Under the pieces are notes generated by a model, which had not been told where the DNA came from, searched no databases, and saw only the letters and a program-made list of their open reading frames with translations. A stretch of 64,000 nucleotides of DNA from Eledone cirrhosa. Taxonomy: Eukaryota. Made by a program: the position numbers and the translations under genes. Location of the stretch: positions 190,960,001-191,024,000 of the forward strand of contig OZ024742.1 of the NCBI GenBank assembly GCA_964016885.1, read 5' to 3'. Shown piece by piece: positions 1 through 64,000 of this stretch; position 1 is the stretch's first letter, and each line of letters begins with the position of its first letter.

Positions 1-175
1 GTAGGTATGTATATTCCCTCTGATAGTTTGTAAAAATATTTACATAGATCTATATGATATACATACCAACACACACATATATATCCTAGAAACAATCGTA
101 AAATGATGAATTTTTAATGTAAGAAACTGCTTCTTTGTTTTTATTCATTATTTTTATTCATTATTTTTATTAATA
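1..175 (+). mobile_element. Partial copy (cut by window edge) of the HHR-bearing TA-flanked module at 50538-50727
   Basis: Near-identical to 50568-50727. Contains the HHR 3' half GAAAC-AATC-GTA-aaatgat at about 88-106. Confidence 0.75.
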
Positions 176-530
176 TATATATATATATGTATGTACGTAT
201 GTATATAAGTACATATGTATGTATGTGTGCACGTGTGTATATATGTGTGTATATATGTGTGTGTATATGCACGTATGTATATATGAAAGTATGTACGTAT
301 ATACGTATGTACTGATAGATGGATTCATGTATGTGTTCATCTTGCATAACTTAATGGCTAGCCGAAAGACAGATTAATGAAATAAGTAACAGAATTTAAA
401 AAAAAGAGATACTGGCGTCGGTATGGCCCGCTAAGTAAAAGCGGTGCACATGCATGTTTGCTATCTAATAACTGAAACCAGTAAAATAACAGAAGCCTAA
501 CAGAATACACACACACATACACACACACAC

Positions 531-641
<111 letters not shown>

Positions 642-1016
642 AATATAAATTAGCGAGAATCGTATTTCGGCTATTGGAAATTAGCGAAAAACAACTTCCG
701 AGATGTGTGGCAAGCGCTCAATAGATTCTAACGAATCAGAGCTACAACATACGTTAAAAGGTCAAACACACTGAGACGATGGTTAAACCATTATCCGCAC
801 AGCCATAGAAACGACCAAGTAATTCGGGTCAAACAAAATAAAAAAAATATGATTGAAAAATTTGATTGAAATATATATATATACGTACATACATATATAC
901 ATATATACATATATACACGTATACATGCATATATAGCATGTATACATAGTTAAAAACACACATATGCATATTTATATATAGATATATATATATGCGTGTG
1001 TGTATATATGTATATA

Positions 1017-1300
1017 GTGAAGGCATGTAGCCTAGTGGTAAGAGTGTTGGACTTACGAACATAATGTCGTGCGTTCGATTCCTGGGCTGCGTACTGTGTT
1101 TTTGAGCAAAACGCTTCATTTCACTTTGCTCCAGTATACTCAGCTGTAAATGAGTACCAGCAATAGCTGGCGGTTTAACCCTGCGATGGACTAGCGTCCT
1201 GTCCAGGGGGGAGCCTTGTACTCTTAGTCGCTTCACACCATGAAACCGGATAAGCACCGGCCAAATGAGCCTTCTGGCTTAAGACAGACTTTAGTCTTAG
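1017..1300 (+). mobile_element. tRNA-derived SINE with CORE-like and V-domain-like segments
   Basis: A box TAGCCTAGTGG and B box GTTCGATTCC. CORE-like ttgagcaaaacgcttcatttcac, then ccctgcgatggactagcgtcctgtccaggg. A second copy lies at 19192-19470. Confidence 0.8.
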
Positions 1301-1685
1301 ATATATGTATATATATATGTATCCATATGCGTACATACATATATACATACTTACATACATACATATGTATATTTATATATAGATATATATGAATATTAAT
1401 AGAAATAGAGAAACAGAGGGTGAGGAGTGGGAGCAGATGAATAAATGAGAGAGAGACAAGACAAAAATAGTTCGTGAGAAAATACAATGCAAGTATATGG
1501 TGAGTGGGAGGGAAAGAGACTTGAGGAAGATAAATGGATGTGGAAATGGTGTGTTTGTGTGATAGAGAGAGATCTGGAGATAAGGAGATTTGGAGTGGGG
1601 AGAGAATGAAGAAAGGGAGAGAGGGAGAGAGATAGAGAAATAAATATATATTTCTATATATGTATGAATGTATATATATATATAT

Positions 1686-2329
1686 TTCATAGGTTATAGA
1701 TTCCATACACTGGTGGTTTTTCCCTGTTTTATTGATAACGAACTATATATCTCTCTCTAGTGAGTTACCTTTTCAACATATTGTATTTTAAAGAGCTCAG
1801 GATTTCTTCTCCTTTGAGAACATTATTTACAGGGAATGGCGAGGGTCTATGGCTCCGCTAATTTATCGTGATATTTCGCTCCTTATAATAGTCTTTCCTA
1901 TCTCTCTGTTTAGTTGAGCACACTTCTCTGAGTGGTTTGGGGCTGCCCTTTCTAGCAGCTTGTCCCTTAGAGGCCACTGGTTCACTGCCCTTAAACACGC
2001 TGTGACTTCACTCTCCCACGTGTAGCTGGACAGTCACTTTTAAAATTCTCTTAGTGTTGTCTGAAATATATGGCCTTACACACGCTGAGGAACCGGGGTT
2101 ATTCCATTTCTGTCAACAACTTACTGGCGAAACAGATCTCTTTGGATTTGTACGTGTGTTATATAGTTATAGAGGTATTTATTTACGCTTTAATTTATAT
2201 TTTTAATTATCGTGTCTATAGTCTGCCTTTCATAGGTTATAGATTCCATATACTGGTGGTTTTTCCCTGTTTTATTGATAGCGGACTGTATATCTCTCTC
2301 TAGTGTGTTACCTTTTCAACATATTGTAT
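1686..2329 (+). mobile_element. Retrozyme-like non-coding module A: about 1.2 copies of a 543-nt monomer with one HHR
   Basis: 1686-1787 is repeated directly at 2229-2329. HHR at 2078-2159, TA-rich flanks, no credible ORF. Confidence 0.7.
2078..2159 (+). ncRNA. Type I hammerhead ribozyme with full helix III
   Basis: acacacg-CTGAGGA-helix II (ccgg/ctgg)-GAAA-cagatct-cttt-ggatttg-TA-cgtgtgt. 7-bp helix I and a GUA site. Confidence 0.8.
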
Positions 2330-2334
2330 ATATA

Positions 2335-2570
2335 AGTAAGTATGTTTTGTAACAGCGAGCAAGTTTGAAATTAGAAAATAGAAGCTTTCACCGTATTTTT
2401 TGACTAAAGAAATTTTAACCTGATAGTGGGGTTTAGAACAATCAGAAAAATGGAAAAAGATGAGTATTGACGTACATGGGAGTCGAACCCACATCTTTTT
2501 CCATTTCTCTGAGGGTTCTAAACCCCACTATCAGGCTAAAATTTCTGTAGTAAAAAATACGGTGAAAGCA
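2335..2570. repeat. Fold-back repeat of a dispersed family
   Basis: Inverted arms at about 2383-2462 and 2492-2569. 2335-2478 recurs reverse-complemented at 8892-9052. Confidence 0.75.
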
Positions 2571-2582
2571 TATATATATATG

Positions 2583-2640
<58 letters not shown>

Positions 2641-2649
<9 letters not shown>

Positions 2650-3500
2650 CGTAAAATAAGAAAATTATAGTAATTAACTTACTTACTTAAATTTCACTCC
2701 AACTAATTTCTGAAAGGGGATATACATAGTCTTCAAATGGAGACCATGGAGAATCCTTTCTTCATCAGGGAGATATTCTCGGCTAAGATTCCTGGCAATA
2801 CGCGGACACAGGGAACTAATACAAAAATAATTCAGTGGATGGAAAAAAGCAAGCGCGGACTAAATTCCAAGACATTGAAAATGTTCATGCCTTCTTGGTC
2901 AGTGGCAAATTCAAATGAATCAATCACGTGGCATCGAGGTTAATTAGTGAGGAGTGGGGTGTTAAAAAGAGAGTAGCCAAACTAATACTATGAACTATAG
3001 TAGTAATTCAGGCAAATTTTTGCTCAACAATATAATTTGGAGATAATTATAAGGAATTAATATATCTACCAACATATTTATACAGATGTATACTTACGCT
3101 AGCAAAGATATAAGTTTTGTTTTAGTAACTTTGTGGTTCAATACAAAAAGATGTAGAACAATTATATAAAAGACGTAAAATAAGAAAATTATAGTAATTA
3201 ACTTACATACTTAAATTTCACTCCAACTAATTAGTTTCTGAAAGGGGATATACATAGTCTCCAATGGAGACGATGGAGAATCCTTTCTTCATCAGGAAGA
3301 CATTCTCGGCTAAGATTCCTGGCAATACGCGAAATTTAAGTAAGTAAGTTAATTACTATAAATTTCTTATTTTATGTCTTTTATATAATTGTTCTACATC
3401 TTTTTGTATTGAACCACAAAGTTACTAAGACAAAACCCATATCTTTGCTAGCGTAAATATACATCTACATAAATATGTTGGTAGATATACTAATTCCTTA
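2641..3500 (-). mobile_element. Retrozyme-like module B: about 1.3 copies of a 524-nt monomer plus an inverted terminal piece
   Basis: 2641-2804 is repeated at 3165-3331, and 3332-3500 is an inverted copy of about 3048-3218. (TA)n on both sides. Same family as 27078-27594. Confidence 0.75.
3220..3299 (-). ncRNA. Type I hammerhead ribozyme (family B)
   Basis: Minus strand reads cttc-CTGATGA-agaaagg...cctttca-GAAAC-taatta-GTT-ggag. The sister motif at about 2696-2770 has a helix III deletion. Confidence 0.75.
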
Positions 3501-3659
3501 TATATATATATATATATATGTATATGCACATATATATAATTGAATATAAAAGAAAGATAAAGACAGATATATACAGTATATGTGTTCAAATCGACAAGAT
3601 TCGCTAAGGTGAAAAAAGTACTCACTATGGACAATAAGGTTTACCAGACTGAATTTAAG

Positions 3660-4194
<535 letters not shown>

Positions 4195-4385
4195 TATAGG
4201 ATTATCCAAGATGCAGTGATGGTTAATTACTACACTGGATATGGTTGACGTACGGTAAGAGGTTACTCTACGAGTAATGGAAGAATTGTTCAAGAAACTT
4301 AGTTCCTGATCCTTCAGTATTCCGGAGTGTATATAAAGAATGAATAATAACAGGTAGACATCATAAAAAGGTAGTTTATTCCGTG

Positions 4386-4497
4386 TGCTTACAAGTGTTT
4401 CCACGGTGGTACTGCAGCCTAGTTCCGCTACGTGCAAATTCACAAGTATTTGCAGAACTCGAATATCCAATGCTGTGACCACTGTTTCCTCAGAGCA
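4386..4497 (-). ncRNA. Type I hammerhead ribozyme (mirror copy)
   Basis: Reverse complement of 4795-4906. Confidence 0.7.
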
Positions 4498-4794
4498 GAA
4501 TGGTAAATATACAATGTAAAAACCCTTAAGTGGGGTTGTTGGCGAAGATAGAGTGGAACAGGAAGAGAAAAATAATTCCGACCTCAACTATCTACGCATC
4601 TCTCCAAAAGTAACTAATAAAACCCCTACCATAACATTTTGATTAAGATATCTACACGCCACTCTCTCCTACTTCTCCAACCCCTGCATATCTTTCCTTC
4701 TCTCTCCATCTTCCCTACTTTTCTCTCTTCCTGTTCCACTCTATCTTCCCCAACAACCCCACTTAAGGGTTTTTACATTGTATATTTACCATTC

Positions 4795-4906
4795 TGCTCT
4801 GAGGAAACAGTGGTCACAGCATTGGATATTCGAGTTCTGCAAATACTTGTGAATTTGCACGTAGCGGAACTAGGCTGCAGTACCACCGTGGAAACACTTG
4901 TAAGCA
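4795..4906 (+). ncRNA. Type I hammerhead ribozyme with long helix II region
   Basis: tgct-CTGAGGA-(85 nt, gtggt/accac)-GAAAC-actt-GTA-agca. Confidence 0.7.
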
Positions 4907-4956
4907 CACGGAATAAACTACCTTTTTATGATGTCTACCTGTTATTATTCATTCTT

Positions 4957-5009
<53 letters not shown>

Positions 5010-5301
5010 GTACAGAGAGAGAGAGAGAGAAGTATAGTGAAACAATGAGAGACATTTAGGGCAAGATTAAGAGAGTGAAAGGCAGATAGCTAATAAGTGT
5101 TAAAGAATGAAACAGACATATTGAGAGAGACAGAGCGAGATATAGTGAAATATTGAGAGAGTTAATGAATGAGCGATAAGTAACGAAAAAGAAATAGATA
5201 GTTAAAGAGTGAGAGTGAGATAGTTAACGAGATTAATGAAGAAAAGAAGGACGTGAGAGAGGTAGAGAGAAGGAGGGAGTGAGAGGGAGGGAGAACGAGG
5301 C

Positions 5302-5369
<68 letters not shown>

Positions 5370-6162
5370 TGAAATGATTGATAGAAGCAATGCGTGAAAA
5401 TGAAGTAGGATGAGAGGATAATTGGAAGCAGGAGACACAACCTCCTCCCCTAAAAAAAGAACGGGAGAGGGCACAGATAAGAGAAGCTAAGGAAGAATGT
5501 TTTGGAAGAGGAATGGTTTGTCATATTGTCAATAAATCTAAGGTGACGTTATTTCTAATCCACCATATTGTCTTTCGAAACGAACCTATTATTTATTTAT
5601 TTATGCGTTTTATTTGTTTGAACGGATGCTGTTGGGAAGTCTGGTTGAAATATGTCCTCATCACTTAAGAAAACTAACGTAAGTTTACATTCACCATATA
5701 TCCACATGCACACGCAATTACACAGACTCACACATGTATATATAATGATGTATTGCATCATAAATATATTATTTAACAAAGAGGAAGTGACACATGGAAA
5801 TAGAAATCACGTTCCATATGCAAATAAATACTTAATATATAATATATGTTCTCCAGACACGACGGTGTTTCTAGAAACCAGACATTCATATGGCGTGATA
5901 TTTGAACATACGATACCTTCATCGGTAGATCTGCAAAGGTAGCCATAATACAATGTTACTGTTTTTAGACACCTTGATATGGAAATTGGTGTTATACAGA
6001 AAGAATGGAGACACCAATGGAGATTTTACAAGAGTGCACAAATTATTGAAATGAACATGCTCAGTGAAAATTAAACTTAACTTAACTTAGAGAAATTAGC
6101 CTTTTTTAGGCATTAAAGAATAACAATAGATATATAAGAATAGATATGGCATAAATATTATT

Positions 6163-6350
6163 GGATTGGCAGTATCGGTAGAGGTCTGACGCCATGCTTT
6201 GCAGCATAGATTTACGTCCCTTTATGATCTGAGTTCAAATCCTGCCGAGACCAACTTTACCTTACATCTTTACGGGGTCGATAAAATAAATTACCAGTAA
6301 TGCACTGTGGTAATTGCTGGCCTTGTGCCAAACATAGAAACAATTATTAT
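6163..6350 (+). mobile_element. tRNA-derived SINE (approximately 190-bp family)
   Basis: TGGCAGTATCGG A box and GAGTTCAAATCC B box, central ttacggggtcgataaaataaa, tail gaaacaattattat. Many copies in the window. Confidence 0.85.
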
Positions 6351-6694
6351 AATGAAAAAATATTTTTTTCCGGTGCCTCTGTCACGTGTTGTCCATCTTC
6401 AGATGTATTTTACTCTATTTTCACAAATATCAATTATACTGAGAGACTATTTTCATGATAATTTATGTTGGGACGCATACATTACATATTTCCCATGTTC
6501 ACAATTCCTTAAGTCAACCGAATGATCTGGGTATTTGCTCCTAGAAACTACCCCCCCCCCCACCGGAATTACAAACGCGGGTAAGGTGTTTCTGGGCAAG
6601 ACCACCAGTCGCCCATACATACCAGTCTCCTTTCTCAATTCCGCCAATGTTGTTCAAGTGAAAGGCAAAAGCCGAAACAGTTTGCACTAGTGAT

Positions 6695-6830
6695 GTAGCA
6701 ACTCATTTTACAGCTGAGTAGACTGGAGCTACGTGAAATAAAGCTTCTTGATCAAGGATACAACGCATTGAACTCACAACTTCCTGATTGTGAATCCTAA
6801 TCTCTAAGCACCAAGCAAAGCGCACATTCA
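6695..6830 (-). mobile_element. Diverged CORE-type SINE fragment
   Basis: Reverse-complement similarity to 1017-1160 (actcatttacagctgagt..., cttgatcaaggatacaac). Confidence 0.6.
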
Positions 6831-6841
6831 CATACACACGT

Positions 6842-6904
<63 letters not shown>

Positions 6905-7221
6905 AAAAAGTATGACCCCGACGGCAGAGCTCAAGCCGTTTCGTCTACTACCCTAAGTATTGAGTACTCTGGTGCGTTATGGCCCATTTGGTTCCTTACC
7001 ACAATTCCTTCGTGATATATATATTGAGTACTCTCCATAATATTACATCGAGATTGACCATACGGAATGTCCAGTTCTATCCAGTGGTGAACCAACTAAC
7101 CTATATATACATATATATATATATTGCTCCCACATCATTTATTCTCATCTCGGGAACAATTTTGAATAGCGCCAGTTAGTAATTTGAATTCGGGAATTTT
7201 ATATTCTCCGAGTGAAAAGAT

Positions 7222-7308
7222 CCTTCTGACGAGAGTTTTTCTTTGCAATGGATTCCGGAAGGACTGTCCATTTATTTTTTTTGAAACTCGAAACCGATTC
7301 GGTAAAGG
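7222..7308 (+). ncRNA. Type I hammerhead ribozyme, intact core
   Basis: cctt-CTGACGA-gagtttt...gaaactc-GAAAC-cgattcg-GTA-aagg. Confidence 0.85.
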
Positions 7309-7377
7309 TAACCATGGTGAATAAAGTTAATTTTTTAAAATTTATTTTGAAACTTTTTCTTATTTGCTAAACCTTGA

Positions 7378-7622
<245 letters not shown>

Positions 7623-8835
7623 AAGAATCAAAGAACTGTTCAAAACATTATTGTGCTTACAGCTGTTTCCTCCAAACCGAGGTTTGGATTCTTCGGAGCA
7701 ATTTATTAATGCATGGACAGTTATATGACCTCCTTTTCAGCTGAGAGACATACAAATACATATTCAAACATTGATACATATTCAAACATTGTGGGTCAAC
7801 ATTCATTACAGAATTTAGAGTGGCAGTGCACACTTCGAGATTACATTTATATTAATAGGTACAATAAAAAATCAAAGATATAGGTTAAAATACAACATGA
7901 AGATAAGCGGTTATATAGTGCAAATGTTATATGTGTGGCACGCATGTGCGTCTTGTTTATATAGTGTGGCAGAGAGATATGTGTGGTAGAGGCACTTAGG
8001 TAGGTAAATAAGAGTGTTAGGTTGGTAAATCTGGTGGCAAATTCTTTATATGATTGATATAGTCTGTGTGTGGAGAAATATTATAAGCATTAAAGATAGT
8101 GCAAGCATTAAAAGTGTTATAAGTAATGGAGATGCACAGCGCAGGGATGTCAAGTATTTCATGTACTTCGGCATTTTCATGGTCAGGGGAGTATATTTTT
8201 CGATTATATGCCCTTCACATAATCCACGACAATCCAGTTAGAGATCGTAGTCTGGTGTTCTTTAGTTCGATACAGGAGGTTGTTACGTTTCTAGAAACGC
8301 CATTGAATACCGCCCGGAAGTGTGTGTGTGGCTAAGGGGAGTTAATGCATGCGGGGAGGTAACTCTGGGGTTTCTGTATCTAGCCATTAAAATGTGTCCC
8401 AATATAGACCCTAAATTCTATGGTGATGCGCATCTTCCAAGAGAGATATTTAAAGCATAAAGTGTATTAACTATAGAGTAGTTTAATTAAGTTATGCTGA
8501 AGGTGATCATATTATTATGGTGGATTAACCCATCTTAAGGTGCCACAAATGGAAATTATAGATGATGAGCGAGGATTCTAAATTAATGATCTCTGTGGTT
8601 GTAGTCTGCTCATATGACCAGGCGCGGTGATTGCAGGCTTGCTTCAGGACCCAATGATCTCTGGTAAGATCTGGGTCATCGCTTGCTACATTTGATGTCG
8701 AAAGATAATTATCCCCAGGCCGGCCAAAGGTCAATCCGCAGTCCTCGCGACCCCTCTCTGACCGTCAGAGTGTGTGTAAAATACTTACAACTGCTTAAGG
8801 TTTTGTATTTACATAACCATAAATAGTATAACTAA

Positions 8836-8893
<58 letters not shown>

Positions 8894-9061
8894 ATGTACG
8901 GCAACACTCATCTTTTTCCATTTCTCCGACGGTTATAAACCGCCCTATCAGGCTAGACATTTCTTTGGTCTAAATTACGGTGAAAGCTTATAATTTCTAA
9001 TTTCTAATTTTCAAACTCGCGCACCGTTTCAAAAACATACTTACATGTTTACATTTATATA

Positions 9062-9885
<824 letters not shown>

Positions 9886-9895
9886 GGTATATATA

Positions 9896-12030
9896 GCCCT
9901 TCTAAATCAGACATAGGAAAAATGACCAAACATATACTTGACAGAGTAATAACTCAATTGAAAAAGAAAATAGAAATTAAATTATGGGGCAACACAAGCG
10001 AAGCAATTCGCTGGTTTAATAACATTAAGAACAACAATAAATCTAAGTTTATGCAATTTGACATAGACGAATACTACTCTTCAATCTCACCCGGCACTTT
10101 ACGTAAGTCCCTATCGTTTGCCAAAGTCAATTCTGACCTAACGGATTACGAAATTAATATTATTCTAGAGGCTAGAAAATCTATTATCAAGTTTGATAAC
10201 TGCTACTGTGAACGTAAGGTCAGACCCACAAACTTCGACATTACCATGGGCTCCAACAACTCAGCGGAGGTCACCGATCTTGTGGGAATTTACATAGCCC
10301 ACATACTACATGGAAAATTTAGTAGTCTACAGGGGGGAATATATAGAGATGACGGGCTCTTATAACTTAAATAACCAAAATCTTGAAAGGCTACGGAAAA
10401 ACATTAGAAAATCTTTTAGTGAACTGGGTCTAAAAATAACGTACGAATACAATCTTAAAGTAGTAAATTTTCTACACGTAACTCTTAATTTAAATAAACC
10501 TTACCTATATCAATTTTAACTCAAATCACCCACTTTCCATGATCAAATCGGTTCCCCGTAGTATTTCTTTTAGAATCTCTCGCCTATCATCTGACTCTGA
10601 GATTTTCAGTGAACATGCTGAATACTATAATAATGCATTAAGGAATGCCGCCCATCGGGATAAAATAGAATACATTGATAACAATCTCCAAAACACACAT
10701 AGTTCTACACGAAATCAAAGAATACGTAACCGGGGTACAGAAATACAAGCGCACACACGTAGTACCACCAGACATACTAATAATAGAAAATCATCACCAA
10801 ATAAATCACGTTGTAGAAAGTATATCTGGTATAATCCCATTTTTAATGCTTCGATTAGTACAAAACTATTTCTTTCATTCTTTAAGTTAATCAATAAGCA
10901 TCTCCCTAGTTCCCATAAATACAGTAAAATTATGAACTCTAAGACTATTAAGCTATCATACTCCACTGCACCAAACCTTGAAGCATACATAAAAAAATTT
11001 AAAGCAATTAAACAACACTACAAAACAAAATATTTTAATAACAGATGAGCATAACGTAGTATCGGCCTCCCAACCACTAAATGGGACTTGGGTATTACAC
11101 AACCCACCTGTACTGCTATCCCAACCTATCCATGGTATACCCGCTACCCACAATAAAAGCTGTAACTGCCACCTACCTGAAAGATGCCCATTGAGGAATA
11201 AATGCCTAAAGTCCAACATTGTTTATCAATGCACTGTTGAATCGAACGACCAGAAATGGTATTACATCGGGTCTACCACTACCTCCTTTAAATCTCGCTG
11301 GTATCGTCATCGTTTCTCAATGAAACATCCTCATCACCGTTTTGTGACCACGCTCGCCAACAAGACCTGGCTACTCTGTGAACGCAACCAACAGTTCACC
11401 TTGAAATGGGATATACTTTCCAGCGCAAGTGCATATCGGAGTGGATTGAAGTACTGCAGGTTATGTAACCTTGAACTCTTTTACATATTAAAATCCAAAA
11501 ACAAACTACTTAACGATAGAATTGAACGATCATTATACTGCAACCACAAACTGAAAACTAAATTCTCTCACTATAAAATAACTTAACATTCGAACCCTTA
11601 ACTATAACATTGCTTTCTAGCTAACTACTTTCTCTCAATAACAACTTCTTAACTATATCCCCCACCCTGCTTATCACTATAAATGGATACTTAGTGCAAT
11701 TTGTAGCCTACAACTACGAAATCAATGTACACCCATCCCATATCTTTCGTCTGTCCGCTCACTATCTCTCCCTCTCTCTCCATTCACCTCTCTCTCTCCC
11801 TCGTCACCTCTCTCTCTCGCCCTCAGTCCACCTCCCTCCCTCTCCACATCTATGAACCTGCTCTCTGTGGCAATAAATAATTCCAACCTTAACTATCAAC
11901 GCATCGCTTAAGGTTGTCGCTTTAAGAGTAACCAGTATAATAAAACCCCTACCACAACATTTTGATTAAGATATCTGTATTCTACAAACCACTCTCTCCC
12001 ATTTCTCCAAGCCCTGCATATCTCTCTCTC

Positions 12031-12078
<48 letters not shown>

Positions 12079-12220
12079 TCCCCTTCTTTCTCTCTTCCTT
12101 TTCTACTCTATCTTCCCCAATAACCTCACTTAAGGGTATTTACATTTTACATTTTAACCATTCTGCTCTGATGATACAGTGGTTACAGCATTTGATAATT
12201 GAGTTTTCCAAATAGTTAAA
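9896..12220 (+). mobile_element. 5'-truncated Penelope-like retroelement (RT plus C-terminal GIY-YIG), frameshifted
   Basis: RT motifs FDIDEYYSSI, MGSNNSAEV and YRDDGL (9922-10365). CNC..CP linker. IVYQC...YYIGST...FKSRW..H and CRLC..E (11191-11586). The 3' UTR carries the start of an HHR (CTGATGA at 12168). Confidence 0.92.
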
Positions 12221-12231
12221 TATAACTATAA

Positions 12232-12878
12232 CCGTTGGCGGAGGCTGCTTTTAGTCTGGCCTATGTATTGTTCTCGACAACCTGAGGAAGTTAATATATA
12301 TATTAGATTTTCTGATGCGAATGTGAAATTGTGCTGTGTTAAAAAAGGATCATAGAATGAACCAAATCCTACGAACACACGATATCATAAAGAGCACAAG
12401 ACAATATAAGTCAATGAAAAACATCCTAACACATGCCAAAGTACTGCCAACCACAACAACGCAACTCACAGTAAAAAAATGCGATAGACCCAACTTTGGC
12501 ATATGCATCAAACTAATAGAGGGTTCGGAATTCTATTTCAAAGAAGGACAACGTTTTATAGTAAAACACAATTTCACATGCGGATCAGAAAATCTAATAT
12601 ATGTATTAACTTGCTCAGGTTGTCGAGAACATTACATAGGCCAGACCAAAAGCAGCCTCCGCCAACACATAACTGTCCATAGATCCCAAAGTAAAATACG
12701 GGAATACAGGAAAATACCACTGAGTGAACACATTGATACCTGTGCCGCCCAAAATCATCCCAACTTCAGAATATTTTCCCTCTACAAATTTAAAGATAAT
12801 GCCATCCACACCCAGTGCATCAGTAAGGAATCTCACTTTATTAACAAATACGGACCCCGTCTAAACACTTCTCCCTAA
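12232..12878 (+). mobile_element. PLE GIY-YIG endonuclease fragment (tentatively Neptune-like) with 5' inverted piece
   Basis: ORF 12336-12878 contains TCGSENLIYVLTCSGCREHYIGQT...H...E...LN. 12232-12334 is an inverted copy of about 12567-12666. Confidence 0.88.
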
Positions 12879-13628
12879 GACGAACCCACAACATACACAC
12901 GTCAACATACATACCTACATCAGCAAACATCCTACATACATCTCTATCCACATATAAACACAATGACATACGTAAACACACATGTTCTATGGTTCAACAC
13001 AAATATACACACATTTGCATACCTTTTGATGTCTATAGATATAAACGTGCCGACACACATAGATATACGCACACATGCATTGCACACTGATGGGCACATA
13101 CATATTTGTACACAAGTATTCCAATACGGCAAGGCCTAATGGATTCCCCTTGCAGTACGTACAATCTGGACACTCACACACACCTTGGTCTTATGCCAAT
13201 ACAATATATTATTTCACACCTTTTATTAAGGTTTTTGATGTTCTATTGAGAGAATCGTTTTTACTGAAAATATCGAATAATGTACACCATTTTTACCAGT
13301 ATGACAAAAATACTGGTCCACCCACACACATATATTTACACACACATACAGACGCGTACATTAACATACAAAGAGACATATACACACACACACACACACA
13401 CACACTTCTCCGTATAAGACAAGAGCTGAAAAATATCTTTTAACATGTTAAAATATCCCTCACACACGTACAGGCACATTCCTACTGACTGATCCCTCTA
13501 CCACGAATTACTCTGCTACACACACACACACACACACACACACTTGTCTTAATAGGCATTTGAACTGTCAACAGGCTGCGGTTCGCACACACATCCCTGC
13601 TGACCATTATCACAACAACGAACCTCTT

Positions 13629-13679
<51 letters not shown>

Positions 13680-13884
13680 ACACACACACACACACACACA
13701 TATTTGTCTTAAAAGACTTATCTTTCAGTGACTTCTCAATCAGCCGAGACAAACCTACATTTGGCGCAAAATCCATTTTTAACATTCACATGACGTCTAC
13801 CGACCAATCAAAATTGTTTTGACCACAAGTATGTTTTCATACATCTGGAGCCACTTTTTTTTACATAAAACAGGTAGAATTTCC

Positions 13885-14080
13885 AAAACTAATCAGATTA
13901 GAGCAAACATCACGGGCGCTCTATCTCAAAATTATTTTTGAAAAGCATTAGAAATGCGCAACCGGTTAAACTTAAAACCAAAACTGAATACTAACCAATA
14001 CTATTACTAATTTTTACTTATTCCTAATTAAACTATTTTTCACTGGGAACAATATTATCAGCATTTTCTTTTACCAATAT
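13885..14080. repeat. Dispersed repeat family ending at TA runs
   Basis: Reverse-complement copies at about 51898-52100 and 63905-64000. Confidence 0.7.
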
Positions 14081-14088
14081 ATATATAT

Positions 14089-14268
14089 GTTTCTACTTTA
14101 GGCACAAGGCCAGCAATAACCCAGTTCATTACTGGTACTTTATTTTATCGACCCCGTAAGGATGAGAGGCAAAGTCAACCTCGGCGGGATTTGAACTCAG
14201 ATCGTAAAGGGACGTAACTATGCTGGAAAGCATGGCGTCCGAGCGTCCGACCCTCTACCGATACTGCC

Positions 14269-14273
<5 letters not shown>
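14089..14273 (-). mobile_element. tRNA-derived SINE (190-bp family)
   Basis: Full reverse-complement copy. A 3'-half plus-strand copy follows at 14495-14592. Confidence 0.85.
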
Positions 14274-14306
<33 letters not shown>

Positions 14307-14331
14307 TTATATATATATATGTATATATATG

Positions 14332-14377
<46 letters not shown>

Positions 14378-14381
14378 TAGC

Positions 14382-14481
<100 letters not shown>

Positions 14482-14719
14482 CTATATATATAAAGGCTAA
14501 CTTTGCCTTTCATCCTTACGGGTTCGATAAAATAAGGTACCAGTAATACACTGGTATAATTGTTGGCCTTGTGTCAAAAGTAGAAACAATATATTACAGG
14601 TAATCATTTTTTGAGCCTGGAAGGGTGTCTGGCATAGGGGAATTCAGCGGGATATGAAATGAAAGTAAAAATAAACAAATCACAATTCTGCCAAACGGCT
14701 GCCCTCATAATTCTGATAG

Positions 14720-15104
14720 AAGTAGCAGTAGTAGTAGTGGTGGTGGTGGTAGTCGTGGTAGTGGTGGTGCTGGTGTTAGTTGTAGTAGTAGTGTTGTTGT
14801 TGGTGGTAGTCGTGGTCGTGGTGTTAGTAGTAGTGATGGTGGGTGGTGCTAGTAGTAGAGGTTGTGTTGGTGGTAGTAGCATTAGTAGTAGTGGTGGAAG
14901 TAGTAGTCGTGGTAGTGGTGGTGCTGGTGTTAGTTGTAGTAGTAGTACGGTTGTTGGGTGTGGTCGTGGTCGTGGTGTTAGTAGTAGTGATGATGGGTGG
15001 TGCTAGTAGTAGAGGTTGTGGTGGTGGTAGTAGCATTAGTAGTAGTGGTGGAGGTAGTAGTAGTAGTAGTGGTGGTGGTGATGGTGGTGGTGGTGCTGGT
15101 AGTG

Positions 15105-15144
<40 letters not shown>

Positions 15145-15145
15145 C
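14720..15145. repeat. Compound (GTA/GTG)n repeat with about 155-bp higher-order duplication
   Basis: gtggtgctggtgttagttgtag at about 14763 and 14918. gctagtagtagaggttgtg at about 14848 and 15002. Confidence 0.85.
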
Positions 15146-15260
15146 ATTTGAAGATGATTAATGATGATGTCGAGGATCGATTTCATTCAGATTTCACCGC
15201 CAAAATACTGTGGAGATAGCAGGGGGTCGGAGGTCAGCTTTCAACAAAAAATTTACAGAG

Positions 15261-15261
<1 letters not shown>

Positions 15262-15294
<33 letters not shown>

Positions 15295-15657
15295 AATGAG
15301 ACAGGCACGCACAGACACACTCACAGACAGACACACACAGACACACAGACACGCGCACAGACACACACATGCACGCACAGATACACACACACATATACAC
15401 ACACATACACACACATACACTCACAGCATACTTATACACACACACACACATGCACACACACATACAGACACACAGATACACACACGAACACACACACACA
15501 CACACACACGCACACACATACACACACACACTTACACAAACATTTATAAAAACACTCCAGTACACATAATCATTCATAGATGCACATGAACACATGCACA
15601 AACACACGCTCAAACATGCACACATGAACACACATAATCATACATGCACACATGAAT

Positions 15658-15697
<40 letters not shown>

Positions 15698-15790
15698 ATG
15701 AACACACGCATAAACATACACATACACATGTGCATGTACTTACACGCACATATACACATACATATACACGTGCATACATGTATATACATT
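15262..15790. repeat. Degenerate (CA)n-rich tract
   Basis: Directly visible. Confidence 0.9.
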
Positions 15791-15942
15791 AACAAAAAAA
15801 ACATTTAAACCCACGGGTGAAATCGGCGCCGATATTCTATATAAAATTATAGCAATATAAAAAAGATTACACGCTGACCTCCTTAACCTCCAGTATCACA
15901 CACACATTCACACATATATACACACATATAAATCTCTAACAC

Positions 15943-15977
<35 letters not shown>

Positions 15978-16232
15978 ACACACATATATATATATATATA
16001 TGTGTGTATATACAGACACATAATACACACACTTACACATGTACGAAGATATACATGCATACACACGCATGTACTAACACATAAACATACTTATGCATAC
16101 ATACACATGCACATTTATATACAGGCACACAAATACACTCACACACACACACACACATACACACACGCTGAGATACAACCGGTCCTGGCATTGATAAATA
16201 TGCTGGGTCCGTCAACTCCTTATTATATAGGG

Positions 16233-16392
16233 GCGGTGGATTGGCAGTATCGGTAGAGGGTCGGACGCCATGCTTTGACGCATAGTTACGGCCCTTTCCA
16301 TTCTGAGTTCAAATCCCGTCGAGGTTAACTTTGCCTTTCATCCTTACGGAGTCGATAAAATAAAGTACCAGTAATGCACTGGGGGATTGCAA
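16233..16392 (+). mobile_element. tRNA-derived SINE (190-bp family), 3' end interrupted
   Basis: A and B boxes and central domain are present. Confidence 0.8.
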
Positions 16393-16510
16393 TTATATAT
16401 ATATATACGAAATACACAGACTTATATATATATATAATGAAAAATTGAACAGGGACAGAACAGAGAGGCAGTACGATAAATGTTTATTAAATTCACGCTC
16501 AGGAGAACGG

Positions 16511-16586
<76 letters not shown>

Positions 16587-16643
16587 TCTGTGTATGTATA
16601 TTTCGTATATATATATATAATTGTTTCTACTTTGAGCACAACT

Positions 16644-16980
16644 ACGTTCAACAATCTGGCAGGAAGGTATACGTTGCTGACGATAGCTAATAAGCCTGAA
16701 ACTAGTACAGTGTTCCTTTGTCAGTGTGAGAACAAACGAGCAACGATGATTGCTGGACACTACGGCTTAATACGGGATGTTTGTTTACAAACACAAAGAG
16801 CATTATAATAAATGTTCGGTGAATCCATACGTACATATATATATGTGTGCATGTATGTATATATATATATACATACTACTGTACGTCTGTATACATATAT
16901 GTATGTACGTGTACATACTTATATTTAAGTAACAGCCGTACTAAGAGTGGGAAATGAAATTTCGTTTCATTTTTTCCGTT
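16644..16980 (+). mobile_element. Retrozyme-like family H, partial copy with HHR at 16671-16714
   Basis: cgttg-CTGACGA-tagctaataagcct-GAAAC-TA-GTA-cagtg. Ends in gaaatttcgtttcattttttccgtt followed by (TA)n. Confidence 0.8.
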
Positions 16981-17394
16981 TATATATATATATATATATA
17001 TATACTGACATACACACTCGTATAGATACATGTATAAAACCATACAAATATACTGACAAATGCAGACACATATATACAAGCTTACATACATACATACATA
17101 CAATGAAACATATATGCATACACTGTTACACATACACAAACAAATAGAGCCACATATAGACACATGAACAGACATACACACACATAAATAGAAACTTTTA
17201 GAAGGCTGGACTGGGGAAGTTCCTGCTTTATAAACACTGTATGAAAGTAACAGAGGGAATACTCCACCCCAATGTTAGCCATTTGTTTAATGATTTTCAT
17301 TTCCAGTTCCACCAGAATCACCTTTTCTTTAACGAAACACACACTTTCATTTTAAAATGTTCATCATCATCATAATAATCATCATGGACTTTTA

Positions 17395-17625
17395 ACCCTT
17401 TTTGGTGTCATTAGGACACTGCAGTGTTGAACGCTGCCCTAACTGCATCCATCTCTGGCGGTCATAGCCGTGTACTTGAGTTGAGGTGAAGTTCTTTCCG
17501 CTCCAGCAATGTTGTCTGTCTACTGCTTCTTCTGTCTGCCTCGCCTTCTCATTTCCCTTACTGTACCTTGGAGAATTGTCTTGGAGAGATCGTTCGATCC
17601 TGTTACATGCTCTTCCCACCTCAGC
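17395..17625 (-). mobile_element. RTE-clade LINE 3' fragment
   Basis: Minus strand encodes a frameshifted KTILQGTV...RRRGRQKKQ*TDNI...DRQRW, typical of the RTE ORF C-terminus. Confidence 0.65.
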
Positions 17626-17934
17626 TTCTTCCTATTTCCCGTGGTCAACCAATCTTGAAAGTGGCTCACATGCTGGGTGATTCATTTGCGGACGTATCTG
17701 AAATATAACCTTGCAAAATGATTTCATATAAGGACCATTTATAAAGCTAAGTTCCAAAAGAGATGATTAAAATGATATAGTTAACCCTATTAGTAAATCG
17801 CACCAAGTTATTATTTCATTCAGTCAAATACTAATTATATTAAAACTTCCCACATTGTAATTCATATGAGAAATTTTAAAGTCATTTTACATATACTATC
17901 TTGATAATGAAATGATAAATAATTTTAATGAAAG

Positions 17935-18920
17935 TTGCTGGGTTCGATTTAATCGACGTACCCCTTCCTCCAAATTAGTTGCCTTATGCCTATACTAGAA
18001 ATCATTATTAATGGTCGGTGGATTGGTAGTATCGGTAAAGGGTCGGATGCCATGCTTTCCAGCATAGTTACGTCCCTTAACGATCTGAGTTCAAATCCCG
18101 CTGAGGTTGACTTTGCCTTTTATCCTTACGGGGTCGATAAAATAAAGTACCAGTAATGCACTGGTTAATTGCTGGCCTTGTTTCAAAAAGTAGAAACAAT
18201 TATTAAGGGTCGGACGCCATGCTTTCCAGCATAGTTACGTCCCTTTAACGTACCAGTAATGAACTGGCTATTTGCTGGCCTTGTGCCAAAAGTAGAAACA
18301 ATTATTATTATTTGCGTTAGGGCGATGGATTGGCAGTCTCGGTGGGTCATTGGACAAATTGCTTTGCAACGTAGAGTTACGGTCCCGAGTTCAAATCCCC
18401 CCGTTTTGCCTTTCATCCTTACGGAGTCGATAAAATAAAGTACTAGTAATGAACTAGTGTCGATCTAATCGACTTTCCTCTCCTCACACATTGTGTGCCT
18501 TGTGCCTAAAACAGAAACCATTATTGGAGGAATGGCAGTATCGGTAGAGGGTCGGACGCCATGCTTTCTAGCATAGTTACGTCCCTTTACGATCTGAGTT
18601 CAAATCCTGCCGAGGTTGACTTTGCCTTTCATCCTTACGGGGTCGATAAAATAAAGTACCAGTAATACACTGGGTAATTGCTGGCCTTGTGCCTAAAGTA
18701 GAAACAATTATTATTATTATTATTTGCGGTGGATTGGCAGCATCGGTAGAGGGTCGGACGCCATGCTTTGACGCAAAGAGTTACGGCCCTTTCCATTCTG
18801 AGTTCAAATCCCGCCGAGGTTAACTTTGCCTTTCATCCTTACGGGGTTGAGAAAATAAAGTACCACTAATACACTGGGTAATTGCTGGCCTTGTGCCAAA
18901 AGTAGAAACAATTATTATTT
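17935..18920 (+). mobile_element. Head-to-tail cluster of 5-6 SINE copies
   Basis: Copies at about 18015-18205, 18206-18312 (deleted), 18320-18523 (variant tail), 18525-18722 and 18726-18918, plus a tail at 17935-18010. Confidence 0.88.
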
Positions 18921-19191
18921 GCGTTGCCAAGCGCACATTTCTAATTTTGAATTCTAAAAAATTTATTTCATACGGTAATTAAAAACACAATTTTTTTTGC
19001 GAAAACTAATTTTTAGACGGAGTAAGTTGAAATTACGATTTTCCATGTGTGGCTGTTGAAATATTAATTCAAACCACAGCTGTTTAGTGCATAAATATCC
19101 CAAACAGTATTGTTGTGAAAATAAACATTAGAAGCACCAGTCATACTATACATTATCAGCGTCATACATTTTATAGATCAGTATTATTAAC

Positions 19192-19470
19192 GTGGAGGCG
19201 CGGGGCCTAGTGGCATGGATGTTGAACTTACAATCATAATGTCTTGGGTTTGACACCAGAACTGGATTGCGTGCTGTGTTCTTGCGCACGTTACTTCACT
19301 ATACTCAGCTGAAAATGAGTAACAGCAATAGTTGTGGGTTTAAATCTGCGATTGAAATGTGTCCTGTCCAGGGGGAAGCCTTGTATTAACGGTCACTTTC
19401 GGCCACGAAACCGTGTCAAGAACCAGCCTAATGAGATTTCTGGCTTGAGACAGACTTTAAAATTAGACTT
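19192..19470 (+). mobile_element. CORE/V-like SINE, second copy
   Basis: Colinear with 1017-1300. Confidence 0.75.
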
Positions 19471-19946
19471 ACATTATTAACCCAGACATCATAATGCTAA
19501 TGGCCATATATCAGTAAGTTACGGAGGTCGATAAATATATTTATAGCTCTCCTGTTAAAATAAAATTCTTCCTAGTCGTTTGCATTCTTTCCCTATTATT
19601 GATGTGTTTTGGTTGTTTCATTCCTCTATATTAAGTAAGACTAACGTTGATCCATCGTCTCTGATATTTCGCAGGATCGGCCAAACTGTAACATGATATA
19701 TATAAGAGGAGGGTGCGTGAGCAGGAAAGTAATTCTTCAAGACTTGTTCAGGCTACCCATCCTCATAACGTCTCCCTTTCCTTCCCCCCATAATATGGCT
19801 GCCTATCTCACTATCTCATGTCGGTCTTTTTATCTCATTGCACTCTACACAAATTATACAGTGATACATACAAAAGAGCACACAGAGAGCAATGAGCAAA
19901 GCATACATACGCACGCACACGGGCACACAGACATATATACATATAA

Positions 19947-19989
<43 letters not shown>

Positions 19990-20005
19990 CGTGTGTGTGT
20001 GTGTG

Positions 20006-20057
<52 letters not shown>

Positions 20058-20084
20058 TACATACACACATATGTATATATATAT

Positions 20085-20120
20085 ACATACATACATACAT
20101 ACAAATATGTGGTGTGTGAG

Positions 20121-20172
<52 letters not shown>

Positions 20173-20205
20173 CTCACACACCACATATTTGTATGTATGT
20201 ATGTA
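20085..20205. repeat. Palindrome centred on (TA)n
   Basis: catacaaatatgtggtgtgtgagtctg-(TA)n-cagactcacacaccacatatttgtatg. Confidence 0.85.
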
Positions 20206-20235
20206 TATATATATATATATATATTTATATACATG

Positions 20236-20326
<91 letters not shown>

Positions 20327-20465
20327 ATATATATATATATATACAGACGCACAAACATATTTGTATGTATGTATGCATGTATATATATATTTATATATAT
20401 GTACACACACATATGTATATCTATATCTATGTATATATGTATATACATACATACAAACACAGACA

Positions 20466-20627
<162 letters not shown>

Positions 20628-21031
20628 CACAAACATAAGTGCACCACCTTTACCGCTATAAACTCAGAAAACACGAGCAGGCACACACACCACTTACACA
20701 ACCATCCCATTCGTCTTTGACTAATTATTCTACGTTGGCAGGGTCCATTCCATCAATGGTGCTGGGCAAGCACGAAATTGTACCTGGTTTACTGTACAAT
20801 TGACAGCTTTATAGATTCTCACATTCGCAGAATATCAGTTTTCCTGCAGTTTCCGCCTAACAGCAGTTAATTATCATTTCCAATCGCCCACCCCCGCTTT
20901 AGCTCACGAATCTCAACTTCTCTGCCATTTTTCTCTATCTCCTTTGTATCATTCTAGCTACTTCTATCGTCATATCATTGTAACAATCCTTCTTCATTTA
21001 CCACATCACTTTGTATATCTTCACCCCCCCC

Positions 21032-21081
<50 letters not shown>

Positions 21082-21238
21082 CTCTTTCATTTTCTTTCTC
21101 TTTCTCTGGCTTCTCTTACTCTTTCTCTATCTGTCATCTCTCTCTATCAATCATCGATTCATCTCTGTATCTGACGCTCTCTCTCTGTCTCTCTGTCTGT
21201 CTCCCTCTCTCTCTCTCTCTAATCATCTATATATCCAC

Positions 21239-21290
<52 letters not shown>

Positions 21291-21333
21291 CAATCTATCT
21301 ACCTATATGTCTCTCTCTCTCTCCCTCTATCTC

Positions 21334-21402
<69 letters not shown>

Positions 21403-21545
21403 ATATATATATATCTATCTATCTATCTCTCTCTCTATCTATCTATCCAATCCAATCTTCCTTCACCACAAACATTATTCTTCATTATCTTTTTTCGCCA
21501 GGAAAATCACACGCCAAAACTTTAACATTACACACACACACACAC

Positions 21546-21590
<45 letters not shown>

Positions 21591-21678
21591 TACACGCATA
21601 TATATATGTGTGTGTCTATATGTATATATATATTTATGTATGTCTGTATGTATATACATACATACATATATATATATA

Positions 21679-21775
<97 letters not shown>

Positions 21776-22782
21776 GATATATGTGAATATGCGTGTATGT
21801 GTCATTCCATCACAGTCAATTTCTTTCGGTCTCACATGTCTTTATTTTTTCATGGCTTATTGTTCAACCGACACACCAGTTTTTTTTGTTCATTGTAATC
21901 TCTCTTAACTCCCACCTCCACCACCATACTCTCCAAATAAGTTTATATAATTCTCTTAAAATTTTATATTATTTTTTTCTCTTTTGATTTCAATCAATCA
22001 TTCAGTCAATCATTCATTTATTCATTTATTTGTTTATTTATTTTTATTTATATACTCATCTAATTATTTATCCAAATTTATTATTGTATTCTTTCAAACA
22101 GGATTACAATTTACTACACTGTCAGTCTTTGTTCACTTTGCTAATTTTCTTTAGATTTTCATATCATTTTCTTTTCTTCTGCTTCCATTTGTTTCCCATA
22201 ACTGTGTTTTTTTTTATCTCCCCTTTTCTCATATATCAGCCATTTTGCAATATTAGAATTTATTATAAATTATCCTTTTTAGAATTCCTTTTGTACTCGG
22301 AAACATTTTTATTTCAATTTTCAACATGATGTTTATATCTATATTTAATTATCAAGTTGATATTTTACATTTGTCTCGATTTTTTTTATTATTATATTAT
22401 GTTATATTAAATCAGACAATATTTACATTTCTTTCTTTCATAATTCCTCTCCGAGTTCTTTGTTTCATCATAAATATTAGATGTTTGTATGTATCGACAC
22501 TTATTTACTGTGGAACCTAGCTGTCTTATTTGCAATCACGCTAACACATACATACACATATAAACACACACATACGCACACACGCACTTACAAACACACA
22601 AACAAGCACGCACACATTCACACACACAGAAACAGGCACACACTGAACGCACGCACAAACACTATCACACACATACACATTCACACGCACACAAACACGC
22701 ACACATTCACAAACACACACATACGCACACTCACACACACACTCACACACGCACACACACATACATATATATATAGTAATAA

Positions 22783-22966
22783 TAATTGTTTCTACTTTTG
22801 GCACAACGCCAGCAATTACCTCAGTGTATTACTGGTACTTTATTTTATCGACCCCGTAAGGATGAAAGACAAAGTTAACCTTGGCGTGATTTGAACTCAG
22901 TCCGTAAAGGGACGTAACTGTGCTGCAAATCATGGCGTCCGACCCTCTACCGATACTGCCAATCCA
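22783..22966 (-). mobile_element. tRNA-derived SINE (190-bp family)
   Basis: Full reverse-complement copy. Confidence 0.85.
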
Positions 22967-24270
22967 GATTAAAATATATTGCCTGCCTCGCTTTGATGTG
23001 GAATTATGAAAATATATGTTTGAACTATTGCCCTTATCCTGTTTGTTATAATCCCATCATTTCATCCGATGTAGAGGCTCTTCATACTCAGGTGCCTCTC
23101 GTACTCTACTCCTTATGCCATAGCCTCGTGCATTCAGTGTTACAAACGATAGTAAAATACATGCACTAGTTTTCCTTTGATGAGTGTTCCATCAATATCG
23201 ACGATGAGCATCAGCTATTCGGTCAGCTGAAGATCTGCATTAGCATGTAAATGGTTGAGTACTCCAGAAACCTATGTACAACTAATGTAATCAGTGTGAA
23301 AGTACCTGACCTTTTCATTAAATGTACCGTCCCATCTAAACGAATTTCATTCATTTTGTGATAGAATTTGGGGTCATTTGATGAAAAAAATGAAGTTTTT
23401 TGTATTTCCATTTGTCAAAAACTGTCTTTACTCCCTGAATACTCTCGAAACTTCTCGTTCATATGCTTCCAAATAACGATATATGCTTTCAACTAACGAT
23501 GTTTCTGTTAGCGTGTGCCTGGGAATATCTTCATGTGTACATAAAAGATAAATGCAATAGAACTTGAATAATTATGGCAATAATTTATATGGCCAAAAAA
23601 GCAACGAATAAATAAACTGCTAAACAAGCAACGGCTTCAGTCAGTTGCCAATAAATCTTTCAGCCGAGTAACTGTTTCCAAATGTCGCTGTTTCATAATT
23701 TTCGTGACATATCCAATAAATGTTTTGATAAATGTGTATATTTGGTGACGGGCATATTGGATATTTGTAATTCTATATAAATGTTATATATTCCATCAAA
23801 ATACTTGCATCACTTTTACTATATATCTCAAATTCCAACTCACTCTCTCTTATTCTTTCACATTCACTCTCGCTTTCTTCATTACTGTAAATGTAAAAGT
23901 AGATAATTGCATAACTTAATTTTAAATGCATTTCAATGTGTCATCTTCCAATTCAGTGAACAAAAAATACCCTCACACGTATTTATATATATATATATAT
24001 GCATACATACACACATACTTACACACACGCACCCCCCCCCACACACATATATATATATCTATATATATACGGTTTTGTATTTCTTCTGCAATATTCTATT
24101 GGCAATATTGGCAACATGAACACCCACATATATAACAACATAACAACATATGGGTGAATCACGTGTCCTCAAGTGTGTTTTCCTAATTTGTTGTGGAACT
24201 AGCTTCATATTGTCGATATGGAAACAATATGTAAAAAATTTACAAAAAGCTGCAATACTTTTAGTCACTT

Positions 24271-24322
<52 letters not shown>

Positions 24323-24349
24323 TTTTCTGATTTTATCCAATTTATCCAA

Positions 24350-24468
24350 AATCTCTGAAGAAGTGACAACTGATTATACATTTGCTATCGAATACTTGCT
24401 AACATTATATGATTACGCAAGCAGCGATACATAGGTATTCCGTCTGTTACAGAAACATATGTCAATAT
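24350..24468 (+). ncRNA. Hammerhead-like motif in a 200-bp TA-flanked module (helix I mismatched)
   Basis: CTGAAGA-agtgaca...tgttaca-GAAAC-atat-GTC. The module 24320-24520 lies between two TA tracts. Confidence 0.6.
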
Positions 24469-24519
24469 CTAATAAATTCCTTTTTAAAAAAAGCACTTTC
24501 ATTTTATATTCATCTTTTC

Positions 24520-24748
<229 letters not shown>

Positions 24749-25498
24749 ACTCTCTCGTCGGTTATGCCTGAAATAGCACTTCAATCCAATTACTGATTTA
24801 CAAATCAAGCCACATTTAGTTCATGAGATGATTTCGAGGGGAGCTGGATAGAATATTTTATCTGATTTCGGTTGTAGATATTAGATCACCAATATGTACC
24901 AGAAGAGAGTTTTCAAAGTTCCTTCATGACAGGAAGTTCTCCATTTTTGCGTCTAGAAGTCGGGCTTCAAATCACGTACGAGGTATGTTCACGGATTTAA
25001 GATTCTACTTCAGTTTGTCATTATATCTCAGTAACCGTCTGCCTACATTATTTGCACTATTATGAAATTGACTGTATAACAGTAACTTCAACCATCCGTA
25101 GGATATAACTAGTACATCTGAGTTGCCTCACATCAGTGGATCTTAAAACACTCATATCAACCTTGGGTGTGACAGGTGAATTTTGAAAAAGCTTTTTTGG
25201 AGACGCTTGAATGAAACTTTACTGCGCAGCAGTGCATTATCCGGAAGACAGCACAAGAGTGAACAGAACGAGTGATTTTGAATATTTTAGGTTAAACCTG
25301 TGTGTAATAAATTTCACTCACGAACAGATATCGTTGTTATATTCGTTGGGTGTATGAGGGATGATCTTTGCTCCGGGCTTGAAACGCTGTCTTGGAATTT
25401 TCTCACATTACAGTAACCAAAATTCAAATTTAAATTCTCTGTTTTATTTTGACCACCTATTTGCATAACCAGAACACCCCGGTTTATATATATATATA

Positions 25499-26077
25499 TT
25501 TTCGCAATATATATACAGATGTGTTGGTATCTGTGTTTCATCACGTACATATTAATTTATACACTGCTCATGGGATATATTTTTTCCTCATTCGAGCTGA
25601 TTCCATTGTTAAAGAATTCATTACCTTATTAATTTTAATCTGCTCCTAGTTTGAGCTGCAAAGTCGCCTCATATACACGACTGTTATTTCTAGCAGTACG
25701 GTTATGAGACTAGTTAGATACTGTAAAGCGATGTGCGCCACGCAGTCTTTTAAATTATTTAGAAGTGAAGCATATCAATTTGTCTCTGGATGTTTACTGA
25801 GGAGAGCGGGACTTGATATTCCTACACTTATTTAACTCGAAACATATTTGGATCTTAAAGTCTAAACTTATCTACGGAACAGGTTTGATTTTGAAATTTA
25901 AATGTGTCTAAACATCACGGCCTTTTGCCAATACAGTTCGTCTCCGTTGATTTATTATTTTAAAACGATATGGACAAACTGTAGTATAATAATTAGTATA
26001 CTTCAATCTGGCTAAATTTTTCTTTCGCAATATATATACAGATGTGTTGGTATCTGTGTTTCATCACGTACATATTA

Positions 26078-26083
<6 letters not shown>
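25499..26083 (+). mobile_element. Retrozyme-like module C: about 1.1 copies of a 523-nt monomer with one degenerate HHR
   Basis: 25501-25560 is repeated at 26024-26083. CTGAGGA-gag...ctc-GAAAC-atattt-gga at 25793-25853. TA flanks. Confidence 0.6.
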
Positions 26084-26157
<74 letters not shown>

Positions 26158-26334
26158 CATAAACAGAGAAAGCCTTAAGCGATACTCCGACCAGCTCCAT
26201 CTCACTCAACGAACATTAGGATATACCTAAGTATTTTCCCAATTTAGTGTTTGGGGTGCTAACTAATCAGTATTTCGTGGATAGCTGGTTGTATTATTTT
26301 ATATGAGACATTATTAAATAAATATCTCTTTCCT

Positions 26335-26458
26335 TCCAGCCGGCCGTTTCGTTATAAGATTTCTACAATATGGGATAAATAATTTCCAGGTTATGTAGAA
26401 ACTTGTATATAATCCATAGTTTTATACACAAGGGGGCTCTTATAAACTCATCAGTGGA
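26335..26458 (-). ncRNA. Type I hammerhead motif with mutated cleavage triplet
   Basis: Minus strand reads tcca-CTGATGA-gtttataag...cttataac-GAAAC-ggcc-GGC-tgga. Confidence 0.7.
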
Positions 26459-26469
26459 TGCCCATATAG

Positions 26470-27031
26470 ATTCCTTATGCATATTAACGGCTGAGCAGCC
26501 TAATTTGCATATTGAGTGAGTTTAGTCGGCCGGGCGCACCGAAAACGATAAATGGAAAAAATGAAGCGAAATTTCATTTCTCATTCTTAGTACGGCAGTT
26601 ACATAAATGTAAGTATGTATTCACTCGATATGCAAATTGAGCTGCTCAGCCGTTAATATGCATAAGGAAAGTATATACTTTCAGACGTTCAATCATCTGA
26701 CAAGAAGGTATACAATTCTGACGATAGCTAATAACCTTGAAACTAGTACATCGTTCCTATGTCAGTGTTGAACAAAGGGGCAACGATGGTTGCTAAACAC
26801 TGTACGGCTTAATTCAGGCTGTTTGTTTACAAACAAACTGAACATTATAATAAATGTTCGGTAAACCGATACGTACATATATATATGTGTACATATATGT
26901 ATATATATATATATATATATACATACTACTGTACGTCTGTATACATATATGTATGTACGTATACATACATACTTACAATTAAGTAACTGCCCGTACTAAG
27001 AGTGAGAAATGAAATTTCGTTTCATTTTTTC

Positions 27032-27033
<2 letters not shown>
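26470..27033 (+). mobile_element. Retrozyme-like family H copy with 5' inverted piece
   Basis: 26470-26620 is inverted and 26620-27033 is sense, with a diverged HHR at about 26712-26755. Ends at (TA)n. Confidence 0.8.
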
Positions 27034-27077
<44 letters not shown>

Positions 27078-27082
<5 letters not shown>

Positions 27083-27594
27083 AATTACTATATCTACCAA
27101 CATATATATACAGATGCATACCTATGCTAGCAAATATATAGGTTTTGTCTTAGTAACTTTGTGGTTCAATGCAAGGGGATGCAGAGCAATTATATGAAAG
27201 ACGTAAAATAAGAAAATTATAAAAAATTAACTTACTAAAATTTCACTCCAACTAATTAGTTTCTGAAAGGGAATAAACATGGTTTCCAAATGGAAAGCAT
27301 GGAGAAACCTTTCGTCATCAGGAAGTCTGTTCTCAGCTAAGTTACCAGGCGATGCGTGGACACAGGGAACTTATACAAAAATAATTCAGTGGATGGAAAA
27401 AAGCAAGCGTGGACTAAATTCCAAGACATCGCCTGGTAACTTAGCTGAGAACAGACTTCCTGATGACGAAAGGTTTCTCCATGCTTTCCATTTGGAAACC
27501 ATGTTCATTCCCTTTCAGAAACTAATTAGTTGGAGTGAAATGTTAGTAAGTAAGTTAATTTTTATAATTTTCTTATTTTACGTCTTTCATATAT
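27078..27594. mobile_element. Family B fold-back copy with two mirror HHRs
   Basis: Arms at 27191-27354 and 27427-27594, homologous to 2641-3500. Minus-strand HHR at 27245-27326. Confidence 0.85.
27455..27536 (+). ncRNA. Type I hammerhead ribozyme (family B)
   Basis: acttc-CTGATGA-cgaaagg...cctttca-GAAAC-taatta-GTT-ggagt. Confidence 0.8.
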
Positions 27595-27897
27595 ATATAT
27601 ACATATTTGTTAGCGAAAAGCAAAATATTTCTACCGTACTGATAAGGAACGTGCAGATGATCCATCATGTGTATATCATTAAATTTGTACTAGTGATCTT
27701 TAGGGCACTTATAAATTTTACTAACTATCTCAGTACAAATCTTGCATAGCTTCGCTTCACAGAACCTTAAATAGCATTAGGAAATTGCAAGTCCGCTGCG
27801 TTAATGGAACTAGATATGTGGCCAGTAATAACACATGCAGAGATATCAAAATATGTATTTGTACACTGGTCTACATATACATTACCTTCCATACATA

Positions 27898-28061
<164 letters not shown>

Positions 28062-28635
28062 CACACAAACATGTATGCATAATTACCAAGTTGATGTCTA
28101 AATTCCAATGAATGTGTCTTGCTACTTTGTAAGAGCTCCCCACTCTCTCTCTCTCTCTCTCTGCGCTCTATCTCTCTCTCTATATCTCACTCTCTCTCTC
28201 TCTCTCTTTCTATTTTCCCTATTTGTATACACCAAAAAGAATAATAAAACCAGAAGAACATAGAAAGATAGATGAATAGATAGAAACATACATACATTCT
28301 TATATATATATATACATACATACATTCTTACATATATACGTACATTCGCGTAAGAGGGTCTCGCACACAATTTATTAGTTACCCTTGACCCGACTACAAC
28401 TTGAATTATGCTAATATATGCTAGTTATTTGCGTCTATCAAATTTTACTTAGATAGTATCAGTCAGTCTGGTGTTATATTATAGGACACTTGCTAAAGAT
28501 ATATAATAGGCAACGTAAAATAAGTGATTCTAATGCGAACTACTTATTCCGTTTGCAATGCCTTCGTTTCTATATTTTCATTCTGCACAACATATTTTCT
28601 CTCAGTAAATATCTCTCAGTTCTTCTCTCCCCGAA

Positions 28636-28749
<114 letters not shown>

Positions 28750-28849
28750 CAGGTCCGAACACCAAGGAAGTAAACACCCACTGTCAATGCCTCCGTCTAT
28801 CCAGCCCTCCCTATCTCTCACTACTATGAGCAAATGGGAGTCCACTCGC

Positions 28850-29035
28850 CGGACGCCCCGCGGTCCGGCTGACAGAATAGAGAAGTCTTTTTCTCGGAGG
28901 ATGGTGAGGGAGACGCGTTGGAAGAGCGACTCCAGTTGGCGACGTTCACACCTGCGCGTAGGAAACATCTTGCCAATGGTGGTGAGTAGGGAGGTGGTCT
29001 TAGGGCCAAGGACACCAGAGGTCTCCACTGCATAC
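28850..29035 (-). mobile_element. CRE-clade non-LTR element, C-terminal fragment
   Basis: AVETSGVLG...LFQRVSLTILRE resembles the CRE RLE tail (AVETLG...QRxSxxIQRGN). Confidence 0.65.
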
Positions 29036-29204
29036 ATCCATCCATCTGTCCATACATACATTCATACATACATACATACATACATACATACATACATACA
29101 TACATACATACATGTAAGAAACTTGGACACCACGTGCACCATCTAAGTCTACCTCGAATACTGGGGAAAACACTATCGATAATATTAATAATCGTAGAAA
29201 TAAT

Positions 29205-29388
29205 AATAATTGTTTCTACTTTTGGCACAAGGCCAGCAAATCACCAGTACATTACTGGTACTATATTTTATCGACCCCGTAAGGATGAAAGGCAAAGTTA
29301 ACCTCGGCGGGATTTGAACTCAGAATGGCAAGGGCCGTAACTCTATGCGTCAAAGCATGGCGTCCGATCCTCTACCGATACTGCCAAT
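29205..29388 (-). mobile_element. tRNA-derived SINE (190-bp family)
   Basis: Full reverse-complement copy. Confidence 0.85.
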
Positions 29389-31527
29389 AATAATAATAAT
29401 CGAAGAAATTTGACACCACGTGTACCATCCGAGTCTACCTCGACTGTTGTGGAAAATACTATCGATAATGATAATCAAAAGTATAAACAATTGAAAATTT
29501 CCCTCAACGAAATCTTCCAGAGAGAAATTAACTCATGTATAAATATCTCTCTTGCTGAACGTGTTAAAACGACAATGTTTAATAAAAAACCAAATAATGA
29601 AATACTACGTGTTTTTGACGAAATAGGGGATGAATATTTACGACGGATAAAAACCCCAACATCTTGGCAAATCAACGCCTGTTTATATGCCCTAGCAACG
29701 GCAGTGAAGCATTATCTTGGTGATAGCAGAGATATTAACAAGAACAGAACACCACCAAAAATACCATCATATATAACTAAAATAGAAAAAAAGATTGCTG
29801 ACCTACGAACAAACATAGGATATGTGACAATGCTACTTACATGCAAACAAAGACAAACAAACATCACTCCTCACCAACAAAGAGTGAACAATAAAATAGA
29901 GACAATGTTTGGTAACAGTAGAACCAGAACACTCCAATATAAGCTGATCACCCTCAAACAAGAATTCAGAGCTGTTAGCGAAAAACGCCGATACCTGAAG
30001 AAGGTAGATGAGAGAAAAGTGCTTAATAAAAGATTCAGACGACACCAAACATCAGTCTATAGAGATATGAAGGGCAAAAACCCCAGAAAGACATAGATTC
30101 CTTTTAGAGCAAAATATGAGGTGAAAAGAAGAATTTCAACCAAGATGCAGTGTGGCTAAGAGAAATCCGAAAGAACTATTGCTCCTACACTACAACAAAA
30201 AACATACGAAATAAGTGAGGGTACCCTTGAGACTGTGATAGGAAAACTCCAAGATAAGAAAACACCAGGAAGAGACATGATTGTCGGCTACTGGTACAAA
30301 AAACTGATATTCTATCGGAGGTATCTTACTGACCTCTACCAACAAGTTCTGAAGTGAGATACACTTATACCAGAATGGTTGACATTAGCACAAACATTAC
30401 TGATCCCCAAGAACAAAGACACCCACTTGGCAAAAAACTACCGACCCATTGCATGCCAGAACCTGATGTATCAGATGTATACAGCCTGCCTGAACCTATT
30501 CCTCCAAGATCACTGTGAAAATAATAACATCATCACAGATGAACAAGCAGCTGGAAACAAAGGGGTTTGGGGATGTGCTGAACAACTCCTAATCAACAAA
30601 ACTGCGATGTCGGACGTGCGACAACTTAGGAGGAATATGACTACAGTCTGGCTGGACTACAGGAAAGCTTTCGATTCTGTTCCTCACTCTTGGATGATAG
30701 AGCCCTCCAACTTGCTAAAGTTCCAGACATTATTGTCAGCGCCATAGAGAGGCTGTCTTCTTCTTGAGCTACTATCCTAAGGTTAAAGACAGAGAATGAG
30801 GACTCTATTTTCATTGATAAAATAAAATATTGCAGGGGTATATTTCAGGGGGAAAGTCTCTCTGTGATATTATTCATCTTATCATTAATCCCCTTGTCCT
30901 TTCTGCTCAAGAAATGTGAGGGATACATCATTGGCTCACAGGAGGACAGAAATACGAACCTAACCCATAATTTCTTTGTGGACGATCTGAAACTCTATGC
31001 CAAGAACATGGATGGGATGAAGAAAAATCTTGACCTGGTTACAACGTTCTCAAAGGATATAGGAATGGAATTTGGCCAAGATAAATGCTCATACACCACT
31101 GTAAAGCGGGGAAAAACAACAACCCAATCTAGCAACATTGTCATCAATGGCCTAACTGTTTCACCGATATTTGATGAGGACTGCTACAGATACCTGGGGA
31201 TAGATGCGAACATATCCTATAATCGTATCTGTTATAAAGAACGCGTAACCAGAGGATACTACACCCGTTTAAGAAAGATCTGGTCACCGCAACTCTCTGC
31301 GCAAAACAAAACAGTGGCTCACAGTGTGTTTGCTGTGCCTGTCCTAACACCAACGTTTGGAATACTCAATTGGACGATAGACGAAATCCGAGCAGTTGAT
31401 GTTGGAACTCGAAAAATACTGAACAACACCGGAAACTTCCACATCAACATTGATATAGACCGCCTTTACTTGAATCATAAGCAGGGAGGCAGAGGCCTAA
31501 CATCAGTCCAGACAGCATTTGAGAAAA

Positions 31528-31710
31528 AAGGGAGAAGAAAACATGCACAGTAGTGGAAATTAGCTGCCCAGCAGATGCCCATATAATGTCAAAGATTAGC
31601 GAAAAGGAGAATATTTATGCAGAACTGATGAGAAATCTGCAGATACGCCACCCTGATTACACCTTCAGATTTATGCCTGTGATTATTGGGGCATTTGTAT
31701 ATGTTAGTAA
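31528..31710 (+). repeat. Duplicated RLE segment inside the Dong element
   Basis: Near-identical to 32988-33170. Confidence 0.85.
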
Positions 31711-32044
31711 CGATCGGGTATCCATCCCGACTATTTCTATGTCCCCGCGCATATGCACATACATGCACACATGCATATACATGTATATACATAGATATGT
31801 ACATGTGTATATACATATTTACACATTTTTGGATGGCCGTTGCCTCTTATGAGTTCTTACGCTCTTTCTCCGCTTTTGTTTTTTGCCCTGCAGGGTGTCC
31901 AAAGCCCCCCCCCCCCCTCCCGCAGCAAGTAAACGTGGTGGGGTTGCCGGTTTAATCACCGACGACACGACCATGCGACAGGTTGTACTGGGTTACATGT
32001 TACCAGTAGTACTCAAGAGTGACCTGACATACATATATACCTAC

Positions 32045-32250
32045 ATTTGATATTGATGTTTGGGACCACACATTGAAAACATGCTCTGTTGGGAAGATTA
32101 ACTGCCCACTTGATGTCAACTTTGTAAGTAAAATACAAGAGAAAAGGGACATCTATAGACAATTGATGAGGAGTTTGCAAATTCAGCATCCATGATTCAC
32201 CTTCAGTTTCATACCTATCATCATTGTAGCTACAGGTTATATAAGTGAGG
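32045..32250 (+). mobile_element. Diverged second Dong-like RLE fragment
   Basis: Translates as IDVWDHTLKTCSVGKINCPLDVNFVSKIQEKRDIYRQLMRSLQIQHP*FTFSFIPIIIVATGYI, colinear with 32975-33165. Confidence 0.75.
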
Positions 32251-33552
32251 AAAGACTGTGCACTGAGCCAATTCCACTCTCTGAGCAACAGTAGCTATAA
32301 CCCGAAAAGAAGAAAAGATCAACATCATCGGTAACTACTGATACATACATACATACCTACATACATAGATAAGATCATGAGAGTTGGGAAGAAACTGATC
32401 GAGAGATATTCCCTGTGTGATAATCAAAAACTCACACCCAGGAATGTCGCTCAGCAGTATCGCAGTGAATCCATAGATTTAAAAACTGCATGCCTATCAG
32501 CAAAACATCATTCATGGATATGTTGCCATGAAGCTCCAGAGTGAGAGTAATATAGATAAGGAAAGTAGTTTATCTTGGTCCAACAACTGCTATATTGGCT
32601 CCTACTTTGAAGGATACGCTTTTTCAATCCAGGAACAGGAGGTTAACACGAAATACCTGATTCACAAAAGAGATAGGGATGCAGGCAAAACACCTAGATG
32701 TGATAACAAGTGCAGACTCTGCAGAACTAACATCGAGGATATCACCCATGTCATCAGCAGCTGTCCAAAGATGTCACCGCGGTACTATCTACCCATGAGG
32801 CGACGTAGTGGCCAAAACACTGTACAATGTGGTTCGTAAAAAAGATAGCCCAGATAATAAACACATTAAAAGCTACAGCAATGTGGAAGACATCCATGTA
32901 CATAATATGAAAGAGTACTGGTGGAATGTTCCACTAAAAACCCCAATAAAATGCAGGCATAACAGACCAGATATTATGATATGGGACAGGGAGAGGAAAA
33001 CATGCACAGTAGTGGACATTAGCTGCCCAGCAGATGCCAATATAATATCAAAGATTGGCGAAAAGGAGAATATTTATGCAGAACTGATGAGAAATCTGCA
33101 GATACGCCATCCTGATTACACCTTCAGATTTATGCCTGTGATTATTGGGGCACTGGGATATGTTAGTAACTGCCTCAATACAAATCTTGAGAAGCTAGGC
33201 TTCACAGGAACAGAAAGAACACAACTAGTTAGGACATTACAAGTATAATCCATTAATGGAGCAGTAAAAATATGTAAAACATTCCAAAAATGTTGCATCT
33301 AATAACTGCATATACACATGTGCAGATGCAAAGCATATACACATACACACATACAGCTCAAAACATACACATTCACACATACAATAACATCAATATCTAC
33401 ACATGCATGCATACATATCTACCTAGTTGATGTTGTGTAAATTCCAATGAGAGAGTCTTGGTCTATGTTAGAAACCGACTATCTCTCTCTTTTGGTAAAA
33501 CTTTGTGAAATCATACATACATACACACATATATACAAGCAACTATCATTAT

Positions 33553-33745
33553 TGGTGGATTGGCAGTATCGGTAGGGGGTCGGATGCCATGCTTTGACAC
33601 ATAGAGTTACAGCCCTTTCCATTCTGAGTTCAAATCACGCCGAGGTCAGCTTTGCCTTTCATCCTTACGCGGTCGATAAAATAAAGTACCAGTAATGTAC
33701 CGAGATAATTCCTGGCCTTCTGCCAAAAGTAGAAACAATTATTAT
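33553..33745 (+). mobile_element. tRNA-derived SINE (190-bp family)
   Basis: Full copy. Confidence 0.85.
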
Positions 33746-33965
33746 GAGAAAATGGGGGCCCACAGGCTGGCCGCCCCACCTTCACGGCGGACAGAACCAA
33801 TTGTGGATGTTTAACTTGTAAATTGTTTCACTAAACTAGTATTTTCAGAAATTAAATCCACTACTACTTCTTCTCTCCCTCAACTTTGCAGTTACAATTA
33901 TTATTTCCTGTTTCACATTCATTATTTCAGCGACGCCATGCCAAAAAGTAGAAACAATTATGAAA

Positions 33966-34352
33966 TAATTGTTTCTACTTTAGGCACAAGGCCAGCAAAT
34001 ACCCAGTGCATTACTGGTACTTTATTTATCGACCCCGTAAGGATGAAACGTAAAGTCAACCTCGGCGGGATATGAACTCAGGTCGTAAAGGGACGTAACT
34101 ATGCTGGGAAGCATGGCGTCCGACCCTCTACCGATACTGCCAATTCACCGCCCATTATTTCATAATGCCGGTGGATTGGTAGTATTGGTAGAGGGTCGGA
34201 CGCCATGCTTTGACGCATAGAATTACGGCCCTTGCCATTCTAAGTTCAAATCTCGCCGAGGTTAACTTTGCCTTACGGGGTCGATAAAATAAAGTACCAG
34301 TAATGCACTGAGATAATTGCCGGCCTTGTGCCATAAGCAGAAACAATTATTT
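33966..34352. mobile_element. Head-to-head pair of SINEs
   Basis: 33966-34153 (minus) and 34169-34352 (plus), about 15 bp apart. Confidence 0.85.
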
Positions 34353-35809
34353 CATTATCTAGCTTTCAATTTTTGTACAACTCCACATTCCGTATATCAA
34401 TCTTATCGTACCCATCACATCATTTTATCTGAATTTCTTTTTCTGACACTATCGATTTCGCTGTATGAATCTGTCAATCATTGTTTTCCACTATTCCAAT
34501 TCAATCATTACATTTTGTCATTATGGAGCCTCCCCGCCCTTTCACGAAACCCTGTCGTATGATATTTGTAATTTATGGGTTGAGAGGGAGGAAGTGTATA
34601 TATTTGCCTGCCACCCTATGTATTAATTAGTGAACGCTACATAAATGCATACATACATAGATACATGTGTACATACATGCGTACGTACATACTTACATGC
34701 GTACATATATACTTACGTACATACATGCGTACGTACATACTTACATGCTTGCATACATACCGTACATACGTACATAAATCATACATACATGCATACATGC
34801 ATACATGCATACATAGGTGCGTATGTGTTTCCAAAGAGTAGCCAGTGTCTGTCCCTGGATGGCATATTTCCATATATGGTGCTAAATTTGTTGCTAACAT
34901 CAATGGAGGGTGGCAGTGCTGGAGAAGACCTGCCCTGCCTGGACAACTATTGGAAAGCAGCTGTTAAAATGGTAATGTCTCTGGATTAACTGATAGAATT
35001 ACACTGTTTGTTATATTTATAAGTATATTTTCAATAAATGAGATTGTTCTTTTTTTTTTTCTGTGTCTTTATTGTTGTTTTATGATGTAGAATCAGTTTC
35101 ACAAGTCCTTTTCTGTTTTCATTCTACCCCACGGTCTTCCTAATACTGGTAAAATCAGCATTATTAATTGCCTTAAACGTTCCCCGCAGAGTTGGTGCTG
35201 CCTCTGGAGTTAGCAAGTAAGGAATTTATTTTGAAATTTGTTAACATATATTACGGAATGGATGTGGGACTTTAGAATTTTAGGTCTTTCCAATGTCTAA
35301 TCCAATCGTTCCTAACATTTTCTCTCTCAATTTCTTTTATTTAAATAACATTTCCCTACAAACACTGTACTTCAATTCCTCTCCTCCTAGATTGTTATAT
35401 AGTGAGAATAACTACCAAAAAGTGAAATGTATACACCAAGAAAAGAATAGATATTCAATAGTATGTTTTAAATGCAGTTCTTGAAATTTTTATTCAGTCA
35501 GAATAACAATGAAAACAGAGAAATATTTAGACTTAGATCCCAAATAGCATATGTATGTCATGTTTTTAACATAATATTGTTATGGTTATAGTTAGAAAAC
35601 AATACTTACCAGTAGTGTGTATATATCATGTTTTTACATGATATACACAACCCCCAGTTCTTCCCTAACGGAAGTGAAAATGTTCAGTGATTAAATTATT
35701 TGTCTTGACTCAACAGATCTATGCAAATGATAAATTTAACAAAGAATATCAAACTATTGGATAATCCTGGTGTGGTTATGTCTGATAATCCATCCCACCG
35801 ACCCAGGGT

Positions 35810-36510
35810 CCCTCGCTCTACTTGATTACAAATCTGCCCTCCCCAAACAGCTCTAAAAGAGAGTACACCTTCAACGAAATGGCTCGCATACGCAACCGGT
35901 GCGGCAACGCTTCTAATAGAGCTACCCATATCAGACGATTCTGCTAGGTACTAGAGATTAACGGCTATCCAGTTTCCTTCTCCACCCCACAACGAAACCC
36001 CAGATACAGAGACCGACCAACACAAACAACAGTTGCTCCTTCAAGATCCCACATCACAGCCTGGAAACCACCAACGCCATACGCAAAGCCAACAGAAGAG
36101 AGGGCCTCAATATCAAACTAGCTCACTCTGGACCTTCCCTGTGAAAATGCCTCTCCACAAGGCAACCCCCAAACGAGGATAATGGATGCAACCTAGCCAA
36201 TTGCCCTATCCGCAACACTAATTGTTGCCTACGTAGTATACAGGCTAGAATGTAACAAATGCAATCTATTTGACATAGGCAGCACTATTCGACCGTTACA
36301 TCTCCGTATTAAAGAGCATATTAACACCAACCCCTCTCCCATCCGCAAACACATCGTCAAATGCGGAAATCGGGACAACATTACCATCACAATCTTAGTT
36401 ACCGAACACAGTATAGGCACGCTGAGAACTAAGGAAGACATCTTAATCAAGCAATTAAAACCTAGGATTAATAATCGAATGGAAAGAAGTGCACCAGAAT
36501 GGTTAATTTA
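35810..36510 (+). mobile_element. PLE C-terminal fragment (thumb plus GIY-YIG, tentatively Poseidon-like)
   Basis: CNLANCPI...VYRLECNKC..DIGSTIRPLHLRIKEH...E.ILIKQLKPRINNR.E. Confidence 0.8.
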
Positions 36511-37388
36511 AAAGTCTGTATTCCAACATCCCAGTGGCCCGTTTCTAGACTCACACACACACACACATACATATAGCACACACATATTTTCCCTGTTTAT
36601 TATATACATATTCGCCCACGTCTTTCAATACATAAATTTACATAGAAACATCCTACTTACACACTTACATTCACGCACACACATGCATATATCAAACACT
36701 TTTCTGCAAACATTTCACAACTCGCATGTTCGAAATTGTAACGTCTTTTCATTTCATTTAAATTAAATCTGACTTCCAAACAAGTCAACTCCGAACGATC
36801 TTTTAAGTCTCTCCTACGGGTACTACCTTGATAACGGCTTTTTAAACTCATATTTTGGATCATGAAATTTGCTAAGGTAAGATTCTTTTGTTATCTTAGC
36901 AATTTAATTTTTTTTCTAAAGCATTGTTTCGTTTTCAAAATTACTTAAATTTGTTTTATATATATATAGAATTCACAAGAATCAAAGCTATGTTCAAAGC
37001 ATTTATTCACTTACAATTGTTTCATCCAAACCTAGGCTTGTCGCCTTCGGAGCATCTTTCAATATTTGAACACATAATTGACCTCCTTTCCAACGCAAGA
37101 GACATACAGATACATATATATATATTGATGTACAGTGGAGTGACATATATTATACTATATTATTTCTGTATAGCAATTCAAATTCAAAATCAAAATTAAA
37201 ATTAAAACAAAATTAAAATACATTCGGCAGTTAACACAGCTTTGATTCTTGTGAATTCTATATAACTGCTCTGTAGAACAACTGATGTTATTACATTGAG
37301 CTATTTATCTTACTGGTAATAGGGTAGTAATAAATTACTGACCTTCACTGTTTAGGGTTTAAAATATACATAACCATAAATAGTATCC

Positions 37389-37427
<39 letters not shown>

Positions 37428-37548
37428 AAAAATGAAACGAAATTTCATTTCTCACTCTTAGTACGGCTGTTACTTAAATATAAGTATATACGTACATACA
37501 TATATGTATACAGACGTACAGTAGTATGTATATATATATACATACATG

Positions 37549-37625
<77 letters not shown>

Positions 37626-37743
37626 GTATGGATTCACCGAATATTTATTATAATGCCTGGTGTGTTTGTTAACAAACATCCCGAATTAAGCCGTACAGTG
37701 TCTAGCAACCATCGTTGCTCATTTGTTCAACACTGACAAAGGA

Positions 37744-37786
37744 ACGCTGTACTAGTTTCAAGCTTATTAGCTATCGTCAGCAACGT
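37744..37786 (-). ncRNA. Minimal type I hammerhead ribozyme (family H)
   Basis: Minus strand reads acgttg-CTGACGA-tagct-aata-agctt-GAAAC-TA-GTA-cagcgt. Confidence 0.8.
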
Positions 37787-37998
37787 ATACCTTCCTGCCA
37801 GATTATTGAAATCTGAAAGTATATACTTTCCTTATGCATATTAACGGCATTTGCATATCGAGTGAGTTAATCGGCCGGGGTACCGAAAACGATAAACGAA
37901 AAAAAATGAAACGAAATTTCATTTCTCACTCTTAGTACGGCTGTTATTAAATATAAGTATGTATATTTCAGACGTTCAATTATCTGGCAGGAATGTAT

Positions 37999-38041
37999 AC
38001 GTTGCTGACGATAGTTAATAAGCTTGAAACTAGTACAGCGT
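37999..38041 (+). ncRNA. Minimal type I hammerhead ribozyme (family H)
   Basis: acgttg-CTGACGA-tagttaataagctt-GAAAC-TA-GTA-cagcgt. Confidence 0.8.
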
Positions 38042-38246
38042 TCCTTTGTCAGTGTTGAACAAATGAACAACGATGGTTGCTAGACACTGTACGGCTTAAT
38101 TCGGGATGTTTGTTTACAAACACACCGAACATTATAATAAATGTTCGGTGAATCCATACGTACATATATATATATGTGTGCATGCATGTATATATATATA
38201 CATACTACTGTACGTCCGTATACATATATGTATATACGTATACATA

Positions 38247-38322
<76 letters not shown>

Positions 38323-38349
38323 TACATACATACACAGACACACATATAT

Positions 38350-38895
38350 AAACATAATCATCACTAACTCACTACATAAAATAGTACAACATGGGAGATG
38401 ATGACTCAGTAAATAGTCTTTTGATGATAATCCGACAATACACGCATATAATCTGTTAGAAATGAACAGATGATTTAATCTTGCAAACAAACAAGATGGA
38501 ATCATTCATTATATATTGATTGAAGATCTCAGCTAAAATTCTATAGTTGTTGCTTACGGAAACACAATGTATAATAAAATAGTAAAAATAACATAAAGCT
38601 GGGATCTGTAGCAATGGGGCCTCAACATGTTTGTATGAGACTTTTAAGTAGTTGCATTGTCGGATTTACTTCCTCCTAACTAAGCTTAACCTCACTGCGA
38701 ATTAGACGTTATTAAGGTGCAAAAGAAAAGGCCATTGACAATGTCAGTTAATCTTCTTGTCGCTAGTGTAAACAATAGCAAAGTAGGCTTTAGTCAGCTA
38801 TCAGACGGAGATTAACAGTAATACGGTAAAAGAAATACTATAATGGCAATGGAATTTCATACTTCAGATCATGAGAGCTCTGTCTAAAATTTTTA
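38350..38895. repeat. Approximately 550-bp dispersed repeat
   Basis: Colinear direct copy at 55030-55578. Confidence 0.85.
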
Positions 38896-39203
38896 CAGTA
38901 AGTCTTCCAATTATATTCAGAAGCACATTGAACTGTTGTGAAACATTATCTTTCCTCAAGACAATAATCGATATAACAATGATTGTACAACGGTTCTACC
39001 CCGACTCTCACACACAAACAAACGATACAAAATGTTTCTGGAATGGAATATCTATATAAAGACATATATAAAGACACAGACACACACACAAACACGCCCT
39101 CTCACACACACATAAACTAACACACACACACACAAACACACACACACGTATATAAATATATATATCTACACACACATACACGCACACGCACACACACACA
39201 CAC

Positions 39204-39283
<80 letters not shown>

Positions 39284-39570
39284 ATAGATAGATGGAGAGG
39301 AGGTGGGTGGCGAAACAGTATGAATAGAAGGATTTTGTCTATTTCATGTTTGTCTCGTGCTAAATTATGTTTACCGAATTATATACACATATATTTCAAG
39401 TGTTAAACTAATATATTTCTTCAATGTACTGTGTCATTTGCTAGCCACAAAATGGTTGAAAATCCGTTCAATGAAACACGAATTTGTTGTAGAACTAACT
39501 TGAGATCGAACTCGTCCTTTTCACTGAATGCTCTACTTGCTACGCATATAAGCTTCATGATTTTAACCAC

Positions 39571-42500
39571 TATATATATATGGGATAACAAGTTATCGTT
39601 ATAGTTATCCAATTAGAGGTTGTGAGTACTCTGCGTCGTTAATGCCTGAAATAAAGCCCCTTGTTGTACAGCCAACCATGTTACTCTTCATTCTTTCACT
39701 ATTATTACTCCAAGTATAACCTATATAGGAATTCCCGCGAACTCGCTGTCTAACTATGGAAACATCTTGTTGAGTCAAACAAAGCCGTACGTTAAAATTA
39801 TCCACGCCGCAGAGTACTCACAACCTCTAACTGGATTACCTATAACGATAACTTGTTATCCCATATAGGTTGAACATTAACGTATGGCAGTAACATTGAA
39901 AAGCACCACATAGCCATGTCCTTGAAAAACATACCTATACCTACAAAAAAGGACTATACACTCGGCATGATACAGCGTACTAATGACTTCATCCGTCGAA
40001 TCCGATGGAAGGCCTACCATTACAACAAAGGACACGCTAATAAGACGGAGGAATTTACAAGGAAAAAATACGGATTCAAATCGCAAAACTCCACCAGATA
40101 ACCCCAGCGCGATGCCTTCGAACTCGACCTCATGAACATGATAAGTGGAACCTTTTAAAAAAAACGGACACATCACAACAAACTGCAAAACGACATCAAT
40201 GCACTACTAAAAAAATTACGCAGTACCCACGCTATTATAGTAAAAGCGGACAAAACATCAAACGTATACACCATGAGCCTTAATACATACAATAACTTTA
40301 TACGCCGTGAACTGCACAAAAAATACAAGAAAACAACAGAATCTGCACTCACTAGCATTAATAAGGAAGGACTTAGCATAATAAAAAAAAATGAAAATAT
40401 CTTATAGAACCGAGCCTCTAACCCCTTGTAACCCCACATTTAACCTAAAGGATCACAAAAATAATTTCGAACCAGACCCCGTAATTAGATTAATATGCCT
40501 ATCGAAGTCGGATATAGGTAGAATTAACTGGATAGAGTATTCGCACAAATCAAGGACAAACTAGTAATTAAGCTATGAGGTAACACTAACGAAGCAATAG
40601 TCTGGTTCAGCAAAATAGACAGTAGAGAAACATTCAACTTCGTACAGTTCGACATTAATGACTACTACCCATCCATTTCCCCAGTCACCCTAGTTAAAGC
40701 GCTAACCTTTGCCCAGAAAAATTCGGAGCTTACCTCGGACGAAATTAAAATAATACTAGCTGCTAGGAGAACTATCATTAGATTCGAAAATAGTTATTGG
40801 GAACGAACAAACAAACAGAATAGCTTTGATATCACAATGGGATCTAATGACTCAGCACAGGTAACGCACAACTTACATAACGAATGCAATAACTTCCAGG
40901 GAGGAATTTATAGAGACGACACACTCCTTTTAGCCAAAAACTTAAATAATCAAAACATGGAAAAATTGCGGAAAAACATCAGAGTCTTCTTCAACAAACT
41001 AGGCCTAGGTATCACGCTCGAACTTAACTCTAAAAAAGCAAACTTCTTAGATGTAACACTCAACCTAAACACGGGATTAATAGAGCCCTTAGATAAAAAT
41101 AACGAGAATCTAGCCTACATTAGTTATAACTCAAACCACCCCCGATCCATAATTAACTCCATAGCACATAGTATATCCCTCAGAATATCCCGCCTATCTT
41201 CTAACCTAGAGATTTTTAACGAACACGCAAACTATTATCACATAGCTTTATATAAGTCAGGACATAAAGAGGGGCTCGAATACATACCAGATAGAGACGG
41301 CAACAACAAACCAAACGACAACTACACTACCCACACATAGTTAAATAACAAACATAGGACTAAATATACAATTAGACAACGAGCACCAAAAATAACTGAA
41401 CCGAACACTAACATAGGGATCCCTAAGTACTATAGAAGATCCAGAGATAGGAAATACTTATGGTTCAATCCAATATTCAACTCCTCTATAAAAATTAAAC
41501 TACCTTCTATATTCTTTAAGCTAATCGACAAACACTTCCCTAAACAACATAAATACCATAGAATCTTTAATAGAAGAACTATCAAACTACCTTACTCTAC
41601 TGCAGCCAACATAGAATCACACATACATAAAATCAACCACAAAAATATCTCTAAAGAAAATAACCTACCAACATACACCATAGCACCAAATACAAAACGC
41701 AAGCACATAACAACATCGCAACCACAAACACATCAGGGCGCATCACAACAAAACACTAATAGGCCTAAATCTCAACCCACCCACAACAACATACAAAACC
41801 GCAACGGAGAACCTGTACACAGAAAAGCCTCCAACTATAATTGCCACCAACCGGATAAGTGCCCACAACAAAATAGATGCCTGGATTCGAGTATGGTGTA
41901 CCTGTGTACTGTAAATTCAGGCAACTCTACTTGTCACTACATAGGTTCCACGGCTGGGGAGTTAAAAAAAAGGTGGTAAGATCACAGACACTCCATGAAG
42001 AACCGTAGACTGGAGAACTCTACAACGCTCGCGAATAAAATCTGGCAGCTTAAAAACACAAACCAGGAATATAGGATTAGCTGGTCAAAATTATCGGTAG
42101 CAAGGGCCTACAACAATGGAATGTCCAACTGCGGACTTTACAATATGGAGCTATTCCATATTTTAAGGTATGATGAGATGCTGCTTAACAGCAAAATAGA
42201 AAGATCAATTTTCTGTAGGCAGAAATAGCTACCAAGTTCACAAATTTCAAACCACCGTGATTCGAGCCAGCAATCCCAAAATTAGAACAGAACCACCTGA
42301 ATTTTAATATGCCATCACACCGCTATTAGCTGTCAAGCGACCGACTGGTCACTAGATCATAAATCTCTTAACATCGCTTTCACCCTCTCTCCCTGAAACC
42401 GCATCAACCCCATTAAGACAAGACGATCAGCAAAACATTTACCACACACATTTGTCAAACCTCCCTTCACCATCCATCCTTAGCCCGAGGGTCTCATACT

Positions 42501-43032
42501 AGTAGCTCCCAATTAATCTCTAATTTATTGCTTTTTCTTTTATCTGTCACTACCTCGTACTTCTACACGTATCTATGTAGGTTTCGAATATGACTTTTCA
42601 TGTTAGCACTAAATCCACCACAGAATCCAATTATGGACACTTACTCACCACCACCACTATCATATTCTGTACTTATATGCTCTCACTTATCCTTATTTCT
42701 TTATATTTCTATTATTTTTTCATTCTCTTACTTTTTTACTCTATCTTTTTTCTTATCTTTTACTATTTACATCTGTAACTTCTTTACATATTTATTATAT
42801 ATAATTTATTATTGATGTTATTGTTTTGATGATACGCCATTTCTCTATATATATCTTGCCATGAATGAATTATTTTTGTATTCCGAGGTAAATAATAGAA
42901 TGGAGATCGAGTGACGCAACTTCGAGCAATTAGCGGCCTCTTGACTCACCTGATCAATGAAACAATTGTTAATACCTGAAATAAAGCCCTTTGTTGTACA
43001 GCCGACCATGTTACTCATCATTCTTTCACTGT
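39571..43032 (+). mobile_element. Near full-length PLE with terminal direct repeat and 5' inverted piece; ORF pseudogenised
   Basis: SLKNIPIP...RRIRWKA N-terminus, FVQFDINDYYPSI, MGSNDSAQV, YRDD, and MVYLC..HYIGST. 39640-39701 matches 42970-43031. 39575-39637 is inverted relative to 39808-39868. Same lineage as 9896-12220. Confidence 0.92.
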
Positions 43033-43053
43033 ATATATATATATTTATTTTTT

Positions 43054-43123
<70 letters not shown>

Positions 43124-43358
43124 ATATATAAAAAAGATAACTTTTTCGCTCTACATGGCTGAATACAATGAATGTAATCTGAGTTTTTCGAATATTAATA
43201 ATAACATTCGATTCAGAAGATCCCGTTAAGGGTGAAAGCAGCGATTCTTTGCTTAAACTGTAATGTTATTTTAATAAATATTTGCTCTACGGTTCTTATA
43301 TATTTGATTGATCCTTATCGAGCCCTCTTTGGATTTTACTCTTCAAATTTACTATTAT

Positions 43359-43403
<45 letters not shown>

Positions 43404-43486
43404 GTAGGAGGTGAGTTTTATTGTAGTACAATAAAGCAATGCAGATATCGGATAAGAAGCACTCTACAGTTTGTAGGACTAGAGTA

Positions 43487-43706
43487 TACATAATATATAA
43501 GATCAAAAGATGGTTAAAAGAGTACCATGTATTTTATTATGCGCATTTCAAAAACAAATATCATCATGCAATAACATTTGTGTTTTCATCAGATAAAATA
43601 TTTTATCTGATGAAAACACAAATGTTATTGCATGATGATATTTGATTTTGAAATGCGCATAATAAAATACATGGAACTCTTTTAACCATCTTTTGATCTT
43701 ATATAT

Positions 43707-43712
<6 letters not shown>
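43487..43712. repeat. Spacerless palindrome containing two mirror HHRs
   Basis: Symmetry centre at 43599/43600, with arms of about 113 bp and few mismatches. Confidence 0.88.
43600..43668 (+). ncRNA. Type I hammerhead ribozyme
   Basis: attttat-CTGATGA-aaacacaaat...atttgatttt-GAAA-tgcgca-TA-ataaaat. Mirror copy at 43531-43599. Confidence 0.85.
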
Positions 43713-43782
<70 letters not shown>

Positions 43783-43784
43783 TA

Positions 43785-44881
43785 TGAGAGTATTGAAGTT
43801 TGCTTGAAGCATTGTGGAACAATAAGTAAATATCTTTAAGTCGTTTGGAAGCATCGGCAATGCAAATGGGTAAATCTCCGGGTAACAAGGTCCGGTGGTG
43901 GAGAGAGAGATGTAAGTGGGTGTACGTTGAGATGCGTGGTGTGTAGAAGATGTGTGAGATGTGTAGAATGAAGGGAAGAGTATAAAGGATAACATAAAAA
44001 TAACAACACAAGAGAGAGTTACCTTGGGAGAGATTTAATAGTCCCTATATATTTCGGATTCACATCCATCAACTGGGGTTTTTTCCGGGGTGGGGGAAAA
44101 GGTTGTCTGTCGGACAAGTCCGGAACGCGTCCTTCGCTGTTTGTTGTTTAGAATATCTGAGGTATTCGGCAGAGCGCGCGTGCGCGTGAAATGGGGTCGG
44201 TCGTGCAGAGGTCATTGGCCGAATGAGGGAGTGGGATGGCGCTAGCTGTCAGTCCATTCTCTGCCTGTTTGTTAAATGTTACTGTGTGTGTGTGTGCGTG
44301 TGTTGTTGTCTCGCTTGAGTGTGTGTGTGTGTGTGCGTGTGTTGTTGCCTTGTTCCTCTGTATTGGTAGTGTAGTATGTTCGTATGGTGGAATGCTACTG
44401 TTTGTGTGTGCGTGTGTGTGTGTAGTTGTCTCGTTTGCGCGTGTGTGTGTGTGCGTGTGTTCTGTGTTGTTGCATCGCTTGTTAACTTAAACCAGCCATC
44501 TCATTTCGCTTCTCTCTGATCGGTTATTTATTTGCGGTTGCAGTCGTTTGATAAAAAGCGCTTCCTTGAAACGTAACGTGCCGACGTTTCTTTCAGTCGC
44601 TAGAATTGTGACAATGGGCCTTCCGTCTTTGTTTCCGCATTTGTCTATGTGTTTCCGGAAAGACGAGGCCCTGGTTTTAATGGGTTCCTTGATCCGGATG
44701 TGTTGTTATTTTAATTTTATCCTTTATACTCTTCCCTTCATTCTACACATCTCACACATCTTATACACACCACGCATCTCAACGTACGTCCACTTACATC
44801 TCTCTCTCCACCACCGGACCTTGTTACCCGGAGATTTACCCATTTGCATTGTTGAGGCTTCCAAACGACTTAAAGATATTT
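43785..44881 (-). mobile_element. PLE 3' end (GIY-YIG tail plus UTR) with inverted terminal copy
   Basis: Minus 44490-44700 translates IRIKEPIKT...KHIDKC...KEALFIKRLQPQINNRSE, like 36300-36510. 43828-44010 is inverted at 44700-44881. Confidence 0.8.
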
Positions 44882-45014
44882 ACATACATATATATATATA
44901 TCTGTATATATATCTGTATATATTCATTTTTTTACACCCAACTGTATCAAGGATTTTACATATTTTCCAATATGTATATATATATATAATAATAATAATA
45001 ATATATACATATAT

Positions 45015-45066
<52 letters not shown>

Positions 45067-45126
45067 ACACTTTTTCGCTCTACATGGCTGAATACAATGA
45101 ATGTAATCTCAGTTTTTCGAATATTA

Positions 45127-45235
45127 ATGATTGTTTCTACTTTTGGCACAAGGCCAGCAATTACCCAATGCATACTGGTACTTTATTTTATCGACCCCGT
45201 AAGGATGAAAGGCAAAGTTAGCCTCGGCAGGATTC
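45127..45235 (-). mobile_element. SINE 3' half
   Basis: Reverse complement of the 190-bp family tail and central domain. Confidence 0.8.
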
Positions 45236-45339
45236 GATTCGCTTGCAATTATGCAAACAAGATAGCCATGTCAGTAGAATGACTCCTTCATTCTTGCTCT
45301 TGTGTTGGCATGTGAACTGAACTGCAGACACTGATGTTT

Positions 45340-46795
45340 CTGGGTATCTATTGGCGTCAGCATAGCTGGTGACGTTGCCAACCTTTTTATGGTATGGTGG
45401 GAAAGGAGACTCAAAATCTCCTTGATGAGAGCTCCATAGACCTCCTCATGTACTCTCGTTACGTAGACGATATTAATATAGTAATAATGACACCTCCACA
45501 AGAGAGTACTATCATATATGATTTAGAATGTAGCACAATGGAAAGCATCTAGCAGATAGCTAACTCCGTACAGCAGGTTATATCTGTAACTATCGACTAT
45601 CCTTCCAAACACTCTAACAATAGACTACCTGCATTAGACACAGAACTCTGGATTAACACTATAGACGAGAGAGCCCAAATTCTCCACTCACACTACGCTA
45701 AACACATGGCCTCCAAATACCCGATACTCAAAAACTCAGCAATGTCCAGTAGTGCTAAGTTTAATATTCTGGTCGCTGACTTGGTACGAGTGATGAAGAA
45801 CGTGTCCCGCATCTGCGACCCAACAGAAATGGAAAGACACATCCAACACTTCATCAACCGCATGCAGTTCGCTGGCTACAACCAAAGAGACAGAATCAGA
45901 GTATACAATGAGCCACGGAGAAGTATAAGACCTTCATAGAACTGGACATGAAAGGAATTTGTCCATTATACACGAGCAAACCATGGAATAGCTTAGATAA
46001 AACTAAACATAAGAGCGGGAAAGCCACCTCATGATACGACAACCAGAGATACCAGAGTGTCATGTTCGTGGACGCTACCCCTGGAGGGAAATTAGCTAAC
46101 CAATGTAGAAAGGCCGTGAGAAAGACCCACTTAAAGATCAAAGACGTAGAAAAGCCAGGAACTAAAATAAAATCCCTGATCAGCAAAATATACCCTTTTA
46201 AGAAAACCCACTGTACTAATAGGAAATGTGTTATATGTATAGCGAAATAGAGCTTAGAAAGCCAAAGCTAAATAGAAAAAAATGAATGGAATAAAAACAA
46301 CACCCAAACAAACAATACTGACTTAAGAGAAATATAAATAAATAAATATATACACAAGCACAATAACAACAAACACATATAAACACACACTAGTAAACTA
46401 AGATGGAATACAATGACCAAAACACAGTCACCCAAACGCGAACACACACCAAACACTACACACACACGCAAACGCATACGCAGAGAAGACAAAAATAAAT
46501 AAATAAACAGATAAAATAAAAATGGCGTAGGCATACAATACAACAAGAGGAAACATAATAGTGCCACTGATGATGTTGCAGATGTGCAACGAAAGAACTC
46601 TGTTGGACTATATATATGTATTTATATCTGTATTTTTGACCGTTGGTCATTCAATGATACACATTGAGGACCAAATGAATAAACTGTGGAGATATGAAAG
46701 ATACAGAAGCGAAAACCAACCAAACAGTGAGTGTGTTCTGTTATTATTTCTGGCAATATTAGTACAACAATATGACCCTCCCCAAGTATAACAAT
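45340..46795 (+). mobile_element. PLE fragment of another lineage: RT C-half, endonuclease deleted, 3' UTR present
   Basis: IGVSIAGDVANLFMVWW, RYVDDINI, LP.LD, VMFVDATPGG and C...C..C, then a jump to NRKNEW. HHR-like CTGATGA-tgttgca..tgcaac-GAAA at about 46567. Terminus atgaccctccccaagtataacaa. Confidence 0.8.
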
Positions 46796-46835
46796 ATTTG
46801 TTTCGACACACGATTTCATATCAAAACCTCGCAAA

Positions 46836-46914
<79 letters not shown>

Positions 46915-46916
<2 letters not shown>

Positions 46917-47335
46917 CAAAGTGTTATTCAATTTGTTGGTTATTCAACACATTTATTTATAACAGATTCGATGCGCTCTACAGGAATCTTCAGGAGTATA
47001 ATATCAATAATATTAATAAATGGAAACTATCTTTATAAAACCATATTTATTGTACTATATATATTTCGAGGGTACCAAACATTTTTCGTACGCCCTCATC
47101 AGATAAAATACAAACATTGTTTTATAGATAGTGACATATTCAAGAACAAGAAGTTGTCCTAAGATTTGAATTTCTTTCACTACTCAAACAGAACGTAAAA
47201 CGATAAGTTCTTGTTCTTGAATAAAACAATTTTCGTATTTTATCTGATGAGAGCGTACCAAAATATGTTGGTACCCTTGAAATATATATAATAAAATAAA
47301 TATGGTTTTATAAAGATAGTTTCCATTTATTAATA

Positions 47336-47340
<5 letters not shown>
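46915..47340. mobile_element. TA-flanked fold-back HHR module (family D)
   Basis: Diverged arms at about 47006-47158 and 47202-47340. Sister copy at 55943-56377. Confidence 0.85.
47236..47298 (+). ncRNA. Type I hammerhead ribozyme (family D)
   Basis: tattttat-CTGATGA-gagcgtaccaa-aatatg-ttggtaccctt-GAAA-tatata-TA-ataaaata. Confidence 0.85.
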
Positions 47341-47405
<65 letters not shown>

Positions 47406-47559
47406 TCAATCAATGATAATTATTGACTGCCAGCTAAATTATTATGTTGTCAATATTAGTAGATGACCCTACCCAAATATAACAATACCTGGAAAAATCA
47501 TATTGTCGGAAAAATGTGTGCATTATTTTTCCAATGATATTCAACTTAGAGCTGACCCT

Positions 47560-48225
47560 AGACAATCGATAGGTAGTCCCACAAAACAAAATGTGTCAAC
47601 ATCTAAGAGCTCATATCAATGTTGAGTATTGCAGCTCTGTCAAAGCAATACTATATATCACAAAATATATCAACAAGAGCAGTGACATGGCTACCTTTGT
47701 TACTAACAAGGAACTCAATGATAGTGGGCTGGTTGAAGTCAAACAGTGTCAGACAGATTGATATATCTCCAGCAATGAATCTTCCTGGTGGATCTTTGGA
47801 TTTGATATCCACCCCCAACACCACCGCCATCCAACAGTAGTCAACCTCGCAGTCCAGCTAGAAAATGGACAGAGAGTGTATTTCACTGAGACCACTGCTC
47901 ACCAATTTACACAAGCACCACCTACTAGAAGTTGTAACCATGACAGGAACATTTGCTGGTGACAATTGTTTCCTTTCCAGAATACCTCTGAAGACAACTG
48001 ATTTGCTATTTGAATTTCAAAGACTTTAATTTCATCAGATTCAGTTTTGCCATGACCATCAATAAATTTCAAGGGCAATCATTGGAAGTCGTTGTGTTGA
48101 ACCTGGCAGATCCTATCTTTTCACATGTTCAACTCTATAATGGTACAATGGTTGGAAACCCTGATTATCTGATAATTGTAGTACCACAGGCAAATTCAAG
48201 AATGTTGTTTATCCAGAGGCTTTGA
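47560..48225 (+). mobile_element. Helitron RepHel remnant, internally deleted
   Basis: INVEYCSSVKAI.YITKYINKSSD (Rep motif 3), YISSNE..W.IFGF.IH...LAVQLENGQRVYF, and FAMTINKFQGQSL...FSH.QLY (Pif1 helicase motif V). Confidence 0.85.
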
Positions 48226-48552
48226 AATGCGTGATATCGCAATTCCTCCTTCAATGACAATAAATACTAAATCCATAGTCATACAGTTTGTAAGGAATTG
48301 TGAACGTGAAACCTTACTGCATAGTGTTACTTTGGATGGACATACAGACATTCCTGGGTACCTCTGCTATGTAGAGTAGTATAAGTGGAATCTTTTTTAA
48401 GGTAGGAAGCTCGACCTGTTGGAAATAGCAGCCAAATTTCTTTCAAATCACAGTCTAGTGCCTGGTGATGAAGCAAAAGGAAAGGGTTGTATGTGACAAT
48501 TCGATTTACTAGAAATATTAGCAAAATCTATTTCAAATTACAGTGAAGTCTT

Positions 48553-48665
<113 letters not shown>

Positions 48666-48859
48666 CATGTGTTTGAATGTATGTATGTCATGGAAACCAC
48701 TATAACTGTTGGTGTACCTAAAAGAAATAGAAAACAAATCTCCCTCAAACAAGATCCTACTGCCATAGAGGTAAAGATTTGTGAAAGCTACGGTGTAAAA
48801 ATTTTAATTAACCCAGGCTCTGCCGCACCTTGGGCTAAGGAGGGTAAACTCCCCAAAGA

Positions 48860-49085
48860 TCGGTTGCTCGCCGAGAGGTTTGTAGTTGAGCCCATATCAA
48901 TGGACACCTCTGGTGTCCTTGGCTCTAGGGCTACCTCCCAACTCACCACAATCGGCACAGAGTTGGCTACCCGCAAAGTTAAGCCTCGCAAGCCGGAATG
49001 GATTTTCCAGCGCGTCTCCCTCCCCATCTTCTATTCCGACCGCCAGCGCTGCTGGCCGGCCAGCGTGTGGGCCCCCATTTGCTAA
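48860..49085 (+). mobile_element. CRE-clade C-terminal fragment
   Basis: EPISMDTSGVLG...WIFQRVSL, homologous to 28850-29035. Its tail also matches 33750-33775 in reverse complement. Confidence 0.65.
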
Positions 49086-49552
49086 TAATAGTGGGTGATG
49101 GGGGTGTTCGGGAGAGATGGAGCAGTGACAGTTGGAGTTTGGTTCCTGGTGTATTTGTATATATTTACCACAATTACACACATTTGAATAAACTTTTTGA
49201 ATTACAGAAATGATTAAGTACATTTTTCATTCATTTATAAACAAATGGTGAATTTATTTTATTTTATTTTATTTATGCTTTTTTAAAATAGCCTTCACAT
49301 TTTGTTTGAATGTCAGAGGTTCTGTGCAAAAAAAAAGAAGGATAAATGAAATCTAAATTTATTTTGTTGGTCATACTCTTTTCCCTGACAACACACCTAA
49401 TGATTCTTCCAAATACGAAGCATTATATATGATGACTGTAATAGGGAGCAGTATTAATAAAATCGCCACTGGGCAAAGCTAGTAGTATTTTGATCTACAT
49501 GATTTGCTATTATATTTCAATGGTCAAATATTGTAACAGTAATAAAATACCC

Positions 49553-49742
49553 GCGGTGGATTGGCAGTATCGGTAGAGGGTCGGACGCCATGCTTTCCAG
49601 CATAGTTACGTCCCTATACGATCTGTGTTCAAATTCCGCCGAGGTTGACTTTGCCTTTCATCCTTACGGGGTCGATAAAATAAAGTACCAGTAATGCACT
49701 GAGTAATTGCTGGCCTTGTGCCTAAAGTAGAAACAATTAATA
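49553..49742 (+). mobile_element. tRNA-derived SINE (190-bp family)
   Basis: Full copy. Confidence 0.85.
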
Positions 49743-49796
49743 AATTACCAGGGAATCAACGTGTAGCTCAGCGAGTGTATATATATATATATATAT

Positions 49797-49898
49797 TATT
49801 TGTTAACATAATTAAATTAAATTAATTCAACAGTTGAACAGACATAGGAATAATAACGTTGCTACCAAAGAGCCAGAAGTTTAACAATTCGACCCTAA
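49797..49898. repeat. Short dispersed repeat
   Basis: Direct copy at about 52123-52220. Confidence 0.7.
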
Positions 49899-50486
49899 AT
49901 ATAACTAATAGCACTACGAAAGACACGGACGACACCAACTTTTTTTAAACTTTGATTTTGAAAGTATATTTATAATTATTATTTTCATTATACTTCTATA
50001 GCTGTCCCGGAATCCTAGTTGGAGTAATCATAGACGTTGGTGATCCTAGTCTGAAGTTCAATCCTGGTTCCCGTTAAACCTTTTCAGTTTTTTTTATGGG
50101 ATGTAAAATAAAAAATGGAAATAATTACATGTACCTTTTGACCGGGATAGAGCCCAAGACCAGGATCTGCACCGCCTCTAGTACCTACCGCTAGACCACT
50201 GAGACAGATTTGTAAATATTATCAAAATTCATACTTATAAACGTACTTTCAACATTTTCAATACAAAATGATGTGGTGTCGTTCATGTGTTTCTTAATGT
50301 CGTTGTTATTACATAAAGTCGACTTCTAAATCATTTGCCTGTTCCATAAATTACATCCTCATTTTGTTTCTCATCTATCTAGACTATATTTTAACCTGTA
50401 ATCCATGTTTCATTTCTGTTGCACCTCATTTCTCCCCACTCCTATGTTTTTGCATGTCAGTTAGATTCAAACTTACAATGATTGGC

Positions 50487-50537
<51 letters not shown>

Positions 50538-50543
<6 letters not shown>

Positions 50544-50669
50544 TCTGAAGACAGCATATATATGTGAAAGTATGTATATTTCCTCTGATAGTTTGTAAAA
50601 TCTTTACATAGATCTATATGATATACATACCAACACACATATATATCCTAGAAACGATCGTAAAATGAT
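50538..50669 (+). ncRNA. Type I hammerhead ribozyme with long helix II
   Basis: attattt-CTGAAGA-cagcatatatatgtg...cacatatatatccta-GAAAC-gatc-GTA-aaatgat. The module 50538-50727 lies between TA tracts. Confidence 0.82.
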
Positions 50670-50722
50670 GAATTTTTTAATATAAGGAACTTGTTCTTTG
50701 TTTTTATTCATTGTTTTTATCA

Positions 50723-50763
<41 letters not shown>

Positions 50764-50859
50764 TTAATCGATCGACTTTCGTCAAATCGGACCGAGGAAA
50801 CAATGTTTCCGTTGGTCTTTCCAGTTGCTAGTACTATCTATCGGTCGCAACTCCAGGTA

Positions 50860-50980
50860 GAAGGAGCAACGTGAAATAAAGTGTCTTGCTCAAGGACATA
50901 ACGCATCGCCCGGTCCAGGAATCGAACTCACAACCTCAAGATTGTGAATCCAATTCTCTAACCACTCAGCCACACGCCTT

Positions 50981-50982
<2 letters not shown>
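50860..50982 (-). mobile_element. CORE-type SINE head
   Basis: gtgtcttgctcaaggaca...ggaatcgaactc...ctaaccactcagccac (reverse B and A boxes). Confidence 0.75.
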
Positions 50983-51901
<919 letters not shown>

Positions 51902-52254
51902 TAAACGGAATAGAAAATGCTGACAAATTGTTCACAGTTGAAAAATGGTTTAATTAGGAATAAAAGAGTATTAGTGATTGTATGGGTTAGTATTCAGTTG
52001 TGATTTTAAGTTTTTAAGTTTTTACCGGTTGCGCATGTCTAAATGCTTTTCAAAAATAATTTTGAGATAGAGTGTCCGTGCTGTTTGCTCTGATCTGAGC
52101 AAATTATATATATATATAATTTGTTTGTTAAAATAATTGAATTAAATTAATTCAACAGTTAAACACACAGGAATAATAAGATTGTTACCTAAGAGCCAGA
52201 AGATTGACAAGTCGACCCTACATAAGGAGGATATCTACAAGGTCAACAATTTTG

Positions 52255-52425
52255 GGGAAAGGGAACGTTGATTAAATCGATCCCAGTGCATTACATGTGC
52301 TTTATTTTACCGAACCCATCCGGTTGAAAGGCAAAGCTAACCTCGGCGGGTTTTGAAATCAAAACGTAAAGGCTGTAACTCAATGCAACTAAGCATGTTG
52401 TCCGACACTTTAACTATTCTGCCAA
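52255..52425 (-). mobile_element. Diverged SINE (190-bp family variant)
   Basis: tttattttaccgaaccc...gaaaggcaaagctaacctcggcggg. Similar old copies occur at about 58985-59055, 60165-60300 and 62195-62350. Confidence 0.65.
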
Positions 52426-52699
52426 GGAACCAGCTGGAGTAGGAACCAGCTGTCAAAATATCATCATTATATTTACTAGCATAAGAACCGCCTCCCGGGC
52501 TGTTTTCTGCTAACATATGTAGTGTGAATATTGGTATTATGCGCAAATATATATGTATATAGATATGGTATGTAAACTGAAAAGTAAATTGACAATATCT
52601 TCGTCTTCTTCGCCCACTTATTTCTCAAACATTCCCTTCAGTGAGTCTGTCAGTAGCAAGCATCTCTAACTCATCCAGCTGGATCTCAAAGCGTGACCG

Positions 52700-53065
52700 T
52701 CTGCGTTGTCCAGAATTGATGTGAAAAGACCTGACGGTCTTACCGTGTGCCCATGGCCAAAAGCAGGTGCCTTTTCTGGGACGTCACAGTTAATAACTCT
52801 TTTTCTTCTTCCTACATACTGGCCGAACGGAACAAAATCCTAAAATATCCTGATCTCTCGGCTAACTACATTTTCCAGGCAGTGGCGTTCGCGACGTTTG
52901 GGAGAGTCGGACTACTGACAGCGAGGTTCGTATCTTCACTGACGGCTCGCCTAACCGAGGTAACTGGTGATACTCGTGAGGGTGCTTCGTTGTTCAAGCA
53001 CCTCCGCCTCACCATCCCCCAAGGTGTCGCTGCGAGCGTGCTGGCTTGCTTCAAAATTATTAGAG
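52700..53065 (+). mobile_element. CRE-clade restriction-like endonuclease fragment
   Basis: KRPDGLT...FWDVTV...AERNKILKY...F.AVAF.TFG...GDTRE...QG.AASV. Confidence 0.8.
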
Positions 53066-53570
53066 AGGTTTCCCAGTGCTCCACGCTATATTGTTATCTT
53101 TTGCTCTGGTAGCGGCTCATTTGTCCACCACATTAGCCTTCCTTTTGTTGTATGTGGTCCTAGATGTATGTATTACCTGCTTGTGTGTTTTTCTCTTTCT
53201 TTTCCTTTTTCTTTTTTTCTTTTACCTTCTCTCTGTATATATTATATTTGTTTGTGTTTTCGTTCTGTAAGCTTTAAATTATAAAATTTTTTATACAATT
53301 CCGAATTAAATTGTAACAACAACTGTATTTTAAAAAAAAGAGTTAAATGTATGTGTGTGTGTTTGTGTGAATGTATGTATCTCTGTGTAAAAGTATGTGT
53401 ATTTGTGTGAATGTATGTCCTTGAGTGTCTGTCTTTGCGCGATTAAAGATGTATACACATACATATGAATGTATGTATAGGCACATACTTACACGCACAC
53501 ACATACACGTACACGTCAACATATGGAAAACAATTATATATATCTGTCACATTGTCAGGCTATCTATCTG

Positions 53571-53673
<103 letters not shown>

Positions 53674-53689
53674 TAGTCACACATCACAC

Positions 53690-54095
53690 ATAACACTATA
53701 CACACACGCAAACGCATGCGCAAAGAAGACAAAATAAAATAAGATAAACAAACAAGCAAATAAATAAATAAATATATAGACAGACTGAACAAAAAAAATG
53801 GCGTAGACATACAACACAACAGGAGGAACAATGAATATAACACCACTGACGATGTTGCAGATGTGCAACGAAAGATTTATGTAAATTATGTAAACTATAT
53901 ATATATGTGTTTGTCTATATTGTATCTGTATTATTTTTGACCGCCGGTCAGTCAATGGCAACATTGAGGACCGAGTAAGTTAGATCGCAGATATATATAT
54001 ATAAAAGACAGCGAGAAGCGAAAACCAACCAAACAGTGAGTGTGTTCTGTTATTAATTCTGGCAATATTACGCAAATATGACCCTCCCCAAATAT

Positions 54096-54100
<5 letters not shown>
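53690..54100 (+). mobile_element. 3' UTR copy of the 45340-46795 PLE family
   Basis: Colinear with 46455-46795. CTGACGA-tgttgca..tgcaac-GAAA at 53846. Ends in atgaccctccccaaatataacaa followed by (TA)n. Confidence 0.8.
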
Positions 54101-54175
<75 letters not shown>

Positions 54176-54268
54176 GTAGAATCTCATCTATATTAACACT
54201 TTTATACACTCTGCAATGTATTGAGTACCTTACTTACTGTGGTTACCTCCGATTCAACCCGGAATAAC

Positions 54269-54346
<78 letters not shown>

Positions 54347-54597
54347 AAGCGGTAGTTGGGGTGGTGATATACCAGAAGTGTTGAAATGTGAAACTTTTAA
54401 AAGAAGTAAATCTTCAAATAAGCAATAAAAAAATTCATGCTTTATCAATAGTTACGAAATTTAGCACATAAATTATATAATATACATTCATTATTTATTA
54501 ATAGTAATCCAACTTATTTTACTAACGGGACAAATGTATATGTATTAAATAAAATAAAATAAATAAGTCAAATGTTTAAAATTTGGCTTCATTTATT

Positions 54598-54652
54598 ACT
54601 GCTATATATATTTCGGTGACAGCCATCTTTGGCTGTGATCTCTTCAGGTAGT
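54598..54652 (-). ncRNA. Type I hammerhead ribozyme
   Basis: Minus strand reads actac-CTGAAGA-gatcacagcca-aaga-tggctgtcacc-GAAA-tatata-TA-gcagt. Confidence 0.72.
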
Positions 54653-54879
54653 CCGAATTAGTGTGGTAGAGACGAGTACACATGTTGTTTAGGTGTTTAA
54701 CTTTGTCAATACTCTGATATGCCCAGTTCCTGATTGGGTTGTTATTTTACTGAGGAACTGGAATCATATGAATTTAAACAAACGAATTTCAGCGTCAAAG
54801 GGCCTCTTCTCCTCTCATTGGTCAGTTGTTAGAACATTCCTCAGTCAAAAGTCTATAGATATTCGCTCTGAGGCAAGCC

Positions 54880-54963
<84 letters not shown>

Positions 54964-54973
54964 CATACATACA

Positions 54974-55005
<32 letters not shown>

Positions 55006-55626
55006 CACACACACACACCACACATCTATATAAACATAATCATAACTAACTGGCTACATAAAATAGTACAACATGGGAGATGATAGCTCAATAAATGGTC
55101 TTTTGATGGTAATCCGACAACACACAGATGTGATCTGTTAGAAATGAACAGATGATTTAGTCTTGCAAACAAACAAACAAAATGGAATCATTCATTAGAT
55201 ATTGATTGAAGATCTCAGCTAAAATTCTATAGTTGTTGCTTACAGAAACACAATGTATGATAAAATATTAATAATAAGATAAAGCTGGGATCTGTAGTAA
55301 TCGGGCCTAAAAATGTTTGTATGAGACTTTTAAGTAGTTGCATTGTCGGTTTTACTTCCTCCTAACTAAGCTTAGCCTCACTGCCAAGCAGACGGTATTA
55401 AAGTGCAAAGGAAAAGGCCATTGACAACGTCAGTTAATCTTTTTGCCGCTAGTGTAAACAATAGCAAAGTAGTCTTTTGTCAGCTATCAGACGGAGATTA
55501 TCAGTAATACGGAAAAGAAATACTTTAATGACAATGGGATTTCATGCTTCACATTAAGAGAGCTCTGTCTAAAATTTAAACATTTACACAGACGGAAAAC
55601 TATATATTTTCCTCTATTTTCAAAAT

Positions 55627-55715
55627 CCGGCAGTTGCAAGAGCGGGAGAGTTCGTCCTGGTGAGGACCATTTGAGTTCGAAATGCATCGACGATTGTCCC
55701 TCTTGCCTCTGCCGG
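55627..55715 (+). ncRNA. Type I hammerhead motif with extended helix I and A6G core variant
   Basis: ccggcag..gcaagag..tcgtc-CTGGTGA-ggac..gttc-GAAA-tgca-TC-gacga..ctcttgc..ctgccgg. Confidence 0.7.
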
Positions 55716-55859
55716 GCACCGCCTGCTGGTGTTAGCTGCTGGTGTGTTATTCATAGCTATGCATTTATAAATGTTTATTTATAAACATGCCGATTTATTT
55801 GGAAATACGAAATTCAAATACATATTTGGATACAGCTACGTTCGAAGCTATATCCTAAA

Positions 55860-55923
<64 letters not shown>

Positions 55924-55942
55924 CATATATATATATATATAT

Positions 55943-56503
<561 letters not shown>

Positions 56504-56639
56504 TTTAGTGCAGCATAATCGTAGCTCTGGCTGCAGCATAGCTAACGAATGCAATCGGGTGGTGCTGCTAAGCACTCAATAATGTATATTGCCTTAGAGT
56601 TATAACATTACGTTTAGACAGCTTTGCAAATTTAAGATA

Positions 56640-57305
56640 GTGACCGTTATTGTTATACTTTGTGAGGGTTGTATTTTTATAAAATTGCCAGAAATAATAA
56701 CGGAACACACTCACTGTTTGATTTGGGGTTGGTTAACGCTTCTGTATCTTTTATATCGCCATAGTTAATTTATTTATATTTACCTTAGGTCACTATTGTT
56801 TGTTTGAGTATGGTTGATGTTGTTATTCCATTCGTTCTTTCACTTTAACTTTGGTTTCCTTGGTTCTATCTTAGTTGCTTCTCTGATTTGCCTACCTGTT
56901 GAGTCATTTTCATGTTTTGATATTGTTTTAATTTCTATGCTGTCTATATTACCGTCATGTCTTTGTCTTGCGTGTTCATATAGTACTGAACCGTTTTTTT
57001 TTTTGTCCTTTTAGTTCCCCCAAGTGTTGGTCTATTCTTTCTCCTATGCTTCGAGCTGTCTCACCTATGTCTATCGTTGTCATGTTTCTGCAACTATCCT
57101 CTGTACATCGTATGCTATAGACTATATTTCTAGTTTTACAATTTATCTTCGGGTTCATTCTACATATAAAACACTTCTTATTCGTACAGGGGTATCACTT
57201 GCTGATCAGGGATTTTATGGTAGTTCCTGGCCTTTCTTAGGGCCGTTCTACATTGCTTAGCTAATATTCCTCCGGGGGTAACAGCCACGAACATGACACT
57301 CTGTT
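56640..57305 (-). mobile_element. PLE GIY-YIG region plus UTR (same lineage as 45340-46795)
   Basis: SVMFVAVTPGG...CKTRNIVYSIRC...DIGETARSIGERIDQH...RQIREA...KNEW. UTR motif aaacagtgagtgtgttc is shared. Confidence 0.82.
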
Positions 57306-57402
57306 ATCAAAGATACACACACACAAACACACACACATATATATATATGTTCATATATATATATATATATATATAAACATTTAACATACATATATATATA
57401 TA

Positions 57403-58063
57403 AACAGAAAAAATGAAACGAAATTTCATTTCTCACTCTTAGTACGGCTGTTACTTAAATATAAGTATGTATACGTACATACATATATGTATACAGACGT
57501 ACAGTAGTGTGTACATATATATACATACATGCACACATATATATATATGTACGTATATATATGTGTGCATGTATGTATATATATATACATGCTACTGTAC
57601 GTCTGTATACATATATGTATGTACGTATACATACTTATATTTAAGTAACAGCCGTACTAAGAGTGAGAAATGAAATTTCGTTTCATTTTAACCGTTTATT
57701 GTTTTCGGTATGCCCGGCCGATTAACTCACTCGATATGCAAATTAGGTTGCTCAGCCGTTAATATGCATAAGCAAAGTATATACTTTCAGACGTTCAATC
57801 ATCTGGCAGGAAGGTATACGTTGCTGACGATAGTTAATAAGCTTGAAACAAGTACAGCGTTCCTTTGTCAGTGTTGAATAAATGAGCAACGATGGTTGTT
57901 AGACACTGTACGGTTTAATTCGGGATGTTTGTTTACAAACACACCGCGCATTATGATAAATGTTCGGTGAATCCATACGTACATATATATATGTGTGCAT
58001 GTATGTATATATATATCCATACTACTGTACGTCTGTATACATATATCTATGTACGTATACATA

Positions 58064-58068
<5 letters not shown>
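57403..58068 (+). mobile_element. Retrozyme-like family H: about 1.2 copies of a 430-nt monomer plus 5' inverted piece
   Basis: 57550-57638 is repeated at 57978-58068 (offset 430). 57403-57545 is inverted. HHR at 57818-57860. Confidence 0.85.
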
Positions 58069-58146
<78 letters not shown>

Positions 58147-58192
58147 ATATATATATATGTACATATATACATATATGTATGTATGTATATAT

Positions 58193-58255
<63 letters not shown>

Positions 58256-59669
58256 ATCCACAGGTATATACTTATTAAAGTTTGACGAAGAAACGAAATA
58301 TATATTGCTTGGTAAACAGCGGGTCACGTAGTAGTATCTAATAAATACTAACCACCATTCACTTAGATTATAAAATAAGATTGATAGATATTAAATTCAA
58401 AGGTAAAAACCGTAAACAGAAAGAAAATTATCTACATTAATATTTATCATTATGTTATACCAGTGCACAGACAAACCATCTAATTTTAGCTAAAAACGAA
58501 AGCGTCTGACATTTCTGAATGAAAGCAACGATTTAGGTAAACAAACAGATGTATGTGTGTATATGTATATATGTATGTATGCATCTATGCATGTGTGTAC
58601 GTAGGCATGTATGTATATATGCATATGTCTATGTATGCGTGTATGTATGTATATATGTATGTATGAATGTACACATGTATGTATGTATATATGTATGTAT
58701 GAATGTACAGATGTATGTATGTATATATGTATGTTTCGGAGTCTTTCGGTGACATACACACATGCATCAAATATACACTCTCAAATATATAGTATGTGCA
58801 TGTGTCTGTATGTGAGTGTATGTGTGTATTTGTGTATACGTGTATAACAACGGCAAGGAAACAATTACTAAAGTACAAACATATACTTCACCTTTATCTA
58901 GTGACAGCGACACTCTGTTTGTTATTTATCAATTCTGGAAATACAGTGTGTATGAGATATTCACTCGAACCTAGCGCTTGATTGTTACTTTATTTTATCG
59001 ACACCAGAATGATGAATAACAGCTTCTGGTAAGGCGGGATTTGATCTCAGAGTTCAGAATGTCACAACACATTCTTCTTCTTCTTCTTCTTCTTCTTCTT
59101 CTTCTTCTTCTTCTTCTTCTTCTTCTTCTTCTTCTTCTTCTTCTTCTTCTTCTTGCTCTAGCTCGACGATCCTAAGCCAGCGATCCAAAAGCATCGTCGT
59201 GCATAGAGCCTATTTACGGAACACACGCGCCCCCTCACAAAGACAAGCCGAGACCCAGGAGCGGGGTCACATACATACCGCTATATATTTCTTCCGACAT
59301 TCTACCGACATCATGATGCAAGGGAGGAGGCTCAATTAAGTAAAAGAATTACAGGAGCTGGTGCAGTAATGCGTCAGCTTCAGCATTTGGTAAACAGAAG
59401 AATGAGGTGAGTTTAAAAGCCAAACCCGATATTTTAATTTCGTATTCGTGCCAACCATTACCTATGTTTATGTATATTTGGCAATGACGTAACAAATACG
59501 ATCGCGAATACAAGTCGCCGAAATGGGGTTCCCCCGAAGAGTCTTTGGAGTAAGGTTTCTCGATTGAATGCGTAGCTCAGATGTCAGATTGTCGCTCCTG
59601 GTAGAGCCGCTACGTCTCGAATACTACGGACATGTGTTATTATGTTTAAGATATAAATCACTAGACAGA

Positions 59670-59946
59670 TCTTACGGGTAAAACCGACCGACAGGAGATC
59701 CTGAGATAGACCCCGAGTTAAATGACTTGAAAACATCCATGAGCTCGGCAGATTTCGCTTGGGTATCCAGCCGGATCATTTGGAAACGGTTGCTTCTGAC
59801 TGGACGCACTGGAAGCAGTGTTTGAGGACTCTGCCAGCACGAGTCTCTCAGGTATATGAGGGCGAAGAAGAAGAAGAAGAAGAAGAAGAAGAAGAAGAAG
59901 AAGAAGAAGAAGAAGAAGAAGAAGAAGAAGAAGAAGAAGAAGAAGA
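59670..59946 (+). mobile_element. RTE-like LINE 3' end with (GAA)n tail
   Basis: G.NRPTG...DLKTSM...GIQPDHLETVASDWTHWKQCL followed by about 28 GAA units. Confidence 0.6.
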
Positions 59947-60504
59947 GGTGTGGGAGAAGTAGGTGTATGATGTATGGAGAGGTAGGAAATTCAGAGGACA
60001 ATATCGAGTAAGAACAAACTCGTGACGTATCTGTCAGTATTATGAAAGATATGTGTGTGTGTTAAAACCTCTACCGATTCTGACAATTCGCATGATTCAT
60101 GTTGTAAAATTAATAAAATCCTAATTGTTTCCAAACTGAGATAATATGGTGATTGAAATGGTGTTGAATTGGCAGAGTCTTTTGAGGAACTAGCTTCTAG
60201 CCTTGTGGTATATTTTCTATTCTTCCGGATTTAAATAAAGCCGAGGATGAATTTTGCCTTTCATACTCTCAGTTTGATAAATATAATACCTGTCCAGGAC
60301 TGTGGATTAGCAGAATTATTAGGACATCGAAAGTGACGTCTTTTATCTATCTGTGTTCAAGGTTCGTCTCCTCCCTCACTTATATAGTACACATATAGTT
60401 GATATATAATATATATTGTGTATATATAGTGTATATATACTATAGATTTTAGGCAGCGATCCCGTTCTAAAAGCGAATGGATAATCCTCAGTAGACTTCT
60501 TTTC

Positions 60505-61720
60505 TGGAAATGGGTTCTCTATTATGAACACCTTCTTCCAGCACAACGGGATCCATAAATATACATGTCATAACGTGGCAGAGAAAAATAGTTATTGCTT
60601 TTAATTTTTTCGATTCTGTGATGTATGATCATGTTAAGAGATGAGCTGAGGTTTCAACTGATCACTATATACTAATCTGCAACCTGAGACTACTTAAAGT
60701 CAAGAAAACCCACAAAACTGTCTTCTCCATATTGACGTACATGATGAAGCGGGAAGTGCTGGCAGATAAGGAACCCCGGACCATGTATGTTAATATGATT
60801 GCATTCGAATTCAGAGACGTCCCTCAGCAATCTGAGGTAGTTGAAATGGAGTGGTGATTTTATGCTCGTCAGTTTCTGCTCCAGCTGTTAATTCATGTCG
60901 GCGAAAGAGGCTTTGTGTGGCACTTGGTTCATTTAACAGTTCAAAGAAACCATGCGAGAAAAGAAAGAGGTTTATAAAATTTAGCCAGGAAATAAATACT
61001 TCTTGCTCTTGCGGTCCAAGCAGGCGTGATTAAGCAGGAGGACTTTGAATTTATGCTGTAATCCGACTTCACATCAGCAAAAAATGTATTCTGGTAGACC
61101 ATCCGTGGGCTTCGTAATAAAAAGTACTCCTCCACAACTGCAATCAGAAACACACTTTTGGGGTCTCCTGTTTTAGAGAGGAGCTTCCTCACAAGGAGGA
61201 GAGAGTATTTTGTTGATCGCTGAAACAATTTCAGAATCATCTTCTGAGAGTCATCATCTGGGAGTGATGACTAACCTCATGGAAGCGGGATTACAATATC
61301 AATTAAAGAACTGAAATAAAGGTATTCTCTGGATTACTCGTGTGTGCCGCGCAGGCTGGATCATTGGAAAGGCTTCTAAGCCATGGCAATTGCAAGCGAT
61401 AATCACAATAAAAAAAAAGACGAGAGAGATGGCTCCAATTATAGAATCATCTCCTTGTTAAGCATCCCTGGTAATGACTTTCCCGAGAACCTGGTAAAGA
61501 TATGTAGGGAAACTGTCAAGTTCATGCTAACTGATAAACGGTGGTTTTCGCCCTGACGAAATGTTCACACTGCAGCAGGTCTTTGAGAAATCGTGGGAGT
61601 ATTGACAAGAGCTTTATGCTTCTTTTTAGACCTCGAATAGACATATGATCGTATTACATAGGACCTGGTATGGAAGATTCTGCATGAGTATGGGGTCAAT
61701 GGACATGTTTCTCGAAGATC
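60505..61720 (+). mobile_element. Decayed RTE-type LINE (APE endonuclease plus RT N-half)
   Basis: IMNTFFQH...HKYT, STDHY, NYRIISLLSIPG, FLDLE*TYDRI...WKILHEYGV. Confidence 0.75.
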
Positions 61721-62772
61721 TGTCACAGCATGACTATTTGGTGGCTGTACTGCGTCTGGTGCAAAAATCGTACCGTTCATCAGCGAGCTAAGTTCTCATG
61801 GAAATTCTGCGTAACACTTTGGGATAAGGCTGGATCTTTGTAATACAGGTGCGACATATTTTTGCTAGCTAATTGCACTGCAGTAGTGTACAAAATTGCC
61901 TTGCTCAAAGACATCGCCTCGCCTTGAATAGAACATGTGATCTTACTGTAGTAAGCGCAAAACACTATCAACTAAGCCACGTGCCTTCACCGATCAAATA
62001 TATGCATGTGTGGTCATGTAACTCCTGAGGGAGTCGCAAGGGCACTATGAAGACATACGGCACCTCTATGGCATTTTGAAACCTGGCAGAGCCATATCAC
62101 TCTCCAGGTCTAAATACAGCAGATTTCTTCCTGACAAGGATAAAGAAAGCGACAGAAAGTAAGAAAGTAAGTAAGAAAGAGATATAGAGGAAAAATCGAC
62201 TCCCGGTACTAGACTGGTACATTTTTATCGACCTCGAACGGATGAAAAACAAAGTTGACATCATCAGGATTTGAACTCAGAGAATAGAAAGCCGAAACGA
62301 ATACATCAAAGCATACTACTCGATGTTCTAACTCTGCCAATTCGCCACCGTCGCTCAAAAATATATCATGTTGTTTATCCTAAAATTGAAAATGTTATAT
62401 ACATATTACATATGTTTGCATCTTACTACCTTTAATACAGAAACTTTGGAACTTTGCATCTTCAATGATGTTGACATAGCGTGAATTATGTTCAACATGT
62501 TTTACAATCATTTACGCTATTCTTATATGTATACTTGCATTTTACATTTATTTCTCTTGAATTTATGTATTGTGAATTCGCATCTTACGTTGTTTTGGTT
62601 TCGTTATGTAGGTTTTTCTATATAGACATCTATTGCATTAGAATTCTATACATTGTTTTCTGTTATCATTTTATTCTTTGTTACATTTAAGATATATTCG
62701 AAGAACAGGTTTAGAGATTTATGTCCAAAGCTTAGATAACATAGATAAACTCATACATACACAGATACACAA

Positions 62773-62832
<60 letters not shown>

Positions 62833-63709
62833 TATATATACACACACATATATATATATATATATGTGTGTGTGTACATGTATGTATATGTGTGTGCCTG
62901 TGTGTATGTGGGTATGTACATACACATACACACATTATATGTAAATAGTGTCTGTCTCTGTGTGTATGTATGTATACATATATATATATGTATGTGCATA
63001 TACACACACATTATACATATTGTTATATATGTGAGTGTGAAGTGTGTATACCACACTGTGTAAGAAGTAACATATGTATGTTTGCACGCATATCTGTCTC
63101 TTCTTCTTCTTCTTCTTCTTCTTCTTCTTCTTCTTCTTCTTCTTCTTCTTCTTCTCTTCCACCTCCTCCAGATAATATTTTGAAATATTATATACAGCTA
63201 CATAGAGATACTCAAAAATGCATTAACACAAATTGTATAATCGAAAAGAACATAAAAACCTAACATGAATATTCGATAAGTATCATTAAGATATACTCAT
63301 ATTTTGATTGGAATTCTTTAAAATACATGAGTGGAATTTACTATTTATTCTATTGTATATTTCACATGAACACACCATATATTTACAAGATATTTTGTCA
63401 CGTTACATTATAAGTATAATATCTGATAAATATTCAAATGGAATTTGTTTTCATTTTACAATAATGTCTGACTTATAAGCTTCGCAGCCGGATATAAACG
63501 ATCGTAAACATATTTTGTCTCCACAAAAAATACAGAGATTTTCACATTGGTTCCATCTCTACTTCGGAAATTCACCAGAAAGCAAGTATATTTATTTTCT
63601 GTCCACAGAGAGATCAATAGATTACAGCTATTTTTCCGTTTTCAAAAATGTGTATCCAAATTATTTCTAGCCGGGTGTAAGAGGCACAAAACAAAGAAAA
63701 GAATCCACA

Positions 63710-63752
63710 GTCACTGAAGAGGTCACATAATGTGTGATGAAAGAACTTTGAC
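63710..63752 (+). ncRNA. Minimal type I hammerhead ribozyme in a PLE-like terminus
   Basis: gtca-CTGAAGA-ggtcacata..tgtgat-GAAAG-aa-CTT-tgac. Followed by atgacccccccaaatataacaa and (TA)n at 63865-63904. Confidence 0.7.
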
Positions 63753-64000
63753 AATATATGAACCAACCAACAAACCGGAAATTTACAAATTTCTTAAATT
63801 TATAAATTTAATTTATAATAAATTGGAGTGAAAGCAACTGGTGCGTGTGTTTCTTATTGGCAACATGACCCCCCCAAATATAACAATATATATATATATA
63901 TATATTAGTAAAAAGGAAGAGAAAATACTGACAAATTTTTCCCAGTGAAAAATAGTTTAATTAGGAATAAGTATAAATTAGTAATAAGTATTAGTAAGTA

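What the first reader, a model, noticed from the sequence alone, without database searches (positions are those of the whole stretch)
57403..58068. Family H: 430-nt ORF-less monomer found as circularly permuted, greater-than-unit copies at four loci
Seen: copies at 16644-16980, 26470-27033, 37421-38250 and 57403-58068 start at different points of the same cyclic sequence. At 57550/57978 and 37425/37898 the sequence wraps around onto itself. Each monomer has one minimal HHR (CTGACGA...GAAACTAGTA). Copies end at only two positions (...ttcattttttccgtt and ...catactta), both where the internal sequence continues with TAT and both running into (TA)n. Inference: these are reverse transcripts of a circular or multimeric RNA primed by TA microhomology.
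Basis: partly seen in the sequence, partly recalled or inferred. Interest (0 to 1): 0.82.

Follow-up and report, generated by a model that had tools for sequence, protein, structure and literature searches.

The report
Hammerhead mini-retroelement with Penelope-type insertions
A 430-base non-coding repeat carrying a self-cutting RNA motif has spread through this animal genome into TA microsatellites, and its copies show the mirror-image heads and fixed ends of Penelope-type jumping genes, so it is most likely a new member of a known class of small parasites of those elements.

Summary
The family is real: four loci share a cyclic, ORF-less 430-nt unit with a type I hammerhead. Only 2 of 7 arms exceed unit length (504 and 517 nt). 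The seven outward ends are all RNA 3' ends and fall at three sites (4 at m146-151, 2 at m88-92, 1 at m227-234). Two insertions use m151 on one side and m92 on the other, leaving a one-sided 59-nt extension. Inverted truncated head, partial tandem, one-sided tail, TA targets and hammerhead together are the published signature of Penelope-like elements (PLEs). An ORF-less tandem unit with a type I hammerhead is a non-LTR retrozyme. Five of 7 arms run across the cleavage site and none ends there, so the template was an uncut multimer or a circle; sequence cannot tell which, and no RNA data were obtained. TA microhomology fits 5 of 7 ends, not the two at 26.5-27.0 kb. No autonomous parent was identified. 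Verdict: new member of a known kind, useful as anatomical evidence that PLE enzymes move retrozymes.

The parts
57400..57556 (-). 57 kb locus, inverted arm, m427 to m151 (155 nt); its outer 59 nt (57400-57458, m93-m151) are the one-sided tail
   Evidence: (146-nt arms, 96% complementary)
57557..58073 (+). 57 kb locus, forward arm, m9 round to m92-95 of the next unit (517 nt, 1.2 units), running into (TA)n
57549..57978 (+). reference 430-nt unit (m1-m430), 36% GC, ORF-less; m1-m105 is a TA-rich self-complementary hairpin region
57818..57860 (+). type I hammerhead; predicted cut between 57854 and 57855 (after m306); loop-3 palindrome broken in this copy
   Evidence: descriptor and pairing only, no Rfam match
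37419..37965 (-). 37 kb locus, inverted arm, m78 round to m151 (504 nt of unit, 547 bp with an expanded internal TA run); outer 59 nt are the tail
37744..37786 (-). type I hammerhead, intact core and palindromic loop 3
37955..37965 (.). inversion joint with about 10 nt of near-identity shared by both arms
37966..38256 (+). 37 kb locus, forward arm, m237 round to m92-95, running into (TA)n
37999..38041 (+). type I hammerhead, opposed to the one at 37744-37786
26464..26620 (-). 26 kb locus, inverted arm, m79 to m227-234 (156 nt)
26621..27033 (+). 26 kb locus, forward arm, m179 round to m146-149 (401 nt), followed by (TA)n; most diverged copy
26712..26754 (+). type I hammerhead with two broken and one compensated pair in helix I
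16644..16983 (+). 16 kb locus, single forward arm, m243 round to m151 (339 nt, less than a unit), no inversion, running into (TA)n
16671..16713 (+). type I hammerhead

Best explanation
A non-autonomous retroelement of the non-LTR retrozyme kind, moved in trans by the reverse transcriptase and GIY-YIG endonuclease of a Penelope-like element. SHOWN: cyclic 430-nt ORF-less unit, hammerhead motif, head-to-head arms, three preferred 3' ends, TA-rich targets, variable 5' truncation. INFERRED: a periodic RNA (uncut head-to-tail transcript, about 55%; closed circle, about 35%; other 10%) is bound by the PLE protein; the endonuclease cuts both strands of a TA-rich site; each DNA end primes a cDNA at an internal RNA site, mostly m146-151 or m88-92, helped but not determined by 3-5 nt of TAT pairing; both cDNAs stop early and are joined head-to-head, sometimes through microhomology; one-sided priming gives the plain truncated copy at 16 kb. 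The weak palindromic helix III suggests the hammerhead cuts only as a dimer, so only multi-unit arrays elsewhere, not these four loci, could release monomers.
For: Inverted arm at 3 of 4 loci, with all outward ends being RNA 3' ends. Two loci pair m151 with m92, a one-sided 59-nt extension. PMC8557442 and PMC3846280 describe inverted 5'-truncated copy, partial tandem, one-sided 30-40 bp tail and microsatellite bias as PLE marks; PMC11167929 shows a PLE protein cutting and extending both strands at AT-rich DNA and starting at two internal RNA sites that bound the tail, with hammerhead cutting not needed. End clustering is unlikely if ends fell at random among the 15 TAT clusters of the unit (0.002 unweighted, 0.019 weighted; post hoc test). 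In three public runs of one sample 7,552-8,583 contigs each lay on the unit; loose ends at 57699 run into (TA)n (27 contigs in X1, 38 in X3), the m151->m152 read-through is present (14 in X2, 13 in X3), and further strand-switch joints lie at other places. The two arms at 26 kb share three variants absent from the other loci (m90, m102, m146), so both were copied from one source lineage. The same window holds PLE coding remnants (GIY-YIG in 3 of 12 ORFs scanned; RT relatives with a C-terminal GIY-YIG-like part) and three other hammerhead-core palindrome families beside (TA)n.
Against: No autonomous parent found: the unit core has no significant match to nine PLE-flank or hammerhead-family stretches of the window (best E 0.11), and no genome was available. 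The tail is 59 nt against the usual 30-40. No Rfam match for the hammerhead, even at E <= 10; its pairing (56 of 60 cells) does not exceed shuffles on five sequences (107 of 500 as high). No target-site duplication can be read in the TA flanks. No locus meets the two-hammerhead criterion for an active retrozyme used in bioRxiv 10.64898/2026.07.22.740005. LINE-type twin priming also makes 5' inversions (recalled). Only 1 of 12 ORFs passed Pfam's curated GIY-YIG cut-off, and the RT relatives are unnamed and gave no Pfam or PDB match.
Confidence: 0.8

Rival explanations
1. The copies are stumps of the terminal repeat of a long autonomous PLE, or a rare internal-deletion product of it; the 430-nt period is a by-product and the unit does not propagate on its own.
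For: Solo, truncated and inverted pLTR pieces are the commonest PLE remains (PMC4209133; PMC8557442); three other families in the window look like such stumps. The contig lay skipped 101 letters of the TA-rich part and showed 18 of 414 loose ends, so a branch could be hidden.
Against: Every junction of the cycle is read through in the window, m151->m152 at three independent loci and in public contigs; the share of laid contigs that run on into unlike sequence was 0 in all three runs and none of the 18 loose ends shown leads into a long unrelated body.
Confidence: 0.1
2. One reading: a hammerhead-derived RNA circle is copied by some other reverse transcriptase (LINE-type), primed only by pairing of TAT with a nicked (TA)n.
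For: 5 of 7 outer ends continue TAT or TATAT in both unit and flank; a LINE-type RT remnant lies at 29.3-33.2 kb (RVT_1); the circularised unit folds stably (z -5.2 on 60 shuffles; z -3.4 for the non-TA part).
Against: Only 3 of 15 TAT clusters are used, and the TA-richest ones (m6-m36) never as outer ends; both 26 kb ends have two unmatched bases before the TAT; asymmetric tail and head-to-head arms are PLE marks said not to occur in LINE TPRT (PMC8557442 section 15).
Confidence: 0.07
3. DNA-level origin: fold-back replication, recombination or rolling-circle copying between TA arrays produced permuted and inverted pieces of a satellite unit, with no RNA step.
For: The unit has an internal TA-rich palindrome and the 57 kb locus is a near-perfect 146-bp palindrome centred in it; two inverted arms stop at m78-79 inside it.
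Against: Fixed strand-specific 3' ends with variable 5' ends at four dispersed loci, and a kept hammerhead core (no variant at 3% or more in the CUGA-GA and GAAA boxes, though that alone is not significant), point to reverse transcription.
Confidence: 0.03

Closest known systems
Animal non-LTR retrozymes (Cervera and de la Pena 2020, PMC7229834; Li, Clavereau and Pollet 2026, bioRxiv 10.64898/2026.07.22.740005)
   Same: ORF-less unit of 430 nt (published range 150-450 bp; mussel 350-390 bp), GC below 45%, one canonical type I hammerhead per unit, stable predicted fold, co-existence with PLEs; weak helix III with palindromic loop as in one axolotl family.
   Different: Here dispersed sub-unit to 1.2-unit pieces with inverted heads inside TA microsatellites, not dimers or multimers; no circular RNA or self-cleavage shown. 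In the parts of those two papers that I read, the link to PLEs rests on co-occurrence and pLTR similarity, not on insertion anatomy.
Endonuclease-bearing Penelope-like elements (Penelope/Poseidon, Neptune, Nematis, Hydra) and their pLTR insertions (PMC8557442, PMC3846280, PMC11167929, PMC4209133)
   Same: 5' truncation, partial tandem, inverted 5' copy, one-sided tail from two internal RT start sites, AT-rich or (TA)n targets, hammerhead upstream of the 3' ends, microhomology at some joints.
   Different: No RT-endonuclease ORF; period 430 nt instead of 3-4 kb; tail 59 nt; canonical rather than minimal hammerhead; no parent identified.
Non-autonomous Chlamys elements such as MRC1 (PMC8557442)
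   Same: Non-autonomous PLE partners that form pLTRs and head-to-tail insertions in microsatellites.
   Different: Those occur in green algae, mostly lack hammerheads and share 3' ends with a known autonomous family.

Membership tests
non-LTR retrozyme | ORF-less unit of about 150-450 bp, low GC | tested here: met
   430 nt, 36% GC, stops in all six frames
non-LTR retrozyme | one type I hammerhead per unit | tested here: met
   core and helices I-III in five copies by descriptor and pairing; no Rfam match
non-LTR retrozyme | head-to-tail tandem organisation with two or more hammerhead-bearing units | tested here: inconclusive
   head-to-tail read-through up to 1.2 units, but no locus with two same-strand hammerheads; whole genome not available; contigs too short
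non-LTR retrozyme | expressed as linear and circular monomer RNA; self-cleavage | not testable with these tools
   no RNA holder listed
non-LTR retrozyme | no LTR, primer-binding site or polypurine tract | tested here: inconclusive
   no fixed terminal direct repeats, starts vary; PBS and PPT were not searched for
EN+ Penelope-like element (autonomous) | single ORF with telomerase-like RT and GIY-YIG endonuclease | tested here: not met
   no ORF in the unit
PLE-type insertion (works like) | inverted 5'-truncated copy joined head-to-head | tested here: met
   3 of 4 loci; further strand-switch joints in public contigs
PLE-type insertion (works like) | one-sided tail between two fixed 3' ends | tested here: met
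   m93-m151, 59 nt, left side only at 37 and 57 kb; longer than the published 30-40 bp
PLE-type insertion (works like) | AT-rich or microsatellite target | tested here: met
   (TA)n at 6 of 7 outer ends, short TA run at the seventh
PLE-type insertion (works like) | sequence shared with the pLTR of an autonomous PLE | tested here: inconclusive
   no match to nine stretches in the window; the rest of the genome could not be searched
PLE-type insertion (works like) | target-site duplication | tested here: inconclusive
   not readable within TA arrays
minimal PLE hammerhead (min-HHR, PMC4209133) | no helix III or loop 3, helix II 7-8 bp, helix I 4-5 bp | tested here: not met
   helix I 6 bp, helix II 4 bp, short helix III with palindromic loop

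The most novel reading that the evidence does not exclude
The template is a covalently closed 430-nt hammerhead circle that a PLE enzyme copies from both target ends at once, running past one full turn. This very abundant family would then give direct genomic footprints of a retrozyme circle being integrated by PLE machinery, and thousands of dated insertions to map RT start sites on a circular RNA.
Probability: 0.3. Interest if true: 0.62.

Novelty: new member of a known kind. Interest (0 to 1): 0.38.

Why it matters
Which enzyme moves animal retrozymes is still argued from co-occurrence and sequence similarity (PMC7229834 discussion; bioRxiv 10.64898/2026.07.22.740005). Here one insertion joins the retrozyme unit to the mechanical marks of PLE integration. 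With four loci in 64 kb and thousands of variant contigs per run, the family could test two open points at scale: whether RT start sites are set by the RNA or by target pairing, and whether the template is a circle or an uncut multimer. It does not reveal a new kind of element.

Tried and rejected
Whole genome: none held. RNA: no RNA holder listed; no evidence either way. Exact-pattern scans of metagenome (2), prokaryote genome (1) and viral (1) collections: 0 matches each. Rfam: 0 at gathering score on the window; 16 matches at E <= 10 on 37600-38200, none a hammerhead, mostly TA-rich microRNA models. One search used a structure shifted by one column and was discarded; one search is the corrected count. 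The stricter hammerhead scan missed all family copies because of its helix II rule, so its shuffle control (0 in 30) does not apply to them; the scan found 4 of 5 and had no control. Circle versus multimer by comparing repeated parts within a locus: differences of 2.8-8.9% match those between loci, undecided. Contig depth (about twofold higher at m110-m124) was not used as copy number; dips coincide with letters private to the reference copy. Acceptor-like site at m237-242 as an intron end: rejected for now, as contigs show an 8-nt deletion variant there. Pfam on four RT relatives and PDB search with their alignment: no match. Earlier scan notes by sequence and by place: nothing. Cofolding two hammerheads gave the intermolecular helix III in 1 of 2 pairs tried, weak.

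Full report
1. Observation. I number the unit m1-m430 = window 57549-57978. BLAST of the unit against the window gives family matches at four loci; other matches above 60 bits are TA arrays at 73-78%. The non-TA core matches only these loci (E <= 2e-15, next best 0.059). Mapping to a repeated unit splits the four loci into seven arms: 16 kb forward m243->m151 (339 nt); 26 kb inverted m79-m234 (156) plus forward m179->m149 (401); 37 kb inverted m78->m151 (504) plus forward m229/237->m95 (297); 57 kb inverted m427->m151 (155) plus forward m9->m95 (517). The cycle is real: m430->m1 is crossed at all four loci and m151->m152 at three. All six frames of a doubled unit contain stops; GC is 36%.

2. 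Ends. Read in the sense of the hammerhead, all seven outward ends are 3' ends. Four lie at m146-151, two at m88-92, one at m227-234. At 37 and 57 kb the left end is m151 and the right end m92, so m93-m151 (59 nt) is present as an extension on one side only. Five ends overlap the flank by TAT or TATAT; at both ends of the 26 kb insertion two unmatched bases precede the TAT, which reads best as a blunt join in a TA-rich site. A post hoc simulation of seven ends among the unit's 15 TAT clusters gives such clustering in 0.2% (unweighted) to 1.9% (weighted) of trials. The inner joints vary: about 10 nt of near-identity at 37 kb, a few TA bases at 57 kb, 0-2 nt at 26 kb. Two inverted arms stop at m78-79, inside the TA-rich hairpin. 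No target duplication can be read.

3. Hammerhead. Five copies show helix I (6 bp), the CUGA-GA box, helix II (4 bp), GAAA, a 1-2 bp helix III with palindromic loop and a GUA cut after m306. On five sequences 56 of 60 cells pair and one pair changes on both sides, which does not exceed shuffles (107 and 177 of 500). In public contigs the two sides of that pair vary at matching rates in run X1 (57821: 15% A and 7% G; 57857: 26% T), but linkage is not shown. Helix I is predicted to extend past an internal loop. Rfam does not recognise the motif. By the definitions of PMC4209133 (parts 1-2 of 4 read) this is the canonical metazoan type I form that needs a second copy to cut, not the minimal form. 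Five of seven arms run across the cut site and none begins or ends at it, so a cleaved linear monomer was not the template.

4. Outside evidence. No genome was held. Three runs of one sample, of unrecorded kind, hold the unit. On each, 7,552-8,583 contigs lay at 85% or more. Among the 18 loose ends shown of 414, those at 57699 run into (TA)n (27 contigs in X1, 38 in X3), those at 57713 give the m151->m152 read-through (14 in X2, 13 in X3) and the rest read as small variants of the unit; the share running on into unlike sequence was 0; strand-switch joints occur at further places. The tool skipped 101 letters of the TA-rich part, so the m92 end could not be checked. The family is large and has subfamilies. 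The two arms at 26 kb share three variants not seen at the other loci. The window holds PLE coding remnants: GIY-YIG matches in 3 of 12 ORFs scanned, one above Pfam's cut-off; the RT-like ORF 40579-41337 has 14 unnamed relatives of 455-729 aa, one of which also aligns to the GIY-YIG ORF 10993-11583 at its C-terminus (E 2e-18). That 39.3-43.0 kb element has a 63-bp terminal direct repeat, an inverted 5' piece and ends in (TA)n. The unit core matches none of nine PLE-flank or hammerhead-family stretches tested (best E 0.11). The host is an animal; I take it for an octopus from the look of its dispersed SINE, which is recalled and comes from no call.

5. Mechanism. PMC8557442 (passages, outline and section 15 read) and PMC3846280 (passages) list 5' truncation, partial tandems, an adjacent inverted truncated copy, a 30-40 bp tail at one end and microsatellite bias as marks of PLE insertions. 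PMC11167929 (parts 1-2 of 4) shows a purified PLE protein cutting and extending both strands of AT-rich DNA, starting at two internal RNA sites that bound the tail, without homology to the target and without need of hammerhead cutting. The anatomy here matches on inversion, partial tandem, two fixed ends and target; the tail is longer. I infer that a PLE protein acts in trans on a periodic 430-nt RNA, primes one cDNA from each target end and that the truncated cDNAs are joined head-to-head. Whether the RNA is an uncut multimer or a circle is not decided: repeated parts within a locus differ by 2.8-8.9%, as much as between loci. None of the four loci could release a monomer, since none has two hammerheads on one strand.

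6. Known kinds. An ORF-less 150-450 bp tandem unit with a type I hammerhead is a non-LTR retrozyme, shown to give circular RNA in coral, mussel and axolotl, with PLEs named as likely mobilisers (PMC7229834; passages, outline and sections 13, 14, 17 read). A 2026 preprint argues from distribution and pLTR similarity that these are non-autonomous PLE derivatives (bioRxiv 10.64898/2026.07.22.740005; parts 1-3 of 5 read); a term search of its text found no 'tail' or 'target site' and 'inverted' only in a reference. More-than-unit reverse transcription of a circle was proposed for PLEs in 2014. Seven searches of the held library listed no description of a cephalopod hammerhead repeat; a 2026 octopus repeat annotation reports recently active Penelope families and has no occurrence of 'ribozyme' in its main text (PMC13282606, passages). 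Its library and the other papers' supplements were not seen, and subscription journals are not covered. Three earlier scan notes from other genomes reach similar readings; they are unchecked and not counted as support.

7. Verdict. Real, partly misdescribed. It works like a PLE insertion (0.8) and is best filed as a new non-LTR retrozyme family, with tandem arrays, circular RNA and the partner PLE still untested. Interest 0.38; a circle template has probability about 0.3 and would merit about 0.62.

Noticed in passing
window 43131-43712; 46914-47350 and 55943-56386; 27080-27606 and 2639-3538: Three further short families beside (TA)n, each a head-to-head palindrome with opposed hammerhead cores and extra sequence on one side; they look like PLE terminal-repeat stumps and show no match to family H in the stretches tested.
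   Followed up: partly
window 39281-43030: Decayed near-full-length PLE (RT-like and GIY-YIG-like frames broken by stops) with a 63-bp terminal direct repeat, an inverted 5' piece and a 3' end in (TA)n; no hammerhead found in its ends by my scan.
   Followed up: partly
window 9890-11586, 12327-12878, 36197-36511, 45290-46900: Other PLE-like coding remnants; 12234-12346 is an inverted copy of 12554-12666, again a 5' inversion. Pieces of the 45-46 kb family recur at 53685-54173 and on the minus strand at 56648-57308, next to the 57 kb locus.
   Followed up: partly
window 29341-33248: Broken non-LTR retrotransposon with RVT_1 matches and a duplicated C-terminal part (31529-31711 and 32988-33170, 95%).
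   Followed up: no
window 6125-6360, 14069-14307, 16220-16390, 17944-18925, 22777-22979, 29194-29400, 33532-34358, 49553-49758 and others: Abundant SINE-like family of about 190-250 bp, at least 15 copies; a truncated start of it abuts the 5' end of the 16 kb copy of family H.
   Followed up: no
window 57785-57791 (m237-243): Acceptor-like motif ends exactly where the 16 kb copy begins; public contigs show a subfamily with an 8-nt deletion there and a donor-like motif just upstream. PLEs have introns near their hammerhead, but splicing is not shown.
   Followed up: partly
window 57834 and 38015 (m286): The 57 kb and 37 kb forward arms share a helix II variant that under 1% of contig depth carries, while the 37 kb inverted arm has the common letter; chance or local conversion.
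   Followed up: no
window 26380-26463: A hammerhead first box lies on the minus strand just left of the 26 kb insertion, so it may have landed in another hammerhead-bearing repeat; no full motif was found.
   Followed up: partly
window 38219-38892 and 54890-55577; 4330-4572 and 4720-4962: A further dispersed repeat of about 570 bp starting at (TA)n (90% alike), and a young 243-bp inverted pair (99%).
   Followed up: no
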